In this document: positions 1 through 64,000 of the stretch, piece after piece
Layout of the letters: each line of letters starts with the position of its first letter
Position numbering within the stretch: position 1 is the stretch's first letter
Origin: Burkholderiales bacterium
GTDB taxonomy: Bacteria > Pseudomonadota > Gammaproteobacteria > Burkholderiales > Burkholderiaceae_E
DNA length: 64,000 bases
Direction: 5' to 3'
Assembly (NCBI GenBank): GCA_005798775.1
Contig: SYIM01000036.1
Span: 16,378-80,377 of the forward strand
The notes under the pieces: generated by a model
Told to the model about the DNA's origin: nothing
Seen by the model: the letters and a program-made list of their open reading frames with translations, nothing else
The model's database searches: none
Program-made: the position numbers and the translations under genes

Positions 1-198
1 CGCATCGCGATGCGCTGCGATTCCCGAAAAGCAGCCGAAGCGGTGGGCTTCGAAACCCGCGCGCTACACGTCAATGGTCCGGGGGGTGGCGGTGGCGGCG
101 CCGACCCCGTCGTAAAAGAGGTGCTTGCTGTTCAGTCGGTCCTGATTCCGCGCGGGCAGGTGGATCCCCAGGTCCGGATCACGGAGCTTCGCTCATGA
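1..198 (+). CDS. 3' end of a CDS running off the left edge; possibly the large AtuA-like (DUF1446-type) partner of the next gene
   Basis: Frame 1 is open from nt 1 to the TGA at 196-198 and overlaps the next start by ATGA. The family guess rests only on the usual large-then-small gene order of AtuA-like pairs; the tail itself is uninformative. Confidence 0.3.
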   Translation, partial: RIAMRCDSRKAAEAVGFETRALHVNGPGGGGGGADPVVKEVLAVQSVLIPRGQVDPQVRITELRS

Positions 199-497
199 CA
201 GCGCTTCATCAGATTGCCCACGGGCGCGCGGGCGACAAGGGGAACACCTCCAACATCTCAGTGATCGCGTTCGACGCTGCCGGATGGTTACTCATCCGCG
301 ACCGGCTGACTGCCCAACGTGTGCAGCAGGCCTTCGCACCTATCGCCACCGGGCCAGTGCGCCGCTATGAGTTGCCGCGCCTCAAAGCCCTCAATTTCGT
401 GATCGAGGGCGCGCTCGGTGGCGGAGTGACCCGCTCCCTTGCACAAGATGCCCACGGCAAATCGCTGAGCAGTCTCATGATGAGTATTGACATCTGA
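195..497 (+). CDS. AtuA-like C-terminal ferredoxin-fold domain protein (DUF4387-like small subunit)
   Basis: 100 aa. HGRAGDKGNTSNISVIA and RYELPRLKALNFVIEGALGGGVTRSLAQDAHGK match my recollection of the C-terminal domain of acyclic-terpene-utilisation AtuA-type proteins. Confidence 0.55.
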   Translation: MTALHQIAHGRAGDKGNTSNISVIAFDAAGWLLIRDRLTAQRVQQAFAPIATGPVRRYELPRLKALNFVIEGALGGGVTRSLAQDAHGKSLSSLMMSIDI

Positions 498-520
498 TTC
501 TTACCCTCGAGGAGAGTGGC

Positions 521-1540
521 GTGTCCGTTGTTGTTGCCTGCCTGGATAACTGGGTACCAGCCGTTCGCGAAGTGGTACGTACGGTTGTCCGTCACCAGAC
601 TGAACATGAGCTCGAGCTCCGCTTTGCCAATTCCTATGACGATGCCGAGCAACATGGGCTGATCGAGCGCGCCGATATCGCACTGCCGGGCTGGGCTGCC
701 ATCACCGGACCCATGCTTGATCGCGCGCATCGGCTTCGATTCATCCAGAAGTGGGGTATCGGCGTGGACCGCATCGATGTGAACGCCGTGCGGGCGCGAG
801 GCATTCCGCTCGCCATCACTGCGGGGGCGAATGCCGCCCCGGTTGCTGAGTTGGCCATTGCGCTCATGCTGGGGGTTTACCGACGCATTGCTCAGGTCGA
901 CCGCGCCATGCGGGAGGGCCGTTGGCTGAAGGCGGAAATGCGCGAAGTCTGCTTTCAGATCAGTGGCAAGACGGTTGGCCTGATCGGTTTCGGCAATATC
1001 GGGAGAATACTGGCAAGACGGCTTCGCGGATTTGATTGCGAGGTGATTTATCACGACACGGTTCGTGCGCCCCCCGCACTCGAGGCGGAGCTTGGGGTGC
1101 GCTATGTCGATTTCGCACCATTGATCGAGCAAAGCGATATCGTGAGCCTGCATGCACCGGCCACCCCCGCCACCGAGCATCTCATGAACGCCGACACGCT
1201 CGCTGCCATGAAGCGGGGATCAATTCTGATCAACACGGCCCGCGGCGAGCTGATCGACGAGGCGGCGCTCGTGCGTGCACTCAAGAGCGGACACCTGCGC
1301 GGGGCGGGCCTGGATACCTTCGCGCAGGAGCCGCCGCCAGCTGACCATCCGCTGCTGCAGCTGGACCAGGTGGTGGCCACCCCACATATCGGTGGCGGCG
1401 TCTTCGATAACGTAGAAAATGTTGCGCGTCACGCCATTGGCAACATTCTGCGATTTCTGTCCGGCGCGCCCATCGCACCGGCTGATCTGATCGTGTGGCC
1501 GGCACAAGCGGCTGCGTTGGAATCAACGAGGCACTCATGA
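521..1540 (+). CDS. D-isomer-specific 2-hydroxyacid dehydrogenase, NAD-binding
   Basis: GKTVGLIGFGNIGRILARRL Rossmann motif; INTARGELIDEAAL and ATPHIGG catalytic region. GTG start preceded by GAGGAGA. Confidence 0.85.
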   Translation: MSVVVACLDNWVPAVREVVRTVVRHQTEHELELRFANSYDDAEQHGLIERADIALPGWAAITGPMLDRAHRLRFIQKWGIGVDRIDVNAVRARGIPLAITAGANAAPVAELAIALMLGVYRRIAQVDRAMREGRWLKAEMREVCFQISGKTVGLIGFGNIGRILARRLRGFDCEVIYHDTVRAPPALEAELGVRYVDFAPLIEQSDIVSLHAPATPATEHLMNADTLAAMKRGSILINTARGELIDEAALVRALKSGHLRGAGLDTFAQEPPPADHPLLQLDQVVATPHIGGGVFDNVENVARHAIGNILRFLSGAPIAPADLIVWPAQAAALESTRHS

Positions 1541-2382
1541 CTTCCTCTCCCGGCGTGACGCCTCCCGGCGTTCGTAATCGGCTGCGCGAGCGCCTGCAGC
1601 GAGGCGGACTCGGCCTTGCCATGATCGTCAAGCAGGTGCGGTCGGTTGACATCGCACTCGCTGCATCCACCTGCGGCTACGACGCCGTCTATGTCGATCT
1701 CGAACATGCGGTGATCTCGGAATCTGAAGCCGCACAGATTTGCATCACTGCCGCCAATATCGGCGTCACACCGCTGGTTCGTGTCCCGGGGCTATCGGCG
1801 TCGGCAATCACCCGCATCCTCGACGCGGGCGCACTCGGCATCGTGGCGCCGCACATCGAGTCCGCCGAGGAAGCCCGCGCGGTGGTCGCAGCCGCGCGCT
1901 TCGCGCCCCTGGGCGAACGCTCGGTGGCGGGCAGCTGGCCGCATTTTCACTATCAGTCGCTACCGGCCGCGCAGGTCCGCAACCTGCTCAACGCCAACAC
2001 GATGGTGGTCTGCATGCTCGAGACGCCGGCAGCGGTGGAGCGCGCCGCCGAGATCGCAGCGGTTCCTGGTGTTGATGTTCTGCATATCGGGTCCAATGAT
2101 CTTTGCGATGCGATGGGCATTCCCGGGCAGTTCGACCATCCCAGGCTCGCACGCGCCTACGACCAGGTGGTCGCCGCCTGCCGGCGTCACGGTAAAACGC
2201 CCGGTGCCGGCGGACTGGGTGGCTCGCCCGAGGTGGCTCGGGCAGCAATCGGTCAGGGCATCCGATTTATCACTGCGGGAAATGACTGGGCGTTTCTGAT
2301 CAGCGCAGCGCGCCAGCGCGCATCCCAGCTGCGCGCGCTCGACCCAGACGCATCCCCCCCTGCCAATAAGGAGGCGAATTAA
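1537..2382 (+). CDS. HpcH/HpaI family 2-keto-3-deoxy-acid aldolase
   Basis: In-frame ATG at 1537 overlaps the upstream stop (ATGA). Motifs YDAVYVDLEHAVISE, VRVPG, APHIESAEEA and MLETPAAV are typical of HpcH/HpaI aldolases. Confidence 0.8.
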   Translation: MTSSPGVTPPGVRNRLRERLQRGGLGLAMIVKQVRSVDIALAASTCGYDAVYVDLEHAVISESEAAQICITAANIGVTPLVRVPGLSASAITRILDAGALGIVAPHIESAEEARAVVAAARFAPLGERSVAGSWPHFHYQSLPAAQVRNLLNANTMVVCMLETPAAVERAAEIAAVPGVDVLHIGSNDLCDAMGIPGQFDHPRLARAYDQVVAACRRHGKTPGAGGLGGSPEVARAAIGQGIRFITAGNDWAFLISAARQRASQLRALDPDASPPANKEAN

Positions 2383-3305
2383 TGCGTGTCGTTGCAGACG
2401 ATCTGTGGTTCCCGGAAGGCCCTGTCTGGGTGGGTGATGGCAGTCTGCTGGTGGTTGAGATCCGGCGGCGAACACTCACCCAGATCTGGCTGGATGGGCG
2501 CAAGCGAGTGGTTGCCGAATTGGGGGGCGGCCCCAACGGCGCCGCCATCGGGCCCGACGGCCATGCCTACGTCTGTAACAACGGGGGCTTTGCCTTTCGT
2601 CAGCGACCCGACGGCCGTTGGGTCACCCACGGCACACCCGATGATTACGACGCCGGCCGAATCGAGCGTGTGAACCTCGCCACCGGCAAGGTCGAGCGTC
2701 TTTACGATCGCGTCGGCGACAGCAAAATCCGCGGGCCCAATGATCTCTGCTTCGATACCCACGGCGGCTTCTGGTTCACCGACCCGGGGAAGACCCGACA
2801 CCGCGACTGGGACCGAGGCAGCGTCTGTTATGCCAAAGCCGATGGATCATCAGTGCGTGAACTGATTTCCCCGATTCATAAGCCCAACGGGGTTGGCCTC
2901 TCTCCTGACGGCAAGACGCTCTATGTCGCCGAAACCGAATCCGCCCGCCTGTGGGCCTGGCCGCTCAAGGGGCCAGGTGAGCTGGCCCAGCCGGCCACGG
3001 CATCGCCCGATTCACCACATGGCAGCCGCCTGGTGTATCAGTGGCCCGGCTATGCGCGCTTCGATTCGCTCGCTGTCGAGGCTGACGGACGGATTGCCGT
3101 GGCCACCCTCGATCGCGGCGGTATCACCAGTTGCCACCCCACCGACGGTAGCGCAGACTTCGAACCGGTTCCGGGTGATACGCACATCACCAATGTCTGT
3201 TTCGGCGGCGAAGGGCTTCGCAAGGCCTATGTCACCCAGTCCTACGCGGGCCGCCTGGTCGAGATCGACTGGCCCCGTGCCGGTCTCAAGCAATTTCAAC
3301 TCTGA
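2382..3305 (+). CDS. SMP-30/gluconolactonase/LRE family lactonase
   Basis: FPEGPVW, GGGPNGAAIGPDG, GPNDLCFD and PNGVGLSPDGKTLYVAET beta-propeller repeats. TAATG overlap with the aldolase gene. Confidence 0.8.
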   Translation: MRVVADDLWFPEGPVWVGDGSLLVVEIRRRTLTQIWLDGRKRVVAELGGGPNGAAIGPDGHAYVCNNGGFAFRQRPDGRWVTHGTPDDYDAGRIERVNLATGKVERLYDRVGDSKIRGPNDLCFDTHGGFWFTDPGKTRHRDWDRGSVCYAKADGSSVRELISPIHKPNGVGLSPDGKTLYVAETESARLWAWPLKGPGELAQPATASPDSPHGSRLVYQWPGYARFDSLAVEADGRIAVATLDRGGITSCHPTDGSADFEPVPGDTHITNVCFGGEGLRKAYVTQSYAGRLVEIDWPRAGLKQFQL

Positions 3306-3310
3306 CGGAT

Positions 3311-3616
3311 ATGGCCATGCATTTTCTCGTGATCAGCACCCCCCGCCCCGAAAAGCCGTCCGAGGCCCGCGCCAATCAGAAGGCGTGGTGGGCCTGGCTG
3401 GCCCCCCTGATCAAAGACAGTACGGCCAAGCATGTTTACACCAAGCTCGGCCGGGGCGCAGTCATTATTTTTGAAGTCGACTCGCTCGAACGCGTTCATG
3501 CGCTCGTCAACCAGTGGCAGGAGTGTGTGCCGGCCACTTTCGAGGTGATGCCGCTTCTACCCTGGCAGCACCAGGCTGCGATCGCCCAGGCGCAGACCAA
3601 CCCCATGGCGCTTTAA
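3311..3616 (+). CDS. Small dimeric alpha/beta-barrel protein (muconolactone-isomerase-like / DUF3303-like)
   Basis: 101 aa. The MHFLVIS start and FEVDSLERVHALVNQW..FEVMPLL pattern resemble ferredoxin-like barrel proteins; the assignment is weak. Confidence 0.4.
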   Translation: MAMHFLVISTPRPEKPSEARANQKAWWAWLAPLIKDSTAKHVYTKLGRGAVIIFEVDSLERVHALVNQWQECVPATFEVMPLLPWQHQAAIAQAQTNPMAL

Positions 3617-3847
3617 TCTGCCCCACGGGGCGACCGTCGCGAACACGCCGCCCCACCCTGCTGCCCCACCCCGCTACCCAGTCAACCGGCGCCCTGCTTC
3701 AGGCGCCTCGTGAATCTCGGCCTGGACGCTGGACGTCTCACGGCGAATCCACTACCCTCGGTCCGCCTGAGTGGGTTTGCGCGCAAACAACCCGCTGACC
3801 GAAAACAAGCGCCCGGCGCGCACGAACCACACCCGAGGAGGAGTCCC

Positions 3848-4831
3848 ATGAGTTCATCGTTTTCACGTCGCGATGCGCTTCGCGCAAGTGCCGGTATCGC
3901 CACCTTTGCGATCGGCGGCAAGGCCATGGCCGCCTGGCCCGACCGCCCCATCACACTGATCGTGCCGTATCCGGCAGGCGGCGGCACCGATATCGTTGCG
4001 CGCACGCTCGCGCCCATCATGGAGCGCGAACTCAAGGCCACCATCAATGTGGTGAACCGGGCAGGCGGAGGCGGCATCACGGGACATGATGCGATCGCCC
4101 GCGCTCAGCCTGACGGCTACACCATCGGCATGCTCACCAACGACCTGTCTTTCTACACGCACCTGGGCCAGTCAAAACTCACCCATCGCGACTTCACCAA
4201 GATTGGTCAGACCAACGAGATTCTGGGCAGCGTCACCGTCAAGGAGGGCGCGCCCTGGAAAACCGTTGGTGAACTGCTGGCCGCCATCCAGGCGCAGCCT
4301 GGCAAATTACGCGGTACCGGCGCCGCGCCCGGGGTCAACTGGCATGTCGGCTTTCTGGGCATGATGGACAGCCTCAAGATGGACCCGCGCTCGGTGGTGT
4401 GGGTGCCTGCGCAGGGCGGCACGCTGGGCCATCAGGACGTCGCTGCGGGCGGCTCCGAGTTCTCCACCTCGTCGCTTGCTGAGGCACGCGCCCTGCTCGA
4501 AGCGAAGAAGGTGCGCACGCTCTGCCTCATGGGCGATGCACGCGCCGAACAGTTCCCCGACATTCCCACTCTCAAAGAGGCCACCGGCTCGGACTGGACC
4601 TTCGCCGTGGTGCATGGCATGGGCGGCCCCAAGGGCCTACCGGCAGAGGTCACCGCCCGCCTGAGCGACGCGCTCGCCAAAGCGCACGCCAATACCGACT
4701 TCCAGGCCGCTTTGAAGCAGCGCACGATCCGCGCCATCAATCGCAAGGCCGACGCCTGGGAGGCCATCCTGGAGCAGCAGTTGAACACCTACGGGCGCCT
4801 GCTGCGCGACGCTGGCCTCGCGCGTGGCTGA
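3848..4831 (+). CDS. tctC: Tripartite tricarboxylate transporter substrate-binding protein (Bug/TctC family)
   Basis: Tat/Sec-like leader MSSSFSRRDALRASAGIATFAIGGKAMA, then WPDRPITLIVPYPAGGGTDIVAR. GAGGAGG lies ~6 nt upstream of ATG 3848. Confidence 0.85.
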   Translation: MSSSFSRRDALRASAGIATFAIGGKAMAAWPDRPITLIVPYPAGGGTDIVARTLAPIMERELKATINVVNRAGGGGITGHDAIARAQPDGYTIGMLTNDLSFYTHLGQSKLTHRDFTKIGQTNEILGSVTVKEGAPWKTVGELLAAIQAQPGKLRGTGAAPGVNWHVGFLGMMDSLKMDPRSVVWVPAQGGTLGHQDVAAGGSEFSTSSLAEARALLEAKKVRTLCLMGDARAEQFPDIPTLKEATGSDWTFAVVHGMGGPKGLPAEVTARLSDALAKAHANTDFQAALKQRTIRAINRKADAWEAILEQQLNTYGRLLRDAGLARG

Positions 4832-5279
4832 CCTCGCCCGTCGCCTGGGCACCGCGCTGCCGGTGGCGGCGCTGGGTGTAGCAGCAATCTGGTTTTCGCG
4901 CGACTTCCCACCTGTACCCGGGCAGATCTATGGACCCGGGCTGTTCCCAGCAATTCTCGGCTGGGTGCTCACCGCCTGCTCGCTGGGCGTGGCGCTCCAA
5001 CCTGCGGGCGACCACCGTGCCACCGTGGCTACGCCCGAAGGCAGGTTTGCTGCGGCGGTCTACGCGCTTGCGCCTGCGGTACTGCTCCTGGGATGGGAGT
5101 CCATCGGCTGGCCAATCCTGTCGCTTGCGCTCGGCGCTGCGCTCCTCGCCGTCGGCCGCGTACGCTGGTGGCGGTGCCTGCTGGGCGGCCTGCTGATCGC
5201 TGTGTTGACCTGGGTACTCTTTCCCATGCTGCTTCGCGTGCCGCTGCCGCGCGGGCCGCTACCTTTCATTCCTTACTGA
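4824..5279 (+). CDS. tctB: Tripartite tricarboxylate transporter small membrane subunit TctB
   Basis: 151 aa with about four hydrophobic helices. GTG start overlaps the tctC stop; the gene lies between tctC and tctA. Confidence 0.6.
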   Translation: MADLARRLGTALPVAALGVAAIWFSRDFPPVPGQIYGPGLFPAILGWVLTACSLGVALQPAGDHRATVATPEGRFAAAVYALAPAVLLLGWESIGWPILSLALGAALLAVGRVRWWRCLLGGLLIAVLTWVLFPMLLRVPLPRGPLPFIPY

Positions 5280-5295
5280 TTCCGCGAGGCTGTGG

Positions 5296-6810
5296 ATGGA
5301 CGCCTTGCTGCGCGCGTTCACGATGGTGGGACAACCCGAGGTGCTGCTCACCATCGTCGCGTCGTCGATCTTCGGTCTGGTGGTGGGCTTCATCCCAGGT
5401 CTCACAGCCACGATGGCCACTGCGCTGCTCGTTCCCTTTGCCATGTTCCTCGACCCGGTCTCGGCGATCGCGTCCATCGTGGCGGCCACTGCCATGGCGA
5501 TCTTCGCAGGCGACATTCCAGGTACGCTGCTGCGGCTGCCAGGTACGCCCGCCTCGGCCGCTTACGTAGACCAGTCTTATCGGCTCGCGATGGCTGGACG
5601 CGCCGGTGAGATCCTGGGCATCAATGTGGTGTTTTCCGCGTTGGGCGGCATCTTCGGCACGATCGTGCTGGTGACCGCCGCACCGCTTCTTGCCGACTAC
5701 GCACTACGGCTGTCTTCATTGGAGTTTTTCTGGCTTGCCATCCTGGGCTTGTCCTGCGCGGTGTTCGTGGTGGGCGACAACGTGGCGAAGGGCCTCGCCG
5801 CCCTCGCTTTTGGACTGCTGCTCGCCACAGTAGGGCGCGACTACACCTCAGGCTTTCCCAGGTTCACGTTCGACGAAGCCGATCTGCTCGACGGCATTCC
5901 ATTCGTTCCCGCATTGATCGGCTTTTTCGCGCTGCCGGAAATCCTTCGGACCATGCTGGGCGGCGCAGCGGTGCGAGGCCAGCCCATCACGCAGGCTGGC
6001 AGTATCTTTTCCGGCATGCTGCGCGCGGTCTGGCACTGGCGCTGGAATTTCATCCGGTCAAGCGCACTCGGCACTGCGGTCGGCGCGCTGCCAGGGGCGG
6101 GCGCCGACACCGCGGCCTGGACCGCCTACGCGGTGTCGAAGAAGCTCACGCGTGATCCCCAAGCCTGGGAGCGGGACAGCGTGGAGGGTATTGTGGATTC
6201 CACCAGCGCCAATAACGCTGCGCTGTCCGGCGCCTGGATTCCAGCGTTGGTCTTTGCGATACCGGGCGACACCATCACCGCCATCGCCATCGCTGTGCTC
6301 TACCTCAAAAACGTCACGCCCGGGCCCTCGATTTTTCTAGAAAACGCGCACGTGCTCTACGCGGTGTTCACCACGTTCTTTATCGCCAACCTGCTCATGA
6401 TTCCGCTCGGCTGGCTCGCGATCCGGGTGGCGATTCCCATTCTCAGAGTGCCGCGCCAGGTGCTGATGGCGCCCCTCCTGCTCTTTGCCTGCGTGGGGGC
6501 TTACGCGGTCGACAATAATGTGTTTGGCATCGGCGTGATGCTGGTCTGCGGTCTGGTGGGCTACTGGATGGAGCACCACGGTTACCCGGTGGGCCCGGTG
6601 GTGCTGGGCATGGTGATGGGACGTCTGGTCGAAGAACATCTGATGACCTCGCTCATCAAGGTGCAGGGTGATCTCACGCGGTTTTTCGAGCGGCCGATAG
6701 CCACCGCGCTCGCGGTGTTCACGCTGACTGTCTGGCTGCTACCGCTTGCGCGGTGGGTGGCTAGGCGAATGCGGCGTTCATCCGCCTCGGGTTCCGCCGG
6801 CTCGGGTTGA
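5296..6810 (+). CDS. tctA: Tripartite tricarboxylate transporter large permease TctA
   Basis: 504-aa polytopic membrane protein; GFIPGLTATMATALLVPF and GALPGAGADTAAWTAY are typical TctA motifs. Confidence 0.9.
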   Translation: MDALLRAFTMVGQPEVLLTIVASSIFGLVVGFIPGLTATMATALLVPFAMFLDPVSAIASIVAATAMAIFAGDIPGTLLRLPGTPASAAYVDQSYRLAMAGRAGEILGINVVFSALGGIFGTIVLVTAAPLLADYALRLSSLEFFWLAILGLSCAVFVVGDNVAKGLAALAFGLLLATVGRDYTSGFPRFTFDEADLLDGIPFVPALIGFFALPEILRTMLGGAAVRGQPITQAGSIFSGMLRAVWHWRWNFIRSSALGTAVGALPGAGADTAAWTAYAVSKKLTRDPQAWERDSVEGIVDSTSANNAALSGAWIPALVFAIPGDTITAIAIAVLYLKNVTPGPSIFLENAHVLYAVFTTFFIANLLMIPLGWLAIRVAIPILRVPRQVLMAPLLLFACVGAYAVDNNVFGIGVMLVCGLVGYWMEHHGYPVGPVVLGMVMGRLVEEHLMTSLIKVQGDLTRFFERPIATALAVFTLTVWLLPLARWVARRMRRSSASGSAGSG

Positions 6811-6871
6811 AGGAGCAGCACCGTTGGACACTCATTCCGACGCGGCCCTTGCCGCAACGCAGGTCCCTGAG

Positions 6872-7777
6872 ATGGAAAACGTCGCGGTCATCGATGCCCA
6901 CCATCACCTCTGGGACCTGGATGCCAATGAACACCCCTGGCTGCGCGACGAGCCGCCCCCGGCCTTTCGCTATGGTGACAGCCGACCCCTGCGACGCAAC
7001 TATCTGCCTGCGCACTACCGCGCGGATGCAGCGGGATTCAATATCGTAGCGACGGTCTATATGGAGGCCGAACACGACCCGGCTGACCCACTTCGTGAAA
7101 CCCGCTGGGTGCATCAGATCGCCAAACGTGACGGCCTGCCGCAGGCCATGGCAGCGGCCGCGTTTTTCGACCGCGACGACGCACGCGACATCATCTTCGC
7201 TCAGGCGGTCTTACCTCTGGTTCGGAGCATCCGTCACAAGCCGAGCGGGGTGGCGCACCCGCAGGACTGCACCGCCGGGCACCAGATCGCAGGATCGATG
7301 CGCTGTCCGCGCTGGCGCCTGGGCTATCGTCATCTGGTTGAAAGCGGCCTTCACTTCGAACTGCAGACCCCCTGGTGGCATCTGGATGACGCCTGCGAAC
7401 TCGCCGCCGAATTTCCGGGCACGCTCATCATCCTCAATCACCTGGGGCTGCCCGCCGACCGAAGCCAGGCGGCGTTACAGGCCTGGCATGCGGCCATGTC
7501 GCGACTCGCCCAGGCACCGAATATCCGGGTCAAGCTCTCGGGCATCTGCGTGCCGGGGGCACGATGGACGCCAGAACTCAATGGCTGGATCGTGCGCGAA
7601 GCCATCCGCCTGTTCGGCGCGAGGCGTTGCATGTGGGCGAGCAATTTCCCCGTTGACGGATTGGTGGCGAGCTACGCCGACATCCTGAGTGCGATGTTTG
7701 TGATCACCCGTGACCTCGCGCCTACCGATCGTGCTCGAATCTTCAGCGGCACAGCGGCCGAGGTGTACCGGCTGTAG
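6872..7777 (+). CDS. Amidohydrolase_2 family metal-dependent hydrolase (sugar-lactonase/decarboxylase type)
   Basis: The N-terminus VIDAHHHLWD is the hallmark of this family. In-frame ATG at 6872; the longer ORF from 6746 overlaps tctA and was not used. Confidence 0.8.
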   Translation: MENVAVIDAHHHLWDLDANEHPWLRDEPPPAFRYGDSRPLRRNYLPAHYRADAAGFNIVATVYMEAEHDPADPLRETRWVHQIAKRDGLPQAMAAAAFFDRDDARDIIFAQAVLPLVRSIRHKPSGVAHPQDCTAGHQIAGSMRCPRWRLGYRHLVESGLHFELQTPWWHLDDACELAAEFPGTLIILNHLGLPADRSQAALQAWHAAMSRLAQAPNIRVKLSGICVPGARWTPELNGWIVREAIRLFGARRCMWASNFPVDGLVASYADILSAMFVITRDLAPTDRARIFSGTAAEVYRL

Positions 7778-7805
7778 CGACGCGCGGGCGAACAGCCCGC
7801 GCCGA

Positions 7806-8849
7806 TCAGATTACCTTGGCAGCCCGCACAGCAATCGCTGAGCCGCGCTCCACCAGCATGCACCACAGGGACAGTGCGCGATCGCCCAGCGTGGCTGGTT
7901 GCGACGCCAGGTCAGTCAGGCCCGGGGCCCTGTGATCGTCGAGCGCGCGCGTTGCATCGTCGCGATGCCGGCATTCGTCATTCCGAAAGGACACCAGGAG
8001 CGCCAGCAGCTCGCGTAGCCGGTCGTCCTGTGAACCGGGGTTCGCGGGCTCGCACCAGCCGGTGCTGCAGTTGTTCAGCGCTGGCTGGAGGGCTGCTGTG
8101 TCACCCCTGAGCGAATCGATCGGCCACTGCAGGTCTTCGATCTGCTCGAGGTAATGACGGTCAACAAACCGCTCGACTGCCGCGATCGTCGCAAGTGTCC
8201 AACGACGGCCTCCCAGCGCGGCGACCATCCCAGTGACCGCGCCTGCAATCCGCCAGAGCACCAGCAGCCGACTGCGATGGCGCCACGGCAGCAGCGTGTT
8301 GAAAGCGTCCAGATGCTGGCGTTCCTGCGCAGCGTGCTCCTCAAGGAGAGGGCGCAGGCCGGGATCGCGTTGCAGGGCAAGCATCATCCGGTAGATCCAC
8401 ACCGCGCCGGTTTCGCCTGCATGGTCTGAACGGAGCGCCGGAATCATCTGCGCCGGAAGCCACTGCTCACGGACAAGATGACGGACAAGCTCTTGCATGC
8501 GTGGCCGCACCCGAAGGAACAACCCGTACACAGCGTCCATCACCCGCAGGCCGCCGGGCAGTCTGCCGATCAGTGCCAAAGCGCGCCATGACCGCCCGAG
8601 TCGTGCCCAAAGCAGCGCGAAAGCTGGCGCCCCGTGTAGCCAGCGCCCTTCGCTGCTGAATACATGAAAACGCTGCATGAGCGCCGCGGGGTCGGGCTGA
8701 TAGCCTGCCTGATCGCTCGGAATGGTCAGACCCGGCTGCGACAGGTTGTTCCAGAGAATGTCGGCGGGGGACTGTCTGCGATAGACCGCCACCTCACGAA
8801 CGCACATTGGACAGGACCCGTCGAAAAACACACTTAGTGTAGGACGCAT
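7806..8849 (-). CDS. Fusion protein: DCC-type thiol-disulfide oxidoreductase (DUF393) domain + Coq7-like di-iron hydroxylase domain
   Basis: N-terminal FFDGSCPMCVREV (DUF393 CxxC). The C-terminal half carries the Coq7 ligand motifs DHAGE, EERQH-type ExxH, AAVERF and DECRH. Start taken at ATG 8849; a TTG at 8936 is possible. Confidence 0.7.
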   Translation of the reverse strand: MRPTLSVFFDGSCPMCVREVAVYRRQSPADILWNNLSQPGLTIPSDQAGYQPDPAALMQRFHVFSSEGRWLHGAPAFALLWARLGRSWRALALIGRLPGGLRVMDAVYGLFLRVRPRMQELVRHLVREQWLPAQMIPALRSDHAGETGAVWIYRMMLALQRDPGLRPLLEEHAAQERQHLDAFNTLLPWRHRSRLLVLWRIAGAVTGMVAALGGRRWTLATIAAVERFVDRHYLEQIEDLQWPIDSLRGDTAALQPALNNCSTGWCEPANPGSQDDRLRELLALLVSFRNDECRHRDDATRALDDHRAPGLTDLASQPATLGDRALSLWCMLVERGSAIAVRAAKVI

Positions 8850-8965
8850 AAGGTCAAGGATAGCGCGGACTGTACGCAGCGATCTCGGCAAACATCCTCT
8901 GCAAGGAGGGTCAATCGGCGGGCCCCGACGCAGCAATCGTTTCCAGACCCGCAGCGCTTGGCGGC

Positions 8966-9709
8966 CTAGTAGCCGCCGCCCGCATCAATAATCGACCCTG
9001 TAACGTAGGACGCTGACTCTGACAGCAGCCAGATGACGGCCTCCGCCACTTCGTCGGGACGCCCCATTCGCCGCATCGGGATGACCTGCTTCATTCGCTC
9101 CATGAGTTCAGGCGGATTCGCTGCATGGATGTCAGTATTGATGACTCCCGGACGAACCGCATTGACCCGAACCCCATCAGCCGCCACTTCCTTGGCCAGT
9201 CCGATGGTCATCGTATCCAACGCCGCCTTGGAGGCCGCGTAATGCACCCAAAAATTCGGCGAACCGCTGCGGGCAGCAGCGGACGACACATTAACAATGC
9301 TGCCACCAGCCCCCCCGCGCGACTGCGCCATCCGGCGAACCGCCTCGCGCGCGCACAGAAACGCACCGAGGGTGTTCAGATTGAACACAGCATTTAGCTG
9401 CTCCGCACTCACGTTCATGACCGTGCTTTGCCCGCCCGTCATCCCCGCATTGTTGACCAATCCCACCAGTTGCCCTTCGCGATCCGCTGCCTCGAAGCAT
9501 CGAAGGATGTCGTGCTCGCGACCGACGTCAGCGCACACTGCAACAGCATGACCGCCGTCGCGCCTGATCTCGCTTACCAGCGCTTCGGCATCACGGTGCC
9601 TGCTCTGATAGACCACCACGGGAACGCGTCCATCACGCGCAACGCCCCGGGCGATTGCTGCGCCGATGCCGCGGCCACCACCGGTAATGAGGACGACCTG
9701 GCCTGACAT
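8966..9709 (-). CDS. Short-chain dehydrogenase/reductase (SDR)
   Basis: ITGGGRGIGAAIA cofactor motif, NNAG, and YAASKAAL catalytic YxxxK. Confidence 0.9.
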   Translation of the reverse strand: MSGQVVLITGGGRGIGAAIARGVARDGRVPVVVYQSRHRDAEALVSEIRRDGGHAVAVCADVGREHDILRCFEAADREGQLVGLVNNAGMTGGQSTVMNVSAEQLNAVFNLNTLGAFLCAREAVRRMAQSRGGAGGSIVNVSSAAARSGSPNFWVHYAASKAALDTMTIGLAKEVAADGVRVNAVRPGVINTDIHAANPPELMERMKQVIPMRRMGRPDEVAEAVIWLLSESASYVTGSIIDAGGGY

Positions 9710-9745
9710 CAGCGCTCCTTAGCCCCCCGGCAAGGCAAGAGTCGG

Positions 9746-11737
9746 TCAGATGATTGTGCGGATGGCATCCTCGATCACCTTTTGCGAAGGAATGACCGCA
9801 AGCTCGAGATCAGGGTTGAACGGCATTGGCACGTCGGGCGCACCGATCCGGACCACAGGCGCATCAAGCCAGTCAAAGGCTTTCTCCATCACCATGGCTG
9901 CAACCTCCGCCCCAAAGCCACCAGTCTTGACCGCCTCGTGTACCACCACCAGACGACCGGTCTTGCGAACCGAGGCCAGGATCGTTTCTTCGTCAAGCGG
10001 TCGGATCGTTCGGGGATCAATCACTTCGACGCTGATGCCTTCGCGCTCGAGTGCGCTGGCGGCTGCCAGGGCACGCGCCACCATGGCAAGTGTTGCAACG
10101 ACCGTGATATCGGTACCTTCTCGCTTGATACTTGCCTTGCCGATCGGAATTGCATAGGGCTCGACAGGAACGGGCCCGACTGGCCCATGGTAGAGCAACT
10201 TGTGCTCAAGAAAGATGACCGGATTGTCGTCTCGAATCGCAGCCGTAAGGAGCCCCTTTGCGTCATAAGGCGTTGACGGTGCAAGCACCACCAGACCAGG
10301 AATATGAGCAAACCAAGCCTCGAGGCTCTGACTGTGCTGAGCAGCTAAACGGATCCCGCCGCCCTGCGGCCCCCGGATCACCACGGGCACACTGGGTTTA
10401 CCGCCCAGCATGAATCTGAACTTTGCCGCCTGATTGACGATCATGTCCATCATCTGGGTGACAAAATCAAAGATCTGAACCTCAATGACTGGGCGCATCC
10501 CGGCAATCGCAGCACCAACCCCGGCGCCGCTGAAGGTGGCCTCGGAGATGGGTGTATCCCGAACCCGAGCCTCACCGAATTTCTCCGAGAGCCCTTTTGA
10601 CACCTGGAACAATCCGCCGGTCTCGGCGACGTCTTCACCCATGACAAATACCGAGTCGTCTCGCGCCATCTCCTGATGCAGCGCTTCGTTGAGCGCCTCG
10701 CTGACAGTCAGTGTTCGCGAGCCTGTGGGCCCAGGCTCATGATGGGCAAGGTGTGGCCCAAGCACTGCAGCGAACATCTGGCTCAGGGTGGGCTCATCGC
10801 CCGCAAGGCCAAATGCCACCGCGTCGGCAATCTCCTGCTCGGCTGCCCGCCGAATGGCTGCACGCTGGGTCGCGAACTCCGTGTTCTCGTGCGCCCAGCG
10901 CTCGAAACGATGAATGGGATCACGGGCCAACCATTCGTCCATCGCAGCTTGGGACCGCGGGTCCGGCAGGTTGACGCGCAGGCTGTGTTGGGTGTGCCGC
11001 CATGTCATTGCCTCAATGAGTGATGGCCCTTGACCCGCCCGTGCGCGTGCGACCGCTTCGCCTGCCGCTTCATGCACGGCTAGCACATCGTTACCGTCTA
11101 TCGTCAAGCCCGGAATGTTGTAAGCCGCCGCCCGCGCAGAAATTCGCTCAACTGATGAGGTCTTCAAAATCGAGGTGTTGAGTGCCCACTGGTTGTTCTC
11201 GCAAACGAAAATCATGGGCAGCTTCCAGACCGCCGCCAGATTAAGCGCCTCGTGAAAGACCCCCTGATTCGATGCGCCATCGCCGAAAAACGCTACCGTG
11301 ACCTGATCAGTTTTGCGAATCTGGGAGGCGAGTGAGGCGCCCGCCCCAAGCGGCATGGTTGCGCCGACGATGCCGTTGGCGCCCAGAATATTGAGCGCCA
11401 TGTCAGCCACGTGCATGGAACCGCCCAGGCCACCGCAGTAGCCACTCGCCTTGCCCATCAGCTCAGCGAGCATCCGGTCCATCCGGGCGCCCTTGGCAAT
11501 ACAGTGTCCGTGACCCCGGTGATAACTTCCAATGTAGTCGTCGGGCCGCAGATGAAAGCATACGCCCGCCGCGATGGCTTCTTCGCCTGCATAGCTGTGC
11601 GCTGTGCCCTTGACAACGCCTGCCTGGAACAGCTCGAGCACCTTCTCCTCAAACAACCGGATCCGAACCATCACCGAGTAAAGCCGAGCGAGCGTCTCGG
11701 CAGGCAGGAGAGTCGCCCGGCTGCTCGACATGTTCAT
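9746..11737 (-). CDS. ThDP-dependent 2-oxoacid/acetoin dehydrogenase E1 component, alpha and beta subunits fused
   Basis: 663 aa. The N-terminal half has E1-alpha motifs (YHRGHGHCIAKG, GGSMH, FFGDGASNQG, ENNQWA). The C-terminal half has E1-beta motifs (VFVMGEDV, RVRDTPISEA, IEVQIFDF). Confidence 0.9.
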   Translation of the reverse strand: MNMSSSRATLLPAETLARLYSVMVRIRLFEEKVLELFQAGVVKGTAHSYAGEEAIAAGVCFHLRPDDYIGSYHRGHGHCIAKGARMDRMLAELMGKASGYCGGLGGSMHVADMALNILGANGIVGATMPLGAGASLASQIRKTDQVTVAFFGDGASNQGVFHEALNLAAVWKLPMIFVCENNQWALNTSILKTSSVERISARAAAYNIPGLTIDGNDVLAVHEAAGEAVARARAGQGPSLIEAMTWRHTQHSLRVNLPDPRSQAAMDEWLARDPIHRFERWAHENTEFATQRAAIRRAAEQEIADAVAFGLAGDEPTLSQMFAAVLGPHLAHHEPGPTGSRTLTVSEALNEALHQEMARDDSVFVMGEDVAETGGLFQVSKGLSEKFGEARVRDTPISEATFSGAGVGAAIAGMRPVIEVQIFDFVTQMMDMIVNQAAKFRFMLGGKPSVPVVIRGPQGGGIRLAAQHSQSLEAWFAHIPGLVVLAPSTPYDAKGLLTAAIRDDNPVIFLEHKLLYHGPVGPVPVEPYAIPIGKASIKREGTDITVVATLAMVARALAAASALEREGISVEVIDPRTIRPLDEETILASVRKTGRLVVVHEAVKTGGFGAEVAAMVMEKAFDWLDAPVVRIGAPDVPMPFNPDLELAVIPSQKVIEDAIRTII

Positions 11738-12330
11738 GTCATTTTCGCGTGTTGGCCCGAGATCCCGGCGGTAAACTGGAAGCCAACCCTCTTGACATGC
11801 TCAAGCGCAGCAGAACCGAATTTCGACTCGATATCTTGCCCAACGCTAGGCGCATAGATGAGGTCGTTCATGTCATGCGTGCCACCCGAGATCAGCACCA
11901 GGAGGTATGCGGTTTCGTCGCCGACGTTCTCGAAACGACGGCTGACCGCTGCCGGTACCGCAAATGTATCGAACGGCTCGAGTATGGTTTCGTATTCGCC
12001 CTTATCGCCCCATTGCAGCTTCCATTTACCACTCAGCGCCATGAAGGTTTCGATCGTCTTGGCGTGCATGTGCAGCGGCACGCCACCTCCAGGTGGGAGT
12101 TCAGCGATGATATTGACGTAATCTGGGACCTTGACCCGCGCCTCACCCCACGGCCCGTTATCAAACTCGGGCGCGGTGATTGCAAAAGCCGGTGCGGCCA
12201 ACATCTTGTAGACACCCTCGGGGATTGGGCCTTCCTTACGCTTTTCCCCGGCTCCCATGTATTTCAGTTTCTTGAATCGGACGATGCACTTCTCTTCAAT
12301 TTCTTCGGGCGTGTAATGCTTGCTTTCCAT
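11734..12330 (-). CDS. Cupin domain protein, function unknown
   Basis: 198 aa from the in-frame ATG at 12330 (GAGGAG RBS). GGGVPLHMHAKTIETFMALSGKW is a cupin metal motif. Its stop overlaps the E1 start (ATGA). Confidence 0.6.
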   Translation of the reverse strand: MESKHYTPEEIEEKCIVRFKKLKYMGAGEKRKEGPIPEGVYKMLAAPAFAITAPEFDNGPWGEARVKVPDYVNIIAELPPGGGVPLHMHAKTIETFMALSGKWKLQWGDKGEYETILEPFDTFAVPAAVSRRFENVGDETAYLLVLISGGTHDMNDLIYAPSVGQDIESKFGSAALEHVKRVGFQFTAGISGQHAKMT

Positions 12331-12361
12331 GACAGTCTCCTCGTTTATCTGGGGGTGATGG

Positions 12362-13249
12362 CTACTGCGGCTTTGAAGTTCGGGTGGCCGACTCGAGCAT
12401 TTCAAAAACGGCCGCAACTTCGTCGTCTTGTTTACCCTGGGACATCATTTTTCCAAACCACTCCAGTTGTGCCTTCAGCACTGGGGCGGCGAGCCCCATC
12501 CTGTCGCTCTCATCTCGAATGAACTGCAGGTCTTTCCACAAAACATGAGCGGGACCGGGCGCGGGCTTGAACTTGCGCTGCGCGATCATGGGCGCGCGGA
12601 AATCGAATACCCGCGACTGCGCGGCGCTTGGGCCGATCACCTTGATCATCAAGTCAGGGTCAAGGCCTGCCGCAACGCCAAACACGAAGGCCTCGGCAAC
12701 CACCAGACTGTTTGCGCCCACGATAAAGTTGGTGACCAGTTTGATCGCCATTCCGCTGCCGAATTCTCCGACATAGTAGTTCTTCGGGGAAAAGGCATTG
12801 ATCACCTCTGCCCAGCGGTCTGCAACATTCTTGTCGCCGCTTACGAACAGCACGCAGGCTTTATTCGCAACCATTGAGGGCGTGCCACTGATCGGGCTGT
12901 CGAGCATGACCGCCCCCGCTGGCTTGAGCGCATTGGCGAGTTCGGTCTTGAGCGTCGAAGCAAACGTACCCATTTCTATCACCGTGAGGCCTGGATGCGC
13001 GCCAGTCACGATGCCATCTACACCCATGAACCCTTCCACCATCGACGCTTCGGTTGGCAGACAGGTAATGAGCAGCTCACTCCTGCGGGCGAGTTCGGCC
13101 GCCGTCTCCACCAACTGTCCCCCGACCCCGACAAAGTCTTCCGTGCTTGGACGTCGCACCGCAAGCACTGGAAACCCTTCTTTAAGAAGGTTTTCGCCCG
13201 CCGCGCGGCCGATTTTCCCGAGCCCCAGAATGCCGATGGTTGGCTTCAT
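12362..13249 (-). CDS. NAD(P)-dependent beta-hydroxyacid dehydrogenase (3-hydroxyisobutyrate/tartronate-semialdehyde reductase family)
   Basis: IGILGLGKIGRAAG dinucleotide fold, DSPISGT, and GSGMAIKLVTN catalytic Lys region. Start at the in-frame ATG 13249. Confidence 0.85.
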   Translation of the reverse strand: MKPTIGILGLGKIGRAAGENLLKEGFPVLAVRRPSTEDFVGVGGQLVETAAELARRSELLITCLPTEASMVEGFMGVDGIVTGAHPGLTVIEMGTFASTLKTELANALKPAGAVMLDSPISGTPSMVANKACVLFVSGDKNVADRWAEVINAFSPKNYYVGEFGSGMAIKLVTNFIVGANSLVVAEAFVFGVAAGLDPDLMIKVIGPSAAQSRVFDFRAPMIAQRKFKPAPGPAHVLWKDLQFIRDESDRMGLAAPVLKAQLEWFGKMMSQGKQDDEVAAVFEMLESATRTSKPQ

Positions 13250-13435
13250 GCTGTCCCCTAGTTTCCCGTGCACCGCCGACACGACCATATCTCGATTGGT
13301 GACTAGATTGTTTTGCTTGGTTGATATTCGAAACTTGAGCCGTGCAACCAGCATGTTGTGTAATCGACTAATCGTATAACATGGCTTTGACCAGGGTATG
13401 AGTCGTCAATTCCAAAATATAAGGGGAAGATTCAA

Positions 13436-14611
13436 GTGAACAAGAACGGTGTCAATCCTCAGCGCCTGCGGGCCCTGATGTGCGTCTCGGCGCTTGCCGC
13501 AGCGGTCGTCACGACCTTTGCAACACCTGGCACTGCACAGGCTCAGCAGGCCACTGGCGAGCCAATCAAAATCGGCGCAATTCTCGCCATCACTGGCCCT
13601 GGCGCTGGGCTTGGCGGTCCGACCCGAAACGGCATCCTGCTCGCGGAAAAAGCGGTCAATGCCTCGGGAGGTGTCCGGGGTCGGCCCATTAGGGTGATCA
13701 TCGAAGACGACGCGAGCAATCCCGATAACGCACGCACCAAGGCCAATGCGCTGGTGCACAACGAAAAAGTGGTCGGCCTCCTCGGGCCCTCACAGATTGC
13801 CCAGGCGCTTTCCACGGGTGCCATCACCGATCCACTGAAACTTCCGCAGATCGTTCCCGCGGGGCTGTCGGTCCCGGTCGAGCGGGAGCGTAAGTGTATC
13901 TATCACGTACTCCCCTCCCAGGAATTGAATGCCCGCGCGCTCATGGAATACGCGGTCACTGCGCTCAAGGCGAAACGGGTCGGCGTGCTGCATGACTCAG
14001 GCTACGGCAACGCCGTGATGGGCGCCCTTAAGACAATCTCATCGTCCTACCCTGGCGTCGAGTTCGTAACGATTGAAAAATTCGAGATCGGAGCCACCGA
14101 TGTCACCACCCAGGCTGCCAAGGTCCGGGCAGCGAATCCCGATGCGGTGATGGTCATCGCCACCTCGGGTGTTCCGTTCCGCGCAGTCAAGCAGGTGCGG
14201 CTCGAGGCGCCGGTCATCGCCGCCATCGGCTCGTCGTCATACTCCTACGTGAAGGCTATGGGCGAGGGTGCTGACAACGTGGTCATCCCTGAATTTCTGG
14301 TGGGCGAAGACCCTCTGCCGCATCAAAAGGCGTTCGTTGACATGTATCGCCAGGAGTACAAGGAAACACCCAAGAACTTCGAGGCAGCTGGTTGGGACAT
14401 GGTGCAATTCATGGTCGCCGCCCTGCGTGCGGTCGGCCCAGAGGCAAAGCCGGCTGAAGTCTGCGAGTGGCTGCGCCGCCCTCACGCGGGCATTCTTGCC
14501 GACTATGATTTCCGCGAGTCCGACCTGACCGGCATGAAGCTTCCGAGCTACATCTACTCGAAGCTGGTCAAGGGCGAGTACACCCGCCTGCCGTTCCGCG
14601 TAGCGAAGTGA
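13436..14611 (+). CDS. LIV-type (family 4) ABC transporter periplasmic substrate-binding protein
   Basis: Signal peptide ending TAQAQ, then IKIGAILAITGPGAGLG, typical of Leu/Ile/Val-binding-protein-fold receptors. Confidence 0.85.
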   Translation: MNKNGVNPQRLRALMCVSALAAAVVTTFATPGTAQAQQATGEPIKIGAILAITGPGAGLGGPTRNGILLAEKAVNASGGVRGRPIRVIIEDDASNPDNARTKANALVHNEKVVGLLGPSQIAQALSTGAITDPLKLPQIVPAGLSVPVERERKCIYHVLPSQELNARALMEYAVTALKAKRVGVLHDSGYGNAVMGALKTISSSYPGVEFVTIEKFEIGATDVTTQAAKVRAANPDAVMVIATSGVPFRAVKQVRLEAPVIAAIGSSSYSYVKAMGEGADNVVIPEFLVGEDPLPHQKAFVDMYRQEYKETPKNFEAAGWDMVQFMVAALRAVGPEAKPAEVCEWLRRPHAGILADYDFRESDLTGMKLPSYIYSKLVKGEYTRLPFRVAK

Positions 14612-14618
14612 TGACTGT

Positions 14619-14635
14619 CCAGGGTCTTCCCCTGG
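14619..14635 (+). other. Short intercistronic hairpin CCAGGG-tcttc-CCCTGG between binding-protein and permease genes
   Basis: Perfect 6-bp stem read directly, 8 nt after the binding-protein stop. Could attenuate read-through or stabilise the binding-protein transcript. Weak. Confidence 0.2.
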
Positions 14636-14659
14636 GGCCAGGACGAGATTGAGCTCACC

Positions 14660-15547
14660 ATGACGCTCAGTCTCGTCGCACAGGCCGTTCTGTCCGGGGT
14701 CACCAACGGCGTGATCTATGCCCTGATCGGCATGGGACTAGCCGTCATCTTCAAGGGTAGCCGCGCCATCAATGCGGCCCAGGGAGAGTTCTCGCTGATC
14801 GGTGCAGTAGCAAGCGTATTTGCCATGAAAGCAGCAGGTTTCTCATACCCCGCGGCATTTGCTGTGGGCGCACTGGCTGGCGCTGCAGCGGGTGTCCTGA
14901 TCGACCTTATTCTGGTCCGGCCCATGATCCGACGTCAAGCACAGGAGGACGCATTCCTGTTGCTCACCATCGGGATCGCGTTCGCCATCTCGGCAGGCGT
15001 TCTGTTCTTCGCCGGACGCGATTACTTCACGCTGCCCTCGATCGGGTCCGACGGCGTGGCGATCCTGTTTGACGCCACCATTCGCTACCACGCGATCTGG
15101 GTCATCGGGATCACTGCGTTAATCGTGATCGCGCTGCGCGCCTTCTATCGAAAAACCACTATCGGACTTTCGATGATGGCGGCGTCGATCGATGCTGATG
15201 GCGCATCCACCACGGGCATCAACGTCGACCTCATGCGCACGGCTACCTACGGCATGGGTGGCCTACTTGGCGCACTGGCGGGGCTCCTGGTTGCACCTCT
15301 CGTACCCATCAGTTTTTATATGGGGCTGGTGTTCACCCTCAAGGGCTTCTGTGCCGCCATGATTGGGGGGCTCACCAACCCGATGGGTGCGATCGTAGGC
15401 GGGCTCATGCTGGGCCTGCTTGAATCGCTTGCGATTGTTTTTATCGCCTCGGCATACAAGGATGTGGTCGCTCTCACCGTACTGATCGTCATCATGATTC
15501 TTGTGCCACATGGCATCCTCGGTCGCGTCGGTCGGGCGGGCGGTTAA
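14660..15547 (+). CDS. Branched-chain-amino-acid-type ABC transporter permease (LivH-like)
   Basis: 295-aa polytopic protein; GVTNGVIYALIGMGLAVIF and INAAQGEF motifs. Confidence 0.9.
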   Translation: MTLSLVAQAVLSGVTNGVIYALIGMGLAVIFKGSRAINAAQGEFSLIGAVASVFAMKAAGFSYPAAFAVGALAGAAAGVLIDLILVRPMIRRQAQEDAFLLLTIGIAFAISAGVLFFAGRDYFTLPSIGSDGVAILFDATIRYHAIWVIGITALIVIALRAFYRKTTIGLSMMAASIDADGASTTGINVDLMRTATYGMGGLLGALAGLLVAPLVPISFYMGLVFTLKGFCAAMIGGLTNPMGAIVGGLMLGLLESLAIVFIASAYKDVVALTVLIVIMILVPHGILGRVGRAGG

Positions 15548-15551
15548 GACC

Positions 15552-16514
15552 ATGCGGCGCGTGCTGTTTGCTGCGAGTGCAATCCTGATCTGGGCAGTGC
15601 TGCCGCTGATCCTGCCAAGGCATTTCACCGATCTGCTGGTATTTGCCGCTATTTATTCGATCGCCGGCCTTGGCGTGGGGCTGCTTCTGGGACACTGCGG
15701 TATCGTGACGCTCGCCCAGTCAGCGTTTTATGCAATCGGCGCCTACGCGTCGGCGATTGTCACGGTGACTTTAAAGTTACCCATGGTCGTTGGCGTAGCG
15801 GCAGGACTCATCACCAGCGCTCTCATCGCTCTCGCGATAGGCTGGCCTGTTCTCAGGCTTCGGGGCTATTTCCTCGCGGTCGCCACGCTGGCTCTCGCCA
15901 TGATTGCGAGCGCGCTGTTTTTCGAATGGGATTGGCTCACAGGCGGAACCATCGGTCTGGGCGGACTCCCCAAACTTGGCGTACTCGGTGTGGCGCTCGA
16001 TACACCGCAGTCGTTCTACTACGCGGCCTGGGTCGTCGCGGCGCTTGCCATGGTACTCGTGCACAACCTGGTGAGCGGGCGTACTGGTCTGGCCATGCGA
16101 AGCATGCGTGACGCCATTGATGCAGCCCGCGTGCTCGCTATTGACATTCACAGTCTGCGTGTACAGATGTTCGTGCTTTGCGCGATGCTGGGCAGTCTGT
16201 CCGGCAGCCTTTTCGCCCACTACACGGGCTACGTCAGCGTGGCAAGTTTTTCGATCGACAAGGCGATCCTGTTTCTGCTGATTCCTGTCATCGGCGGTGC
16301 GGGTTCCATCGCAGGGATCATTGTCGGCGCACTTTTCATCACATTTGTTCCCGAAGTGCTATCCAAGATCGGAGACTTTCACGGCATTGTCTTCGGCCTT
16401 GCACTGGTGATTGTCGTGATTGCAGCGCCTCACGGAATCGTCGGTAGTATCGAACGCTGGTGGCACGACCAGCGCACGGGTCTTTCTTCGAGCGCAGCAG
16501 AGGGCCGGCAATGA
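15552..16514 (+). CDS. Branched-chain-amino-acid-type ABC transporter permease (LivM-like)
   Basis: Polytopic; GHCGIVTLAQSAFYAIGAY motif. In-frame ATG at 15552, just after the LivH-like stop. Confidence 0.85.
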   Translation: MRRVLFAASAILIWAVLPLILPRHFTDLLVFAAIYSIAGLGVGLLLGHCGIVTLAQSAFYAIGAYASAIVTVTLKLPMVVGVAAGLITSALIALAIGWPVLRLRGYFLAVATLALAMIASALFFEWDWLTGGTIGLGGLPKLGVLGVALDTPQSFYYAAWVVAALAMVLVHNLVSGRTGLAMRSMRDAIDAARVLAIDIHSLRVQMFVLCAMLGSLSGSLFAHYTGYVSVASFSIDKAILFLLIPVIGGAGSIAGIIVGALFITFVPEVLSKIGDFHGIVFGLALVIVVIAAPHGIVGSIERWWHDQRTGLSSSAAEGRQ

Positions 16515-17263
16515 CCTCGCTTGACGTACGTGAAGTCGGCCACAGCTTCGGCGGCTTGAATGTTCTGACCAATGTCAGCTTTGAGGTCCCAGCTGGGAAA
16601 ATCGTAGGGCTGATTGGTCCCAATGGATCCGGGAAAAGCACGCTCTTCAACATCATCAATGGATTTTTGGTACCCCGGACAGGGCGGGTCTCGCTTGACG
16701 GGACCGATCTTGGCGCCATGAGCGTTGAGGCACGAAGCCGGGCCGGTCTGGTCCGAACCTTTCAGACACCCAAGGTGTTTGAGCACATGAGCGTGATCGA
16801 AAACCTGATGGCAGGTGCTTACAAGCTCACCCGGTCTGGGGTGGTCTCAGACATGCTTCGCCTGCCAGGCGCGCGGCGAGACGCCGCCTCGATGCGCGAA
16901 CAGGCGCACGAACTTTGCAAACGATTCGGTCTTGAGCGTCTTCATGATACTGCTGCCGGACTGCTCACAAGCGGGCAGCGACGAATGCTTGAACTCGCTC
17001 GAACCTATGCCGGCAAGCCCCGGCTTCTTCTGCTTGACGAGCCCTCGTCGGGTCTGGCCGCCGAAGAGGTTTCGCAACTCGGCGAGTGGCTCAAGAAATT
17101 GAATAACGAAGGCATGACGCTCTTGCTCGTCTCGCATGACATGCAACTCATGAATGTGGCGAGCATAGTGCATGTGCTTTATTTCGGCGAGATTATTGCC
17201 ACCGGTGCAATGGACGACATCCAGCGAAATCCGAAGGTGCGCGAGGTGTACCTTGGCGCGTAA
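16511..17263 (+). CDS. ABC transporter ATP-binding protein (LivG-like)
   Basis: Walker A GPNGSGKST, signature SGQRRMLELAR, Walker B LLLLDEP. ATGA overlap with the permease gene. Confidence 0.9.
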   Translation: MTSLDVREVGHSFGGLNVLTNVSFEVPAGKIVGLIGPNGSGKSTLFNIINGFLVPRTGRVSLDGTDLGAMSVEARSRAGLVRTFQTPKVFEHMSVIENLMAGAYKLTRSGVVSDMLRLPGARRDAASMREQAHELCKRFGLERLHDTAAGLLTSGQRRMLELARTYAGKPRLLLLDEPSSGLAAEEVSQLGEWLKKLNNEGMTLLLVSHDMQLMNVASIVHVLYFGEIIATGAMDDIQRNPKVREVYLGA

Positions 17264-17286
17264 TACGTACTCACCACGGGGCGGCC

Positions 17287-18000
17287 ATGCTTGAGACACA
17301 TCAACTGGCAAGCGGCTACGGCAAGATGACGATCCTGCGCGAAGTCGGGATCCGAGTCGGTGACGGCGAGGTCGTAGCGATCGTCGGCGCCAACGGCGCC
17401 GGGAAAACCACTCTGGTGCGAACAATCTGCGGCCTGATCGCCCCAAGCGCCGGAAAGATCGTCAAGAACGGTGTCGACCTCACCCAACTTCCTACCCACA
17501 AGCGAATGCGGCACGGCATAGCAGTCGTACTTGAGAACCGGCGCCTCTGGGGCGAATTGACAGTGCGGGAGAACCTGCGACTCGCCGAAGTGAATGCTCG
17601 ATCCGCCTCGTCCTCCCGGATCACCTTTGAAGACACGGCCAAATTGTTTCCCGTCATCGCGGAGCGCCACGCCAGTCCGGTTGAACTGTTGAGCGGCGGC
17701 GAGCAGCAGATGGTTGCCATTGCCCGGGCACTCCTGATGCAACCCGATCTGCTGATCATGGACGAACCGTCAACGGGTCTTGCGCCAAAGATCGTGAAGG
17801 ACATCCTCCGGGTTTTAGGCGGTTTACGTGAACGCGGAATCAGCCTTCTGCTGGTCGAGCAGAACGTTGCCCTGGTATCCGAAATCGCCGATCGGGGTTA
17901 CGTGATGTCTGTCGGCCGAATCGTTCATACCGTCGGTCCGGGCGAATGGGCTGGCTTCCTGGCCGACGAGAAACTCGTCAAGGCCTATCTCGGCGGATAG
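17287..18000 (+). CDS. ABC transporter ATP-binding protein (LivF-like)
   Basis: Walker A GANGAGKTT, signature SGGEQQMVAIAR, Walker B LLIMDEP. Confidence 0.9.
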   Translation: MLETHQLASGYGKMTILREVGIRVGDGEVVAIVGANGAGKTTLVRTICGLIAPSAGKIVKNGVDLTQLPTHKRMRHGIAVVLENRRLWGELTVRENLRLAEVNARSASSSRITFEDTAKLFPVIAERHASPVELLSGGEQQMVAIARALLMQPDLLIMDEPSTGLAPKIVKDILRVLGGLRERGISLLLVEQNVALVSEIADRGYVMSVGRIVHTVGPGEWAGFLADEKLVKAYLGG

Positions 18001-18056
18001 GCACCGCCCCGAGGCCCCAGTGCCACGCCTGCGTCTCACCTGTCATAGGACCATCC

Positions 18057-19322
18057 ATGCCCACACCCGTGATCCTGCCTAGCCTGGGGCCGTCGATCGA
18101 GGAAGCAACACTGGTGAAGTGGCTCGTTCCTGTCGGGGCTTTCGTGCAGCGCGGTGAGCCGCTGTTAAGCGTTGAAACCGATAAGACGCTTACCGACATT
18201 GAAAGTACGGATGAAGGGTATCTGATCGAAATCAAGGTTGAGGAAGGCAGCACGATCCGGCTCGATCAGGAGCTCGCGGTACTGGACGATCGGCCCGCCG
18301 GCGGCGCTGCGGCCCGGGTGAGCGCACTGCCACCCGTCACTGTCGCACCGCCAGAGCCGGCTGCGGCCATCTTTACCAGCCCTGTGACAATACCGCGGCA
18401 GACAGTCGCTGCGGCAGCGAGCGAACCGGCCGAACTTGCTGCAGAATCAGCCCCGACCGGTCAGTCACACGCCTCGCCGCGTGCAAGGCGACTGGCGCGC
18501 GAATCTGGCGTACCCATCAACCAGGTTCAAGGCAGCGGTCCGGGCGGGCGAGTCATCGAGAGAGACATCACGGCATTTGTCGCGCAGGCGGTCGCTGGGG
18601 CATCGAGCGCCAGCATGCGGCCTCCCATGTTAAAACGATCTGAGCAGTCCCGTGACCTCCCCCTTTCCGCAATTCGTCGGTCGATTGCACGCCGGATGAC
18701 GGAGTCCGCGCAGGGCGTACCCGTATTCTTCACAACCGCCAAGGTCCTGACTGACCCGCTCACCGAATTCCGTTCGCAGCTTGCTCGCGCGCGTTCTGTT
18801 CAGGTCAGTGTCAATGATGTTGTGGTTCGCGCGTGCGCGCTCGCGCTCCAGCAACATCGCGAGATCAACGCGAGCTTCGCGGGCGATGCCATTCGTATCT
18901 TTGAGGACATCGATATTTCTATCGCGGTCGCAATTGATGATGGTCTGATCACCCCTGTTCTGCGCAATGCCGACCAGAAAGGGCTGATCGCCGCCGCCAC
19001 AGAAATTAGGTCACTCGCCGAAAAGGCCCAACGCGGGCAATTGTTGATGAATGAATACCAGGGTGGTACCTTCACAGTGTCGAACCTGGGTATGCTGGGA
19101 GTTGAGTCATTTACCGCCATCCTCAACCCTCCCCAGGCGGCCATCCTTGCGGTGGGCGGAATCAGCCGGGAAGTCTGGCTTGACGCCGGCGTACCCCGCG
19201 AACGAGGGGTCATGCGGCTGACCCTCACCTCAGATCACCGGGCGATCGACGGCGCACAGGCCGCCCGCTTCCTTGCAACGCTCAAAGCCCTGCTCGAGAA
19301 TCCCCTCAGCCTGGTTGTCTGA
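18057..19322 (+). CDS. Dihydrolipoamide acyltransferase (E2) of a 2-oxoacid/acetoin dehydrogenase-type complex
   Basis: Lipoyl domain with VETDKT, an Ala/Pro linker, the E3-binding segment SPRARRLARESGVPINQVQGSGPGGRV, and a catalytic domain with SDHRAIDG. Confidence 0.9.
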   Translation: MPTPVILPSLGPSIEEATLVKWLVPVGAFVQRGEPLLSVETDKTLTDIESTDEGYLIEIKVEEGSTIRLDQELAVLDDRPAGGAAARVSALPPVTVAPPEPAAAIFTSPVTIPRQTVAAAASEPAELAAESAPTGQSHASPRARRLARESGVPINQVQGSGPGGRVIERDITAFVAQAVAGASSASMRPPMLKRSEQSRDLPLSAIRRSIARRMTESAQGVPVFFTTAKVLTDPLTEFRSQLARARSVQVSVNDVVVRACALALQQHREINASFAGDAIRIFEDIDISIAVAIDDGLITPVLRNADQKGLIAAATEIRSLAEKAQRGQLLMNEYQGGTFTVSNLGMLGVESFTAILNPPQAAILAVGGISREVWLDAGVPRERGVMRLTLTSDHRAIDGAQAARFLATLKALLENPLSLVV

Positions 19323-19410
19323 CTCTTGATCATTTCAAAAACGCCATCTCCCTGATGGTCACCAAAAGTTCGTCCACTACGCTCACCCTGAATGCTGAAG
19401 GAGATAACGG

Positions 19411-20607
19411 ATGCGTGATTGCCGGTCTTTCGCTGATGTGGCCTACGATGAGGCAATCGGCCGCGCTACCGCAATGATTCCAGTGCTTCGCGAGCGCGCT
19501 GGAGAGGCTGAGCGCGGACGGATCGTCCCACCGGAAACCATGGACGAGCTTCACCGTACCGGCCTGCTCCGGGCCCTGCAGCCCAAGCGATGGGGCGGAA
19601 TGGAGCTCGATATCGTTGCCACTTTCGATATCGGTCACGAACTCGCCCGTGGCTGTGCATCGACCGCATGGACAGCCGTCAACCTGCTGATTCATCACTG
19701 GATGCTCGCCCTGTACGAAGAGGGCGGCCAGGAATGGATCTGGGGACAGGACCCTGACGCGTGCATAGCGTCGGGGGTCGCGGCTGCTCAAGGTCAGGGC
19801 CGCGTGGCGGACGGAGGGTTTGTCATCAGCGGCCGTTGGAATTTTTCAAGCGGAGTAAATGTCTCGGACTGGAACATGCTCGCGGCTACCATCCGGGACG
19901 ATAACAACAACGTGATCGACCACCGTCTGTGCTTGCTTCACAAGTCTGAGTATGAGGTGGTTGATGACTGGCGTGTCCTCGGTATGCGTTCAACCGGGAG
20001 CATGACCGTTATCGCCAAAGACGTGTTCATTCCCACTTACCGTGCGTCATGCATGTACAACACCCGCGGCGGCGATCACCCTGGCGCACGCGCCAATCCC
20101 GCCGCAGTGTACCGAGTGGCACTGCCGATGATGGCTGGTCATATCGTGGGGTCTGTGCTGGTTGGCAATGCCCAGGCCGCACTCGAGCAAAGCATCGCAT
20201 TCATCAAGGAGCGAAGCGGGAGCTATACCGGTGCGAAACTGCGTGACGTTCAGCCGATCCAGATCAAGGTTGCTGCAGCCGCCGCCCGCATCGATGCCGC
20301 ACGGCGGATTATTCGCGGCGAATTCATGGAGACACAGGAGCTCGCCAATCGCCATCAAGTACCCGACCTGGAGACCAAGCTGCGGTGTAAGCGCGATGTC
20401 GCCTATGCCGTAAATCTTTGCACCGAAGCGGTCGATATGCTTCATGCGTTGGCGGGTGCGAACGGTATTTACGATGCTTATCCCATTCAAAGAATTTTCC
20501 GTGATGCTCACTCCGGTTCAAGCCATTTTCTCCTGGGCAGCGACCTCCAGTTCACCAATTGGGGGTTGAGCGCGCTTGGCGGAGAGGTTGCCAATCCATT
20601 GCTTTAA
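19411..20607 (+). CDS. Acyl-CoA-dehydrogenase-fold flavin-dependent monooxygenase, oxygenase component (HsaA / HpaH-C2 / DszC-like)
   Basis: The N-terminus LRERAGEAERGRIVPPETMDELHRTGLLRALQPKRWGG and CASTAWTAVNLLIHHW match the two-component aromatic hydroxylase branch of the ACAD fold. GAAGGAGA RBS. Confidence 0.7.
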   Translation: MRDCRSFADVAYDEAIGRATAMIPVLRERAGEAERGRIVPPETMDELHRTGLLRALQPKRWGGMELDIVATFDIGHELARGCASTAWTAVNLLIHHWMLALYEEGGQEWIWGQDPDACIASGVAAAQGQGRVADGGFVISGRWNFSSGVNVSDWNMLAATIRDDNNNVIDHRLCLLHKSEYEVVDDWRVLGMRSTGSMTVIAKDVFIPTYRASCMYNTRGGDHPGARANPAAVYRVALPMMAGHIVGSVLVGNAQAALEQSIAFIKERSGSYTGAKLRDVQPIQIKVAAAAARIDAARRIIRGEFMETQELANRHQVPDLETKLRCKRDVAYAVNLCTEAVDMLHALAGANGIYDAYPIQRIFRDAHSGSSHFLLGSDLQFTNWGLSALGGEVANPLL

Positions 20608-20693
20608 GTCAGCTGGCGCTGGTGCAAGCCAATACGTTAGTCCGGCGCCAATTCTCGCGTGATCGCGTTATCCACCCAGAAGGAGACCTTCCC

Positions 20694-21125
20694 ATGGCTA
20701 TCAAGGTGCTTGAAATTCATCATCACGCCATTCGAATCGACGGCGTCCCCGAACAGGCGGTACTCGATTTCTACACGAATGTGCTGGGCATGGAAGCTGA
20801 CAAAGGCCGCCCAACCATTCCAGGCATCCCAGGTTTCTGGATCAACGTAGGCGACGTAGGACAATTGCATCTGATCGGCGGCAGCGTTCCTTCTCCGATC
20901 GCGCGCAGCCCCGACCAGGACCCCGCCGCGCCGCATGTGGCTCTCGGCGTCGAAAGCGTCCCCGAAACCAAGGCCGAGCTCGAGCGTCTGGGGATTCCCT
21001 ACTGGACCACCCGTGCAGCCAACCCCGAGCTCGAGCAGTTGTTTGTCAATGATCCCCGCGGGAACATGATCGAACTCCATCAAGCGGGGAGCTGTCGCTG
21101 CACGCTCGCCAATCGCAGTCGCTGA
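20694..21125 (+). CDS. VOC (glyoxalase/bleomycin resistance/extradiol dioxygenase) superfamily protein, single module
   Basis: 143 aa. Shows IHHHAIRI...FYTNVLGM and a C-terminal NMIELHQ pattern. GAAGGAGA RBS before ATG 20694. Confidence 0.7.
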   Translation: MAIKVLEIHHHAIRIDGVPEQAVLDFYTNVLGMEADKGRPTIPGIPGFWINVGDVGQLHLIGGSVPSPIARSPDQDPAAPHVALGVESVPETKAELERLGIPYWTTRAANPELEQLFVNDPRGNMIELHQAGSCRCTLANRSR

Positions 21126-21139
21126 AGTCCTACCCGCGT

Positions 21140-22813
21140 CTAGCTTCGCAGGTGCACCCCGGGGCGGGCTCCTGTGTCCCCCCCGTTTTCAAATACTGGT
21201 TCGCCGCCCACGATCGTGTAATGCATGCCCCGCGAAGGCATCACGAAGCGTTTGGCACCGCCGGGCAGATCAAACCGCTTTTGAGCGCGCTCGTCGGAGC
21301 CCACGGTATCGGGGTCGAAGATCGCCAAGTCGGCCGCCATTCCTTCAGCAATCTGCCCCCGGTCACGGAGCCCCATCAGCCGCGCTGGCTCCGAGGTGAG
21401 GCGCATTACCGCATGCTCGATTGAGAGCGCAGCGCGCTCGCGCACCCAGTGTCCCAGCAGATACGTGGGATACCCCGCATCGCACAACACCCCGAGATGT
21501 GCACCGCCATCGGATAGACCGAGTACGGTTCCGGGGGTTCGGAGCAGGCTGGCCACACCCTCCTGATTGGTATTGAGAAACGCAAGCGCAAACTCGGTCT
21601 GAAGATTGTCCTCGATCGCGAGATCGAGCAACGCATCTACCCCATCCTTACCCTGTTGCCGTGCAATCGCGGCAATGGTTTGCCCGGTGAACTGTTCAAG
21701 GTGTGGTGACTTCGCCTCAGCAACCGCCATCAGTTCCCAATTGCCAGTGAATTGCGCCGGACCTTTCAATTCCTGTCGGAACTGGTTTCGAAAGGCGGGA
21801 TCGGCATAGACACGCTTTTGCTCCTCGACGGACAGGTTGAGCGCCCGGTGCCACGACTTGAAACTCAAAAATGAATGCGGCGTCCGCAGATCCATGTCGC
21901 GAGTCAGCGGTCGGGCACAGATCTGTGGCACCGACCCCAGTGAGGTGAGGTGTGCTGCTTTGGCCAGGCTTGCTGAACACGCCTGAGGAATGTCATCACG
22001 GTAAAGCAAGGCGAGCCAGGTGACGGGGCGGCTACTTTCACGGAGCAGAAATTCAAGCGTCTCAAGGTTGCTATCGGAGAGCACGGACATCTGCTCGGTG
22101 AGGGCGATTTCAATGAACCCGCGACCGGCATCGCGAAGCACCTGCGCGTACTCGCGAAGCTCGGCACGATCAGCCTGGCGACAGGCGATAGGTCGCCCGC
22201 GATGCCCCATGTGATTGGGCAACTGCGTGGTCGAAAATCCGAAGGCGCCTGCAGAGATCGCGTCACCGAGCAGTTGTCTGATCCGGCCCCGCTCTTCGTC
22301 GGTGGCAGCCCGCTCAATGGCAGCCTCCCCCATGACGTAATAGCGAAACGGGGTCAGTGGCGCGAGAAATGCAACGTTAGCGGCCGGACGTCGCATTGCT
22401 GTGGCGCGCATGAACTCGGGAAAATTTTCCCAATCCCAGGTAATCCCTGCGCTCATCACGTCGTAGGGCATTCCCTCAACATTCACCAGGTCCTGCATTG
22501 CAGGAATTCGTCCATCGGCTCGCGTGGGCGCGATGCCGACACCGCAGTTGCCCATCAGGACCGTGGTCACGCCGTGCCACGGCGAGGGGCTGAGCGACGT
22601 ATCCCAGCAGACCTGGGCGTCGTAGTGCGTGTGAGGATCGATGAAGCCCGGTGCGACCACCAACCCGGAGGCGTCGATTACGCGCAAAGCTCCTTCCTGC
22701 AGCTTTCCGATGCTGACGATTCGGCCCGCCTTGATACCGATATCCATATGCCGCGCGGGCACCCCTGTCCCGTCAACGACCAGACCACCACGAATCGCCA
22801 GATCGAACGTCAT
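21140..22813 (-). CDS. N-acyl-D-amino-acid deacylase (D-aminoacylase) family amidohydrolase
   Basis: DLAIRGGLVVDGTG...IDASGLVVAPGFIDPHTHYD N-terminus and a C-terminal DLAIFDP motif. Confidence 0.8.
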   Translation of the reverse strand: MTFDLAIRGGLVVDGTGVPARHMDIGIKAGRIVSIGKLQEGALRVIDASGLVVAPGFIDPHTHYDAQVCWDTSLSPSPWHGVTTVLMGNCGVGIAPTRADGRIPAMQDLVNVEGMPYDVMSAGITWDWENFPEFMRATAMRRPAANVAFLAPLTPFRYYVMGEAAIERAATDEERGRIRQLLGDAISAGAFGFSTTQLPNHMGHRGRPIACRQADRAELREYAQVLRDAGRGFIEIALTEQMSVLSDSNLETLEFLLRESSRPVTWLALLYRDDIPQACSASLAKAAHLTSLGSVPQICARPLTRDMDLRTPHSFLSFKSWHRALNLSVEEQKRVYADPAFRNQFRQELKGPAQFTGNWELMAVAEAKSPHLEQFTGQTIAAIARQQGKDGVDALLDLAIEDNLQTEFALAFLNTNQEGVASLLRTPGTVLGLSDGGAHLGVLCDAGYPTYLLGHWVRERAALSIEHAVMRLTSEPARLMGLRDRGQIAEGMAADLAIFDPDTVGSDERAQKRFDLPGGAKRFVMPSRGMHYTIVGGEPVFENGGDTGARPGVHLRS

Positions 22814-22982
22814 AGTGCTTCTCCCGGCTTATCAGGGCCGCCATCAAGCTTAGGTGAATGAAGTAGGGAAGTGTAGGAATTCAAGCGTCCGCAGTCTTCG
22901 TGCATTGCAGCATCCGGTGCCGTTTTTGACGATCGCGGGAAACAGTTGAAACCTGCGTCGATTTGGCTACTATCTGCTGGCC

Positions 22983-23951
22983 ATGAAATTACAAGCTGCC
23001 ATCCACGCCCTGTTTGCCCTGCTTGCGCCACTCGCCCTCGCAGCCGCCGCGCACGCGCAAACCTTCCCCAGCCGCGCCGTCACCCTCATCAACCCGTACC
23101 CGCCGGGTGGCGGGGCCGACGTGGTCGCCCGCGCGCTCGCACGTGAACTCTTTGAGATCTGGCGCCAGCCGGTGCTCGTCGAGAGTAAGCCCGGTGCGGG
23201 CACCACGATCGCAGCCGGCTTCGTGGCACGAGCGCCCGCCGACGGTTACACCCTCCTGCTGTCCACCAGCCAGCACGCCATCGCGCCCGCGCTCTTCAGA
23301 AACCTGCCCTATGACATCGTAGCCGACCTGCAGTCCACCGCGGTGGTATCCGAGAGCCCGCTGTTTCTGGTCGTGCGCCTGGACCGAGGCATTCAAACGC
23401 TCGCCGATCTGATCGCACGCCTGAAAGAGTCGAGCGCACAAATGAACTACTCGTCTTCGGGTATTGCGGGTCTGCCACATTTGGCGGGCGAGTTTTTAAA
23501 TCAGATGACCAGTACCCAGGCCACCCATGTGCCGTTCGCGGGCACCTCCCCCGCACTGACTGCACTTCTTGGCGGACATGTTGACCATCTGTTCGCCGAT
23601 ACCTCTGCGGTCGGTCAGATTCGGGCCGGTAAGGTTCGCGCACTGGCCGTGACCTCCGCCTCGCGGCTGCCGGCCTTCCCGGACCTGCCGACCCTTGCCG
23701 AAACCCTGCCCGGCTTTCAGTTCACCGTCTGGACTGGACTGGACGCGCCGACAGGGACCCCGCGCGCGGTGATTGATCAGGTTCATGGAGCCGTCCAGAA
23801 AGCGCTTGCAACGCCAGCCATGACGAAACTGTTTGCCGACACCTCGCGCACCGCCTCCTCAATTAGTCCCGATCAGTTCGCCGCCTTCAAGGTAGCCGAG
23901 GTTCGGAAATACCAGGACCTGGTTCGTCGCGCCGGCATCAAGGCGGAATAG
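22983..23951 (+). CDS. Bug/TctC family periplasmic receptor (orphan)
   Basis: Signal peptide ..AAAHAQ, then FPSRAVTLINPYPPGGGADVVARALA. Confidence 0.85.
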   Translation: MKLQAAIHALFALLAPLALAAAAHAQTFPSRAVTLINPYPPGGGADVVARALARELFEIWRQPVLVESKPGAGTTIAAGFVARAPADGYTLLLSTSQHAIAPALFRNLPYDIVADLQSTAVVSESPLFLVVRLDRGIQTLADLIARLKESSAQMNYSSSGIAGLPHLAGEFLNQMTSTQATHVPFAGTSPALTALLGGHVDHLFADTSAVGQIRAGKVRALAVTSASRLPAFPDLPTLAETLPGFQFTVWTGLDAPTGTPRAVIDQVHGAVQKALATPAMTKLFADTSRTASSISPDQFAAFKVAEVRKYQDLVRRAGIKAE

Positions 23952-23979
23952 TCGGCACCGCTTCATCAAGGCTTCGAAC

Positions 23980-26175
23980 ATGCTGCGTATCGCACTCTTC
24001 GCGCTCACCATCTTCGTGAGCGCATTTCTGCTGTTTCAGGTTCAACCCATGGTGAGCAAGGCCATCCTGCCGTGGTTTGGCGGGGGGCCGGCGGTCTGGA
24101 CAGCCGCTATGCTGTTTTTTCAATGCGCGCTCTTTGGCGGCTACCTGTATGCGCACGGACTCGCCTCGCTCAGGTCGGTTCGACAGCAGGCCATCATTCA
24201 TATCGTGCTGCTTGCCAGCGCTGCGTGGCTCGCTCAAGCGGTCATCCCGGATCCTGCGTTGCGACTGCAGGGCGAACAGTCACCGGTCCCGCAGATTCTC
24301 TGGATTCTCACCCTGTGCGTGGGGCTCCCCTACTTCTGCCTCGCAAGCACGGGCCCTCTCCTTCAACACTGGTTTGCCCGGGCCGGGGTAGCGGACTCGG
24401 TTTATCGACTGTTTGCGCTGTCGAATCTGGGCTCACTGATCGCGCTCCTGTCATTTCCTTACCTGTTCGAGCCCTGGTTCGAACTGCCCGTGATGGGTCG
24501 CGGCTGGACCTGGGGATTCTGGGTCTTCGCAGTGGCCTGCGCGATCGTGGCCTGGACCCAGGCGCGCGCGGCAGAAGCCCAACCACCGGTTACCTCGCCC
24601 TCGCATGCGGCGGCGGTAGCGACGCCCCCCGCACCAGTCAGTCGCGTCAGCCAGTGGCGGGACATCGCTGCCTGGGTGCTGCTGCCTGCACTGGCCTCGA
24701 TGCTGTTCATCGCCACCACCGATCAGGCGAGCCACAACATCGCGCCTGAGCCCCGACTCTGGATTTTGACGCTGTCCATCTACCTGCTCTCCTTCATCGT
24801 GAGCTTTGACCACTCACGCTGGTACCGGCCCGGTCTGGTGGCTACGTTCACGCTGGTTGCCGTGCTCTTTGTAGCAGGCCGGCATGCCATCCCCGAATGG
24901 TTCGGTTTGCACTGGGGGTACGGCGCGACCGAGCTGCGCTATCTCTTCTCTCTCATGCTGTTTCTGGTGTGCCTGCTCTGCCATGGTGAGCTGTATCGCC
25001 GCCGCCCCGCTGACCCCTCGCGATTGACCGGGTACTACCTCTGGATGTCGTTTGGTGGCGCGTGCGGCGGTTTGTTCGTGGCGCTGGTGGCCACCCATGC
25101 TTTCAATGATTTCCACGAGTGGCCTATCGGACTTGCTGCGGCCGCGGCGCTGTCGGTGCTCGTCATCGATCGGCAATGGCGGGCGCGCCGCCAGGTGGCT
25201 TCAGACGCTCCGGCGAATAGTTCATTGCGTATGCACCCCGCACGATGGATTGCGGTAGCGGTCTGCACGAGCCTTGCCTTCTGGTGGGACAGCCCGATCC
25301 GCGGCCGCGCCACCAGCGTACCGGGCGCGGTCGAAGCCACGCTTGATCAAGCACGGAATTTTTATGGGGTAGTCGCGGTGGTCGAGCGCCGCTTTCCAGC
25401 CGAGCCCGCACGCGACCACCGCGTGTTCTACAGCGGGCAGGTCACGCATGGTATCCAGCCACTCTCGCCCGAGCTCATGCAAAAGCCAGTGAGCTATTAC
25501 AACCCCGACAGCGGTATCGGCCGCGCCTTGCAATATCTCAACGCGAGACAAGACAAGGTCGATGTCGCCATTACCGGGCTGGGCGCGGGTACGGTCGCGC
25601 TCTACGCGCGCCCCACCGATCGCTACGACTTTTTCGAAATCAATCCGGAGGCCGAACGGATTGCGCGCAACTGGTTCACGTTCCTGGGCGATTCGAAGGC
25701 GCAAAAGCTCCAGGTGCTGATTGGAGATGCGCGGCTCACCTTCGCGCAGCTTCCCGAAAACCAGCGCTACGACATGATTCTGCTGGCCGCCTTCAGCGGC
25801 GGCTCCGTGCCGGTGCACCTCCTCACCCGCGAGGCATTCACCGCCTATGCTGCCCACCTGAAGCCGGATGGCTTTCTGGTGGTGAATATCACCAACGCCT
25901 ACCTCAACCTGTATCCGGTGGTGAAGCGGCAGGCGGAGACACTGGGTCTTGAGGCGCGCAGTCGGTTCCAGGAAAGCGATCCAAAGCGGTTCATCCGCGA
26001 GAATCACTACATGATCCTCACCCGCGACGCCGAGTTTCTACGTACGCACCCCTCGGTCGACCGTCCGATTCGTGACGCGCAAGGGCGCGTCATCGGAACG
26101 GCTCAGACTGACATCCCCGGCGTAGGGCTTTGGACGGACAACTTCAGCAGCATCACGCCCCTCGAATGGCGATAA
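23980..26175 (+). CDS. Fused polytopic membrane domain + spermidine-synthase-like methyltransferase-fold domain
   Basis: 731 aa. About 11-12 hydrophobic helices, beginning FLLFQVQPMVSKAILPWFGGGPAVWTAAMLFFQ. The C-terminal soluble domain has VAITGLGAGTVALYA...FFEINPE..IGDARL, resembling SpeE-type folds. Confidence 0.65.
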   Translation: MLRIALFALTIFVSAFLLFQVQPMVSKAILPWFGGGPAVWTAAMLFFQCALFGGYLYAHGLASLRSVRQQAIIHIVLLASAAWLAQAVIPDPALRLQGEQSPVPQILWILTLCVGLPYFCLASTGPLLQHWFARAGVADSVYRLFALSNLGSLIALLSFPYLFEPWFELPVMGRGWTWGFWVFAVACAIVAWTQARAAEAQPPVTSPSHAAAVATPPAPVSRVSQWRDIAAWVLLPALASMLFIATTDQASHNIAPEPRLWILTLSIYLLSFIVSFDHSRWYRPGLVATFTLVAVLFVAGRHAIPEWFGLHWGYGATELRYLFSLMLFLVCLLCHGELYRRRPADPSRLTGYYLWMSFGGACGGLFVALVATHAFNDFHEWPIGLAAAAALSVLVIDRQWRARRQVASDAPANSSLRMHPARWIAVAVCTSLAFWWDSPIRGRATSVPGAVEATLDQARNFYGVVAVVERRFPAEPARDHRVFYSGQVTHGIQPLSPELMQKPVSYYNPDSGIGRALQYLNARQDKVDVAITGLGAGTVALYARPTDRYDFFEINPEAERIARNWFTFLGDSKAQKLQVLIGDARLTFAQLPENQRYDMILLAAFSGGSVPVHLLTREAFTAYAAHLKPDGFLVVNITNAYLNLYPVVKRQAETLGLEARSRFQESDPKRFIRENHYMILTRDAEFLRTHPSVDRPIRDAQGRVIGTAQTDIPGVGLWTDNFSSITPLEWR

Positions 26176-26247
26176 GGCGCCTGCCCGGTCTGCGGACCCG
26201 CCAACCTGTCGCCCGATTGGACTCCTTCACCACCCGGACGCCAACCC

Positions 26248-26442
26248 ATGCCCGAGATTTATATCTACGCCATTGAAGGCCGATCGACGGATCAGAAGTG
26301 CGCGCTGATCCGCGAGATCACTGACTCGGTGGTCCGCAATTTCCAGGTGGATCCCTCAACCGTGATGATTCAGATCATGGAAACGCCCAAGACGTCGAAG
26401 GCCAAGGGCGGGGTGTTGTTCTCCGATCGCGACGAACCGTGA
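26248..26442 (+). CDS. 4-oxalocrotonate tautomerase family protein
   Basis: 64 aa. Pro immediately after the initiator Met (MPEIYIY), and a beta-alpha-beta length and pattern typical of 4-OT. Confidence 0.7.
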   Translation: MPEIYIYAIEGRSTDQKCALIREITDSVVRNFQVDPSTVMIQIMETPKTSKAKGGVLFSDRDEP

Positions 26443-26515
26443 GCTGACGGGAGACGCTCTGACCGTGAAAGGCCCCAGGTCGCTCCCGCTCGCTCTGACT
26501 GTTGAAGGACTCGCG

Positions 26516-27508
26516 TCACTCCACCTTTGCACCAGAGCTTCGCACCACGCGTTCCCAAAGCGCGAATTCGTGGGTCAAGATGGCTCGAGAAGGCTGCGGG
26601 CCAGACCTCACCATATCCATCCCCGATTCCCCTAGCTTGCCGGTGATCTCAGGCTGCGCTGTCACGCTCGCAAGCGTGTCGTAAAGCGTGGCCAGCACCG
26701 CAGCCGGCGTTTGTACGGGTACCATCAAGCCCACGATCAGGCTCGCGTCCATGTCGCGAACCCCCACCTCTGCGAATGTGGGAACGGCAGGTAAACCGGA
26801 GAATCGCTTTTCACCGGTCAGCGCAAGCGGCCGGAGTTTGCCCGAAGCGATATGCGCCCGCGCCGTGCCAGGAACCGCAAACATCATCGGCACCTGCCCA
26901 CCGATCACATCCAGAATCGCCTGCCCCGCGCCCTTGTAGGGTACGTGCACGATATCAATGCCCGTAGCGGTCTTCAGCATTTCAGCGGCCAGATGCACCA
27001 GCGTGCCGCTGCCTGCCGAGGCATAGGTCAGCCCACCGGGGCGCGCTCGGGCGAGCGTAATCAATTCGGTCACATTGACCGCTGGCAGCGCGGGATGCAC
27101 CGCCAGGACCAGCGGCGTGCGACCCACGATCATGATCGGGGCGAGGTCGCGGCGCGCGTCATAACTCAAGCGCGTGTAGAGCGAGGCATTGACCACCAGC
27201 GCGCTATCGAACAGCAGCACGGTATAGCCGTCGGGCGCGGCCTTGGCGACATGATCAGTGCCGATGTTGCTGCCCGCACCCGGACGGTTTTCAACCACGA
27301 TCTGCTGCTTGAGCGCCTCGCTCCACTTGGGTGCGATCAGTCGGGCAACAAAGTCGCCGATCCCGCCAGGTGGATACGGTACGACCATGCGAACCGGTCT
27401 GGATGGAAATGCTTCCTGCGCGTGCGGGGCCGCGGTCAACAACATGCTCGCCAGCACCACGCCGAGCGGGCCAAACAGACGGGGCAAACGGGTCAGAGAG
27501 AAGGCCAT
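26516..27508 (-). CDS. Bug/TctC family periplasmic receptor (orphan)
   Basis: Start at the in-frame ATG 27508 with AAGGAG RBS. Signal peptide, then FPSRPVRMVVPYPPGGIGDFVARLIA. Confidence 0.85.
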   Translation of the reverse strand: MAFSLTRLPRLFGPLGVVLASMLLTAAPHAQEAFPSRPVRMVVPYPPGGIGDFVARLIAPKWSEALKQQIVVENRPGAGSNIGTDHVAKAAPDGYTVLLFDSALVVNASLYTRLSYDARRDLAPIMIVGRTPLVLAVHPALPAVNVTELITLARARPGGLTYASAGSGTLVHLAAEMLKTATGIDIVHVPYKGAGQAILDVIGGQVPMMFAVPGTARAHIASGKLRPLALTGEKRFSGLPAVPTFAEVGVRDMDASLIVGLMVPVQTPAAVLATLYDTLASVTAQPEITGKLGESGMDMVRSGPQPSRAILTHEFALWERVVRSSGAKVE

Positions 27509-27697
27509 GGGGAGTGCTCCTTTCAATACTCGCAAGCAGGGCCACCCAGACTAAGGGGGCCGCATCGGTTCAGTCTAGCCTTCGCCCCCGGGAAACGATA
27601 GCGCCTGTTTCGCGGCCGCGCGCGCGTTTGCCGCTGCACACCCTCGGACGTTCTGTTGTGATAGCGTCTTATGCGTTTAAATTAAGGAGATATCGCT

Positions 27698-28675
27698 GTG
27701 CAGCGTCGATCCCTACTTGCCTTAGGTATAGCGTCACTGTCGCTCGGCTCGCGCCTCGCTCAGGCGCAGAGCACCTGGCCCTCGCGGCCGGTTCGCATGG
27801 TCGTTCCCACTGGCCCGGGCAGTTCGCTTGACCTCATCATTCGGGCCACCAGCGATCGCCTGTCCGCTCGACTGGGCCAGCCCATCGTGGTCGACAACAA
27901 GCCCGGTGCGGCCGGACTGATCGGGACCGACGCCATTGCCAAGGCCTCTGACGGCCATACGTTTGGCATCAGTTTCAACGGCCCCTTGGCATTCGCACCG
28001 TTTCTCTATCAGAAGATGCCTTATCGCCTGCCAGACGACTTCGCGCCCATCGTCATGACAACCAGCCAGCCCAATGTGCTGGCGGTCAACGCCAAGCTGC
28101 CGGTGCAGTCAGTCGCGGAACTGGTGCAGTGGCTGCGAGCCAACGTTGGCAAGGCCTCGTTTGCATCGATCGGCAACGGCAGCTCCTCACACCTGTCGAT
28201 GGAGTTACTCAAAGTCGCCACTGGCACCTTCGCGCTGCACATTCCCTATAACGGCTCGCCGCCCTCGGCCTTGTCGGTGGCTACGGGTGAAACGCAAATG
28301 ATCATGACGGTTGCACCCGCGCTCCTGCCCCATGTGCAGGCCGGCCGTGTGCGCCTGCTCGCCGTGACCAGCCGCACGCGGTACCAGCCTTTACCCGATC
28401 TGCCCACGGTCGCCGAATCGGGGCTGCCTGAGCTGAAAGATTTCGAGGCCATTGCATGGAACGCGATCGTGGGACCGGCCAGCACCCCCGCATCGGTGGT
28501 TGAACGCTTGAATCAAGAGTTCAACGACGCTCTCCGGGATCGGACCATCGCAGAGCGCCTGATCGGTCAGGGGATGACGCCCACAGGCGGCAGCCCACAG
28601 GTGCTCGCCCGTTTAATGGCTGATGAGGCGACGCGATGGGGCCCGGTCATCCGGCGCACGGGCATCACGCTTTAA
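27698..28675 (+). CDS. Bug/TctC family periplasmic receptor (orphan)
   Basis: GTG start after AAGGAG. Signal peptide ..LAQAQ, then WPSRPVRMVVPTGPGSSLDLIIRATS. Confidence 0.85.
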   Translation: MQRRSLLALGIASLSLGSRLAQAQSTWPSRPVRMVVPTGPGSSLDLIIRATSDRLSARLGQPIVVDNKPGAAGLIGTDAIAKASDGHTFGISFNGPLAFAPFLYQKMPYRLPDDFAPIVMTTSQPNVLAVNAKLPVQSVAELVQWLRANVGKASFASIGNGSSSHLSMELLKVATGTFALHIPYNGSPPSALSVATGETQMIMTVAPALLPHVQAGRVRLLAVTSRTRYQPLPDLPTVAESGLPELKDFEAIAWNAIVGPASTPASVVERLNQEFNDALRDRTIAERLIGQGMTPTGGSPQVLARLMADEATRWGPVIRRTGITL

Positions 28676-28727
28676 GACGCCGGTCGCGGGCTAACCTGCC
28701 CGCTTACCCGCCCACGAAACCATCGCG

Positions 28728-29738
28728 CTACCCCGCCCGCAAGGCGGGCAGCACATGCTCGCCGAACAGCTCCACCGTGCGCACCGGATCACTCGCCAGA
28801 CTCACGGTGAACATCAGGCGCGTCGCCCCCGCTGCCTTGGCCGCCAGCGCCTGGCGCAGGCAATCGTCTGGGGTACCCCAGATCGATAGCCGTCCCGCGA
28901 GGTAGTCGAACAGCCCCAGTTCATCGACCGTCCGCGCATCCGCCTCGCCGGGCCGGGTGCTGTAGCGCCGACGGAGCTCGCGCAGCGGCTCGATCTTGTC
29001 TGGCGGCACGCCTCGCGCCTCAAGGTCTTCCGTGCCGATGACATAGCCACTCACAAACGCGAGGATCGCGCCGATTTTCCGGCGCGCCACGTTCCGATCC
29101 TCGTGGCAGTCCAGACAACCGATCTGCCAGATCTCGACGCTTGCCGCCTGACGCCCCGCCTCCGCTGCACCACGCGCGATATGCGCGGCGGACGCCGACA
29201 GACTGCCCCGGTCGAGCCCGTAATTGACAAAGACGCCATCCGCGCAGCGCCCGGCCACCACCAGCGAACGGGGAAGCGACGCGGCCTGGAACACGGGCGT
29301 GGGACGCTTCACCCACGGAAGCTGTGCCGTACCGCCCCGGTATTCAGCCTTCTCACCCGCCAGCAGCGTCTTGATGTAGGCGATGCCCTCGCTCGTTTCA
29401 GCGACTGGCGTGCCCTTGACCCCCAGATTGCGGGTACCGGAGTTACCCGCGCCAATACCGAGAATGGCGCGTCCTCCTGCGATCAGGTCGACCAAGGCGA
29501 TGGCCGCCGCAGAGACCGCCGCATGGCGGGTTGCAAGGTTGGTGACACAGATTGACACCTTGGGCCGACGCGTGTGCTCGGCCACCAGCGCAGCCGTGAC
29601 CCAGGGATCCATCGCATTACCGGGGGTGTCAGCCACACCGATCATGTCGTAGCCATAGCGCTCGGCAGCCGCTGCCATGTTCAGGGTGAGCTCGACGCTG
29701 AACGGCCAGTAAAAGAAACCGACTTCCATGCTGATCAC
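28728..29738 (-). CDS. Luciferase-like (LLM class) flavin/F420-dependent oxidoreductase
   Basis: TIM-barrel LLM pattern: YGYDMIGVADTPGN, VTNLATRH, AILGIGAG. The start is GTG 29738 or ATG 29729. Confidence 0.75.
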   Translation of the reverse strand: MISMEVGFFYWPFSVELTLNMAAAAERYGYDMIGVADTPGNAMDPWVTAALVAEHTRRPKVSICVTNLATRHAAVSAAAIALVDLIAGGRAILGIGAGNSGTRNLGVKGTPVAETSEGIAYIKTLLAGEKAEYRGGTAQLPWVKRPTPVFQAASLPRSLVVAGRCADGVFVNYGLDRGSLSASAAHIARGAAEAGRQAASVEIWQIGCLDCHEDRNVARRKIGAILAFVSGYVIGTEDLEARGVPPDKIEPLRELRRRYSTRPGEADARTVDELGLFDYLAGRLSIWGTPDDCLRQALAAKAAGATRLMFTVSLASDPVRTVELFGEHVLPALRAG

Positions 29739-30696
29739 CGAGATTGAGTTTAGCCTCGCGAATCAGCCGACCCCACTTTTCGTGCTCGGCGCGAATGAAC
29801 TCATCAAGCTGGGCGGGCGTGCTCGCCGTAACGACCATGGTCTGATCCGAGAGTTTGCTATTCACCGCTGGATCGCGCGCTGCTTTGACGACTTCGGTAT
29901 TGAGCCGGGCAATCACGGTAGCGGGTGTTCCCGCAGGCACCACGACCCCCACCCAGGCGCCCGAGTCGAACTACGGAAACCCTTCCTCGGCGGTCGTGGG
30001 CACATTGGGCAAGGCAGCTGATCGTTGCGCGCTGGTGAGCGTGAGCCCCTTTAACTTGCCACTGCGAATATGTTGCGTCACCACACCCGCCGCCAGAAAG
30101 GCAAATGGAATTTGCCCGCCCAACAGATCCGTCACCGCGGGGCCGCCGCCCTTGTAGGGCACATGCACCAGCTCGATGCCGCTCAGAAGCTTGAGTTGCT
30201 CGGCGGCCAGATGCCCTGAGCTTCCTGCGCCCACCGACGCGTAGGAATACTTGCCGGGGTTCGCCTTGGCAAGCGCGACCAATTCCCTGAGATTAGACAC
30301 GGGCACGTTCGCCGCCGCAGCGATCGCAAGCGGAATCTTCACCACTAGCGACACTGGTTCGAAGTCTTTCAGGGTGTCGAACGAAAGGTTCTTGTAGATG
30401 TGGGGGTTGACCGCGTGCGTATCGAAGGCAAAAAGAATGGTGTAACCATCGCGCGGGAACTTGGCTGCCAGCGCAGTGCCGATCGATCCACTGGCACCAG
30501 CACGGTTATCAACCACCACCTGCTGGCCCATGCTCTCGCTCATTTTTGAGGCAACCTGCCGGGCGACGGTATCGACCACCCCGCCAGGCGGGACCGGCAC
30601 GATGGCGCGAAGCGGCTTGGAAGGGTAGTCCTGCGCAACCGCGGCGGATGCTGCGATGGCGAGCGAGACGAACAACGCTTGAGACAGTCGACTCAT
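29629..30696 (-). pseudogene. Bug/TctC family receptor interrupted by an in-frame TAG
   Basis: The N-terminal 241 codons (signal peptide, YPSKPLRAIVPVPPGGVVDTVARQVA) end at the TAG at 29971-29973. The same frame continues FDSGAWVGVVVPAGTP...EHEKWGRLIREAKLNL, the normal Bug C-terminus. It then runs ~40 codons further, into the LLM gene. Confidence 0.7.
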
Positions 30697-30846
30697 ATGC
30701 GGCCTCTTTTAAAGATTTTTTATGCTACCGGGTCCCCCTCCGGCTTGGGTGTTTCCGTTGTGTTATTCAACACGCCCGCGGACCGGAGCCGATCCGCGCT
30801 CGCCGCGATAGACTGCTCGCCTCATTTGACGCAACGGGGCGCGGCC

Positions 30847-32265
30847 ATGTCCGGACTGACCTATTTCGACAAAGTGTGGGCAGATCATACGATCCGGACA
30901 CTTGAGGGGTCCACCGACCTGCTGCAGATCGATCGCCTGATTCTTCACGAGCTGGGCGGCAGCCAGGTGCTGCATGCCATGGCGCGCGCCGGCAGGAAGC
31001 CCGACAGCCGGGCCCAGGTCTTTACGATCATCGAGCACCTGATCGCCACCCAGCCGGGTCGCGGACCGACCGACTCACCGTCCCCGAGTGGCTTTTCCAT
31101 GATCAGCACCACGCGCGCCGAAGCACAGCGCTGGCAGCTCAATTTCATCGACTATGACGACCCGCGACAGGGGATCGCCCATGTAGCCGCCCCCGAACTG
31201 GGGATCGCACTACCCGGCAGCACATTGGTGTGCTGCGACAGCCATACCTGTACGGTGGGAGGCATTGGCGCGGTCGCCTGGGGGATCGGCGTGAGCGAGG
31301 CCGAGCATGTGCTTGCCACCCAGACACTGACCCAGACCCGCCCCGCGACGATGCGGGTTTTATTCAACGGAAAACTCGGTGAAGGCGTGTACGCGAAGGA
31401 TATGATCCTCGCGCTGATCGCCCGGCTCGGCGCTGCCGCAGGAATCGGCTTCGCCGTCGAATTCGCAGGCGATGCCGTGGCGTCGCTTCCGGTTGAAGCA
31501 CGGCTCACGCTTTGCAACATGTCGATTGAGTTCCAGGCGAAATACGGTTTTGTCGCCCCAGATGATGTCACCTTCGAATACCTGGCTGGTCGCGCGTGGT
31601 CACCCAAAGGACGGGCCTGGGATGAAGCCGTCGCCTATTGGCGGCGCCTGCGGACCGACGACGGGGCCCGCTTCGGTCGTGAGGTGTCGATCGACTGCGC
31701 ATCGATCGCGCCGCAACTGAGTTGGGGCACCAGCCCGCAGCACTCAATCGATATCACCGCAGCAGTGCCTGACCCAGCCGAGGCCGCCGACGCCGAGGCG
31801 CGCGATCTCGCCGCCCGTGCGCTTGCCTACATGCAGCTTTCGCCCGGTGCGCCGCTCATCGGCACGCCCATCGATGCGGTCTATATCGGCTCTTGCACCA
31901 ACGCGCGGCTATCAGATCTGCGCGAGGCCGCTCGCATCCTGCGCGGCCGTCGCGTCAAGCCCGGCGTACAAGCCGTCTGCGTACCCGGCTCCACCCCCGT
32001 TCGGCAGGCCGCCGAGGCTGAAGGTATCGACCGCGTATTTCGCGAGGCCGGGTTTGAGTGGCATGAGGCGGGCTGCGGCTACTGCGGGCATCTTGGCGAT
32101 AATCGCTTCGCCGATCAACGCGTGGTGAGCACCACCAATCGCAACTTCGAAGGACGTCAGGGGCCACGCACCCGAACGCATCTTGCAAGCCCAGCCACGG
32201 TGGCCGCCTCGGCGGTAAGCGGCGCAATCGCCGATCCGAGGCCGCTCCTTGCCAGTCACCGCTGA
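30847..32265 (+). CDS. Aconitase-family hydro-lyase large subunit (LeuC-like)
   Basis: YFDKVWADH, CCDSHTCTVGG, IGSCTNARLSDL and GCGYCG Fe-S ligand motifs. In-frame ATG at 30847. Confidence 0.85.
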   Translation: MSGLTYFDKVWADHTIRTLEGSTDLLQIDRLILHELGGSQVLHAMARAGRKPDSRAQVFTIIEHLIATQPGRGPTDSPSPSGFSMISTTRAEAQRWQLNFIDYDDPRQGIAHVAAPELGIALPGSTLVCCDSHTCTVGGIGAVAWGIGVSEAEHVLATQTLTQTRPATMRVLFNGKLGEGVYAKDMILALIARLGAAAGIGFAVEFAGDAVASLPVEARLTLCNMSIEFQAKYGFVAPDDVTFEYLAGRAWSPKGRAWDEAVAYWRRLRTDDGARFGREVSIDCASIAPQLSWGTSPQHSIDITAAVPDPAEAADAEARDLAARALAYMQLSPGAPLIGTPIDAVYIGSCTNARLSDLREAARILRGRRVKPGVQAVCVPGSTPVRQAAEAEGIDRVFREAGFEWHEAGCGYCGHLGDNRFADQRVVSTTNRNFEGRQGPRTRTHLASPATVAASAVSGAIADPRPLLASHR

Positions 32266-32282
32266 CCACCGGAGACCACACC

Positions 32283-32909
32283 ATGGAATCGTTTCGAAGT
32301 ATCACGGGGATTGCAGCTGCGATGCTGGTCATCAACATCGATACCGACCAGATTATCCCGGCCCGCCACATGGGTGGGCCTGATGCCACCGGCTACGGCA
32401 AGATGTTGTTTGCCAATCAGCGGTTCCTGGGTGATGACCGCACACCCGATCCTGCGTTCATCCTGAACCGCGCACCCTATGACCAGGCCCTGATTCTCCT
32501 CGCCGATCGCAACTTCGGTTGTGGATCGTCACGCGAGCGCGCGCCCAAAGCACTGCGCGAATTCGGCTTTCGCGCTCTGATCGCGCCGAGCTTCGGCGGC
32601 ATCGTCTTCAACAACTGCTTCCGTAACGGCATCCTGCCCGTCGAACTGCCGATCGAAGCGGTGCGGCAGATCGCCGACGAAGTGGCACACAGTGATGGGC
32701 AGGCGCAGGTCACGGTCGACCTCGAGGCGGGGGAAGTTCGCAGCGCATCGGGTCACCACTTCCGATTTCAAACGCCGCCTGCGCTGCGCACCATGCTCCT
32801 CAACGGTCTGGATGAAATCGATATGACCTTGTCAGCCAGAGCCGAGATCGATACGTTTCGCAGCCACGACCGAGCACGCAGGCCCTGGGCGTATCTGGAC
32901 GGCTGCTGA
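32283..32909 (+). CDS. Aconitase-family hydro-lyase small subunit (LeuD-like)
   Basis: INIDTDQIIPARH and NFGCGSSRERAPKAL swivel-domain motifs. Confidence 0.85.
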   Translation: MESFRSITGIAAAMLVINIDTDQIIPARHMGGPDATGYGKMLFANQRFLGDDRTPDPAFILNRAPYDQALILLADRNFGCGSSRERAPKALREFGFRALIAPSFGGIVFNNCFRNGILPVELPIEAVRQIADEVAHSDGQAQVTVDLEAGEVRSASGHHFRFQTPPALRTMLLNGLDEIDMTLSARAEIDTFRSHDRARRPWAYLDGC

Positions 32910-32950
32910 GTGGTCCGCATACCCCCACCCTCCTGCCCAAGGGTTACGCT

Positions 32951-33919
32951 GTGAATCTTCGTCAACTCGAATACTTCAAGCAGATTGCGGAATCACGCAG
33001 CATCACCCGCGCTGCACATCTCCTGCGAGTCACCCAACCTTCGCTCACGCGACAGATGCAGCAACTCGAGAGCGATCTGGGGGTGCTGCTCTTTTACCGT
33101 TCGGACAAAGGGGTAACGCTCACCCCGGCCGGTCAGGAGCTTCTAGAGCGCGCTGAAGGCGTACTCGCCCAGGTGCGCAAGATCAGCGGTGAGGTGGGTA
33201 AATACGCGACCGAACCCAAAGGGGAGTTCAGCTTCGGCGTGCCGCCATCGCTCTACGATATCGTGACCAGTCGGCTGATGGCCGACTACATCGACCTCTA
33301 TCCCGAAGTCCGGCTGCGAATCACCGAGGGGCTGAGCGGCACACTCCACGAAATGGTCCTTACGGGCAAGCTTGATGCGGCGCTGGTCTCCGATGTGGAA
33401 CCACTTGACCTTCTCCACAGCCGCGTACTCCTTCAAGAGCAACTGTTCCTGGTGGGGTCGAATGGCAGCAATCTGAACATCTCACGTGCAGTCAAGGTAG
33501 AAAGTCTTGGGCGCCGTCCCATGCTGCTTACGTCGCGCCCCAACGCCATGCGCACCATCGTCGACCGGCACCTGGCAGGGCTGGGGCGCACGCTCACCCC
33601 AAAACTCGAAACCAACTCCTCCCGCCTGCTGTGCGACCTGGTCATGCACGGCAAAGGGTTCACCGTCCTGCCATACAGCGCGATTTTTTCACAGCACCGC
33701 GCGGGCCTGTTGAGCGCCGCACCGATCGATGGGCTCACCGTCTGCTGGACGCTGGTTCACGTACGAGAGCGCGGTATCCCGCTTGCAGGCCACCGGCTGC
33801 GAGAGCGACTGGTCGACATCCTGAGCCATCACGCCCGGCAGGGCAGTTGGTTGGGCGCGCAGTTTCTCGACCGACCTGACCCGATCGCGCGGGGGCATAA
33901 GCGCGAGGCATGGATCTGA
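32951..33919 (+). CDS. LysR family transcriptional regulator
   Basis: N-terminal wHTH LRQLEYFKQIAESRSITRAAHLLRVTQPSLTRQMQQLE plus a LysR substrate-binding domain. Confidence 0.9.
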   Translation: MNLRQLEYFKQIAESRSITRAAHLLRVTQPSLTRQMQQLESDLGVLLFYRSDKGVTLTPAGQELLERAEGVLAQVRKISGEVGKYATEPKGEFSFGVPPSLYDIVTSRLMADYIDLYPEVRLRITEGLSGTLHEMVLTGKLDAALVSDVEPLDLLHSRVLLQEQLFLVGSNGSNLNISRAVKVESLGRRPMLLTSRPNAMRTIVDRHLAGLGRTLTPKLETNSSRLLCDLVMHGKGFTVLPYSAIFSQHRAGLLSAAPIDGLTVCWTLVHVRERGIPLAGHRLRERLVDILSHHARQGSWLGAQFLDRPDPIARGHKREAWI

Positions 33920-33964
33920 TGCCGCGTTACCATGGCTTTCATCGCCCAAGACCTGCACACTGCC

Positions 33965-33977
33965 GATCACGGTGATC
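33965..33977. promoter_or_regulatory. Perfect inverted repeat GATCAC-G-GTGATC between lysR-type gene and hyuA-like gene; candidate operator
   Basis: Read directly at 33965-33977, 64 nt upstream of the hyuA-like ATG. There is no functional evidence. Confidence 0.2.
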
Positions 33978-34040
33978 CCGCACACGGCTCCCCCCGATCC
34001 GTGAGGCGAGCGGACTCACCGCTTTCCGTTGGGAGTCAGG

Positions 34041-36164
34041 ATGGAGCACTACCAGGTCGGGGTCGACATCGGTGGAACCTTCACCGATTGCGTCGTCCTC
34101 AGTAGCAGCGGCGATCTTTTAGCCGCCAAATCCCCGTCAACGCCGCCTCACTTTGCCACGGGCATGCTCAATGCCATGGGTCTGGTTGCCGAGCGGCTTG
34201 AATTGGACTTCGAAAGCTTCTGCAGCCGCATCAGCCTGCTCACGCACGGCACCACCGTGGGCACCAACACGCTCATCCAACGGCGTGGCTCCAAGGTGGG
34301 TCTGATCACCACCAAGGGCCACGAAGACATCATCCACATCATGCGGGGATCACGCGGTATTGATTCTCGCAACCTCAATCCGCTGGTGCATTTCCCCGAG
34401 AGCCAGAAGCCAGTCCCGATCGTCCCCAAGCGCTATATCCGGGGCGTCTCCGAGCGGGTGGACTGCCACGGTGAGGTGGTCGTAAACCTGAATGAGGCCG
34501 AGGTGATCCGCGCCGTCGACGAACTGCTCGCCCTGGGCGTCGAGGCCATTGCTGTGGGGCTCCTCTGGTCCTTCAAATACCCAGCGCATGAACAGCGGAT
34601 CGCACAGATCATCCGGGAACGTGCGCCCGGGATGTTCGTAAGCATCTCGGTGGAGCTCGCACCCAAATGGGGGGAATACGAGCGCATGACGGCAACGGTG
34701 CTGAACGCCTATATCGGACCGGTCACCTCAAACTATCTCAAGCAGCTTGACGGCCAGCTGCGCGCGGCGGGCTATCGGAGACCCCTGCAGATCACCTCCT
34801 GCGGCGGCGGGTCCATCTCAGTAGAGCGCGCGATCCAGGCACCGCTCCTTACGCTTGACTCCGGTCCCGTCTCGGGCGTGACAGCCTCGCTCTTCATGGG
34901 CAAGCTCATCAAGTGCGACAACATCATCACCACCGACATGGGCGGGACATCGTTTGACGTCGGCATCATTCATCGGGGCAAGCCCGCATACAGCTCAATC
35001 GCCAACGTCGCACAGTACGAATACTTCATTCCCAAAGTTGATATCCAGGCCATCGGGTCGGGCGGCGGCTCGCTTGCGCGGGTCGACCCGCTCACCCAGA
35101 CACTTCGGGTCGGTCCGGAATCAGCCGGCGCCGACCCCGGCCCTGCCTGCTACGGCAAGGGCAACACCACGCCGACAGTGACCGATGCTGATGTGGTGCT
35201 TGGCTATATCGATCCGGATAATTTCCTGGGCGGCCGAATCCGCCTGGATCGCGCCAAGTCGGAAGAGGCGATCGCCGGTGTTGCGACGAAAATCGGACTC
35301 GGTATGTTTGAGACGGCCGCAGGCATCGCCAAGATCGCCGAGTTCAAGATGGCGGATATCATTCGAAAGACCACGGTTGAGAAGGGGTTTGATCCGCGTG
35401 ACTTCACCGTATTCGCATTTGGCGGTGCAGGGCCTGTCCACGCCGGTGTGTTCTCGCGGGAACTCGGGGTGCAGCGGGTACTGATTCCGCTCAATCGCAT
35501 TGCTTCCACGTGGTGTGCGTTCGGCGCCGCCACAGCCGACCTGCTTCATGTTCATGAGCAGGTTGATATCCAGAGCTCGCCCTTCAGGCTGGACCGGGTC
35601 AACCGGGCTCTTGCTGATCTCGCCAAGCATGCGCGAGAGCAGATGAAGAAGGATGGCGTGCCTGCATTCCGGCTTCGTCTCAGTTTTTCGATCGACATGC
35701 GTCATCGCGGCCAGATCAACGAGGTTGAGGTTGACCTCACCGCTCTGACCGAGGGCGGGCGTCCGAAGCTGAGCGCACAGGCTCTCAACGATCTTCACGG
35801 GACGTTCTACGAGCGCTATGAAGCCATTTACGGCAAGGGCTCGTCCTACGCGGACGCGCGGCTGGAAATGGTCACCTTCCGCGTACGAGCCCAAAGCGCA
35901 ACGCAGAGCCTTACCCTCAAGAGGCAGGCGAAATCGCGTCAGGCAAGCGCCGAGAGCGCACGGACTGGCTACCGCAAGGTGTTCTGGAGCGACCTGGGTG
36001 AACAGAAACGGACCCCCATTTATGACGGTGCTCAGCTGAGGAACGGCATGGAACTCAAGGGGCCTGCCGTGATCGAAACGACCGACACCAATATCGTGCT
36101 CCAGCCCAAACAACGCCTGCGCGTCGATGCGCTGGGCAATTTCGAAATTCTTTTCGGAGGCTAA
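34041..36164 (+). CDS. Hydantoinase A/oxoprolinase family protein (acetone-carboxylase beta-subunit-like, ATP-binding)
   Basis: VGVDIGGTFTDCV and TTDMGGTSFDVG ASKHA-fold motifs. 707 aa from ATG 34041. Confidence 0.85.
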   Translation: MEHYQVGVDIGGTFTDCVVLSSSGDLLAAKSPSTPPHFATGMLNAMGLVAERLELDFESFCSRISLLTHGTTVGTNTLIQRRGSKVGLITTKGHEDIIHIMRGSRGIDSRNLNPLVHFPESQKPVPIVPKRYIRGVSERVDCHGEVVVNLNEAEVIRAVDELLALGVEAIAVGLLWSFKYPAHEQRIAQIIRERAPGMFVSISVELAPKWGEYERMTATVLNAYIGPVTSNYLKQLDGQLRAAGYRRPLQITSCGGGSISVERAIQAPLLTLDSGPVSGVTASLFMGKLIKCDNIITTDMGGTSFDVGIIHRGKPAYSSIANVAQYEYFIPKVDIQAIGSGGGSLARVDPLTQTLRVGPESAGADPGPACYGKGNTTPTVTDADVVLGYIDPDNFLGGRIRLDRAKSEEAIAGVATKIGLGMFETAAGIAKIAEFKMADIIRKTTVEKGFDPRDFTVFAFGGAGPVHAGVFSRELGVQRVLIPLNRIASTWCAFGAATADLLHVHEQVDIQSSPFRLDRVNRALADLAKHAREQMKKDGVPAFRLRLSFSIDMRHRGQINEVEVDLTALTEGGRPKLSAQALNDLHGTFYERYEAIYGKGSSYADARLEMVTFRVRAQSATQSLTLKRQAKSRQASAESARTGYRKVFWSDLGEQKRTPIYDGAQLRNGMELKGPAVIETTDTNIVLQPKQRLRVDALGNFEILFGG

Positions 36165-36167
36165 GCC

Positions 36168-38477
36168 ATGCCGACGACCGCGCACAAGCCCAGACAAAGC
36201 ACGTTTTCCTCCATCAAGGGGGGCTACATCCCGCCCGAGCACCTTCAGATTTCTCCCAAGCTCAAGCTCCACCGAAAGCACGACCGCAATCTCGATCCCG
36301 TCACCTTCGAGGTGATTCGACACAGCCTCTGGAACGTGAACGAGGAACATGGCGCAACCATTCAGCGCCTGTCCGGATCGCCCGTGGCGATGTACGCCCT
36401 CGATCTCAACCCGTCCATCCTCACTGAGGACGGTGAGTTCGTGTTCTTCGGACCGTACATGCAATACATGTCGGGCGTGACCGATACGCAGGTGAAATGG
36501 ATTCTCGAGAATCGCGCCGATAACCCTGGAATTCGCGACGGCGACATGTTTCTCGCCAACGACCCCTGGGTGGGCGCTGCCCATCAGCAGGATGTCATGC
36601 TGATCTGTCCGGTGTTTCATGGCGATGAGCTCTTCTGCTGGGTCACCAACTGCCTCCACCAATACGACATCGGCGGCATCACGCCTTCGAGCTTCTGTCT
36701 GGCTGCCGAAAACGCCTACGAAGAAGGTATTCTGATTCCGCCGATCAAGATCATTGAGAACGGTGTGATCCGCCGCGATATCGAAGAGATGTATCTGCGC
36801 GCATCGCGTAAACCCGAAGCGGTCGCTCTCGACTTTCGCGCACAGCTGGCGGGTAACCTCACGGCGAAAGCACGTATTGAGGCGCTGCTCGAGCGCTACG
36901 GTGCGGGCGTGGTGAAGGCGGTGATGCGGAAAATTCTCGATGATGGCGAACGCGCATTCATCGAAAAGATGGCGCGTCTGCCCGATGGCCGTTGGCAGGA
37001 TCGCACCTATGTTGAGTGCTGCCGGCCCGGCGATCGCAACGCCTACCGGGTCATGCTGTCACTCGAAAAAAAGGGCTCCACGCTCACCTTCCGAAACGAA
37101 GGCACCAGCCCCCAGGACGGCGCTATGAATGCCACCTATTCGGGCTGGCGAGGCTCGATCATGGTTGCCCTCAACCAGCTGCTCTGCTGGGATCAGTATT
37201 TCGCAATCGGCGGCGCGCTACGGCACGTCAAGTTCAACGCCACACCCGGTACGATGAACTGCGCAGAGTTCCCGGCATCGGTTTCTACAGCGCCGGTTCA
37301 GGCGATGGAGATTTCGCTCTATCCCACGTACAACGTGCTCAGCAAAATGATTTTTTCAGATCCGCAGATGCGCAAGGACATCATGTGTATCGGCGGTACC
37401 AGTCAGTGGCCAGCAACCATCTTTCGGGGCACTGACCAGTGGGGTGATCCATTTGGCTATCTGCTGGTTGATCCGATCGGCGGCGCAATTGGTGCGTTCG
37501 CGCACGCAGATGGCATTTCCACCGGAGGGCAGTCGCGCACCCCTATCTGTAAGCTCCCCAATATCGAGCACACCGAGCAGACCTTCCCGCTTCTCTTCCT
37601 CTATCGCAAGGAGGTTACCGATTCGGGCGGTGCGGGTCAGTTCCGGGGCGGTCTGTCAGCCGAGTCGTGTTTCATTCCGCACGGCACGCAGTCGATCACG
37701 CATGACACGCTTTCATCCGGTAATGCCATACCCACCTCCACCGGCATGATGGGCGGCTATCCGGCAACGGTAAATGTCTATAAGTTCCAGCGCAATTCGC
37801 AGATTGAGCAGCTGATCAGCGCGAGCACCATGCCAGGCGATATTGCAGAGGTCGGCGGCACCGAAGAGATACTGGGCCTGCGGCAGCAGAACTTCAAGCA
37901 GGCAAGAAGCGATGTGTACTCGGTGATCTGGACCGGTGGCGGCGGGTTCGGCGACCCCCTTGAGCGCAACGCGGAAAGCGTGCGACAGGATGTCGTGGAG
38001 AACATGGCAGTCACGCCCGAATCGGCGCGTGAAGTCTATGGCGTGGTGATTACCAACGACACTCTCGATGAAGCAGCGACCGAAACGCTGCGTAGCCAAC
38101 GCCGCGCTGCCCGCAAATCATTCCCGCGTGACGAGGCGCTGCCTCTCAGAACATTGCGCGGGAAGCTTCTTCGAGAAGTGACCGCAAATCTCGCTGTGCG
38201 CTCTGATCCGTCTTCCACTGGCCGGGCGCGCAAGCGCTGGTGTTGCCGGGCTTGCGCTAACGACCTCGGGCCGATTGACTCCAACTACAAGCTCGCCTGC
38301 GCCAAACTGGAGTCTCCCGTGGCGGCGTCCAATCCGCATGTGGGCGACCCCAAGCGCTACATCGATCCCGACCCGGTGTTCCGGCAGTTCTTCTGCCCGG
38401 AGTGCGGGCGGCTGATCGAAAACGAGATTGCTCTGGCAGGTGACCCGGTGCTGCAGGATATTCAGATCAACCTGTGA
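36168..38477 (+). CDS. Hydantoinase B/oxoprolinase family protein (acetone-carboxylase alpha-like) with C-terminal gamma-subunit-like Zn-ribbon domain
   Basis: DPVTFEVIRHSLWNVNEEHG and NDPWVGAAHQQD are HyuB motifs. The last ~110 aa carry WCCRAC...NYKL...FRQFFCPECGRLIENE, which parallels the separate gamma subunit of acetone carboxylase as I recall it. Confidence 0.8.
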   Translation: MPTTAHKPRQSTFSSIKGGYIPPEHLQISPKLKLHRKHDRNLDPVTFEVIRHSLWNVNEEHGATIQRLSGSPVAMYALDLNPSILTEDGEFVFFGPYMQYMSGVTDTQVKWILENRADNPGIRDGDMFLANDPWVGAAHQQDVMLICPVFHGDELFCWVTNCLHQYDIGGITPSSFCLAAENAYEEGILIPPIKIIENGVIRRDIEEMYLRASRKPEAVALDFRAQLAGNLTAKARIEALLERYGAGVVKAVMRKILDDGERAFIEKMARLPDGRWQDRTYVECCRPGDRNAYRVMLSLEKKGSTLTFRNEGTSPQDGAMNATYSGWRGSIMVALNQLLCWDQYFAIGGALRHVKFNATPGTMNCAEFPASVSTAPVQAMEISLYPTYNVLSKMIFSDPQMRKDIMCIGGTSQWPATIFRGTDQWGDPFGYLLVDPIGGAIGAFAHADGISTGGQSRTPICKLPNIEHTEQTFPLLFLYRKEVTDSGGAGQFRGGLSAESCFIPHGTQSITHDTLSSGNAIPTSTGMMGGYPATVNVYKFQRNSQIEQLISASTMPGDIAEVGGTEEILGLRQQNFKQARSDVYSVIWTGGGGFGDPLERNAESVRQDVVENMAVTPESAREVYGVVITNDTLDEAATETLRSQRRAARKSFPRDEALPLRTLRGKLLREVTANLAVRSDPSSTGRARKRWCCRACANDLGPIDSNYKLACAKLESPVAASNPHVGDPKRYIDPDPVFRQFFCPECGRLIENEIALAGDPVLQDIQINL

Positions 38478-38500
38478 TCGGCAGTCGGCCCGGTTGTCAG

Positions 38501-38532
38501 GCTGTGCGAACCCCGAATCGGGTGCGTACAGC
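38501..38532. terminator. Imperfect 13-bp stem / 6-nt loop hairpin between convergent hyuB-like and dctM-like genes
   Basis: GCTGTGCGAACCC-cgaatc-GGGTGCGTACAGC: 11 Watson-Crick pairs, 1 G-U and 1 mismatch. No U-tract on either strand. Confidence 0.3.
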
Positions 38533-38542
38533 CCACCGCTAT

Positions 38543-39847
38543 CTAGAAGGGCTGGACCAGGCGGGGGAAAGCGATGATGAGAAGTAGCGTGAGCAGCATC
38601 ATGCCCACGAAGGGTGCCGATCCGCGAAAGATCGTAAACAGGCTGATTCGATCATCGGCGAGAGTACTTCGCACCGTATAGACCGACAATCCAAAGGGCG
38701 GCGTGAGCAGCCCGATCTCCACTGCAATCACAGTGATTACGCCAAACCAGACCAGATCAATACCCAGGTCTTTGGCGACCGGCAGCAGCAGGGGCAGCAC
38801 GATCAGCATGATCGATACTGAATCGATGAAGCAGCCAAGAAAGATGACAATCAGCAAATACATCGACAGGAAACCAGCTACGCCAAACTCGGCCGCGGTC
38901 ATCCAACCCACGATGCTCTGGGGCAGACCCGAGAGCGCAAGCATCCGGCTGTAGAGATTGGCTGCGATGATCAGGAACAGAACCGATACCGTGATCCGTC
39001 CGGTTTCGATCAAGACCTGCCAGAAAATTTTCCGGTCCAGGCGCTTGCGGGCCAGCGCAATGACCAGCGCTGCCATCGCGCCCACCGCACCCGCTTCGGT
39101 GGCTGTAAAAAACCCTGCATAAATTCCGCCGATCACGAGAACCATCATGGCCAGGATTGGCGCGAGCTTGATCGTACCCTGCGCGAAACTCATCGGTCCG
39201 ATCGTCTGGTTCACCTGCGCTTCCTGAACGTAGGAAGGCTTGAATTTCGCCATCAGGTAGATGCCGCCGCTGAACAACACCGCGAGCAACAGCCCCGGCA
39301 CCACGCCAGCAAGAAACATCTCGCCAACCGAACGCTCGGCAAGAAACGCGTACACGATCATGAGCAGACTGGGTGGGATCAGCATGCCCAGAACCGACGA
39401 CCCCGCCACGCAGCCGGTAGCAAACTCAGGCGTGTAGCGGCATCGAAGCATTTCGGGCACGGCCACTTTGGTGAACACCGCCGCCGACGCGATTGAGATG
39501 CCTGTGATGCCCGCAAACACCGCATTCGCAAACACTGTAGCAATTCCCAGCCCACCTGCGATCTTGCGACACAGGCGGTTGGCCACATCAAACAGGTCCG
39601 AGCCGAGTTGGGCGTTGGAGACCAGAAGGCCCATCAGCACAAAGAGCGGTACGACGCCAAAGTCGTGACTCTGAACGGTATCGGAGGCGGCCTGTGCGAG
39701 CATCGCCATGGCTGCATCGACGTTACCGCGGATCAGGAACACCCCCAAAAACGAGAGTAAAAGTAGTGCAACCGCGATATGAAGCCCTGCGAAAATGAGC
39801 ACCACCATCGCAAACAGGCTGAGTACACCAGTGAGGGCAGGTGTCAT
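38543..39847 (-). CDS. TRAP transporter large permease (DctM family)
   Basis: Polytopic 434 aa from the in-frame ATG 39847 (ATGA overlap with the DctQ-like stop). Typical DctM composition and C-terminal motifs. Confidence 0.85.
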   Translation of the reverse strand: MTPALTGVLSLFAMVVLIFAGLHIAVALLLLSFLGVFLIRGNVDAAMAMLAQAASDTVQSHDFGVVPLFVLMGLLVSNAQLGSDLFDVANRLCRKIAGGLGIATVFANAVFAGITGISIASAAVFTKVAVPEMLRCRYTPEFATGCVAGSSVLGMLIPPSLLMIVYAFLAERSVGEMFLAGVVPGLLLAVLFSGGIYLMAKFKPSYVQEAQVNQTIGPMSFAQGTIKLAPILAMMVLVIGGIYAGFFTATEAGAVGAMAALVIALARKRLDRKIFWQVLIETGRITVSVLFLIIAANLYSRMLALSGLPQSIVGWMTAAEFGVAGFLSMYLLIVIFLGCFIDSVSIMLIVLPLLLPVAKDLGIDLVWFGVITVIAVEIGLLTPPFGLSVYTVRSTLADDRISLFTIFRGSAPFVGMMLLTLLLIIAFPRLVQPF

Positions 39848-40407
39848 GAGCGTGAGCGTCCAAACGCCTTGCACAGATCGGCGAGCGCAAGGAACAGAAA
39901 GGTGAGCGCACAGCACGCACTGCCAAGCAGCATCACCAGCCTGACTGGCCAGAGCGGAATGGCGAAGTCGCCCATGGCACCGAAGTAATCACCCAGCTCC
40001 CAGGCGCGAATCAGCTCTGGCCAGAGGGCAGCGCACAGTACCGCGAGCATGGCAGCGCCCACCAAATGGAACACGCTCGCCATCAAGGCTGCCGCCTTGG
40101 GCGAGCGTTGATGAACGGCTTCGAGCACGAAGTCGGCTCGGGGAAAACGGCCAGCCCAGAGCGTATTGGGCAGTTGAAGAAAAACGACCACCACAATGCC
40201 CACCGACATCAGCTCAGTGGTGCCTCGCAGCGGCTTATTGAGCAAATCCCGACCCAGAATGTCGAGGTTGGTGATCAGCAACAACGCAAAGATGATGAGC
40301 GTACCGATCGCATTCATCCAGCTGGTGATGCGATGCAGACCGAAGGGCTGTGCCTCGCCGTAGGCACTGAGCCCTGGACCCTCCTGCTGTTCTGATTCAG
40401 ACGCCAT
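39844..40407 (-). CDS. TRAP transporter small permease (DctQ family)
   Basis: 187 aa with four hydrophobic helices, positioned between the DctP-like and DctM-like genes. Confidence 0.7.
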   Translation of the reverse strand: MASESEQQEGPGLSAYGEAQPFGLHRITSWMNAIGTLIIFALLLITNLDILGRDLLNKPLRGTTELMSVGIVVVVFLQLPNTLWAGRFPRADFVLEAVHQRSPKAAALMASVFHLVGAAMLAVLCAALWPELIRAWELGDYFGAMGDFAIPLWPVRLVMLLGSACCALTFLFLALADLCKAFGRSRS

Positions 40408-40459
40408 GGCGCCAACTCAGCACAGTACGCGCTGAACGGAAAAACGGGACCCGCGCACC

Positions 40460-41572
40460 TTACCTCAGCCAGTCACGGGGCAGTTGTACGCCTTCCGCCT
40501 TCAGCGCTTCAACGTAAGCCTTCACAACCCTCGATCCGGCCCCGCCCTTGGCATCAATCTGCTTGGCCCAGTCCTGCGGCAAGTTCGGTAGCACCTGCGC
40601 CCACTTCTGCCGCTCAGCGATAGACAGCGACGTGTAGCGGGCACCCTGTACAGTGGCGTTTTTCCGAACCTCTTCGACCAGCGCGCTTTGTTTCTCGACC
40701 AGCTGCCGTGAATATTCGCGGCCCACCCGGGTGAACACCTCCTGAACTTCCTTCGGGAAGCGCTCGAATACTCGCTTGTTAATCACGAGGGCACCAACAA
40801 ACTGGGCACCCAAGCCTGCGCTGGTGACATGAGGCGCCACCTCGTGCAGTTTGACACCCCAAATGTTGGCGGACGACACAATTGCGCCGTCGGCGACCCC
40901 GGTCTGAATGCCGTTGTAGTAAGTGTTGAGGTTACCCGCCACCGCCACGGCCTCGGTGTTTTGAAGCCACGACGCAATCGGTCCAGGTACAAAAATTTTC
41001 CTGCCCTTGAGGTCGGCAAGTGACTGTACCGGGAACTTGGTGACCAGCGCGTAGTCATCCACCACTACGGAGCCCAGCTTCAGCAGTCCCTGGCGCGCCC
41101 AGGCGTCCTGCAGTTCGGGAATCCGGTCGTGAAGCTCATGGGAAAGTCTGGACACCACCCCCATGTCCGAGGATCCGAAAGGGACCTGGAGCGTCATCTG
41201 CTGCAGCGGAAATTTACCAGCTTCGAAGATGCAAGCCACGATGCCGAAATCGGATACTCCCGTTCGGATGGCGTCGGACTCGGCGCCAAGCTTCGCCACG
41301 GTGCCGCTGTAGGCCTTGCTCCACTCGAACTTGATCTTGCCGGCGGTGCGTTTCTCGATTTCAGGAATGACGAAGCTATCGATCAGGCCCACCCAGTTGA
41401 ACACAGGGGGATGCCCCGATGTGACATTGAGGCGGACCGCGGCCTGCGCATGCGCTGGCTTCATGAATGCAGGGCTGAGGCCCGCCAGCGCGGTGGCTGC
41501 GATCTTGATACCTGACCGGCGTCGGCCAGGATCGGCCAGCTGTGTAGGCGCCCTCGATGAAGATTCGCTCAT
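40460..41572 (-). CDS. TRAP transporter substrate-binding protein (DctP type)
   Basis: Tat-like leader GRRRSGIKIAATALAGL..AHAQA. LKGRKIFVPG and YNGIQTGVADGAIV match the DctP-family pattern. Confidence 0.7.
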   Translation of the reverse strand: MSESSSRAPTQLADPGRRRSGIKIAATALAGLSPAFMKPAHAQAAVRLNVTSGHPPVFNWVGLIDSFVIPEIEKRTAGKIKFEWSKAYSGTVAKLGAESDAIRTGVSDFGIVACIFEAGKFPLQQMTLQVPFGSSDMGVVSRLSHELHDRIPELQDAWARQGLLKLGSVVVDDYALVTKFPVQSLADLKGRKIFVPGPIASWLQNTEAVAVAGNLNTYYNGIQTGVADGAIVSSANIWGVKLHEVAPHVTSAGLGAQFVGALVINKRVFERFPKEVQEVFTRVGREYSRQLVEKQSALVEEVRKNATVQGARYTSLSIAERQKWAQVLPNLPQDWAKQIDAKGGAGSRVVKAYVEALKAEGVQLPRDWLR

Positions 41573-41659
41573 GCTGTCTCCTCGTACCCTTTGATTGATT
41601 TTCTAAAAACCCACTGAGTTTATGGCGCAACGCCGGCTGTGGGAAGGGATCGGTCCTGA

Positions 41660-42499
41660 TCAGGTCTCATAAGACGGATCGATTTTCGCCATTAGCCTCA
41701 TGATCGCACTGAAATCGAGCTCTCCGTGCCCGATCTGACGACCACCGGGGCCAATGCGGAAGAACCACTCGTGGCGCTGCGCCGAGTGTTCCAGCGTGCG
41801 CTCGGAGATTCGCGTGAAGGGTCGCCCGGTCACGAGAACCTGGAGCTGTACCGCGCACGCAAGCAGCAAACGGTACATGCGCAGAAACGCCGAGTCCACC
41901 GTCTCCCCGATAGTGACCAGGCCGTGATTGCGCAGCACCAGCGCGATATTTCGCGAGCCGAGCGCAGTGGCCAGACGTACCCGTTCATCAACCGCCAGGC
42001 TCGGCCCTTCAAACTCGTGATAGCCGATCCGATCGTGAAAATCGGTGCCTTCAAGCGTAAGCGGGAGTAACCCCTCGGACAGGCACGACACCGCCATCCC
42101 CGCCACGGTGTGAACATGCAGCACGCAATGCGCGTCAGCGCGGGCTTCGTGGATTGCCGCGTGAATGTTGAATCCGGCTGGATTGATCGGGTACTCGGTC
42201 GGCGTGAGCACATTTCCGCTTGCGTCGATTCGCACCAGACTGGAAGCGGTGATCTCGGAGTAGAGCAGGCCGTAGGGGTTGATCAGAAACTCGGAGGGCT
42301 GGTCACGAACCCGCAACGAGATGTGATTGGCGGTCAGTTCCGACCAGCCGAAATGGTCTACCGCACGATAGGCCGCCGCGAGTCGCAACCTGAGCGCCCA
42401 CTCTGCCGATTCAATAGGCCGACCCGGCGGCTGTGCGCCGTCAGCCACCGGAACATAGCCGTCTCCACGTTGGGCCACGTCGGGCCTCCTCTGCAGCAT
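41660..42499 (-). CDS. Class II aldolase/adducin N-terminal domain family protein
   Basis: NHISLRV, INPAGFNIHAAIHEAR and CVLHVHT metal-ligand His region. Confidence 0.8.
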   Translation of the reverse strand: MLQRRPDVAQRGDGYVPVADGAQPPGRPIESAEWALRLRLAAAYRAVDHFGWSELTANHISLRVRDQPSEFLINPYGLLYSEITASSLVRIDASGNVLTPTEYPINPAGFNIHAAIHEARADAHCVLHVHTVAGMAVSCLSEGLLPLTLEGTDFHDRIGYHEFEGPSLAVDERVRLATALGSRNIALVLRNHGLVTIGETVDSAFLRMYRLLLACAVQLQVLVTGRPFTRISERTLEHSAQRHEWFFRIGPGGRQIGHGELDFSAIMRLMAKIDPSYET

Positions 42500-42614
42500 G
42501 CGAATAGCTCGCGCAAATCATGGCAGCATTAAAAATAGCTGCAAAGCCCCTCCGCTACGATGAGGCAGGGCGGACCGGGCGAGCGGTATCCTGGGGCAAA
42601 CCCTGCCCACTCAA

Positions 42615-42665
42615 CGTGTATAGATTGAATTACATATAATTATCTAGATATTTGTTGACACTACC
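42615..42665. promoter_or_regulatory. AT-rich patch with consensus TATAAT (42635-42640), TTGACA (42655-42660) and inverted repeat TAGAT..ATCTA (42621-42646)
   Basis: Read directly; this is the only strongly AT-rich stretch in this spacer. The two hexamers are not in -35/-10 order relative to each other, so the promoter assignment is tentative. Confidence 0.3.
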
Positions 42666-42689
42666 GACCCTTCATCGACGACTCGATCA

Positions 42690-42959
42690 GTGGCCAACCG
42701 GGGGCCCGCCTTGAACACCTGTATCATCGTTTTCCTGATTATCGGCGCGGGTTTTGGACTCGTCTCCTTTCCGAACCGACATCTGTTCAGCGAGGGGCCG
42801 ACCCAGACGGCAGAAAATGCCCAGCCGGGCTCAGCCGGTTCCCGGATCGTCTGGGCGCTGGTCTGCACATTCCTCTGGCCGCTACTGCTTCTTGCCGGGC
42901 TCAATTCGGCCCGGATTCTTGCGCGGCGCCGACGCGAGCAATCGGCACCCAGCCGCTGA
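42690..42959 (+). CDS. Hypothetical small membrane protein (two hydrophobic segments)
   Basis: 89 codons with a GTG start. Two hydrophobic helices (CIIVFLIIGAGFGLVSF and IVWALVCTFLWPLLLLAGL) and a basic tail. Third-position GC is ~73% by hand count, moderately coding-like. No family recognised. Confidence 0.3.
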   Translation: MANRGPALNTCIIVFLIIGAGFGLVSFPNRHLFSEGPTQTAENAQPGSAGSRIVWALVCTFLWPLLLLAGLNSARILARRRREQSAPSR

Positions 42960-42972
42960 TCCCTGCCGGCGG

Positions 42973-43959
42973 TCAGTCAGGGCTCACGCCGGCCTTTCGA
43001 ATCACCTCACCCCAGCGGGCATACTCGGCCCGGATGAAATCGGCCGCCTGACGAGGGGACCCGCCCATCGGTTCGGTCGCCTGCGATCGAAAACGCTCAA
43101 CCACCTCGGGCACCCGCAATGCGGCGTCAATATCGGTGGCCAGGCGTTCAATCACGGCAGTGGGCGTTGCAGCCGGCACCATCACCCCATACCAGAGCGC
43201 CACCTCGATGCCGGGCAGGCCGAGCTCGCGAAACGTGGGGGCATCAGGGGCGAGTGGATTGCGCTCCGCACTCGCCGCCGCCAGCACCCGGAGCTTGCCG
43301 GACTGCACCTGAGCTATCAGGGAGGGCGCGCCGTCAAACATGATCTGCACCTGACCGCCCACCAGATCGGTGACCGCCGGGCCGCTACCCTTGTAGGGGA
43401 CATGCAGCAGATCGATCCCCGCCACGATCCGGAACAGCTCACCCGACAGATGCGGCGCACCGCCCTTGCCCGAGGATGCAAACATCACCCGCCCTGGCAA
43501 GCGCCGCGCCTCGGCAATCAGATCCTGAACCGAGCGCCAGCCTGTACCCGCATTGACTGCCATGATGAGCGGCAGCCTCGCCAGCATGGTGACGGGTACA
43601 AGATCCTTCATCGGATCGTAGGGCAGCTTGTTCGCCAGGTGCGGCCCGATACCGTGCGTGGTGATCGAGTTTTGTAAAAGCGTGTAGCCGTCGGCCGCTG
43701 ATTTGGCGACAAAATCTGACGCGATCGCGCCGCTCGCGCCTGCACGGTTTTCCACCACCACCGGCTGGCCAAGCGTAGCCGAGAGCCTTGGAGCAATCGT
43801 GCGGGCAATGAAGTCTGCCGCGCCGCCCGGCGGCACCGGCACCACCAGCTTCACCGGTCGCGACGGATAGGCAGTTGACGGCGCGACCGACTGCGCACCC
43901 GCAATCAGCGGCCATCCTGCTGCGATCCCGAGAGCGAAGATTGTTCGGAGTCGTGCCAT
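42973..43959 (-). CDS. Bug/TctC family periplasmic receptor (orphan)
   Basis: Start at the in-frame ATG 43959. Signal peptide ..IAGAQS, then YPSRPVKLVVPVPPGGAADFIARTIA. Confidence 0.85.
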   Translation of the reverse strand: MARLRTIFALGIAAGWPLIAGAQSVAPSTAYPSRPVKLVVPVPPGGAADFIARTIAPRLSATLGQPVVVENRAGASGAIASDFVAKSAADGYTLLQNSITTHGIGPHLANKLPYDPMKDLVPVTMLARLPLIMAVNAGTGWRSVQDLIAEARRLPGRVMFASSGKGGAPHLSGELFRIVAGIDLLHVPYKGSGPAVTDLVGGQVQIMFDGAPSLIAQVQSGKLRVLAAASAERNPLAPDAPTFRELGLPGIEVALWYGVMVPAATPTAVIERLATDIDAALRVPEVVERFRSQATEPMGGSPRQAADFIRAEYARWGEVIRKAGVSPD

Positions 43960-44058
43960 GACTGAGTCCTGTATCAATAGAGGGGAAACCGGCACAATCA
44001 TGGCGACAATCGCTTATCGCTGCTGTTTTGACACCAACCTCCGGAGGGTGACCGGGCG

Positions 44059-44982
44059 GTGCACTCGCGGGGACCCGCATTGAACATCCGTCTCGCTGAG
44101 AATTTTCGGGCTGTTTTCTACGCACCGTTTTACGCCTGCCTGGAGCTGGGCTGGTTTCGCGATCGCGGGCTTGAGGTCAATCTCATCGTCTCGCCTTCAC
44201 CCGGCGCGGGGATCGCCGATATGTTGCGGGGCGATATTCATCTGGTCTGGGGCGGGCCAATGCGCGTGCTGAAAGATCGTGACCTGAACGCGGCCGGCCC
44301 CCACTCGCTCGTCGCGTTTGGCGAAGTGGCCGCGCGCGATCCGTTCTATCTGGTCGGACGCCCGGGTCTTGCGCCGTTCGAGCTCGGCGCGCTCCCTTCG
44401 CTACGACTCGCCACGGTGAGCGAGGTCGTTACACCCTGGCTCTGTCTGCAGCAGGATCTGCGCGATCTGGGGATCGACCCGAACTCGATCCAGCGGCGCG
44501 CCGATGCCCCGATGGAAGACAATCTGCGCGCCCTGGCCTCTGGGCAAATTGATGTGGTGCAACTTTTTGAGCCCTTTGTGAGCCTCGCGCTGCGCGACGG
44601 AATCGGGCACCTGCTTCATGCCGCGCATGCGCGCGGACCCACCGCCTACACAACCTTCCTTTCAACCGTCGAAAATATCGAACGCTATGGCACGGCCTTC
44701 AGAGCAATGGCTGAAGCGCTTGGCAGTTTCGGGCCTTGGATCGATGCCGAAGGCACGCGAGAACTGAGCCGGCTGGTTGGTCATTTTTATTCGCAACTCG
44801 CACCCGATCTTCTTGAGGAGAGCCTCGCTCGTTATCACCAGACAGCCATCTGGTCGTGTCAACCACAGGTATCCAGGGCGGGCTTTTATCGTCTGGCGAC
44901 AAGCCTTGCCTCGGCCAACTTCATTTCGCAGGTAGCCCTGTACGAGGACTGCGTGGCGCCCTGGGCGCAGGCACCTGTTTAA
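44059..44982 (+). CDS. NMT1/THI5-like (NitT/TauT-type binding-protein fold) protein without signal peptide
   Basis: IRLAENFRAVFYAPFYACLELGWFRDRGLEVNLIV is typical of the NMT1-like fold, with no hydrophobic leader. The start could be TTG 44089 instead of GTG 44059. Confidence 0.6.
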   Translation: MHSRGPALNIRLAENFRAVFYAPFYACLELGWFRDRGLEVNLIVSPSPGAGIADMLRGDIHLVWGGPMRVLKDRDLNAAGPHSLVAFGEVAARDPFYLVGRPGLAPFELGALPSLRLATVSEVVTPWLCLQQDLRDLGIDPNSIQRRADAPMEDNLRALASGQIDVVQLFEPFVSLALRDGIGHLLHAAHARGPTAYTTFLSTVENIERYGTAFRAMAEALGSFGPWIDAEGTRELSRLVGHFYSQLAPDLLEESLARYHQTAIWSCQPQVSRAGFYRLATSLASANFISQVALYEDCVAPWAQAPV

Positions 44983-45962
44983 CGGTTGGCGCCGCCCACT
45001 TCCCGAGCAAGCGGCCCATAGGTTGCGCTGAAACGGTCGATATGCGCCTTGACGGCCTCAGGCGAATTGTCAGCGGCCAGAGGCACGGTGTGTCCGAATC
45101 CCTGCAGCCGATCGCGCACTTCCGGGTGTTCGAGCGCCGCAGCGAACTGCCGATTGAGCTCGCGCTGAATTGCAACCGGCGTGCCCTTGGGCGCGAGTAC
45201 GTAGTTGGTGATTTCCACCGCAAGCTCCGGGTACCCAGCTTCGCTTAGCGTTGGGGTATCGGGCAGCCGACTCGAACGCTTGGCTGAGGTGATGGCAAGC
45301 GGTTTGAGTCGCCCCTCATGAATGTGCGGCAGCATGAGCGTCTGGGTATCGAAAACGACTTGAACTTCATTGGAACGCAGCGCCTGAATCATCGGGGCAT
45401 TGCCCTTGTAGGGTACGTGCACCATCTTCAGCCCAGCGACTTTGTTGAAGTGCTCACCCACCAGATGCTGGGGTCCGCCGATACCGGATGAGCCCCAGGT
45501 CACCTTATCGGGCTCCGAGCGAACCCGTGTGATGAACTGAGCCAGATCAGGAAACCGCTGCGAGTTGTCGCTGTTGGTGGCCAGCACAAACGGATAGGAA
45601 TAAACGATTGCGATCGGCGTGAAGTCGTTACTGGGGTGCCATGACAGCCCAGCCACAACCGGGAGTACCGCATTCGAACTGGTCGCAATCAGCAACACAT
45701 GCCCGTCGGGGGCAGCCCGCATCAATTCGGCGACAGCAATCGCACCTCCACCACCCGGCTTGGCCTCCACGATCACCGGCTGACCCATCGTCTCCACCAG
45801 GCGCTGGACCACGATGCGGGCAACAATATCGGTGCCCCCTCCGGCTGCGAAGGGGATGATCAGCCTGATCGGACGTTCGGGAAATTTAAGTGGCTGCGCC
45901 ATGCCCGCAAAGGGCAGCCCCACCAGCATCACGATGAGGAACGTTTTCAAGAGTGAAGCCAT
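44979..45962 (-). CDS. Bug/TctC family periplasmic receptor (orphan)
   Basis: Signal peptide ..FAGMAQ, then FPERPIRLIIPFAAGGGTDIVARIVV. Confidence 0.85.
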   Translation of the reverse strand: MASLLKTFLIVMLVGLPFAGMAQPLKFPERPIRLIIPFAAGGGTDIVARIVVQRLVETMGQPVIVEAKPGGGGAIAVAELMRAAPDGHVLLIATSSNAVLPVVAGLSWHPSNDFTPIAIVYSYPFVLATNSDNSQRFPDLAQFITRVRSEPDKVTWGSSGIGGPQHLVGEHFNKVAGLKMVHVPYKGNAPMIQALRSNEVQVVFDTQTLMLPHIHEGRLKPLAITSAKRSSRLPDTPTLSEAGYPELAVEITNYVLAPKGTPVAIQRELNRQFAAALEHPEVRDRLQGFGHTVPLAADNSPEAVKAHIDRFSATYGPLAREVGGANR

Positions 45963-45996
45963 ATGACCTCCCAGAACGAATCGCCAAACAGACGGG

Positions 45997-46833
45997 TTAC
46001 CCTATTGCCAGCTCGAAGCCATGAATGCCCTTCAGGTACCGAGCGCTCTCCGAACCATCGATGGCCGGCGTGTTCAGCCCCGCCTGATGCACGGTGACAT
46101 AGCCCTGATAGCCCACTGCGGCGAGCTGTGCCATCACGGCCGGAAAGTTGATTCCCCGCGGATCCCAAAGCGGAATCTGCTCGAAACGGATGGGCCCCCG
46201 GCACCAGGTGGTAATCACCGAGGGGCCAGCAGGATCAAGCCGCTGATTCTGCAGATACACATTGAAAATGTGGGGGGCCAGGCGGGCGATGGTGTCTGCA
46301 CCGTACGACTCGCCGCACAACTCGAGATTGGCAGGCTCGTAGGTGATACCAAAGTTGTCGCAGCCGATCCGATCAACCACCCGCAGCATGGGTTCAACCT
46401 GTTCGAAAAGCGATTGGTTATGACACTGATGTGCCAGACGAATGTGCCGTTCGCGCGCCTCAAGGCTTGCACGCCGCGCCCACTCGATGTCGTCTTCCAC
46501 GCGTAGCGCCACCCGGATGAGCTTGCAGTCAAACGCCTCTGCAAGATCCAGAAAAGGGGTGATGGCCCGCAGCGCGCCAGGCCCCGCATCAGAGTTCTCC
46601 GGAATGGCGAAATCGCCCGTGATCATGGAGACCGCGAGCCCGCGACGCTTCAGAAGTGCCGCCGCCTCATCGATCTGCTCGCGCGGACTGTGAACGCCCA
46701 CCTGCGAGGCGCGCATGCACACCGCGTGGTAGCCGCTTGATACCGCGATATCGGCGAGCTGAGACAAGGTGAGCGCGGCCACACGCTTATTGAAGAACTG
46801 TTCGCCCACGCGCGCAGACAGAGAGAGTTTCAT
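45997..46833 (-). CDS. Sugar phosphate isomerase/epimerase (xylose-isomerase-like TIM barrel) family protein
   Basis: 278 aa. The pattern GYHAVCMR..., LIRVAL, ITYEPANLE and YVTVH is typical of AP-endonuclease-2/xylose-isomerase-like barrels. Confidence 0.65.
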   Translation of the reverse strand: MKLSLSARVGEQFFNKRVAALTLSQLADIAVSSGYHAVCMRASQVGVHSPREQIDEAAALLKRRGLAVSMITGDFAIPENSDAGPGALRAITPFLDLAEAFDCKLIRVALRVEDDIEWARRASLEARERHIRLAHQCHNQSLFEQVEPMLRVVDRIGCDNFGITYEPANLELCGESYGADTIARLAPHIFNVYLQNQRLDPAGPSVITTWCRGPIRFEQIPLWDPRGINFPAVMAQLAAVGYQGYVTVHQAGLNTPAIDGSESARYLKGIHGFELAIG

Positions 46834-47022
46834 CGCATCGAACCGGTTGAGGAAACCACACCAACATAACCCAGCCGCCCTACCCTGTCACGCGAGCCCC
46901 GCATCCAGCGAGATACTGCGGTCCTGGCCTGCCAGATCGCCCCCCAACAGATGCCTCCCAACAGATGGACACCTGCGGGCGACTCGGATAGATTTTGCAG
47001 TCATCCAAGAAAGGCGCCCCGC

Positions 47023-47997
47023 ATGAATCGTTCCTTTATCCGCCTCGCCGCCGTACCACTCGCCGCGCTCGCATTAGCCGGACCCTGCGCGGCTCAGAGT
47101 GAGGCCTATCCGAACCGCCCCGTGCGGCTGATTGTGCCCTTCGCACCCGGCGGCCCCACCGACACCGTCGCACGGGTCATGGGTGAACAGCTTCAGCGCC
47201 AATGGAAGCAGCCGGTGGTGATCGATTACAAACCTGGGGCAGGCACCGTGGTGGGCACCCAGCTGGTGGCCCGTGCGCCCGCCGATGGCTATACGCTTGG
47301 CATGGCAATCAGCGCCCTCATGATCAATCCGGCTCTGCGAAGCGATCTGCCTTACGACACCGCGCGCGAAGTGGCAGCGGTCTGTCTCATCGGGCAGGCG
47401 CATTTCGGACTGTTCGCCCATCCGTCAACACCTTTTTCAAACGTTGCCGAGCTCATCGCCTATGCCCGGAGCCGCCCGGATGCGCTCAGCTACGCCACCC
47501 CGGGAACGGGTACGGGCACGCATCTGGCAGGCGAAATGCTCAGTCATCTGGCGGGCATCAAGATGCTTCATGTACCCTACAAGGGAAGTGCTCCGGCGCA
47601 GATGGACGTCGCAGGCGGCCGCGTACCGCTCCTCTTTGATGTGCTGTTCTCAGCCATGCCCATGGTGCGTGATGGTCGTCTGAAAGTGCTGGCACTCGCG
47701 AGTCCGCAACGTGCGCGCTCAGCGCCAGAGATCGCCCTTATCGCTGAATCCCTACCAGGTTTTTCAGCGATGAGCCTGATCGGAATCATTGGCCCGGCTG
47801 GTATGCCCACCGCGCTTCTTGATCGCATCAGTGCCGATCTGGGTGAGGCGGTTCGCGCACCCGCTGTGACCGAACGAATGAACCAGCTGGGCATGGAGCC
47901 AGTGGGTTCAACGCATGCCGAGTATTCGCGCATCGTGCGCGAGGAAATCGGCAAATGGACACAGGTGGTCAAGACCGCTCAGATCAAGCTTGATTAA
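47023..47997 (+). CDS. Bug/TctC family periplasmic receptor (orphan)
   Basis: In-frame ATG 47023. Signal peptide ..CAAQSEA, then YPNRPVRLIVPFAPGGPTDTVARVMG. Confidence 0.85.
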   Translation: MNRSFIRLAAVPLAALALAGPCAAQSEAYPNRPVRLIVPFAPGGPTDTVARVMGEQLQRQWKQPVVIDYKPGAGTVVGTQLVARAPADGYTLGMAISALMINPALRSDLPYDTAREVAAVCLIGQAHFGLFAHPSTPFSNVAELIAYARSRPDALSYATPGTGTGTHLAGEMLSHLAGIKMLHVPYKGSAPAQMDVAGGRVPLLFDVLFSAMPMVRDGRLKVLALASPQRARSAPEIALIAESLPGFSAMSLIGIIGPAGMPTALLDRISADLGEAVRAPAVTERMNQLGMEPVGSTHAEYSRIVREEIGKWTQVVKTAQIKLD

Positions 47998-48007
47998 GGA
48001 CGCTTCA

Positions 48008-48946
48008 GTGCTCACGCTTTCCCTGAAATCGCTCACCCCGTTTGCCGCGGAAGTTCACGGCTTCGATCTGCGCGCGCCGCTGGGGCCAGATGGCGTGGCC
48101 GCGATCGAGTCTGCAATGGACCAGCATGCGGTGCTGGTGTTTCGCGATCAGCAGCTGGACCAGGATCAGCAGATTGCGCTTGCGCGTGCGCTGGGCCCGC
48201 TGGATCTCGGCCTGCGCCGCGTACGCATGGTGCAAACCCGGGCGCATCGTTTTCGTCACGAGGAACTCGCCGATATCTCCAATGTCACCGCCGAGGGCGA
48301 GGTGGCACCGCGCGACCACGCCAAGATCGTGAGTAACCTCGCCAACCAGCTGTGGCACAGCGACAGCTCGTTCCAGAAACCACGGGCGAAGTACTCGATG
48401 CTGTATTCAGTGGTAACCCCGCAGACCGGCGGCGACACCGAGTTCGCCGATCTCCGTATGGCCTGGGATGCACTCCCCGATTGGCGCAAGCGCCAGGTCG
48501 AGCCGCTCGCTGCGGTTCACTACGCCCTGCATTCGCGATTCATGCTGGGCGACACCCACTACACCCCGGAACAGCGCGATGCGATCAAGCCAGCGGTCTG
48601 GCCGCTGGTTCAAACCGATCCGCGTTCGGGACGAAAAATCCTCTTCGTCGGTATCCACGCCTGCGAGATTCCAGGCATGTCCTTACCCGAAGCGCGACTG
48701 CTGTTACTCGATCTGCTCGAACATGCCACGCAGCGCGAGTTCATTTATCGGCATCAGTGGCGGGTCGGTGACCTCGTGATGTGGGACAACACGGCCACGC
48801 TCCATCGGGGTCGTTACTTCGATATCTCGGAACGCCGCGAACTGCGCCGCGCCACCACGGAAGAGGTTGGCCTGTCGCCCGAGGCCGAGTCGCTCGCGGC
48901 GCGCGGTGCCGATCAGATTGCTCACTATCGCTATCAGACCGCCTGA
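48008..48946 (+). CDS. TauD/TfdA family Fe(II)/2-oxoglutarate-dependent dioxygenase
   Basis: WHSDSSF (HxD iron ligands), GGDTEFAD and a distal His/Arg region (HRGRYF). GTG 48008 preceded by AAGGA. Confidence 0.85.
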   Translation: MLTLSLKSLTPFAAEVHGFDLRAPLGPDGVAAIESAMDQHAVLVFRDQQLDQDQQIALARALGPLDLGLRRVRMVQTRAHRFRHEELADISNVTAEGEVAPRDHAKIVSNLANQLWHSDSSFQKPRAKYSMLYSVVTPQTGGDTEFADLRMAWDALPDWRKRQVEPLAAVHYALHSRFMLGDTHYTPEQRDAIKPAVWPLVQTDPRSGRKILFVGIHACEIPGMSLPEARLLLLDLLEHATQREFIYRHQWRVGDLVMWDNTATLHRGRYFDISERRELRRATTEEVGLSPEAESLAARGADQIAHYRYQTA

Positions 48947-48987
48947 GCGACCCGCCAACGCGCAACCAACTCCTCACGATCAACGCC

Positions 48988-49683
48988 ATGCACCCCTCCG
49001 CCCTTCCTGCCGACATCGCCGAGCGGCTGCGCGTGCGACGGGGCCGTCAGCACATCTACGAACAACTCGATTGCCGCAAGAGCGCGCTGGTGGTGATCGA
49101 CATGCAGAATGCGTTTCTTCGGGAGGGTGCTCCGTCCGAAACGCCGGCGGCGCGCCAGATCGTGCCCCAGATCAATCGGCTGGCGCGCACCGTGCGCGCC
49201 GGTGGCGGGCTGGTGGCCTTCACGCTTGGCACCTTTGCCCGCAGCGGCCCCGATGCCTGGCCCCACTTCTTTGAGCACATGGTGAACCCAGCGCATGCCG
49301 AGGCCATACTGGCCGCACTCAGCCCGGGCTCTCCTGACCATGCGCTATGGCCAGGGCTGGAGGTGGAATCAGAGGATCTTCAGCTCGCAAAGAAACGCTA
49401 CAGCGCTTTTTTCCCGGCAGCATGCGAACTTCCCCGACATCTTCGCGAGCGCGGCATCGACACCGTGGTGATCGCTGGCACGCTCACCAACGTGTGCTGC
49501 GAGGCCTCGGCGCGCGATGCCATGATGGCCGACTATAAGGTGGTGATGGCAAGCGATGCCAACGCCGCCCGATCTGATGCCGAGCATTTGGGCGCAATCG
49601 TGAGCCTTGCCCAGTTTTTTGCTGACGTCCGGAGTACCGACGACATCATCTCCATGCTCTCAGGGCCACGCCAATCAGCCTGA
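48988..49683 (+). CDS. Isochorismatase-family cysteine hydrolase
   Basis: ALVVIDMQNAF, KKRYSAF and VVIAGTLTNVCCEASARDA (catalytic D-K-C pattern). Confidence 0.85.
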   Translation: MHPSALPADIAERLRVRRGRQHIYEQLDCRKSALVVIDMQNAFLREGAPSETPAARQIVPQINRLARTVRAGGGLVAFTLGTFARSGPDAWPHFFEHMVNPAHAEAILAALSPGSPDHALWPGLEVESEDLQLAKKRYSAFFPAACELPRHLRERGIDTVVIAGTLTNVCCEASARDAMMADYKVVMASDANAARSDAEHLGAIVSLAQFFADVRSTDDIISMLSGPRQSA

Positions 49684-49695
49684 TACAGAGGGCGC

Positions 49696-51405
49696 TCAGG
49701 TGCAGATCACATCAATCAGCGCCTGCCGTCGATGCACGCGTACCTGCTCGATCGCCTCGCTGAGCGCATCCTGTAACGCGTTCCAGGTCTGAACCCGGGC
49801 GCCCCAGCCGCCGCAGGCCTCCGCCACCTGGTCAAACCGTGGCATGGGACGCAGGTCCGAGAGGGCCATGCCTTCTCGTACCGCCTGCCCCTCAGGGTAC
49901 ATCGCACGGGTGGCCCGCTCGACGGCACCATAGCCGCCGTTATTGAGAACCAGCGTCAGTACGGGAATACCGTGCATGGCTGCGCTGTGATGGCAGGCGA
50001 GCGGATTGGCAAACGAGTAGCTGCCATCGCCGAGGGCGGCAATGACCAACGCATCGGGACGAGCAAGCCGGGCACCGAGCGCTGCGGGCAGCCCCCATCC
50101 AAGCCCCCCTACCGGACTGGATCCGAAATAACTGCCGGGCGTCTCAAGCCTCAGCGCCGCCGGCACCAACGAATATTCGTTGATCACAATCGCATCGGGG
50201 TGTTGAGCCAGGGCGAGACCCAGCGCATAGCTGGCGGCAGCCATGGTGAGCGGCGAGTCGGGACGCTGCCCCGCTTCGATCGCCTGCGTGAGCGCACGGC
50301 TGCGAGCCGATGCTTTCACGGCGACCCAGGCCTGGCGCGATGGCGGAGGCGGTCCATGGCTTGCAAGCGCCTGCTCGAGCGCACGCAAACACGCGAGCGG
50401 CGCGACCGACGCGCTGAGATCGCTGCGAAAACTCCGGACCGGATAACGGGAGAACAAGGGGTCGGCGCCGACATGCAGCACCGGTACGCCCTCGCGAGGC
50501 TCGGCTTGGCCCGGGATCCAGGGCACATCACTATCCAGAACCAGGATCGCATCGGCCTCCGTCAGCCAGGGCTGAACTTCATAGCCGCCGTGCATCGGGT
50601 GTGAGTTAGGAAGGTTCAGATAGCGAGGGCGAAACTCAACGACCGGCCAGGCGTGCTTGAGCGCGATTCTCGCCAGCACCTCAACGGCTTCCGGGTCCCG
50701 TCCGGCTCGTGAGGTGATGATGAGCGGACGCTCAGCTGCCGCGAGTACGCGAGCCATCTCGGCCATCGTTTCAGAATCTGGTTGTCCGGCCATGACGGGC
50801 GCCTGCGCGCTCGCCACGGGCGCAGCACAGGTCTCGTGCATGGCCTCTCTTGGCAGGCTCAGGTAGACCGGCCCCTGCGGCTGCGCATGGGAAATAGCCA
50901 TCGCCCGATCGATCACCGATTCGAGCTGCTGCGCAGCACGCAACTCGTAGTCCCACTTGCAGTGCTCTCGCACGATCCCCGCCTGATCGAACATCTCCTG
51001 AGCCCAGTGAATATTGAGTGACCGGCTGGCAACCGATCCCTTCTCGAACCAGGGCGTACGACCAGCCGCGAGCAGCATTGGAATGTTCTCGCGCGACGCG
51101 TTGATGAGCCCACACAATGCGTTGGCGGTCCCAACGTTGACGTGTACCATCACAGCTTGCGCGCGCCCGGTCACCATCGTTACGCCGTAGGCCATACCGA
51201 CGGCGATATTCTCGTGGGGAACCAGCAGCGTTCGCGGTACTGACCTCGCGTCGGCCCGAACCTTTGCTAAGGCCTCCACAATCGACGGAAAATCGGTTCC
51301 GGAATTCACAAAGAAAAATGCGACGCCACGGCTCGCGAGCAGCTTGAGCAGCACCTCGCCCGCGGGCAGGGCATTGCGAGAAGAGGAAGGCTGGTGGACA
51401 TTCAT
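49696..51405 (-). CDS. Thiamine-diphosphate-dependent enzyme (acetolactate-synthase-like fold)
   Basis: N-terminal Pyr domain FFFVNSGTDFPSIVEAL. The C-terminal PP domain has GGLGWGLPAALGA..ALGDGSYSF.NP. Specificity unknown. Confidence 0.85.
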   Translation of the reverse strand: MNVHQPSSSRNALPAGEVLLKLLASRGVAFFFVNSGTDFPSIVEALAKVRADARSVPRTLLVPHENIAVGMAYGVTMVTGRAQAVMVHVNVGTANALCGLINASRENIPMLLAAGRTPWFEKGSVASRSLNIHWAQEMFDQAGIVREHCKWDYELRAAQQLESVIDRAMAISHAQPQGPVYLSLPREAMHETCAAPVASAQAPVMAGQPDSETMAEMARVLAAAERPLIITSRAGRDPEAVEVLARIALKHAWPVVEFRPRYLNLPNSHPMHGGYEVQPWLTEADAILVLDSDVPWIPGQAEPREGVPVLHVGADPLFSRYPVRSFRSDLSASVAPLACLRALEQALASHGPPPPSRQAWVAVKASARSRALTQAIEAGQRPDSPLTMAAASYALGLALAQHPDAIVINEYSLVPAALRLETPGSYFGSSPVGGLGWGLPAALGARLARPDALVIAALGDGSYSFANPLACHHSAAMHGIPVLTLVLNNGGYGAVERATRAMYPEGQAVREGMALSDLRPMPRFDQVAEACGGWGARVQTWNALQDALSEAIEQVRVHRRQALIDVICT

Positions 51406-51523
51406 GATGGAACCGGTCGGCTGCCGAATTGATATCGTTGTGTAGCATCGTTGGGATCAGCGGCGCGGTCAAATTGAACAACCATCGATATTGAACAGAA
51501 CGCAACGCCCGAGGAGGTCAATC

Positions 51524-52708
51524 GTGAAACGTTCACACCAACTTGTTTCATCCGCATTGCTGGCTCTTGCCGCGATGGGCTGCCCGGCGCTCAAAGCGCA
51601 GGCACAGGCTGCATCGCCCGCACGCCTTCAGATCGGCGTGCTCACCTCGCTCACCGGGTCGATGGCAGCGCCCGGCGTTTTCCAGATGAATGGCTTCCGG
51701 CTGGCGGTCGAAGAGATCAACGGCTCGGGTGGTCTCGCGATCGCCGGCCGCACCTATACGCTGGAGTTGAAGGTTTACGATACCCGCGCCAACCCCAGCG
51801 AGGGGGCCTCCGCCATGCAACGGCTGGCAACGGTGGACAAGGTCCCGGTGGTACTGGGTGAGTTGTCGTCCGGCGTTGCTGCCGCGATCGCCCCGATCGC
51901 GCAAGACTATTCGCTGCCCCTGGTGCTCACCGTGCCCACCGGGCCAAATCTCACCGAGCAGAACAATCCGTTTCTGTTTCGCGTCAACGCACACAACAAC
52001 CAGCTGAATCAGGCGCTCGCCGATTTCGTGAGCAAGCAGGGCTGGGCGCCCATCTCCTTTATCGCCTGGAATAACGATGCTGGCCGCGGTGGCGTCACCG
52101 GTATGCGCCAACTGCTCCCCGCCGCCACGAAAGACGGCTATGTGGGCTACTTCAATGTGGGCGAACTCGATTTCTCAAGCCATGTGTCGAATGTGCGAAA
52201 CAGCCGCGCCCAGGCTGTCATGCTGTTCATGGACGAGGAGCCAGGTAGCCTCGCCATCCGGCAACTGCGCGACGCCGGACTCAAGACCCAGATCGTAGGC
52301 ACGCTCGCCATGGGATCAGACCGCTTCCTGAAGCGACTCGATGCCCAGCGGCTCGATGGTATGGTGCAATACAACGCGTTTCCACCAAATGCCGACACGC
52401 CACGAATTCGCAATTTCAGCCAGCGCTACAAGGCGAAATACGGCGAGGAGGCACACGGCTTTGCAGCGCAGTCCTACGACGGACTGATGGTTGCGGTCGC
52501 CGCCATGCGTGCGGCGGGCACTGTGAATCATGGCAAGGCCATCCGCGATGCGCTCGCCAAAATCAAGCACGAGGGTGTGATCGGCAACATTCAGTTCGAC
52601 GCCAAAGGGCAGGCGCATCCCAGCGTCTATGTCACGCAGTGGTGCGCCGACGGTACCCGTCGCATTCTTTATCCCGAAAGCGCGAAGGCTGGCTGCGGCG
52701 CGGGCTGA
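51524..52708 (+). CDS. LIV-type ABC transporter periplasmic substrate-binding protein
   Basis: GTG 51524, 6 nt after GAGGAGG. Signal peptide ..LKAQAQA, then LQIGVLTSLTGSMAAPG. Confidence 0.85.
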   Translation: MKRSHQLVSSALLALAAMGCPALKAQAQAASPARLQIGVLTSLTGSMAAPGVFQMNGFRLAVEEINGSGGLAIAGRTYTLELKVYDTRANPSEGASAMQRLATVDKVPVVLGELSSGVAAAIAPIAQDYSLPLVLTVPTGPNLTEQNNPFLFRVNAHNNQLNQALADFVSKQGWAPISFIAWNNDAGRGGVTGMRQLLPAATKDGYVGYFNVGELDFSSHVSNVRNSRAQAVMLFMDEEPGSLAIRQLRDAGLKTQIVGTLAMGSDRFLKRLDAQRLDGMVQYNAFPPNADTPRIRNFSQRYKAKYGEEAHGFAAQSYDGLMVAVAAMRAAGTVNHGKAIRDALAKIKHEGVIGNIQFDAKGQAHPSVYVTQWCADGTRRILYPESAKAGCGAG

Positions 52709-52726
52709 TCGCAGTCAGTCGGTCAC

Positions 52727-53605
52727 ATGATGGGCGAGGCGCTTCTCGAGCAGGTAATCAACGGCCTGATGATGGGCTCGCTCTACGTGCTGGTTGCACT
52801 CGGCATGGTGCTGATCTATGGCGTGATGCATGTCGTCAATTTTGCGCACGGCGTTCTCTTCACCCTCGGTGGCTATGTCGGCGTCTTCTGTTATCAGCAT
52901 CTGGCGCCCAGCTATGCACTGGCGCTCCTGCTCTCAGTTGCCTCGCTCGCCATCGTGGGGCTCGCCATCGAGCGGCTGGTGTTTCACCCGCTCGACGGCA
53001 ATCTGCGCAATCAGGTCATCGCGTCCCTCGGGCTCATTCTGTTTTTAGAAAATCTCATCATCGCAATATGGGGCGCCACAGCGCTTCAGTGGAAGGTGGC
53101 AAGCACTGACCATCTGGTGCGTATCGGATCGCTTCAGTTCAGTCTCCACCACCTTGGCATCATTGCGATCACGCTGGTACTGGTCGCGGTCCTGGGCCTC
53201 TTTCTCAAATACTCGCGATTCGGCACTGCAATTCGTGCCACCAGCCAGAGCCGCGAGGCTGCTCTTGTGGTGGGTATTCCGGTGCGGCGCGTCCAGTGGA
53301 GCAGCTTTGCGATCGGCTGCATGCTGGCCGGACTGGGTGGCGGACTGGTCGGCCCCCTGTTCCTGGTGTTCCCGCAAATGGGCGATGTTCCGCTCGTCAA
53401 GGGCCTGGCTGGTATTCTGCTCGGCGGTATGGGCAGTGTTCCTGGCGCGGTGTTGGGGGGCATGCTGCTCGGCGTCACCGAGTCGGTATCCACGCTATTC
53501 CTGCCCACCGACTACCGCGACTCCATCGCATTCATGGTGATGGTTCTTATCCTCCTCTTCCGACCTCAGGGCCTTTTCGGCCAGCGAATCCGGGGGGAAG
53601 ACTGA
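52727..53605 (+). CDS. Branched-chain-amino-acid-type ABC transporter permease (LivH-like)
   Basis: QVINGLMMGSLYVLVALGMVLIYG and NFAHG motifs. Confidence 0.9.
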   Translation: MMGEALLEQVINGLMMGSLYVLVALGMVLIYGVMHVVNFAHGVLFTLGGYVGVFCYQHLAPSYALALLLSVASLAIVGLAIERLVFHPLDGNLRNQVIASLGLILFLENLIIAIWGATALQWKVASTDHLVRIGSLQFSLHHLGIIAITLVLVAVLGLFLKYSRFGTAIRATSQSREAALVVGIPVRRVQWSSFAIGCMLAGLGGGLVGPLFLVFPQMGDVPLVKGLAGILLGGMGSVPGAVLGGMLLGVTESVSTLFLPTDYRDSIAFMVMVLILLFRPQGLFGQRIRGED

Positions 53606-54585
53606 TGAAGTGGGCAGCTTTTGCCCCGCGCGTGCTTGGCGTCCTGGTATTGATCACGCTCCTCAGCGCCCCGGCGTGGGCGGCGGGTCATCCCTATGTG
53701 CTTCACATGCTGGTGCTGTCCTGCATCATTTCGATCGCGGCAGTGGGCCTGAATCTGATGCTGGGCTATGGCGGACTGGTGAGTCTTGGCCACATGGGAT
53801 TCGCCGGACTTGGCGCCTATGTAGCGGCGGTGCTGATGGTGGACGCACGCTGGAGTTTCTGGGGCGCGCTGGGCGCGGCAACCATTGCCTCGGCGATCGT
53901 CGGTGCGCTGATCGGTCTGATTTGCTTCCGATTCCGGGGCCACTTCTTCATGATCGTCACGCTTGCTTTTGGTCTCCTCCTTCATGCGGTCATGAACAAC
54001 TGGGATGACGTGACACGGGGCGCGGCCGGTCTGCCGGGTGTCCCCCGCCCAGCGGCGTGGCGCTGGGGCGACACAGTGATCAGCTTTGGGCAGTTACCGA
54101 ACTTCTACTATCTCGCGCTGGCCATCACGCTCGCCGTCTTTGTCGTGCAGTATCTTGTGGTGCGCTCTGATCTGGGCCGCGTGCTCGGATCGATCCGTCA
54201 GGACGAAAGACTCGCTCGTGCCCGGGGGGTCAATGTCATCGTGTTCAAAACTGTGGTGTTCGCCCTGGGGTCGGCGCTTGCCGGCATAAGCGGCGTCCTG
54301 CAGGTCTCGTTCCTGAGGGTCGCCGCACCGGCGAGTTTCACCATGCTGGAGAGCATCAACACGGTCCTGGTGGTGATTGTTGGCGGCGCGGGCTTTCTCG
54401 TCGGGCCAGCGGTCGGAGCATTGCTCTATGTCACGCTACCCGAGGCGCTGCGTCTGGCCAATGAGTGGCGACTGGTGATCTTCGGGGGTCTGCTGGTCAT
54501 CATGATGCTATTCGCGCCGCAGGGCCTCACCGGGCTAGCACACACACTGTGGCAACGCGTCACCAGTGGGCGCTTCCCGCCATGA
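53605..54585 (+). CDS. Branched-chain-amino-acid-type ABC transporter permease (LivM-like)
   Basis: In-frame ATG 53605 (TGATG overlap). GYGGLVSLGHMGFAGLGAY motif. Confidence 0.85.
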   Translation: MKWAAFAPRVLGVLVLITLLSAPAWAAGHPYVLHMLVLSCIISIAAVGLNLMLGYGGLVSLGHMGFAGLGAYVAAVLMVDARWSFWGALGAATIASAIVGALIGLICFRFRGHFFMIVTLAFGLLLHAVMNNWDDVTRGAAGLPGVPRPAAWRWGDTVISFGQLPNFYYLALAITLAVFVVQYLVVRSDLGRVLGSIRQDERLARARGVNVIVFKTVVFALGSALAGISGVLQVSFLRVAAPASFTMLESINTVLVVIVGGAGFLVGPAVGALLYVTLPEALRLANEWRLVIFGGLLVIMMLFAPQGLTGLAHTLWQRVTSGRFPP

Positions 54586-55331
54586 GCGTCCTCGAAGTGA
54601 AGGGTCTTCGCAAAGCCTACGGTGGTATTCATGCACTCGATGATGCGGGCTTTGTGATCGATTCGCCTGGTCTCTACGGTCTGATCGGTCCCAACGGCGC
54701 GGGCAAGACCACCCTCTTTGATGTGGTCGCGGGGACAGTGCAGGCCGATGCGGGCAGCGTCTGCTTTGAGGGCGAGAACATCACAGGCTGGCCGTCCCAT
54801 CGACGAGCCCTGGGCGGAATTGCGCGCAGTTTTCAGGAGTGCCGGGTCCTACCCGAGGAGACCTGTCTGGATAACGTGCTCTTTGCCGCCCAGCCAAAGG
54901 GCTTGGGCACATGCGTGCGGCAACTCGTCTCGCGCAGCAACGCCCATCGTCGTCGTGTCACAGACGAGGCCATGCGCCTGCTGAGCCTGGTACGGCTGCA
55001 GGGACATGCCCACACACCCGCCGCACAGCTCTCGTTCGGTCAGAAGCGTCTGCTCGAGCTGGTCTCGGTTTTCATGAGTGCCCCGCAATTGCTACTTCTG
55101 GATGAACCCGCCTCGGGCGTCAACCCTGCGCTGCTCGAGGTGCTGTCCGACTTCATCCGCACCATGTATGCGGAGCAGGCACGGGCCTTTCTGATTGTTG
55201 AGCACAACATGGAATTCATCATGGCGCTCGCCTCCGACATCATCGTGATGCATCAGGGCAAGGTACTGGAGCGCGGCAGTCCCCCGATCGTGCAGGCGAG
55301 CCCGCGCGTGCTGGAGGCCTACCTGGGATGA
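54582..55331 (+). CDS. ABC transporter ATP-binding protein (LivG-like)
   Basis: Walker A GPNGAGKTT, signature SFGQKRLLELV, Walker B LLLLDEP. ATGA overlap. Confidence 0.9.
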   Translation: MSVLEVKGLRKAYGGIHALDDAGFVIDSPGLYGLIGPNGAGKTTLFDVVAGTVQADAGSVCFEGENITGWPSHRRALGGIARSFQECRVLPEETCLDNVLFAAQPKGLGTCVRQLVSRSNAHRRRVTDEAMRLLSLVRLQGHAHTPAAQLSFGQKRLLELVSVFMSAPQLLLLDEPASGVNPALLEVLSDFIRTMYAEQARAFLIVEHNMEFIMALASDIIVMHQGKVLERGSPPIVQASPRVLEAYLG

Positions 55332-56044
55332 GTGCGACGCTGCGCCTGGAGAATTTCGGCGCGGGGTATGGCGCGCGACTGATCATCGAGGATGTTTCTC
55401 TCGAGGTGAATGCCGGCGAGATTGTCACCGTCATCGGTCACAACGGCGCGGGCAAGTCGACGCTGCTTCGTGGCCTGTTCAATCTGGTCCCGATTCGCCA
55501 GGGACGTGTTCTACTGAAGGGCCAGCCGGTTGAGCATCTCGCCTCCGATCGACTACTCACGGCCGGCATCGCATTCATCCCGCAACACCGAAGCATCTTT
55601 CCCCGGCTCACGATCGCGGAAAACCTCCGGATGGGCGCCTACACCGTACGCGACCCTGGCATTCTGGCCGAGCGCATGGCAGGCGTACTCAGGCTTTTCC
55701 CCATTCTTCAGAATCGTCTGGGTCAGCTCGCCGGACTGATGTCAGGCGGTGAGCAGCGAATGTTGGAAATCGCGCGTACCTTGCTGCAGGATCCCTCCCT
55801 CATCATGCTCGATGAACCGTCGATCGGCCTTGCACCGCGAATGGTCGACACGGTCTTTGACACGGTGAGGCTGCTTCGCGATCAGGGTAAGGCTGTACTG
55901 ATGGTCGAACAGAATGTTCGAAAAGCACTGTCGGCGTCAGACCGCGGCGCGGTGATGGAACTGGGAAGCCTGCGGCTAATCGATCAGGCTCGGCATCTGA
56001 TTGATGACGAGCGCGTGGCGCGGCTGTACATGGGCCGACGCTGA
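55328..56044 (+). CDS. ABC transporter ATP-binding protein (LivF-like)
   Basis: Walker A GHNGAGKST, signature SGGEQRMLEIAR, Walker B LIMLDEP. Confidence 0.9.
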   Translation: MSATLRLENFGAGYGARLIIEDVSLEVNAGEIVTVIGHNGAGKSTLLRGLFNLVPIRQGRVLLKGQPVEHLASDRLLTAGIAFIPQHRSIFPRLTIAENLRMGAYTVRDPGILAERMAGVLRLFPILQNRLGQLAGLMSGGEQRMLEIARTLLQDPSLIMLDEPSIGLAPRMVDTVFDTVRLLRDQGKAVLMVEQNVRKALSASDRGAVMELGSLRLIDQARHLIDDERVARLYMGRR

Positions 56045-56055
56045 TCGTCCGCCCG

Positions 56056-57408
56056 CTACGCACTTGTCTTGCCACGCAGGTCGGTGAACCGCTGCGTTTT
56101 CCAGCGTGCGTCCGACTGTAGCGCCCCAACTGCGACCCGCTCGACGTCGGGGGTCACCCCACAGGCGTGCTTGACCAGCCGGACCAGATCGCCAGACAAC
56201 GTGGCGTCGTCTGCGCGCTCTACTCTAACCCTGAGGCGGTCTCCAGAAAGCGGCACATCAGCGACATGCTCAACCGTGATCTGAAAGGGGCAGCCCCCCA
56301 GGTGCCGTTCGAGTTCGGCAATGACTGCGTCGGGATTCACCAACATGCCCTTGACCTTGACCAGAGCGTCTGCCCGACGAGGCGTTCGGGTCAGCCGATC
56401 GGTGACCGCACCGCAGCACGGACAGGGCTCGCGGGTGAGCACCGAGATATCGCCCAACGCATAACGCAGTAGCACCGTGCCACGCCGCTCCAGATGGGTC
56501 AGAAGCACGTTTCCCGGCTCCCCTTCAGCTAACGCTCTGCCGGTCTCGGGGTGCACGATATCGACCTGGAACTGCGCCGGTAACGGATTGTGGAGGCCTG
56601 CCCCCGGATGGCACTCGATCATGCCACCCTGCATTTCAGTGGCTCCATAGGAGATGCTCACCTGCGCGTGGTGGGCCCCCGCTGAGGCGAGCGCCGCCAT
56701 CATGTGTTCCCGCGCGGTCTCGGATAATGCCTCACCCGTGACAAATACTTTACGGACACTTGGAAGCCGGGTGCCAAGTTCGGTTGCGCGCGCGAGCACG
56801 CGCTGAACGTAGCTCGGCACCCCCCACAAAATGGTGGGAGACTGCGCCCTCAGAAGCGCGATCACCTCATCGAGCGAGCGGCCCAGATCGAAATGAGGCG
56901 AGGGGTTACCGGGCATCGCGCTCACCACCGGGATTTGCAGGCTTGCTGCGGCGTGCAGCACACGAATCCAGGCACCGTGTGGTACGGTGGTGAGTGGAAA
57001 CAGATTCGCAATCAGGTCAGTGGGCTGAACACCGCGCAGCAGCAGCATGTTCCGCTGCAGTTTGAGGATATTGAAAAAATCATAGCTGGTGGAGACAAAC
57101 GGCGTGGGTACCCCAGAGGTGGAACCCGTGGTGTACATCACATCCCAAACCGTTCGCATCTCGGGTTCGAGCCCGTCGCTTTCGAGTACGAAGCGCTGGG
57201 ATTCGGCCATGTACTGCGCCTTGGTGGTGACAGGGATACGTTCGAGATCGTCAATCGACTGAAAGTGATCGCGTCTCAGTCTCTCGCGCTGAAACAGGTC
57301 GCGGTAATAGGGATGACGCTCAAACACCAGATCAAGCGTACGAGCGAGTGCTGCCTCGCGCGCAACCCGCAGCGCCGTCAAATCGGTGTGGCCCTCGTAT
57401 CGCGACAT
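56056..57408 (-). CDS. Phenylacetate-CoA-ligase-like adenylate-forming enzyme (PaaK / coenzyme F390 synthetase family)
   Basis: 450 aa. YTTGSTSGVPTPF (AMP-binding P-loop-like motif), YGATE, and a C-terminal KVKG motif. Confidence 0.7.
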   Translation of the reverse strand: MSRYEGHTDLTALRVAREAALARTLDLVFERHPYYRDLFQRERLRRDHFQSIDDLERIPVTTKAQYMAESQRFVLESDGLEPEMRTVWDVMYTTGSTSGVPTPFVSTSYDFFNILKLQRNMLLLRGVQPTDLIANLFPLTTVPHGAWIRVLHAAASLQIPVVSAMPGNPSPHFDLGRSLDEVIALLRAQSPTILWGVPSYVQRVLARATELGTRLPSVRKVFVTGEALSETAREHMMAALASAGAHHAQVSISYGATEMQGGMIECHPGAGLHNPLPAQFQVDIVHPETGRALAEGEPGNVLLTHLERRGTVLLRYALGDISVLTREPCPCCGAVTDRLTRTPRRADALVKVKGMLVNPDAVIAELERHLGGCPFQITVEHVADVPLSGDRLRVRVERADDATLSGDLVRLVKHACGVTPDVERVAVGALQSDARWKTQRFTDLRGKTSA

Positions 57409-57416
57409 GGCCGTAC

Positions 57417-59729
57417 TCAGTCTGCCAATCCCGCCGCCACCCGGATCGCAGCCTGTGCATTCGCTTCGTTCGGCTCGAGAAGGCTTCCGGGCGCAAGTTC
57501 ACCCGGCTCGATCAGAACATGGTCGATCACTCCACCGTACGGAAATGCGTCGCGATGCGCATAGCGTTCACTCACCGACAACCGACGAGACAGCCCGACA
57601 CTCATGCCGGCAGTGGGGATACGAAGCATGGTGGGCGACAGATCAATGCCCGCCACAGACGGTTCACCGTTCAACCCAATACTCGCGTGACCCTTGCGCG
57701 CGCCGGCGGCTACGTACTCGAAGCGATAGTGCTGGCGCCCCTCAGACAGAGGGATAGGCGGCAAAGTGGTAGGTTGATGCCACCACTGATACACGCAATG
57801 AACGCGGCCCGCTTCCACAAACAGTGCAAGGCCACAAAAGCGGTCGCCGAGCGCAAAGATCACGCCCTCCTGCCCGTGAGACCACTCGAAGAAAGCCTCC
57901 AGCCGGTAGCTGCGATCGCAGACCAGTGGCGAGACCACCAGCGATGGAACTGAGGGGCCTACCGGATAGAACCGGCGTGGCATCAGCATGCGCGACACCT
58001 CATGGGGCGGTACATGGTGGTTACGACGCTCATCGCGTGTATCAATCGGGTAGACATGATTCGTACCCGCTTCGGCCTCAAATTCATCAATCAGCTGCCG
58101 CAGCCGCACCGGCTCGGTCGATGCAAGGTCGTTGATCTCAGCGGGATCATCCGCAAGGTTGAACAGCATCCAGTTATCCAGATCGATCGCCTTGTCCGGG
58201 GTCTGGAGCGACACGATCTTCCAGGAGCCCGAGATGTAGGCACGACTGCCCTGAAGTTCATAGTATTGGCGCGTTCGGGCAGCCGGCGCTCGCGCATTGC
58301 TCACAACGTGCGAGAAGCTCTTGCCATCAAACGGCAGGGTCGGGTGTTCATTGAAATGCTGCGGCATTTGCCCGCCAGCGTAGTCCATGACCGTCGGCAA
58401 AAGGTCGGTGACATGAACCCACTGCCTCCGGATGGAGCCCGGATCGACGATCTGCTGCGGCCAGTGCATCACGAGGGGCACGCGAATACCGCCTGCCATC
58501 GGCGTGCGCTTGAAATACCGGTAAGGCGTATTGCTGAGCTGCGTCCATCCGGTGGGATAGCAGACGTAGGTGTCTGCATCACCCACTCGATCTTCCTCAA
58601 GCAATCGCAGATTGAGCGCCATGTTTTCGGTTGCACCCATCCGCCGCCCGATCAGATTCATGACGCCTGAAGGCCCCGCTACCGCATTGGCGCCGTTGTC
58701 GGAGGTGAGCAGCACCAGCGTGTTGTCAAAGAGGTCCACCCGTTGCAGACAGCTCATGAGCCGGCCCACGTTCTGGTCAGCGTTATTAAGGAGCGCCGCG
58801 TACACCTCCATGTAGCGCGCAAAGAGCGCGCGCTCGTCTTCACTGAGCGATGCCCAGTCTGGCACGCCTGGGTTACGCGGCGCAAAACCTGCGTTCGGTT
58901 CGATGAGACCGGCAGCACGTTGGCGCTCATAGCGCCGGCGACGCAGCACATCCCAACCCTCATTGAAGCGGCCACGGAAGCGCTGCAAGTCCTCGGGCTT
59001 CGCGTGCAGCGGGCCGTGTGGCGTCTGAAAAGCCAGGTACAGAAAGAAAGGCTTGTCGGGTGAACTGGTGGCGTGCTGAGTGAGCCATTCCACGGCACGC
59101 TGGGTATAGTCATCGGGCGCAAAATAACCATCGGGATAGCGCACCACATGAGCCGGATGGTTACCCTCCATCATGTTGTCAGGTTGGAAATAGCTGGTTT
59201 CGGCGCCCATGAAACCGTAGAACTGATCAAACCCTCGCTGGATCGGCCAGGAGCGGGTATCGCCTCCTGGCAAATTGTTGCGGTCGTAGGTGTTGTGCCA
59301 CTTGCCCGCCGCGAGCGTGGAATAGCCCCCCGCGCGCAATAGCTCCGCCATGGTGGGAGCGGCGAGCGATATCTCACCGCCATAACCCGGATACCCCGGG
59401 TTGTTCTGAGACAGCCAGCCACAGCCCACGCCGTGCGGGTTACGCCCGGTGAGCAGGGCCGCGCGCGCGGGCGTGCACATGGGCACCGTGGTGTAGCCGG
59501 TAAAGAGCAGCCCACCCGCCGCGAGTGCATCGATATTGGGCGTATCGATATCGCCACCAAAGCACCCAAGATCCGAAAACCCCATGTCATCTAACAGGAT
59601 CACGATGACATTTGGGCTGCCAGAGCGCGCACGCACCGGAGGCAGCCAGTAGGGGCGCGATTGCGCGAGCGTCTTTGCAACGGTTACGCCGGGTGAACGG
59701 TCTGACCGTGAGGAGGCTTGGGACATCAT
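57417..59729 (-). CDS. Cys-type arylsulfatase with extra C-terminal domain, apparently cytoplasmic
   Basis: VIVILLDDMGFSDLGCFGG and CTPARAALLTGR (formylglycine CxPxR motif). There is no hydrophobic leader after ATG 59729. The ~230-aa C-terminal extension is beta-rich (lectin/LamG-like guess). Confidence 0.85.
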   Translation of the reverse strand: MMSQASSRSDRSPGVTVAKTLAQSRPYWLPPVRARSGSPNVIVILLDDMGFSDLGCFGGDIDTPNIDALAAGGLLFTGYTTVPMCTPARAALLTGRNPHGVGCGWLSQNNPGYPGYGGEISLAAPTMAELLRAGGYSTLAAGKWHNTYDRNNLPGGDTRSWPIQRGFDQFYGFMGAETSYFQPDNMMEGNHPAHVVRYPDGYFAPDDYTQRAVEWLTQHATSSPDKPFFLYLAFQTPHGPLHAKPEDLQRFRGRFNEGWDVLRRRRYERQRAAGLIEPNAGFAPRNPGVPDWASLSEDERALFARYMEVYAALLNNADQNVGRLMSCLQRVDLFDNTLVLLTSDNGANAVAGPSGVMNLIGRRMGATENMALNLRLLEEDRVGDADTYVCYPTGWTQLSNTPYRYFKRTPMAGGIRVPLVMHWPQQIVDPGSIRRQWVHVTDLLPTVMDYAGGQMPQHFNEHPTLPFDGKSFSHVVSNARAPAARTRQYYELQGSRAYISGSWKIVSLQTPDKAIDLDNWMLFNLADDPAEINDLASTEPVRLRQLIDEFEAEAGTNHVYPIDTRDERRNHHVPPHEVSRMLMPRRFYPVGPSVPSLVVSPLVCDRSYRLEAFFEWSHGQEGVIFALGDRFCGLALFVEAGRVHCVYQWWHQPTTLPPIPLSEGRQHYRFEYVAAGARKGHASIGLNGEPSVAGIDLSPTMLRIPTAGMSVGLSRRLSVSERYAHRDAFPYGGVIDHVLIEPGELAPGSLLEPNEANAQAAIRVAAGLAD

Positions 59730-59755
59730 GGCTGACCTGTAAAAACAGACCCTGA

Positions 59756-60730
59756 TTAATCGGCTTTGATATTGGCCCGCTTCACGACCGCGGTCCACTT
59801 GGCCAGGTCGTCACGCAGGTAGGCTGAAAACTGCTCAAGCGTTGCGACCGGCGCAGCCGACATTCCACTGTTCGTAAGTGCAGTTCGCAGGCCCTCGCTC
59901 AAGAGCGCGCGGTCAATCTCGGCACGGAGGCGACGCATGACGGCTGGCGAAGTGCCCTTTGGCGCCAGGATGCCCAACCACTGATCAGCTTCGAAGTCCT
60001 TGACCCCGGATTCGGCCATCGTGGGCAGATCCGGAAGCGCCGAAAATCGCTTCGCACCCGTGACGGCGATTGCGCGTACCGCACCCGACCGGATCTGCGG
60101 CAACGCCACCGCTGCGTTGGCGAACAGAATGTCGACGTGCCCCGCGATCAGATCGGTGATTGCCTGCGGTGCGCCCTTATAGGGGATGTGCGCGATATCC
60201 AGACCCATCGTGGACTTGTAGAGCTCAGTGGCGAGGTGGGCAGGCGAACCGGTGCCCGCGGAGGCGTAGGACAACTTGCCGGGGCGCGCGCGGGCCAGCG
60301 CGGTGAGCTCCTGCACCGTCTTGGCGGCCAAGCCGACATTGACCACCACGATGGAGGGCGCATACGCCACAACCGCCACTGGTGCGAAATCATTGACCCC
60401 ATCGAACGGGAGCTTCTGCCCCAGCGCTGCGTTCATGTTGAGGGCTGAAGTGGTGAGGACGAGCGTATAGCCGTCGGGGGCGGCCTTTGCCGCCAGATCT
60501 GCGCCAATCACACCGCCCGCACCCACCTTGTTATCGATCACGACGGGTTGCCCCATACTCGCCTGCAACTCCTTCGCAACAGTCCGCGCAGCGATATCCA
60601 CCAACCCGCCTGCGGGCCAGGGAACAATCATGCGAATCGGCCTTGCCGGATAGTCCTGTGCGACGGCCGATAGCGACGCGAAACTGGCGATCAGAGCGAT
60701 CGCAACGCTGCGTAAACCCGGTATGTACAT
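59756..60730 (-). CDS. Bug/TctC family periplasmic receptor
   Basis: Signal peptide ..LSAVAQD, then YPARPIRMIVPWPAGGLVDIAARTVA. Confidence 0.85.
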   Translation of the reverse strand: MYIPGLRSVAIALIASFASLSAVAQDYPARPIRMIVPWPAGGLVDIAARTVAKELQASMGQPVVIDNKVGAGGVIGADLAAKAAPDGYTLVLTTSALNMNAALGQKLPFDGVNDFAPVAVVAYAPSIVVVNVGLAAKTVQELTALARARPGKLSYASAGTGSPAHLATELYKSTMGLDIAHIPYKGAPQAITDLIAGHVDILFANAAVALPQIRSGAVRAIAVTGAKRFSALPDLPTMAESGVKDFEADQWLGILAPKGTSPAVMRRLRAEIDRALLSEGLRTALTNSGMSAAPVATLEQFSAYLRDDLAKWTAVVKRANIKAD

Positions 60731-60748
60731 GAGTTGTCCTCCTTTAAA

Positions 60749-62878
60749 TTAATGGTCAGCGATTTTCTGTTCGTTTTCACTCACCACCGGTATCGCTACC
60801 AGGCGTGCGCGGGCGCGCTCCACCGGCTCCGCCATAACATAGGCGGCGAGCCCCGCCTCACGGTCTACCGGTACCACCGTTTCGAGCGTGACGCCCCCTG
60901 CGGGCTGCAGGTGTGGCGGAAACATGGCAAGTTTCTGTCGCTCACCCAGGCGGATGCGTTCGAGATCGAGATCTCGCTCATTGATGCCCGCAACCGGGCG
61001 TTGGGCCACGCCATTTACCATTTCGAGATCGAACCACCAGCGCTTCACGGGATTTCGCATACCGTTTCCCGCAGCATCATCAGCAGCTGCGATTGCGGGC
61101 GCGAGTTCGGCATGCTCGATCGACAACCACATGAGGCGCTCGGCCTCGACCGTGTCTTCGCGATTCCAGGGGCAGGTCTTCATGCAGCGTCCACAGGCCG
61201 ACCCCTTCATATTGGTCACACGATATTTGGTGCATTTCTCAACATCAGCCTTCCAGATCTCGTAGCCGTTAAACATCACCTTCGGGCCAAACGGAATCGC
61301 GTTGCACGGGCACTCGCGCGCGCACTTTCTGCATGACTCGCAAAAGGACTGTAGACCGAAATCGATCGGTCGGTCGACTGTCATCGGCAGATCGGTGGTG
61401 AACACCACGCTTTTCGAGCGGGGTCCGATGAAGGGATTGAGGATGGTGTCACCGATCCGGCTTACTTCGCCCAGGCCCGCCATGAGAATCGCCGGGTTGT
61501 GAATGACCTCCGAGTGCGCATTCGAGTGGGAGCGCGCCGAGTAGCCCATGCGCCGGCAGTGTGCGGCCATGATTCCCGCGATCTCGGCGCCTCGCATATA
61601 GGCGCGCATCGATTGCGAGGCAGAGATCCAGTCATCGCCCGAGGCCCCCTCCATGGTCTCAAAGCCCTGATCGATCAGCATCACCACCGCATACCGGTGA
61701 TAGGCGGAAATCGGCTTGCCCTCGACTTCATCGTGCGAGTAGTACATCCAGGGCTCGGCGCGACAGATGCCCACAAAGTCGGCCCCCAGGAAATAGCCCA
61801 GCGCCTTGATTGCCTGGGCATTGGCGAGGGGATCAGACCGATCGCCGCCAAGACCCGTGGGCACCAGAGGCTCGCGTGTGCCCTGCAGTGGCACCATGCC
61901 TGCGATGAGGGGTTGCATGCCAAGCGCATAGGGATGCTTCATCGGAAAGCGCATCCGTTCACGTTTGGCCTTCTCGCCCAGATCACCGGCCTGCGCACGC
62001 TTGAAAAAATCAGCGCGCTTGGGCACTCGTACGATCGCCTCCTCTTCGACCAGCGTCGTGGGCGTATCCCGCCGGGCAATACGCTCCATTGGATACCGGC
62101 CAAGGTGCAGCGGCCGCCGGTCGAGTTCGGCATCCCACCATGCGGGGCGGGTCCCGTTCTGGCCCATCACGACGGCTGGATCGGCAGGCGCGAGTGAGCC
62201 CGCGGGGTCGAGCGCAAGATCTGCCTCAAACGCGTAGTCAGAGGTCACCGCCGCCAGCCGGAAACCACGATTGAGATACGGCGCCACAAGCATGCCTGCA
62301 TCGGCACGGATAACACCTGCGCGCTGAGCGAGCCACTCCAGATGAACCGATGTCGCCCCCGCCGCATGTCCGGTCGCGGAGAAGCCCATCTGCCTGAGAT
62401 AGCCGGACAGCACTGCAGCGAGTTCAGTCGCACGCAGATCGGTGCGCGCCGCGTTACTGCCTGCGATCCAGGCCTCACCTGACTCGCCTGGGTGCGGCTC
62501 ACGTCCAAACTCCACCAGTAACACCAGCGCATGCGTGTGCCCCGAAACAGATTCTGCCAGCCAGTCAGTCGCCTCCAGACAACAGCCCCCAACGATGCTG
62601 GCGTCCAAAAAATAGGCCGAGGCCTTCAGATTGGCCGACCGCAGCGCAGGATCGTCTGGAATCGGCGCCCGCGCAGCCGCCACGGGTCCGTTCAGATGGC
62701 GTCTAAATAGCGCGAAGTAGTCATCGAGCACATGGGTCATTGCGGCCTCGCCAGGCGTCCGGCGGTCCGACGGCAGCGCTGCACTGCTGTCCGCCTCACA
62801 AGACGGCACACGCGCTAACGCCTCAAGCGCGAGCGGTCCCAGATGGAAAGGACGGTCACGATGGCTGTAGATACGCAC
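60749..62878 (-). CDS. Reductive dehalogenase family protein, cytoplasmic catabolic type (NpRdhA/BhbA-like)
   Basis: 709 aa with no Tat/Sec leader. The C-terminal part has the RdhA-type twin Fe-S motifs FCESCRKCARECP and C..x12..CGRCMKTCPWN, preceded by a region that reads like a B12-binding core. The ~330-aa N-terminal extension agrees with my recollection of NpRdhA architecture. GTG start 62878; alternative ATG 62740. Confidence 0.6.
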   Translation of the reverse strand: MRIYSHRDRPFHLGPLALEALARVPSCEADSSAALPSDRRTPGEAAMTHVLDDYFALFRRHLNGPVAAARAPIPDDPALRSANLKASAYFLDASIVGGCCLEATDWLAESVSGHTHALVLLVEFGREPHPGESGEAWIAGSNAARTDLRATELAAVLSGYLRQMGFSATGHAAGATSVHLEWLAQRAGVIRADAGMLVAPYLNRGFRLAAVTSDYAFEADLALDPAGSLAPADPAVVMGQNGTRPAWWDAELDRRPLHLGRYPMERIARRDTPTTLVEEEAIVRVPKRADFFKRAQAGDLGEKAKRERMRFPMKHPYALGMQPLIAGMVPLQGTREPLVPTGLGGDRSDPLANAQAIKALGYFLGADFVGICRAEPWMYYSHDEVEGKPISAYHRYAVVMLIDQGFETMEGASGDDWISASQSMRAYMRGAEIAGIMAAHCRRMGYSARSHSNAHSEVIHNPAILMAGLGEVSRIGDTILNPFIGPRSKSVVFTTDLPMTVDRPIDFGLQSFCESCRKCARECPCNAIPFGPKVMFNGYEIWKADVEKCTKYRVTNMKGSACGRCMKTCPWNREDTVEAERLMWLSIEHAELAPAIAAADDAAGNGMRNPVKRWWFDLEMVNGVAQRPVAGINERDLDLERIRLGERQKLAMFPPHLQPAGGVTLETVVPVDREAGLAAYVMAEPVERARARLVAIPVVSENEQKIADH

Positions 62879-63261
62879 GAGGGCTGGATCCGCGATCAGG
62901 GTGGATTCGAGAGCATACGCCGCGCGAGCGGGTCACCGGGCTGCTCGCGCGAGCACGGCGCGATAGGGCTGCCGCGCAAACGATTCGGTGCCTTTGAGGC
63001 GATATTTCCGCGTATCGGCCTTGAGACGGACAGGTTGAACAGCCCCCTCGTCCGGCTTGAACTCATGTTGTGCGCCGTGAGCGCCGAACCCAGGGACGAA
63101 GGCGCAACTTAAAATCTTGATTTATGCTGAACAAGCGCACCAGCGCGCGCACTGCCCCGAGCCGACAATGCAACCCGTATACGGATAGATCAGCCGCCAA
63201 CATGCTTTGCGGCCAGGCTTGCGGCGTGGGCGCGCGTTCGGGGGCAAAGGGAGAGGTCCAG

Positions 63262-63813
63262 ATGTCCGCTGTGCTTCTTGAGTCAATTGCCAAAGCGTCG
63301 TAAGAGGCGGGCTTTCGCGCCTGGGTAGTTCCTGCCGCTGGTCCGCAGGCCATATCGGAGCTGTTCTGCCTGGTTCAGGTTGATGAGGCCGGGCGCAATT
63401 ATGTGGTTCACGGCATTTTTCCTGATGAGTTGTCTGGCGCATTCGGCGCCGAGCGCTCGCCGGACGACATCGTCTTCCTGCAGCTTACGCTGCCGTCACC
63501 TTTCACGGTGGAGGCAACCGGTTCCGCCGACACGGCGCTTCTTCTTCATAGCCTCAACCTGCTGACGCCCATCGGCCAGTTCATTCTGAGCGATGACAAA
63601 GGACTGATCGTGTTCCGCTCGATGCTGCCGCACCAGGCGCATAACCTACCCAGCACGCTCGTGGTCGAAGCCCTCCGAATGACACGCTTCTTTGCCACCG
63701 AATTCCTATCAATCATCGAACCGGTCGCGCAGGGGCTAAAAACCTGCCGCGACACCCTGGATGAACTTGCGCGCCAGGGCGTTCGCCTGCCCACCGTGAC
63801 CGCAGCGCGGTAG
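63262..63813 (+). pseudogene. YbjN-like / type III secretion chaperone-like gene with in-frame TAA at codon 14
   Basis: ATG 63262 follows a strong AAAGGGAGAGG RBS and is followed by 13 codons (MSAVLLESIAKAS), then the TAA at 63301-63303. The same frame stays open into the 136-codon ORF (63403-63813). The joined sequence reads like a YbjN-fold chaperone. Confidence 0.45.
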
Positions 63814-63835
63814 GCGTTACGCGCGGAGCCTCGTC

Positions 63836-64000
63836 ATGAACAGCCACGACGCCATTAACCGTCTCCTCAAGAGTTTTTCCTCGGCCTTGCGTATTGCGCC
63901 ACCGCTCACGCTCAACACGGCTGGCGTTTGTGCGTTCGACTATGAAAACGATATGAGCATCGCGGTCGAGGTCCCGGATCAGTCCTCGCAGGTTTATCTG
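63836..64000 (+). CDS. 5' part of a CesT/SycE-type type III secretion chaperone, runs off right edge
   Basis: MNSHDAINRLLKSFSSALRIAPPLTLNTAGVCAFDYENDMSIAVEVPDQSSQVYL matches the class I chaperone N-terminal pattern (L..LG..L.L..L.LD..G.C.L.....V.LE). Confidence 0.5.
   Translation, partial: MNSHDAINRLLKSFSSALRIAPPLTLNTAGVCAFDYENDMSIAVEVPDQSSQVYL

Follow-up and report, generated by a model that had tools for sequence, protein, structure and literature searches.

A conserved Burkholderiales gene cassette with a fused E1 and an E2 in divergent operons alongside an ABC importer, and its candidate role in acyl-CoA formation

Introduction

To our knowledge, lipoyl-dependent E1/E2 complexes are known for a handful of substrates, namely pyruvate, 2-oxoglutarate, the branched-chain oxo-acids and acetoin. 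The stretch of 64,000 nucleotides analysed here (the window), from contig SYIM01000036.1 of a freshwater Burkholderiales bacterium, encodes an E1 and an E2 of this general kind on opposite strands, with an entire ABC importer preceding the E2 gene. This raises the question of whether the arrangement is accidental, a disguised form of a familiar system, or a catabolic module in its own right. We conclude that it is a real, uncharacterised catabolic module and a variant of the E1/E2-type systems.

Results and Discussion

Gene content and layout of the locus

Pfam and NCBIfam profile searches confirmed the domains that a first-pass annotation had assigned to all twelve genes of the block, which are arranged as follows.

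8966-9709, minus strand: SDR oxidoreductase, 247 aa (adh_short_C2, 1.5e-54), 36 bp downstream of E1
9746-11737, minus strand: fused E1 alpha-beta, the thiamine-diphosphate component, 663 aa (E1_dh 5e-77, Transket_pyr 4e-44, Transketolase_C 3e-43)
11734-12330, minus strand: cupin, 198 aa, which marks the cassette (Cupin_2, 1.6e-12); true start at 12330, fixed by a homologue
12362-13249, minus strand: beta-hydroxyacid (HIBADH-type) dehydrogenase, 295 aa, opening the leftward operon (NAD_binding_2 and NAD_binding_11); start fixed by homologues
13250-13435, no strand: divergent intergenic spacer, 186 bp, between the dehydrogenase and binding-protein genes
13436-14611, plus strand: LIV/HAAT-type periplasmic binding protein, 391 aa (Peripla_BP_6, 4.9e-51)
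14660-15547, plus strand: ABC permease 1 (BPD_transp_2, 3e-28)
15501-16514, plus strand: ABC permease 2 (BPD_transp_2, 4e-31); open reading frame coordinates, the real start probably being the ATG at 15549
16511-17263, plus strand: LivG-like ABC ATPase 1 (ABC_tran and BCA_ABC_TP_C); its ATG, placed from the reading-frame translation and a 252-aa homologue in locus L009, overlaps the permease stop
17287-18000, plus strand: LivF-like ABC ATPase 2 (ABC_tran, 1e-32)
18057-19322, plus strand: E2 dihydrolipoyl acyltransferase, 421 aa, closing the conserved rightward operon (Biotin_lipoyl, E3_binding, 2-oxoacid_dh); true start at 18057
19411-20607, plus strand: HsaA/HpaH-like flavin-dependent oxygenase component with an ACAD fold (Acyl-CoA_dh_2; HsaA model 314 bits vs a cut-off of 450), a neighbour outside the conserved cassette
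20694-21125, plus strand: VOC (glyoxalase-fold) protein, a single module of 143 aa (Glyoxalase, 2.6e-6), likewise a neighbour outside the cassette

Since alignment with relatives fixed both flanking start codons, the divergent spacer could be confirmed at 186 bp. Conserved blocks were evident within it among the nearest relatives only, and neither a sigma-70 nor a sigma-54 (-24/-12) consensus was matched between positions 13250 and 13435. That both operons share this spacer suggests that they may be co-regulated. Profile searches found no gene for an E3 or a regulator in or beside the block, as had been noted initially.

The nine-gene unit is conserved amongst uncultured Burkholderiales

The two-operon layout put forward in the first-pass annotation stood with respect to its genes and domains, though not its extent, as the HsaA-like and VOC genes were not retained with a smaller conserved unit of nine genes. 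These comprise the HIBADH-like dehydrogenase, cupin and fused E1 on one side, and the binding protein, two permeases, two ATPases and E2 on the other. The same layout was present in seven further loci (L009 and L011-L016), all from uncultured freshwater or soil Burkholderiales, with the genes other than E2 sharing 72-98% identity. In every one of these loci, E1 and E2 are thus encoded on either side of a divergent promoter region and a whole LIV-type importer precedes E2, a layout that is conserved rather than accidental. The dehydrogenase-cupin-E1 side was also found on two contigs that end on the importer/E2 side (L018 and L050), one of which is from an Acetobacteraceae.

The flanks differ between loci, indicating that the nine genes travel as a unit. 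GC content was 58-61% across the block vs 62-66% in its flanks. The cupin was detected in two of four other genomes of the same genus and, distant paralogues aside, in none of 25 other genera of the family. Taken together, the block is probably an accessory catabolic cassette acquired horizontally. The SDR is probably an accessory member of it: an orthologue of equal length (63% identity) directly follows E1 in the separate branch represented by L050, and locus comparison found no SDR in L009 or L014-L016.

E1 and E2 lie outside the reference groups of known complexes

The E1 combines the thiamine-diphosphate alpha part and transketolase-like beta part of 2-oxoacid/acetoin-type complexes, and its thiamine motif (GDG...ENN) was invariant in the alignment. 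In phylogenetic trees the cassette E1s formed a group that otherwise took in only the E1 of cassette contig L050, inside a very large family of fused E1s (clade support 100%). Fused E1s are not rare, there being thousands of proteins at approximately 70% identity, and these occupy quite different gene contexts, orphans included; no characterised representative of the family was found. The E2 likewise has the lipoyl, peripheral subunit-binding and catalytic domains of such complexes, and the lipoyl lysine K43, the binding domain, S342 and the DHRxIDG motif (D393-H394) were invariant in eight cassette E2s. These formed one clade with 99% support, the sister of which was an E2 encoded on a Fuscovulum plasmid together with its partner, another fused E1. 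The E2s are far more diverged than the neighbouring genes, at 45-51% identity among cassettes vs 72-88%, and no close E2 was detected in 400 genomes of the order.

The expectation that E1 and E2 fall outside well-characterised clades was borne out, in that neither joined any of the reference groups included (Aco, PDH and BKD), the Aco references being from Klebsiella and Acinetobacter, the PDH reference from a Firmicute, and the deeper branching of these trees unresolved. Acetoin systems (acoXABC; acoABCD/acoABCL of Klebsiella, Acinetobacter and Clostridioides) nonetheless provide the nearest split relatives of the E1. Fused E1s aside, the most similar E1s among plasmid matches were split pairs of 42-54% identity, and those inspected sit in acetoin-type clusters. 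The two systems are also alike in possessing a thiamine-dependent alpha/beta-type E1 and a lipoyl E2 that forms acyl-CoA. Proteobacterial aco clusters carry an AcoR-type activator and a sigma-54 promoter. The cassette has neither of these, nor AcoX; unlike in acetoin systems, its E1 is one fused chain in a clade of its own, its E2 also forms a separate clade, the two are encoded on opposite strands, and the importer, dehydrogenase and cupin are integral.

It could be argued that the locus is nevertheless a genuine acetoin/2,3-butanediol system (AcoAB-AcoC), in which the SDR that follows E1 is a butanediol dehydrogenase and the importer, beta-hydroxyacid dehydrogenase and cupin are unrelated neighbours; aco clusters may indeed lack an E3 and are followed by a dehydrogenase, which may be of the short-chain type (PMC10107126). 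The SDR, however, scored below every NCBIfam equivalog cut-off, including that of the butanediol dehydrogenase model (157 vs 270 bits), and the AcoC model matched only the lipoyl part of E2 (68 vs 307 bits). Membership of the Aco lineage was rejected for both E1 and E2, the former lying in the 100%-supported fused clade and both lying outside the Klebsiella/Acinetobacter Aco clades. Moreover, the supposedly unrelated neighbours were strictly co-conserved with E1/E2 in all seven further loci. We therefore regard an acetoin system as very improbable.

The best profile and structure matches of E1 alpha, E1 beta and E2 were to the alpha/beta-type pyruvate dehydrogenases (mitochondrial, alphaproteobacterial and Gram-positive PdhAB-PdhC-Lpd), with which the cassette E2 shares its lipoyl, binding and catalytic domain plan. 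The E1 beta part exceeded the cut-off of the NCBIfam PDH-E1-beta subfamily (410 vs 321 bits), but the E1 alpha part and E2 were below their PDH equivalog cut-offs, the tree set the E1 apart from the Firmicute PDH reference, and the cassette, unlike PDH, is accessory and patchy rather than housekeeping and has no linked lpd. A second pyruvate dehydrogenase, or a branched-chain 2-oxoacid dehydrogenase coupled to a branched-chain amino-acid importer, would be in keeping with the E1 beta score and with an L-lactate-dehydrogenase-type gene in a variant of the cassette that has no E1/E2 (see below), whilst the branched-chain version could also draw on the LIV-type transporter domains and on the JGI name of homologues ('2-oxoisovalerate dehydrogenase E1'). 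Yet BKD was the most distant group in the E1 tree (identity to BKD-type pairs approximately 37%), no BKD model featured among the NCBIfam matches, and a BKD grouping of E1 was rejected. The importer does comprise the full HAAT/LIV-type set of a Peripla_BP_6 protein, two BPD_transp_2 permeases and two ATPases, but its binding protein was rejected as a LivJ/K branched-chain amino-acid binder (PRK15404, 73 bits vs a cut-off of 477). Neither an aminotransferase nor an amino-acid dehydrogenase is present, and the dehydrogenase and cupin would be left without a role. We accordingly judge such a complex unlikely.

Within the fused E1 family, a cluster on plasmid pRsa of Fuscovulum blasticum (LysR-E1ab-E2-SDR-VOC) has an E1 of 60% identity (clade support 100%) and resembles the window in that SDR and VOC genes accompany E1. 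It differs from the cassette in having E1 and E2 adjacent on one strand and a LysR regulator; the importer, HIBADH-type dehydrogenase and cupin are all missing from it. Identity between its SDR and that of the window is only 34%, and the VOC proteins share no detectable similarity; we found no experimental characterisation of this cluster.

Predicted subunit docking and supply of E3

Structure prediction placed the E2 binding domain on the C-terminal region of E1 beta, as in PDH, with an ipSAE of 0.61 on the E1-beta dimer vs 0.00 for the best control, the mark applied being one that 58 of 80 solved complexes and two of 110 mismatched pairs attained. The docking runs shared at least 79% of contacts, with partner pLDDT values of at least 77, although the predicted pass may reflect likeness to existing solved complexes of E1 with a binding domain.

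The missing E3 had been regarded as an oddity, a view that did not hold up. A true lpd (530 bits, above the cut-off) directly follows the housekeeping sucB-type E2 on another contig (C223) of the same genome, which is 78.5% complete and hence gives a partial E3 inventory. Pseudomonas putida and Alcaligenes eutrophus likewise have classical acoXABC clusters with no E3, which provide E1 alpha, E1 beta and E2 only (PMC10107126). An unlinked E3 is normal for accessory complexes of this kind, and to take its absence from the locus as remarkable is a tempting misreading.

The dehydrogenase and a rare cupin

The HIBADH-type dehydrogenase has the family fold and was best matched by tartronate semialdehyde reductase models, with PDB 1vpd at 4e-43, but scored far below the cut-offs of all named equivalogs (GarR, HIBADH, LtnD and YihU), reaching 164 bits for GarR against a cut-off of 397.

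The cupin is rare, with 19 word-sharing relatives in 5.8 billion clusters and, by pattern search, occurrence in nine of 185,579 species genomes. One cupin is encoded in the window's subgroup, which also has the SDR behind E1 together with the HsaA-like and VOC neighbours, and a second is carried by L014-type loci. Residues H87, H89, E94 and R131 were invariant over the wider family, and R132, N135, H152 and D153 were additionally invariant inside the cassette clade. The structure model (pLDDT 88.9) matched generic cupin folds only, all tied near a Z score of 12. Canonical cupins bind a metal through three histidines and one glutamate on a double-stranded beta-helix fold. Whilst the fold is present here, this canonical site is not, as the position that we take in the alignments to be that of the second-motif histidine holds the invariant R131. 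H152 may substitute for the missing metal-ligand histidine.

Alternative boundaries of the pathway

The proposal that the substrate is an aromatic-substituted oxo-acid rested on the HsaA-like and VOC genes, and lost its footing once their distribution was established. Both genes lie downstream of E2 on its strand, past an 88-bp gap, and could be read as the ring-hydroxylating and ring-cleaving steps of aromatic or phenolic oxo-acid degradation. A flavin monooxygenase near the E1/E2-less variant would agree with this, as would the solved relatives of the binding protein, all distant (E of about 1e-20 to 1e-23), some of which presumably bind aromatic acids. Against it, the two genes were found only in the same-genus relatives L012 and L013, unrelated genes follow E2 in L009 and L016, and no match was obtained in L014-L015. 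The VOC protein consists of one module of 143 aa, and the window encodes no reductase partner for the oxygenase, two flavin reductases being encoded elsewhere in the genome. An aromatic pathway is consequently doubtful, with little probability attached to it.

The E1/E2-less variant itself, found on 19 contigs of Comamonadaceae, retains the dehydrogenase, cupin and importer, and has in the place of E1/E2 an L-lactate-dehydrogenase-type FMN enzyme, an acyl-CoA ligase and an acyl-CoA dehydrogenase. This gene content fits an acyl-CoA end product in both forms. As the dehydrogenase, cupin and importer can function without E1/E2 there, the halves are separable and need not share one pathway. The operons may then be independent, with E1/E2 a module of its own that forms acyl-CoA and happens to be linked, and the varied contexts and orphans among fused E1s at approximately 70% identity would accord with this. 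In the window, however, E2 lies in one operon with the importer, and E1 shares an operon with the dehydrogenase and cupin, its start overlapping the stop of the cupin gene by 4 nt. Each part of the complex is thereby tied transcriptionally to half of the other module, a pattern that also holds for the seven full-length relatives, and we hold independence to be unlikely, if slightly less so than the aromatic and branched-chain readings.

A proposed route from an imported acid to acyl-CoA

The reading that we favour, and consider reasonably probable, is that the accessory cassette converts an imported acid to acyl-CoA by means of the dehydrogenase, cupin, E1, E2 and a shared E3. The LIV-type ABC system would import a small carboxylate, fitting candidates being a hydroxy acid or a compound resembling a sugar acid or an amino acid, and the beta-hydroxyacid-type dehydrogenase would oxidise it, with the SDR taking part in some lineages. 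The cupin, a putative metal enzyme with two conserved arginines, would then convert the product to a 2-oxo acid or alpha-ketol, perhaps as an isomerase or decarboxylase. The fused thiamine-dependent E1 would cleave that compound and charge the lipoyl arm of E2 with the acyl group, for transfer to CoA. For re-oxidation, reduced lipoyl would depend on the cell's shared dihydrolipoamide dehydrogenase, the gene for which lies beside that of the sucB-type E2. The hydroxy-ketone or oxo-acid proposed as substrate in the first-pass annotation would be a plausible candidate.

A more speculative extension, to which we assign a low though not negligible probability, is that this constitutes an undescribed lipoyl-dependent C-C cleavage of a carboxylated ketol or 2-oxo-hydroxy acid. 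One example would be the conversion of a 2,3-dihydroxy acid to a 2-hydroxy-3-oxo acid, and thence to acyl-CoA and glyoxylate or an aldehyde-acid. In that event the arginine-containing cupin would represent a new family of isomerases or decarboxylases. The substrates of the fused E1 family as a whole would then be ketones derived from sugar acids, in place of pyruvate, acetoin or branched-chain oxo-acids.

The cassette offers a compact handle on the fused E1 family, bringing together a binding protein that can be screened, two dehydrogenases and a rare cupin. Identification of the ligand would reveal a carbon source of freshwater Burkholderiales, and with it the function of the cupin and of one branch of the fused E1s.

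Gene content of the block

Every gene of the block named in the first-pass annotation was confirmed by ORF listing and by Pfam and NCBIfam searches, whilst the same searches recovered no E3 gene and no regulator gene inside or adjoining it. The two arms diverge from a spacer of 186 bp (13250-13435); both flanking start codons were fixed by alignment with relatives, and this figure is therefore correct.

Genes of the block, outward from the spacer on each strand
12362-13249, minus strand: beta-hydroxyacid-dehydrogenase-family enzyme, first gene out from the spacer
11734-12330, minus strand: Cupin_2 protein, 198 aa, starting at the Met where homologues begin
9746-11737, minus strand: fused E1 alpha-beta, 663 aa, its start overlapping the cupin stop by 4 nt
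8966-9709, minus strand: SDR, 247 aa, after E1
13436-14611, plus strand: Peripla_BP_6 binding protein
Between binding protein and ATPases, plus strand: two BPD_transp_2 permeases
Between permeases and E2, plus strand: two ABC ATPases
18057-19322, plus strand: E2 with lipoyl, E3-binding and catalytic domains, 18057 being the real start
19411-20607, plus strand: HsaA-like ACAD-fold oxygenase
20694-21125, plus strand: VOC protein, 143 aa

A longer, TTG-started cupin ORF was rejected as an artefact; homologues start at the Met yielding the 198-aa protein. The gene immediately downstream of the SDR, a DCC/DUF393-Coq7 fusion (7806-8936), is kept alongside it in the near relatives L011 and L013 (83-85% identity) and is absent from the other cassette loci.

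A conserved nine-gene cassette

Mapping of the window's proteins onto loci with the cupin pattern, and onto one metagenome contig, revealed a single layout in seven further full-length loci (L009 and L011-L016), in which E2, two ATPases, two permeases and the binding protein run in one direction and the dehydrogenase, cupin and E1 in the opposite direction. Identities to the window's proteins were 72-98% for all cassette genes except E2. The flanks vary by locus, and include a TRAP transporter, an acetolactate-synthase-like enzyme, a second cupin and an O-antigen ligase; as these surroundings are unlike between loci, the nine genes travel as a unit. Its hallmarks are the fused E1, an E2 encoded on the other strand after a dedicated importer, and an obligatory dehydrogenase-cupin pair. 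In L018, an Acetobacteraceae contig that ends early on the importer/E2 side, the binding protein again adjoins dehydrogenase-cupin-E1. The second cupin (L014 12936-13511, from a Lake Baikal MAG) is a 30%-identical paralogue of the cassette cupin, lying immediately beyond E1 on the other strand.

In the window's near relatives the SDR comes after E1, as it does in the independent branch L050 (63% identity, the same 247 aa), where an MFS sugar-type transporter comes next; the SDR is a recurrent accessory member of the cassette. The HsaA-like and VOC genes were found only in L012 and L013, from genomes of the window's genus, and only adjacency ties them to the cassette.

Phylogeny of the E1 and E2 proteins

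A fused E1 is not rare in itself, with thousands of proteins at approximately 70% identity, in widely differing contexts: an orphan beside an amidase, a sugar-acid dehydratase-E1-SDR group, a LacI-regulated singleton and a LysR-E1-E2-SDR-VOC plasmid cluster. The E1 tree was referenced with annotated acetoin dehydrogenase (Aco)-type pairs from Klebsiella, Acinetobacter and Clostridioides, pairs annotated as pyruvate dehydrogenase (PDH) and one branched-chain 2-oxoacid dehydrogenase (BKD) pair. The fused E1s all grouped in a single clade (100% support) that contains the cassette E1s as a subclade, and the fused clade met the Aco-type sequences at an unresolved node, apart from the Firmicute PDH and BKD references.

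Between the two cassette subgroups (the window versus L009 and L014-L016), the divergence of E2 is roughly fourfold that of E1 (path length 1.0 versus 0.26), with identities of 45-51% versus 83%. The low E2 identity had raised the suspicion of a foreign replacement in the window, which was rejected on the recovery of the cassette E2s as one clade with 99% support. The lipoyl lysine, binding domain, catalytic serine and DHRxIDG motif are intact in all eight cassette E2s. The sole other E2 of the window's genome, on contig C223, falls in the order's housekeeping sucB-type clade.

In neither tree did the cassette proteins fall within a well-characterised clade whose typical neighbourhood has this form, which leaves standing the first-pass proposal of an unfamiliar, split complex. 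As tested here, the cassette is not in the Aco, PDH or BKD groups; it would work like a complex of the acetoin/pyruvate-dehydrogenase type. Literature searches brought up no relevant description of such a cluster and no characterised fused E1.

The cassette E2s have as their sister the E2 of plasmid pRsa from the cultured alphaproteobacterium Fuscovulum blasticum (L026 219-5898), where the order is LysR - fused E1 alpha-beta - E2 - SDR - VOC and the E1 is 60% identical to the window's. As a homologous E1-E2-SDR-VOC unit this cluster was rejected: its SDR shares just 34% identity, the VOC proteins are unrelated, and its E2 aligns in the lipoyl domain only (BLAST). It could nonetheless be a tractable model for the fused-E1 family. 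In a Steroidobacteraceae MAG (L051 6829-10798), a fused E1 of 69% identity is flanked by an enolase-superfamily (MR_MLE) dehydratase and an SDR, adjoining alpha-galactosidase and aldose epimerase genes, a context hinting at sugar-acid-derived 2-oxo acids as substrates of some fused E1s.

Probable partnership of E1 and E2 and a possible source of E3

In all eight full-length loci, the window included, E1 belongs to one of the divergent operons and E2 to the other, a placement that is difficult to account for if the operons do not serve a common process. In a structure model, the E2 binding domain docked on a dimer formed by the E1 beta part with an ipSAE of 0.61 (best control 0.00), passing a mark that 58 of 80 solved complexes attained, as did 2 of 110 mismatched pairs. 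Repeat runs shared at least 79% of contacts with a partner pLDDT of at least 77, and the modelled contact places an arginine-rich E2 helix (residues 140-145) on E1 residues 621-626. Since solved complexes of E1 with a binding domain exist, this predicted docking shows likeness rather than proof.

The missing E3 had been regarded as an oddity. Directly after the sucB-type E2, C223 encodes a true dihydrolipoamide dehydrogenase that passes its cut-off with 530 bits, and two weaker lpd paralogues lie on other contigs of the genome, which is 78.5% complete and may hold more. In P. putida and A. eutrophus, too, E1 alpha, E1 beta and E2 are the only complex components that the acoXABC clusters specify (PMC10107126). 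Given an lpd elsewhere in the genome and this precedent for E3 sharing, the absence of E3 from the cassette is not puzzling.

The divergent spacer

Whereas aco clusters carry a sigma-54 consensus, none was found in the spacer 13250-13435, the sigma-54 scan being at chance level. Promoter and terminator scans gave no excess of matches over shuffled sequence, and the spacer itself had none, sigma-70 consensus included. Conserved spacer blocks were confined to nearest relatives, those of the window's subgroup lying around 13310-13335 and 13370-13385. The divergent spacers of L014, L015 and L016, between binding protein and dehydrogenase, share a perfect 12-bp palindrome, TGCTATATAGCA (alignment columns ~95-112), which is missing from the window's subgroup and could be an operator of the second cassette subgroup.

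Cupin, dehydrogenase and binding protein

The cupin retains the His-x-His and Glu of the first motif, and an invariant arginine, R131, occupies what we take to be the histidine position of the second; R132, N135 and a GGTHDM motif are also invariant within the cassette clade. These residues suggest a putative carboxylate-binding metal enzyme. A first model of the cupin was weak (pLDDT 65, 14 sequences) and a second good (88.9, 44 sequences); Foldseek and VIA-align searches found nothing beyond generic single-domain cupins, whose scores were all tied at about Z 12 and from which no specific family could be named. Look-alikes in the ESM Atlas were unnamed cupin clusters only, and the heterogeneous contexts of distant relatives gave no readable function. 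Alphaproteobacterial homologues of 61-63% identity (L019 853-4620 and L046 1004-4771) have another conserved set of neighbours, in the order sulfatase - PEBP-family protein - cupin, convergent with a citrate-synthase-C-terminal-domain protein.

The closest matches of the dehydrogenase are tartronate semialdehyde reductases, although it scores far below every equivalog cut-off, and the binding protein is only distantly akin to solved LIV-family proteins (E about 1e-20 to 1e-23), which presumably include binders of amino acids or 2-oxo acids and of aromatic acids.

Distribution of the cassette

The cupin is the most specific cassette marker, a search of 5.8 billion protein clusters having given just 19 word-sharing relatives. 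Its pattern occurred in 9 of 185,579 species genomes, all MAGs; within the window's own family, the cupin was found in two of four other genomes of the genus and in none of 25 other genera sampled, distant paralogues aside. No close E2 was found in 400 genomes sampled from the order (best match 43% identical). The GC content is 58-61% over the block and 62-66% on both sides, and the window's DNA was present in freshwater metagenome runs from two studies, one of which is possibly the source itself. Taken together, the patchy cupin, scarce E2, lower GC content and freshwater occurrence point to an accessory and probably mobile module.

A variant form and a proposed pathway

A Comamonadaceae form, found in 19 contigs (L017 1118-12318; L047 and L048 2373-15265), keeps the dehydrogenase, cupin and importer and lacks E1 and E2. 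Its order is Ldh_2 - IclR - DUF4440 - BVMO-like monooxygenase - FAA-hydrolase fold - L-lactate-dehydrogenase-type FMN enzyme - acyl-CoA dehydrogenase - acyl-CoA ligase - HIBADH-type dehydrogenase - cupin - LIV-type ABC importer, with DUF4440 alone on the opposite strand; the FMN enzyme scores above its NCBIfam subfamily cut-off. Here the FMN 2-hydroxy-acid dehydrogenase, CoA ligase and acyl-CoA dehydrogenase may replace E1 and E2, consistent with an acyl-CoA end product in both forms.

The most economical reading of the cassette is probably as follows. A small carboxylate would be imported and oxidised by the dehydrogenase, with the SDR contributing in loci that have it; the cupin would rearrange or decarboxylate the product to a 2-oxo acid or alpha-ketol, which E1 would cleave in a thiamine-dependent step, E2 transferring the acyl group to CoA and a shared Lpd performing the re-oxidation. 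The reductase-like dehydrogenase, the sugar-type transporter of L050 and the occurrence of fused E1s in sugar-acid clusters make a sugar-acid-like or hydroxy-acid substrate our best guess, albeit a doubtful one. The cassette is a real, uncharacterised module, to the description of which the present analysis contributes the E1 and E2 trees, the recurrence of the SDR, the variant without E1 and E2, the docking model and the location of lpd.

Follow-up and report, generated by a model that had tools for sequence, protein, structure and literature searches.

A catabolic reductive dehalogenase gene ahead of a Bug receptor–arylsulfatase cassette in a freshwater Burkholderiales clade: a possible link between desulfation and dehalogenation

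Among the described systems closest to the locus analyzed here is NpRdhA of Nitratireductor pacificus pht-3B (PDB 4RAS, 6ZXU/6ZXX), a reductive dehalogenase in which S422, K488 and R552 bind the free phenolic hydroxyl of the substrate and Y426 is the proton donor (PMC7565698). The NpRdhA gene has been reported beside those of a ferredoxin reductase and two ferredoxins (PMC10463259). In BhbA/BhbB, encoded by plasmid pBHB of Comamonas sp. 7D-2 (Burkholderiales) in the bromoxynil pathway, the dehalogenase has 1,071 aa, carries a C-terminal reductase domain and is preceded by a TTT/Bug-family binding protein, in an aromatic-catabolic cluster where the neighbours are protocatechuate 4,5-dioxygenase genes and no sulfatase. 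As for sulfatases, PAS/AtsA of Pseudomonas aeruginosa (PDB 1HDH) is a cytoplasmic Cys-type S1 enzyme, and the Pseudomonas ats locus encodes an ABC importer. The initial annotation of the present DNA knew of no described system linking a sulfatase to a reductive dehalogenase, and we likewise found none in the literature searched.

The window, that is the whole 64-kb stretch of Burkholderiales DNA analyzed, carries on its minus strand genes for a reductive dehalogenase (RdhA; 62878-60749, 709 aa, GTG start), a Bug receptor (60730-59756, 324 aa), a Cys-type sulfatase (59729-57417, 770 aa counted from the ATG) and a ligase (57408-56056, 450 aa), separated in this order by 18, 26 and 8 nt. These coordinates agree with those of the initial annotation, and profile and structure-template matches upheld its identification of the first three products. 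When the three spacers were scanned with consensus patterns, neither sigma-70-like nor terminator-like sites turned up, and AAAGGAGG is present within the 18-nt RdhA-Bug spacer. This layout, with spacers of 8-26 nt devoid of promoter- and terminator-like sites, makes it plausible that the genes share one transcript. Its leader and putative promoter would lie at 62879..62945 (minus strand), where, in an upstream alignment of the window with L001, L002, L076 and L101, GGCGTATGCTC at 62921-62911 is the sole block conserved in all five; the consensus sigma-70 scan gave no match within this region.

The 709-aa protein is predicted to be a full-length catabolic (non-respiratory) B12/[4Fe-4S] reductive dehalogenase of the NpRdhA type. 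Whether it scores as a reductive dehalogenase was a point on which the initial proposal had been made to depend, and it does so with 161.4 bits, barely above the TIGR02486 cutoff of 160.35. The match to NpRdhA (4RAS) spans residues 1-694 (E=0, 1072 bits), with 69% identity end to end across 703 aligned residues, and identity to BhbA was 41%. Domain order, length (709 against 704 aa) and Fe-S cysteines are those of NpRdhA, and both proteins lack a TAT leader and a fused C-terminal reductase domain. The N-terminus, MRIYSHRDRPFHLG, pairs with NpRdhA residue 1, supporting the GTG start. The cysteines C513-x2-C516-x2-C519-x3-C523 together with C549, C562, C565 and C569 constitute two [4Fe-4S] motifs that are invariant in 27 homologues (PF12838, 28.8 bits against a cutoff of 27). 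The gene that follows encodes the Bug and not an RdhB membrane anchor, and, compared with NpRdhA, the Bug-sulfatase cassette stands where one might look for the ferredoxin reductase and ferredoxins. At another RdhA locus (L006), a pyridine-nucleotide oxidoreductase was seen.

Of ten pocket residues, nine are shared with NpRdhA (F290, F310, P311, A419, S422, M423, Y426, K488, R552), the tenth being changed from K307 to R. Y426, K488, R552 and S422, numbered Y427, K489, R553 and S423 in our protein, are invariant in 87/87 aligned RdhA sequences, the window protein and NpRdhA included; the hydroxyl-binding pocket residues and the proton donor are thus intact. Judged by these residues, the pocket is predicted to be of the type for ortho-halogenated phenolic acids, and no change peculiar to the sulfatase-linked clade was seen among the aligned RdhA sequences.

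The sulfatase matches PF00884 (E=1e-57), contains the CTPAR motif and is devoid of a hydrophobic leader, in line with its initial description as a leaderless Cys-type enzyme. The mechanically called ORF extends to a GTG at 59798, but the ATG start was preferred, homologues being 767-770 aa. PAS 1HDH is its best Foldseek match (E=1e-33, TM 0.76 on target; phmmer E=1.6e-85), with a common fold and ~33% identity. The PAS/AtsA-like catalytic part spans aa ~37-555 and is followed, in contrast to PAS, by an extra conserved C-terminal region of ~220 aa, which includes a beta-sandwich domain (aa ~585-745, pLDDT 86-95) without a Pfam match. C85-T-P-A-R89 aligns with PAS positions 51 (FGly) to R55, and D47, D48, K143, H145, H238, D344, N345 and K407, invariant in 17 family members, equal PAS D13, D14, K113, H115, H211, D317, N318 and K375; for D13/D14 and C51/R55 the correspondence was read manually off the alignment, and for the remaining catalytic positions it was assigned by motif. 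From these features we predict a PAS-like, cytoplasmic Cys-type (formylglycine) S1 arylsulfatase which, unlike that of the Pseudomonas sulfate-ester locus, is paired with a Bug/TTT receptor.

This receptor covers the entire PF03401 profile (E=1.5e-75) and has an N-terminal hydrophobic leader, read as a signal peptide ending …SLSAVA-QD. It is 57-95% identical to the Bugs preceding orthologous sulfatases and 28-44% identical to other Bugs, RdhA-adjacent ones included (37% for the Bhb protein). Sulfatase and Bug identities run in step (90/88-95, 85/82, 74/71-72, 72/67 and 64-70/56-66%), and the spacer between the two genes is always 26-33 nt, while the RdhA-Bug spacer ranges from 18 to 81 nt. Sequence divergence therefore points to a co-diverging two-gene cassette with the Bug as cognate partner of the sulfatase; the earlier assignment of the Bug as the receptor of RdhA was not borne out.

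Dozens of contigs from freshwater Burkholderiales carry the cassette, mostly with a DUF3604 gene ahead of it and no RdhA. Upstream neighbours of RdhA-less cassettes are DUF3604 (at least 14 loci), Abhydrolase_10 (L105, with a sulfatase at 85% identity), LacI or nothing, and TauD, a second sulfatase and a formylglycine-generating enzyme (FGE) often accompany them, as is typical of loci for the general use of organosulfates. In such DUF3604-Bug-sulfatase(-TauD-sulfatase-FGE) clusters (L092, L113, L115 and others), the orthologous Bug (56-66%) and the 770-aa sulfatase (64-73%) keep the order and tight spacing of the window, but a DUF3604/CehA-McbA-like metallohydrolase takes the place of RdhA, and FGE and the second sulfatase are added.

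RdhA precedes the cassette in one narrow, genus-level clade only (RdhA ≥86% identical), every member seen having the trio intact (L001, L002, L076, L085, L101-L104, L106, L147 and the window's own contigs). All three genes are under purifying selection, with dN/dS of 0.06-0.15 at dS up to 1.2-1.5, and the flanks on both sides have been remodelled. Much of the recurrence of the trio is nevertheless explained by vertical inheritance, since it involves a single clade with flanks that are syntenic too. RdhAs at 67-81% identity, with the same pocket class, show the order LysR-RdhA-BugR-iodotyrosine-deiodinase (IYD)-like gene (L003, L004, L058, L099; Burkholderiales). Here too a Bug directly follows RdhA, but the BugR proteins belong to another orthogroup (72-81% identical among themselves, 36-41% to the window Bug), the IYD homologue replaces the sulfatase, and a LysR regulator is encoded as well. 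The window, L001, L002 and L076 lack LysR, BugR and IYD-like genes. A receptor and a sulfatase have thus taken over the receptor slot: in a single clade of freshwater Burkholderiales, the cassette occupies the place that BugR and the IYD-like gene hold in the nearest RdhA relatives. RdhA neighbourhoods are on the whole very varied, with a Bug in 21/85 loci, LysR in 10/85 and the rest scattered.

Non-orthologous sulfatases lie ≤5 kb from NpRdhA-type genes in three more lineages. In Rubrivivax (L047/L051) the genes are arranged on one strand as RdhA-Bug-VanA-like O-demethylase-SDR-Bug-sulfatase; in Limnohabitans (L054) a Bug-sulfatase pair is found near RdhA, in divergent orientation; in L186 a Pisa1-like MBL-fold sulfatase, resembling sec-alkylsulfatases most, lies 10 bp after RdhA on the opposite strand. 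Every sulfatase match lay at most 5 kb from RdhA (626 kb searched) and none occurred in the outer-zone plus control sequence (585 kb); with four independent events (binomial p≈0.07) this enrichment is suggestive and statistically weak, and at 77 of 84 RdhA loci no sulfatase was within reach. The three further adjacencies lend moderate support to a functional coupling of RdhA and sulfatase.

With the ligase, we come to the part of the initial proposal that fared worst, namely one dedicated four-step operon in which, after Bug-mediated uptake and the action of sulfatase and RdhA, the ligase would convert the dehalogenated aromatic acid to its CoA ester. The 56056-57408 product belongs to the broad ANL/PaaK-like adenylate-forming enzymes, as had been claimed, but it is no PaaK equivalog, scoring 85.2 bits against a cutoff of 646.3 (TIGR02155) and 96.1 against 700 (NF041878); its best-scoring model, the DVU_1553 family, gives 120.4 against 300. 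Its gene is the edge gene of a separate module, outside the conserved RdhA unit, that includes a convergent LivK/H/M/G/F-type ABC importer (51524..56044, plus strand), its conserved partner, a TPP-requiring enzyme (49696..51405, minus strand; PRK08327 family, 651 bits against a cutoff of 456) and an isochorismatase-family hydrolase (48988..49683, plus strand). The ligase-importer arrangement recurs in L088, L180 and L182, and ligase homologues at 61-64% identity always keep the convergent Liv-type ABC genes and isochorismatase, with or without TPP enzyme and Amidohydro_2, in unrelated surroundings that contain neither RdhA nor sulfatase. The whole segment 48950..57395 (8,446 bp) is absent in L002 and L076, where a second Bug and a TauD/TfdA-family dioxygenase (47023..48946 in the window, plus strand) converge directly on the sulfatase, while in L001 and L101 blastn junctions place the missing stretch at only about 49663-57410. 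All four genes stand together in the window's own contigs and L085/L104 only, the ligase being lost from L001, L002, L076, L101, L102 and L103 while the trio persists. The ligase gene evolves under purifying selection (dN/dS 0.13) and starts 8 nt past the sulfatase stop in the window and L085. The L076 scar, ATGCCGCGATACG, consists of the initial 13 nt of this gene, fused to the convergent TauD gene at its 3′ end, so that, as the scars of L076 and L002 indicate, ligase-sulfatase adjacency was ancestral in the clade. A four-gene conserved unit is thus largely refuted, the synteny check initially asked for being passed by RdhA-Bug-sulfatase within the ≥86% clade and failed by the ligase, and we consider the four-step operon very unlikely.

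We favour, at a probability of roughly 0.45, a mosaic locus composed of RdhA, the Bug-sulfatase cassette and the first gene of the unrelated ligase module, with RdhA and sulfatase functionally coupled. This coupling is something we infer, since the linkage is limited to one clade, most RdhAs have no sulfatase and most cassettes no RdhA. Also speaking against it are the divergent L054 pair, the opposite strand and sec-alkylsulfatase likeness of the L186 enzyme, an RdhA pocket with no change peculiar to the sulfatase-linked clade, and a window in which no FGE, ferredoxin, reductase or cobalamin genes were found. A serious competitor, which we rate as quite possible though short of even odds, is that a general organosulfate cassette (sulfur-scavenging or aryl-sulfate) simply sits after a lone RdhA, perhaps co-transcribed with it, the two serving unrelated substrates. 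The wide occurrence of the cassette behind other upstream genes would fit this, as would the TauD, second sulfatase and FGE of its sister loci, the heterogeneous RdhA neighbourhoods, and the variable RdhA-Bug as opposed to constant Bug-sulfatase spacing. Against it stand the proximity of non-orthologous sulfatases of two unrelated folds to NpRdhA-type genes in four independent lineages, the persistence of the trio at dS≥1 despite deletion of adjacent modules, and the fact that the cassette takes exactly the usual receptor slot of RdhA. That RdhA has been stranded, having lost LysR, its cognate Bug and its IYD-like partner, and has no present role tied to its neighbours, could account for the absence of these genes, which flank its nearest relatives; its dN/dS of 0.07-0.09 among lineages (dS 0.3-1.2) and fully conserved catalytic residues make this scarcely credible.

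Under the favoured reading of a mosaic with coupled RdhA and sulfatase, the position of RdhA upstream of the cassette suggests that sulfate is stripped from masked halogenated phenols before the halogen is removed; of the desulfation-dehalogenation pathway originally put forward, the coupling of these two enzymes would stay plausible and the CoA-ligase step would fall away. The substrate and the sequential action of the enzymes are deduced from the locus as follows. RdhA, Bug and sulfatase would be transcribed together; the Bug would capture an anionic aryl sulfate ester, probably carboxylate-bearing, and pass it to a TctAB translocator encoded elsewhere; the cytoplasmic sulfatase would hydrolyse the ester to sulfate and free phenol; and RdhA, if the phenol is ortho-halogenated, would bind it through the unmasked hydroxyl and remove the halogen, with electron donors and cobalamin supplied from elsewhere in the genome. 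The cell might thereby gain carbon or sulfur, or detoxify the aglycone.

A broader and rather doubtful extension is that aerobic catabolic B12 RdhAs act on masked halophenols, that lineages have repeatedly recruited adjacent unmasking enzymes, and that the window trio is a dedicated route. If so, the recruits would include three subfamilies of type I sulfatase, one type III sulfatase with an MBL fold and a VanA-like O-demethylase, all making inside the cell the free ortho-hydroxyl that catalysis requires. The trio would perform uptake, desulfation and dehalogenation of sulfated halophenolic acids, and both the substrate class and the pathway would be previously undescribed.

As regards the other components, neither ferredoxin, reductase nor cobalamin genes were found within the 64 kb, nor was an FGE (tblastn with two FGEs). 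No TctA/TctB gene adjoins the Bug, and in this family it is usual for receptors to be orphans (PMC8556258). Within the window, TTT membrane components are confined to a set of TctC-like, putative TctB and TctA genes (3710..6810, plus strand; PF01970 TctA, E=2e-121) ~50 kb away, a candidate translocator for orphan Bugs, possibly including this one. The window holds nine Bug genes besides the TctC-like gene, a Bug-rich patchwork, with a TauD gene and an NMT1/SsuA-like binding protein also nearby; both features would suit the juxtaposition of unrelated functions considered above.

The four genes lie on the minus strand of the window in the order RdhA (62878-60749; 709 aa, GTG start), Bug receptor (60730-59756; 324 aa, a TctC/Bug protein with a signal peptide, PF03401, E=1.5e-75), sulfatase (59729-57417; 770 aa, Cys-type S1) and ligase (57408-56056; 450 aa), separated by spacers of 18, 26 and 8 nt, so that the coordinates, strand and tight spacing given in the initial annotation were all confirmed. 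Profile and structure-database searches likewise returned the claimed families for RdhA, Bug and the sulfatase, the latter being a leaderless Cys-type enzyme as described (PF00884, E=1e-57, CTPAR motif). The fourth product is a ligase of the ANL superfamily, and only its likeness to PaaK turned out to be loose, at 85-96 bits vs cutoffs of 646-700. The identities of the four genes are firmly shown. A consensus promoter/terminator scan of positions 55900-63400 was uninformative, with nothing in the three spacers and only two terminator-like matches, both intragenic and fewer than in shuffled sequence. The sole upstream element kept in all five relatives compared was a short block, GGCGTATGCTC, located 34-44 nt 5' of the RdhA start.

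The window RdhA passes the reductive dehalogenase model TIGR02486 narrowly (161.4 bits, cutoff 160.35) and aligns over its full length with the crystallised NpRdhA (4RAS; E=0), with 69% identity across 703 aligned residues; the GTG start was favoured over the 663-aa call of the public contig because residue 1 then pairs with residue 1 of NpRdhA. In the substrate complex of NpRdhA, roles have been assigned to ten pocket residues, among which S422, K488 and R552 hold the phenolic hydroxyl of the substrate and Y426 is the proton donor (PMC7565698). Nine of the ten are the same in the window protein (F290, F310, P311, A419, S422, M423, Y426, K488 and R552), and the tenth, K307, is replaced by R. 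Since the shared residues include the hydroxyl-holding set, the window RdhA would require a free ortho-hydroxyl, and the premise of a free phenol made for this enzyme is borne out by the identity of these three residues and of the proton donor. When the window RdhA and NpRdhA were aligned with 85 RdhAs from fetched loci (87 sequences in all), the polar S-M-Y-K-R set proved invariant, and the hydrophobic part of the pocket fell into two classes, with the window RdhA in that of NpRdhA. No pocket change unique to the sulfatase-linked RdhA clade, as a possible mark of a new substrate, was found among these 87 sequences. With the window RdhA, the NpRdhA subgroup gains a new member.

Among characterised arylsulfatases, the closest solved relative of the window sulfatase is the cytoplasmic PAS/AtsA of P. 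aeruginosa (E=1.6e-85), which was also the best Foldseek match of its AlphaFold model (E=1e-33; mean pLDDT 68.8). Compared with PAS, the window enzyme is a PAS-like S1 sulfatase plus an extra domain, encoded at 57417-58000 (aa ~577-770), whose beta-sandwich is predicted confidently (aa ~585-745, pLDDT 86-95) and recurs in every ~770-aa member of the arylsulfatase family. A Pfam search of the C-terminal 227 aa gave no match, and in the whole-chain Foldseek search the catalytic domain outweighed the rest, which left the beta-sandwich unnamed.

In order to place the four genes in their wider context, one genome from each GTDB species was scanned for NpRdhA-type loci, which yielded at least 595, and 80 of them were examined. 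By tblastn, orthologues of both the Bug and the sulfatase were present only at the three closest loci, L001 (RdhA 95% identical to that of the window), L002 and L076 (88%). A close homologue of the ligase was absent from all 80, the sole match having 29% identity and lying on the opposite strand (L012). At the DNA level, L002 and L076 join window position 57396 directly to 48949 with clean junctions in blastn, skipping 48950-57395, and L001 joins 57411 to about 49662. The missing segment holds the ligase, a convergent LivKHMGF-type ABC importer and a PRK08327-family TPP enzyme, and in L002 and L076 the isochorismatase too. Beyond the sulfatase gene and its 8-nt spacer, L076 keeps ATGCCGCGATACG, a remnant of 13 nt from the very start of the ligase gene that is joined to the end of the convergent TauD gene. 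From this remnant we infer that the ligase module was ancestral in the clade and was then deleted; the junctions and the remnant together argue for at least two deletions with different end points, RdhA, Bug and sulfatase being kept each time. The synteny of four genes proposed as a conserved unit was therefore rejected, as no close ligase homologue occurs at the 80 RdhA loci and the ligase segment is absent from L001, L002 and L076, where the other three genes stay.

Apart from the window, the full four-gene arrangement was found in a single lineage, L085, whose ligase is 76% identical. Ligase homologues of 61-64% identity occur in three unrelated contexts, always followed by the same convergent ABC system and an isochorismatase, to which the TPP enzyme and Amidohydro_2 may be added, and neither RdhA nor a sulfatase was found near them in these three contexts. 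This recurring company shows that the ligase is the edge gene of a conserved module of its own, and the separateness of that module from RdhA-Bug-sulfatase is firmly shown. The module (PaaK-like ligase, convergent LivFGMHK ABC importer, optional Amidohydro_2 and PRK08327-type TPP enzyme, isochorismatase) is portable, being located in unrelated neighbourhoods in the window (48988-57408) and at L088, L180 and L182; downstream of bhbA on plasmid pBHB there is a TPP protein 34% identical to that of the module.

On the RdhA side, neighbourhoods were heterogeneous: a Bug gene lay within 4 kb in 21/85 loci and a LysR gene in 10/85, the others forming small clusters, and RdhAs with 81-82% (P0011, P0012, P0009) or 57-72% identity to that of the window had different neighbours. 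The closest outgroup loci, L099/L100 (81%), L058 (72%), L003 (70%) and L004 (67%), share the order RdhA, BugR, 'nitroreductase', where BugR is a distinct Bug orthogroup whose proteins are 72-81% identical among themselves and 36-41% identical to the window Bug. The 'nitroreductases' of these loci are 84-85% identical to their counterpart in L186 (L186:12100-12762), a locus counted with this arrangement. That counterpart is homologous to iodotyrosine deiodinases, with E=3e-76 to 5KO7 and E=4e-48 to mammalian IYD. Thus, at loci with RdhAs 67-81% identical to that of the window, B12-dependent and flavin-dependent ortho-halophenol dehalogenases appear to share one operon. Among loci with gene calls, a LysR gene stands just 5' of RdhA in L099/L100 and in L186; none adjoins the window RdhA. 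By tblastn, neither BugR nor the iodotyrosine-deiodinase-like gene is present in the window, L001, L002 or L076, and in this clade the receptor-plus-sulfatase cassette therefore fills the place taken in the relatives by a receptor and a second dehalogenase. All three genes, RdhA, Bug and sulfatase, are under purifying selection (dN/dS 0.06-0.15, with dS up to 1.2-1.5).

A reading of the Bug as the receptor of RdhA, a pairing already known from bhbA/bhbB of pBHB, was rejected, as the window Bug is orthologous to sulfatase-linked Bugs and not to the RdhA-linked BugR. A plasmid collection contained only BhbA-type homologues (41-42% identity), with no sulfatase among the annotated features of two contexts.

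In a sulfatase-centred metagenome scan (79 loci), the Bug immediately 5' of the 770-aa sulfatase co-diverged with it: at sulfatase identities to the window of 90, 85, 74, 72 and 64-70%, the upstream Bug was 88-95, 82, 71-72, 67 and 56-66% identical, respectively, compared with only 28-44% for paralogous Bugs. In the window and the four clade members for which it was measured, the gap between Bug and sulfatase is 26-33 nt; that between RdhA and Bug ranges from 18 to 81 nt. RdhA precedes the cassette in six loci, with sulfatases 87-90% identical to that of the window. At L105 (sulfatase 85%), the flanks of which are not syntenic, a 723-aa Abhydrolase_10 protein takes this position; in at least 14 loci it is a 747-aa DUF3604/CehA-McbA-like protein, often with TauD, a second sulfatase and FGE after the cassette, and elsewhere LacI or nothing recognisable. 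That the cassette exists, and that it is attached to RdhA in one clade of freshwater Burkholderiales, is firmly shown. The freshwater cluster of DUF3604, Bug, 770-aa sulfatase, TauD, 544-aa sulfatase and FGE (L092:417-9702, also L113 and L115) is itself widely conserved; its 747-aa DUF3604 protein weakly resembles CehA/McbA metallohydrolases, and no literature on DUF3604 was found in the library searched.

A more sensitive search located sulfatases near other NpRdhA-type genes. In two Rubrivivax MAGs (L047:4031-11916 and L051:9887-18229) a single strand encodes RdhA, Bug, a VanA-like Rieske O-demethylase oxygenase, SDR, Bug and a ~520-aa sulfatase, so that two different phenol-unmasking enzymes adjoin one dehalogenase. 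Limnohabitans L054 has a Bug and a 458-aa sulfatase in divergent orientation. In L186 (RdhA 76%) a leaderless Pisa1-like MBL-fold type III alkyl/aryl-sulfatase (E=7.5e-206 to 4AV7; L186:10098-12029, minus strand) starts 10 bp past the RdhA stop, on the strand opposite to RdhA, and occupies the exact position of BugR in related loci. Identities among the type I sulfatases, that of the window included, are 25-37%. Counting the window, such adjacencies thus occur in four independent lineages and involve two unrelated folds. Each sulfatase match begins no more than 5 kb from RdhA, a zone amounting to 626 kb of searched sequence, and neither the 5-10 kb zone (433 kb) nor other control sequence (152 kb; 585 kb in total) contained one. 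With four events taken as independent, the binomial p is ~0.07, a suggestive enrichment that is borderline and not decisive.

We consider, with a probability of about 0.45, that the sulfatase and RdhA act in sequence on one compound, in which case the sulfatase would unmask a halogenated aryl sulfate and give RdhA its free phenolic hydroxyl. This coupling is favoured because such unmasking makes chemical sense, because the receptor slot has been swapped for receptor plus sulfatase, because the RdhA-Bug-sulfatase trio outlasted remodelling of its flank, and because non-orthologous sulfatases have been recruited repeatedly, as has an O-demethylase, another phenol-unmasking enzyme. Against it speak the promiscuity of the cassette and its usual company of organosulfate-scavenging genes, the lack of a sulfatase at most RdhA loci, the weak enrichment statistics and the opposite-strand or divergent layout of two of the extra cases; a mere juxtaposition of RdhA and the cassette is only slightly less probable. 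The four-step operon proposed initially, ending in CoA activation, has the tight 8-nt spacer and the L085 arrangement on its side and is very improbable given the separate history of the ligase module.

No linkage of RdhA with a sulfatase, or of arylsulfatase with dehalogenation, in one gene cluster was described in the searchable literature, in agreement with the earlier statement that no such system is known; dehalogenase and sulfatase were only mentioned separately, in a Desulfatiglans single-cell genome paper. The RdhA-sulfatase gene cluster is, within the literature searched, a not yet described arrangement, the Bug pairing being known from bhbA/bhbB. Little is known of the compounds on which oxygen-tolerant catabolic reductive dehalogenases act in nature, these enzymes having been studied with herbicide-derived 3,5-dihalo-4-hydroxybenzoates. 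The recurrent sulfatase link and the one O-demethylase link lead to the testable idea that the physiological inputs are conjugated halophenols (sulfate esters, methyl ethers), which could in principle stem from algae, fungi, animals or pollutant conjugation. If the coupling of sulfatase and RdhA is true, it would add a step to freshwater halogen and organosulfur cycling and guide substrate choice for biotechnologically interesting RdhA enzymes; if it is false, the locus still illustrates that the look of a four-gene operon can result from a promiscuous Bug-sulfatase cassette lying beside a separate ligase/ABC module.

The NpRdhA gene is reported beside ferredoxin/ferredoxin reductase redox partners (PMC10463259), whereas no gene for ferredoxin, ferredoxin/flavodoxin reductase, FGE or cobalamin was found within the 64-kb window. 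Catabolic genes form a Bug-rich patchwork in the window: its 64 kb contain nine Bug/TctC receptor genes, one TctC-like gene and one TctA, the TctC-like/TctB/TctA set being located at 3.7-6.8 kb; with nine Bugs and only one TctA, adjacency of a Bug to an enzyme is here weak evidence alone. Directly 3' of a Bug gene, a 731-aa ORF (23980-26175, plus strand) without a Pfam family has as its sole weak match a spermidine-synthase-like C-terminus (NF037959, 55.7 bits). Unconnected with the RdhA-sulfatase finding, genes for hydantoinase/oxoprolinase A and B subunits and, next to them, the TRAP transporter genes DctM and DctP lie at 34029-38477 (plus strand) and 38543-41572 (minus strand), and the B subunit has an acetone-carboxylase-gamma-like tail.

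Follow-up and report, generated by a model that had tools for sequence, protein, structure and literature searches.

What would a reductive dehalogenase homologue do in a Burkholderiales bacterium, on which substrate and with whose electrons? The question is raised by a 709-codon reading frame in a stretch of DNA of 64,000 nucleotides (the window, analysed here at its full length), which a preliminary description had assigned to the NpRdhA/BhbA type. Taking sequence comparison, structure modelling and analogy with characterised enzymes together, we consider it highly likely that the gene, rdhA, encodes a soluble, cytoplasmic, monomeric catabolic dehalogenase that would act on an ortho-halophenol, with the substrate captured as a carboxylate by a TctC receptor and the electrons supplied by a housekeeping donor.

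Reading frame, start codon and upstream region

The gene and the region in front of it are located as follows.

60749..62878, minus strand: rdhA, putative stand-alone catabolic reductive dehalogenase, 709 aa, GTG start at 62878 (from the open reading frame list and homology to NpRdhA)
62879..63402, no strand: upstream intergenic region of 524 bp, presumed promoter region, with no adjoining regulator gene

The frame is unbroken across its 709 codons, and pairwise comparison with the orthologue in a close relative, locus L001, gave a dN/dS of 0.09 at a dS of 0.89. On this evidence rdhA is a real, intact gene under strong purifying selection. No identical record for the 709-aa protein was found by exact-sequence look-up; the nearest genome matches are Burkholderiaceae/Burkholderiales MAGs, and the DNA runs containing the gene (X1–X4) are freshwater metagenomes.

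Two start codons had been considered for the gene, GTG at 62878 and ATG at 62740 (Met47), and the family alignment points to the former. In 107 of 119 family members the protein starts either exactly at the GTG 62878 column (84) or one residue earlier (23), and the L001 orthologue has an ATG aligned with the GTG. Residues 2–23, upstream of Met47, are conserved in the family, and identity to L001 drops sharply directly 5′ of the start codon. Met47 itself occurs in 4% of the family and is absent in L001, and ATG 62740 was rejected as the start. A canonical Shine–Dalgarno sequence was not found before the GTG. One database fragment (P0121) begins at Met47, but this is a 260-aa partial call.

Within the 524-bp upstream region we found no open reading frame with a family assignment and no match to the sigma-70 consensus. 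Searches of Pfam, NCBIfam and the PDB gave nothing for the small divergent ORF beyond it (63403–63813). Neither an Rfam family nor a tRNA was detected in the window, and a cobalamin riboswitch is therefore absent from our annotation. Such surroundings might suggest that rdhA is a decaying or non-functional relic: no promoter-like site was found upstream, no RNA-seq runs holding the gene were found, and neither a regulator, nor a redox partner, nor pathway genes adjoin it. We regard this as very unlikely in view of the intact frame, the low dN/dS and the retention of all catalytic and cluster residues.

Homology to NpRdhA and conservation of the active site

The nearest characterised enzyme, with known structure and chemistry, is NpRdhA (RdhA3 of Nitratireductor pacificus pht-3B, WP_008597722; PDB 4RAS, 6ZXU, 6ZXX, 6ZY0, 6ZY1). 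A phmmer search matched residues 1–694 of the window protein to residues 1–694 of NpRdhA (4RAS/6ZXU) with E=0 and 1072 bits. Identity is 68.8% overall, 89–91% in the catalytic core and 48–57% outside it. The protein also passes the RDH model TIGR02486, scoring 161.4 against a cut-off of 160.35. By sequence, then, the window RdhA belongs to a known kind of enzyme as a close relative (69% identical) of NpRdhA, to which it is broadly orthologous within the ‘truncated’, reductase-less catabolic clade. The two proteins share their length, a vestigial N-terminal domain, the corrinoid core, two [4Fe-4S] clusters and a C-terminal tail.

All ten NpRdhA pocket residues, whose roles are known from substrate-complex crystal structures (PMC7565698), are identical in the window protein: F290, F291, F310, P311, A419, S422, M423, Y426, K488 and R552 in NpRdhA numbering. 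The Tyr/Lys/Arg triad corresponds to Y427, K489 and R553 here. The Tyr, Lys, Arg, Ser and Met residues, together with NpRdhA F291 and F310, are invariant across the 119 family members. Against BhbA (WP_015585978), the 3,5-dibromo-4-hydroxybenzoate reductive dehalogenase encoded on plasmid pBHB of Comamonas sp. 7D-2, identity is 41% by tblastn (residues 1–680) and 46.5% in a global MAFFT pair; the triad and F291, F292, S423 and M424 are kept, P312 and A420 are replaced, and F311 is aligned to a gap. Alignment with both enzymes had been proposed as the check on the assignment, and the triad is conserved against each of them.

Predicted fold, N-terminal duplicate and Fe–S clusters

The recognisable parts of the protein, from N- to C-terminus, are:

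62207..62653, minus strand: vestigial N-terminal duplicate of the cobalamin-binding core, approximately residues 76–224 (HHalign of family sub-alignments)
61361..61834, minus strand: putative functional cobalamin-binding catalytic core, approximately residues 349–506 (91% identity to NpRdhA residues 341–500)
61169..61342, minus strand: Fe–S motif region, including R553 (motif search, Pfam and family cysteine conservation)

An AF2 model (pLDDT 79.9, pTM 0.87) adopts the NpRdhA fold, with TM 0.93–0.95 over 695–700 columns. pLDDT falls below 50 in loops 407–418, 525–529, 548–563, 606–616 and 630–651, some of them near the clusters, as expected because the prediction is cofactor-free. The core holds A420, S423, M424, Y427 and K489, the counterparts of NpRdhA A419, S422, M423, Y426 and K488. 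The suggestion that a degenerate copy of this core precedes it is borne out by an internal duplication: HHalign aligns residues 76–224 to core residues 349–506 with a probability of 99.4%, E 1.1e-21 and 28% identity, and in the duplicate the position of the catalytic Tyr is an Asp. The same vestigial domain has been described in NpRdhA, where it takes the place that a second subunit has in the dimeric respiratory enzymes, and it is specific to catabolic RdhAs (PMC10463259). The protein had been put at some 250–300 aa longer at the N-terminus than respiratory RdhAs; the extra material is indeed N-terminal, but against the solved respiratory chains of 464 and 503 aa the excess of the 709-aa protein is smaller, about 205–245 aa.

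Both RdhA-type cluster motifs lie where they had been placed. The first, C513-x2-C516-x2-C519-x3-C523-P (FCESCRKCARECP), spans residues 513–524, and the second consists of a distal C549 followed by C562-x2-C565-x3-C569-P (CGRCMKTCPWN) at residues 562–570. All of the Fe–S cysteines are invariant in the 119 family members; nine cysteines in all are invariant. The only Pfam domains detected in the protein are 4Fe-4S dicluster (Fer4-type) domains, Fer4_7 passing its cut-off of 27 with 28.8 bits and Fer4_16 falling under its cut-off of 30 with 26.5 bits, both over residues 513–572. From sequence and model we infer that the core could bind a corrinoid together with two [4Fe-4S] clusters, with the degenerate copy in front.

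The preliminary description had named, as one of the results that would overturn its assignment, a best homology to epoxyqueuosine reductase (QueG) or to B12/Fe–S proteins of other kinds that are not dehalogenases. The fold class is common to both, since QueG too is a B12 enzyme of class III and carries a 2x[4Fe-4S] module, and some database entries name relatives ‘epoxyqueuosine reductase QueG’ or ‘ferredoxin’. Nevertheless, RdhA scores only 23.6 bits against the QueG equivalog TIGR00276 (cut-off 200), in a match that covers the Fe–S region only, and Foldseek aligns the model to QueG structures at E ~3e-4 and TM ~0.2, far from the values obtained with NpRdhA. We rejected this identity as extremely improbable.

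Cellular location and electron donors

A respiratory RdhA whose anchor and signal had been overlooked would share the RDH core and cluster motifs seen here, and the respiratory enzymes PceA (Sulfurospirillum multivorans, 4UQU) and the membrane RDH complex 8Q4H do match the window protein (E 1e-26 and 3e-21, respectively). By sequence, however, they match only approximately residues 396–615 (438–615 for PceA), and in structure they reach TM 0.33–0.37 normalised to the query, or 0.50–0.56 normalised to the target chain. They are exported through the Tat system, form dimers anchored by RdhB and lack the vestigial domain. The window RdhA, in contrast, has no twin-arginine motif (RR-x-[FLIVMA]-[LIVMKA]) in residues 1–120, and its N-terminus aligns residue by residue with that of cytoplasmic NpRdhA. 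Nor was an RdhB-like or other small multi-TM ORF present among stop-to-stop segments of at least 50 aa, with no upper size limit, in positions 59000–64000, where TM-like windows occurred only in the TctC ORF and in a shadow ORF that lies within the sulfatase gene (both genes are described below). There is next to no probability that the protein is respiratory, and the earlier reading of a protein with neither Tat leader nor anchor stands. The TctC ORF has two TM-like windows, one of which was put down by eye to its signal peptide.

The reading that no fused or adjacent reductase is encoded was likewise upheld. Pfam found neither a Fer2 nor a flavin-reductase domain, and hence no fused PDOR-type module, in RdhA, and no ferredoxin, flavodoxin or FNR/PDOR-type reductase among approximately 50 ORFs of the window. 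A tblastn search with the N. pacificus FdR, its two ferredoxins and the BhbA reductase module had no match in the window. Motif scans gave no other plausible Fe–S motif in any ORF of the window. NpRdhA likewise has no Tat signal, RdhB or fused reductase; in N. pacificus, however, rdhA is directly followed by genes for a pyridine-nucleotide oxidoreductase, a 2Fe-2S ferredoxin and a 7Fe ferredoxin, whereas the window rdhA is followed by a TctC receptor gene. We looked for these partner genes in 80 related loci, of which 78 have a full rdhA ORF call and 60 of those at least 2 kb downstream. L003 alone had them, and L004 a remnant of them; dedicated partner genes in the clade are those of N. pacificus, plus one remnant. 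Regular-expression scans for Fe–S motifs proved very noisy in high-GC shadow ORFs; it is the tblastn probes that can be relied on. Judged by these sequences, a missing neighbouring reductase is typical of the reductase-less clade and no peculiarity of this locus. The N. pacificus FdR and ferredoxin proteins reportedly fail to drive NpRdhA. That dedicated FdR and ferredoxin genes are no clade feature agrees with this published failure, and points to housekeeping donors.

Neighbouring genes and a possible uptake receptor

Three genes follow rdhA in the same direction.

59756..60730, minus strand: tctC, Bug-family periplasmic solute receptor, 18 bp downstream of rdhA (Pfam TctC 254.7 bits)
57417..59798, minus strand: Cys-type sulfatase, 793 aa, abutting or overlapping tctC (Pfam Sulfatase 196 bits); link to rdhA uncertain
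56056..57408, minus strand: PaaK-like AMP-dependent ligase, 450 aa, 8 bp after the sulfatase gene (Pfam AMP-binding); link to rdhA uncertain

The tctC gene, so close to the 3′ end of rdhA, had gone unmentioned in the preliminary description. It is a probable operon partner of rdhA and a candidate substrate-uptake receptor. Its dN/dS is 0.095, an 86% identical orthologue occupies the same place in L001, and two further loci (L031 and L035) have TctC genes directly 3′ of rdhA on the same strand. On pBHB, a TctC-family gene by Pfam abuts bhbA on the same strand; it lies upstream, in contrast to the downstream tctC of the window, to which its product is 37% identical. BhbB is said to have been described as a TRAP-type receptor; its gene is TctC-family by Pfam. 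The pairing with bhbA, at the level of the family, suggests a halogenated aromatic carboxylate as the substrate of RdhA. Against this, the rdhA–TctC link is statistically weak: the window alone holds nine TctC genes, an adjacent TctC is absent in most of the 78 related loci, and the rdhA-adjacent TctCs of distant loci are only 38–43% identical to that of the window, which is paralogue level.

We also considered whether rdhA, tctC, the sulfatase and the ligase form a four-gene operon for sulfated halogenated phenolic acids, in which the sulfatase, as an arylsulfatase of the cytoplasm, would expose the phenolic OH required by the dehalogenase, and activation of the dehalogenated aromatic acid would fall to the PaaK-like ligase. 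All four genes are read in one direction; 18 bp lie between the first two and 8 bp between the last two, tctC and the sulfatase gene either overlap or lie approximately 26 bp apart, and the junctions contain no terminator-like site, the only two such hairpins, both weak, lying inside rdhA and the sulfatase gene. The sulfatase translation shows a Cys-type CxPxR motif (CTPARAALLTGR) and no obvious signal peptide, and the mechanism of NpRdhA needs a free ortho-phenolic OH (PMC7565698). The order rdhA–tctC–sulfatase is preserved in L001, but L001 is so close a relative (86–88% protein identity) that the order may merely be inherited. In no other of the 80 loci is a sulfatase paired with rdhA, the ligase is missing even from L001, and the ligase may instead belong to a convergent Liv-type ABC transporter cluster at 51491–56044. 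The arylsulfatase-like matches of the one and the phenylacetate-CoA-ligase-like matches of the other are far under every NCBIfam equivalog cut-off. A four-gene operon of this kind therefore seems unlikely.

More broadly, stand-alone catabolic RdhAs of Burkholderiales may be repeatedly coupled to TctC/Bug receptors, as in the window, L001, L031, L035 and bhbA on pBHB, as the two parts of a module that would ‘capture and dehalogenate’ halogenated aromatic carboxylates, drawing on the general ferredoxin pool and perhaps extended here to sulfated halophenolics by a cytoplasmic arylsulfatase. We offer this generalisation as a speculative one that is doubtful on balance. If it is true, the adjacent TctC would be a direct handle on the natural substrates of the clade. 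The recurring neighbour offers, through receptor ligand screening, a cheap route to them. Neither the partner-gene nor the TctC observations change the current understanding of the family.

Proposed function

RdhA very probably acts on halogenated phenolic acids, from which it would remove bromine or chlorine; this activity is predicted from its sequence. Because the active site is identical to that of NpRdhA, we infer binding of an ortho-halogenated phenol, for which 3,5-dibromo- or 3,5-dichloro-4-hydroxybenzoate, or 2,6-dibromophenol, would be candidates. From the gene context, an aromatic carboxylate is the probable substrate; the TctC receptor, whose gene is putatively co-transcribed with rdhA, would catch it in the periplasm, and a TctAB permease with genes elsewhere would bring it into the cell. 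In the active site, the phenolic OH would be held by S423, K489 and R553 while the halogen ligates the cobalt, and two one-electron transfers via the clusters, with a proton from the Y427/K489 dyad, would yield halide and the dehalogenated phenol. As electron donor, a housekeeping ferredoxin or flavodoxin with an NAD(P)H reductase would serve, with no dedicated partner. The role would be catabolic or detoxifying, not respiratory, in an aerobic freshwater Burkholderiales bacterium.

An NpRdhA-like protein could also have another substrate or reaction in the cell: it might act on other phenolics, iodinated ones among them, or catalyse a B12-dependent reduction that removes no halogen. Few catabolic RdhAs have so far been assayed (PMC10463259, PMC13101508), NpRdhA itself has no established natural substrate, and outside the core the two proteins diverge to the extent given above. 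Still, ortho-halogenated phenols are the substrates of every catabolic RdhA characterised so far (PMC10463259), and with the complete identity of the pocket and a core about 90% identical to that of NpRdhA we find such a departure quite unlikely.

Distribution of the family and related systems

Relatives are present in at least 588 species genomes, so that the family is well populated and not rare, as had been supposed. Characterised catabolic RdhAs are few: NpRdhA, BhbA, JtRdhA and a Roseobacter enzyme. Clustering of all ORFs in the 80 related loci gave no universally conserved partner gene, only rdhA shadow ORFs and heterogeneous neighbours. By sequence reading the latter include SDR, amidohydrolase-2, LysR, TRAP/TctC receptors, GST, FAH, acyl-CoA enzymes and FAD monooxygenase, and Pfam confirmed representatives of Amidohydro_2, DctP, LysR and TctC.

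The host of NpRdhA is a marine alphaproteobacterium and that of the window RdhA a freshwater betaproteobacterium. The latter adds to the family a freshwater Burkholderiales representative with an active site identical to that of NpRdhA, and for that reason it should be expressible and assayable by existing protocols. BhbA is, like the window RdhA, a catabolic enzyme from Burkholderiales, but its 1071 aa include a fused flavin-reductase-like and 2Fe-2S (PDOR-type) module at approximately residues 854–1058 (DmmA-like_N and Fer2), and its gene is plasmid-borne amid protocatechuate-cleavage genes. The self-sufficient JtRdhA of Jhaorihella thermophila, likened here by its description, is a further member of the catabolic family that shares the triad and is specific for ortho-bromophenols (PMC10463259); it is approximately 39% identical to NpRdhA and, unlike the window RdhA, is fused to a PDOR module.

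Identity and active site of the reductive dehalogenase

The gene under study, rdhA, is an intact stand-alone catabolic reductive dehalogenase gene of the NpRdhA type, a known and structurally solved kind named here after the crystallised Nitratireductor pacificus enzyme. The ORF, its two cluster motifs and the absence of a twin-arginine leader, all noted in the preliminary description, were reproduced by a mechanical ORF list and translation, with no twin-arginine motif in residues 1-120 (residues are numbered from GTG 62878):

60749-62878 (-), rdhA ORF, 709 aa, GTG start
C513-x2-C516-x2-C519-x3-C523-P, first cluster motif of the protein, FCESCRKCARECP
Distal C549, then C562-x2-C565-x3-C569-P, second cluster motif, CGRCMKTCPWN

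When all PDB chain sequences were searched with phmmer, NpRdhA (4RAS, 6ZXU, 6ZXX, 6ZY0, 6ZY1) was matched end to end (E=0, 1072 bits, query 1-694 versus chain 1-694), followed by respiratory PceA-type enzymes covering only residues ~396-615 (E 1e-26 and 3e-21). The protein passes the NCBIfam reductive dehalogenase model TIGR02486 with 161.4 bits against a cut-off of 160.35, while identity as epoxyqueuosine reductase (QueG) was rejected, its NCBIfam equivalog scoring 23.6 bits where 200 are required. An alignment of 119 family sequences gives identities to NpRdhA of 68.8% overall, 91% over NpRdhA 341-500 and 89% over 501-580, and 9/9 cluster-region cysteines are invariant.

Substrate-complex structures of NpRdhA define a hydrophobic pocket (F290, F310, P311, A419, M423), ligands of the phenolic hydroxyl (S422, K488, R552) and a proton-donating dyad (Y426/K488) (PMC7565698), and F291 is counted among the strictly conserved active-site residues (PMC10463259). 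All 10 NpRdhA active-site residues are identical in the rdhA protein, with numbering shifted by +1 (Y427, K489, R553). In BhbA, the Comamonas sp. 7D-2 enzyme with a fused reductase (sequence from plasmid pBHB), Y, K, R, S and M are kept at the equivalent positions, so that the Tyr/Lys/Arg triad proposed for checking is conserved in both alignments. The two contrary outcomes considered in the preliminary description, a missing triad and QueG as best homologue, are both contradicted, since the active-site residues are identical, NpRdhA is the best match and QueG falls far below its cut-off. By analogy, we have high confidence that the mechanism of NpRdhA would transfer to the rdhA protein.

Four RdhA subfamilies have been defined, among them a reductase-less 'truncated' catabolic clade (PMC10463259). 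The rdhA protein belongs to this naturally truncated clade, because Pfam finds no domain in it apart from the 4Fe-4S dicluster, whereas in BhbA residues 854-1058 add a flavin-reductase-like and a 2Fe-2S domain.

Predicted fold and N-terminal duplicate

An AlphaFold2 model built from an input alignment of 38 sequences reached a mean pLDDT of 79.9 and a pTM of 0.87, with low-confidence loops chiefly near the cofactor sites. The suggested structure prediction returned the NpRdhA fold: the top 14 Foldseek matches in the PDB are all NpRdhA chains (TM 0.93-0.95, 695-700 aligned columns, rmsd 2.4-2.8 Å), PceA gives TM 0.33-0.37 normalised to the query and 0.50-0.56 normalised to the target, and QueG ~0.2. 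A degenerate repeat of the cobalamin-binding core had been suspected in the N-terminal extension, and profile-profile comparison agrees, aligning residues 76-224 with 349-506 (probability 99.4%, E 1.1e-21, 28% identity); the catalytic tyrosine position is an aspartate in the N-terminal copy. This matches a published account in which a vestigial duplicated domain imitates the interface through which respiratory RdhAs dimerise (PMC10463259).

Start codon and constraint

Judged from sequence comparison, the rdhA start codon is GTG 62878. In the closest genomic relative, a Burkholderiaceae MAG (L001, 88% protein identity), an ATG stands exactly opposite this GTG in the alignment, and nucleotide identity between the two drops directly 5′ of it, with a coding pattern 3′. 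The start lies at the same column or one residue earlier in 107 of 119 family members (84 exact, 23 with one extra residue), and residues 2-23 are conserved, R2, S5, R9, E19, L21 and R23 each being identical in at least 93% of family sequences. The alternative start at ATG 62740 (Met47) was rejected, as 4% of the family share Met47 and L001 lacks it. No strong Shine-Dalgarno sequence precedes GTG 62878. The frame is intact, with dN/dS 0.090 at dS 0.89 against L001.

Membrane anchor and redox partners

The absence of an anchor and of a fused or nearby reductase, as first described, was upheld by each search made. In 59000-64000, the downstream TctC gene is the only stop-to-stop segment of 50 aa or longer that has two or more TM-like windows, leaving no candidate for the membrane anchor RdhB. 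A pattern scan across the 64 kb, taking in all ORFs of 45 aa or more, confined 4Fe-4S/2Fe-2S motifs to rdhA and two obvious shadow ORFs, and Pfam searches of ~50 window ORFs returned transporters and assorted catabolic enzymes; ferredoxin, flavodoxin, FNR/PDOR-type reductase and cobalamin genes were all absent from the matches. By contrast, three genes directly follow rdhA of N. pacificus (L003), in agreement with PMC10463259; they encode a pyridine-nucleotide-disulphide oxidoreductase and two ferredoxins, first a 2Fe-2S and then a 7Fe type. Neither these three proteins nor the BhbA reductase module gave a tblastn match in the window.

Across 80 related loci, tblastn found the N. pacificus partner genes in L003 itself and otherwise in L004 only, there as a ferredoxin and a remnant of the reductase; the BhbA module gave a single weak match, ~6 kb from rdhA in L064. 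At L004 8004-8540, in a MAG, the stretch after rdhA contains short fragments that match the N. pacificus ferredoxin reductase at its C-terminal end only, and beyond them an intact 2Fe-2S ferredoxin (67% identical to that of N. pacificus), an arrangement that looks like a decayed version of the partner cluster. Since the probes recur only in L003 and L004, and 3′ sequence of 2 kb or more was available for 60 of the 78 loci where an rdhA ORF was called, dedicated redox-partner genes are not a feature of the clade; their absence is the rule and the locus is not peculiar. [quoted passage not shown] The most economical inference is that reductase-less enzymes would draw on housekeeping low-potential carriers.

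Family distribution

A word-indexed search found 2,663 proteins related to the rdhA protein at E <=1e-10, of which more than 120 are full-length at >=65% identity; their source labels read 'reductive dehalogenase', 'ferredoxin', 'Fe-S protein' or, wrongly, 'QueG'. At least 588 genomes (one per species) carry a relative, mostly Burkholderiales and Alphaproteobacteria among the matches listed. With these numbers such enzymes are not rare, as had been supposed, though the remark that few are characterised is fair. The catabolic-specific N-terminal 340 residues matched 465 clusters at 50% identity (245 at E <=1e-10), including ~700-aa forms and fused ~1,040-1,090-aa forms. Relatives of ~41-42% identity, PDOR-length or stand-alone, lie on eight plasmid records, and the published phylogeny includes truncated-clade Burkholderiales members (JOSHI_001, Noviherbaspirillum) (PMC10463259). 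DNA runs containing all sampled words of rdhA are freshwater metagenomes, with smaller shares in estuary, river and drinking-water samples; a search of RNA runs for the gene gave no match.

Gene neighbourhood and the adjoining TctC gene

The genes around rdhA are as follows:

Upstream of rdhA, 524 bp without assignable gene, then a divergent 136-aa ORF
59756-60730 (-), TctC/Bug-family periplasmic receptor, 324 aa, 18 bp 3′ of rdhA; Pfam 254.7 bits
57417-59798 (-), Cys-type sulfatase, 793 aa, after tctC; motif CTPARAALLTGR
8 bp after the sulfatase, PaaK-like AMP-dependent ligase, then a convergent Liv-type ABC transporter cluster

The receptor has two TM-like windows, the N-terminal one resembling a signal peptide by eye, and a dN/dS of 0.095. 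In the 78 related loci where an rdhA ORF was called, an HMM built from the window TctCs found 21 TctC genes; three (L001, L031, L035) share the strand of rdhA and lie directly 3′ of it. In L051, TctC genes lie close on both sides, though the scripted distance of the upstream copy appears unreliable. The L001 gene is the sole orthologue (86% identity), the others (38-43%) being no nearer than the window's own paralogues. Adjacency by chance has to be reckoned with, because the window holds nine TctC genes and one tctA in 64 kb, a multiplicity that raises the chance of a TctC adjoining any given gene:

3710-4831, 22983-23951, 26516-27535, 27698-28675, 29971-30696, 42973-44001, 44979-45962, 46951-47997 and 59756-60730, TctC/Bug-family genes
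5296-6810, tctA permease gene

We take the nine genes to be the Bug-gene expansion known from some Burkholderiales. A link is favoured by the characterised bhbA, which likewise has an adjoining same-strand TctC-family gene, directly 5′ on pBHB (NC_021077.1, 4947-5960; RefSeq annotation; Pfam 222 bits); this gene has reportedly been described as a TRAP-type receptor, and Pfam places it in the TctC family. A functional rdhA-tctC pairing is thus plausible, if tentative. TctC/Bug receptors characteristically bind carboxylates, so a real pairing would indicate a halogenated aromatic carboxylate, e.g. 3,5-dihalo-4-hydroxybenzoate, as natural substrate. The recurrent TctC pairing parallel to bhbA, the resolved start codon and the finding that partner genes are not a clade feature are the small gains that the analysis adds to present knowledge.

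A sulfated-halophenol pathway for the locus is an attractive but weakly supported idea; among related loci, a sulfatase adjoins rdhA only in L001 and the ligase in none. The sulfatase is unusually long, its sulfatase-type domains stopping near residue 560 and ~230 C-terminal residues lacking a family, and has no evident signal peptide. Its listed GTG start overlaps the tctC end by 43 bp, and an alternative internal ATG lies ~26 bp past the tctC stop.

Other features of the window

GC content is even (0.58-0.66), and tRNA and Rfam scans of the window gave no match. Searches of Pfam, NCBIfam and PDB sequences gave no match for the divergent 136-aa ORF (63403-63813, +); a copy with 83% identity occupies the same relative position in L001 (9289-9681) and is found in no other locus. 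Beyond it, an ORF at 63836-64000 (+), beginning MNSHDAINRLLKSFSSAL, runs off the window end and by eye recalls small secretion-chaperone-like proteins. The TctC ORF at 29971-30696 (-, 241 aa) matches its profile over positions 1-197 of 274 only, perhaps through C-terminal truncation or a frameshift; its start overlaps that of an aconitase-family gene at 30679. Directly 3′ of another TctC gene, a 731-aa ORF (23980-26175, +) has no Pfam family, and its residues 517-643 alone match NCBIfam 'fused MFS/spermidine synthase' (55.7 bits). At 34029-38477 (+), a hydantoinase A/B (oxoprolinase-type) pair, the B subunit with an acetone-carboxylase-gamma-like C-terminal domain, adjoins a LysR regulator and a TRAP transporter in a catabolic, transporter-rich region.
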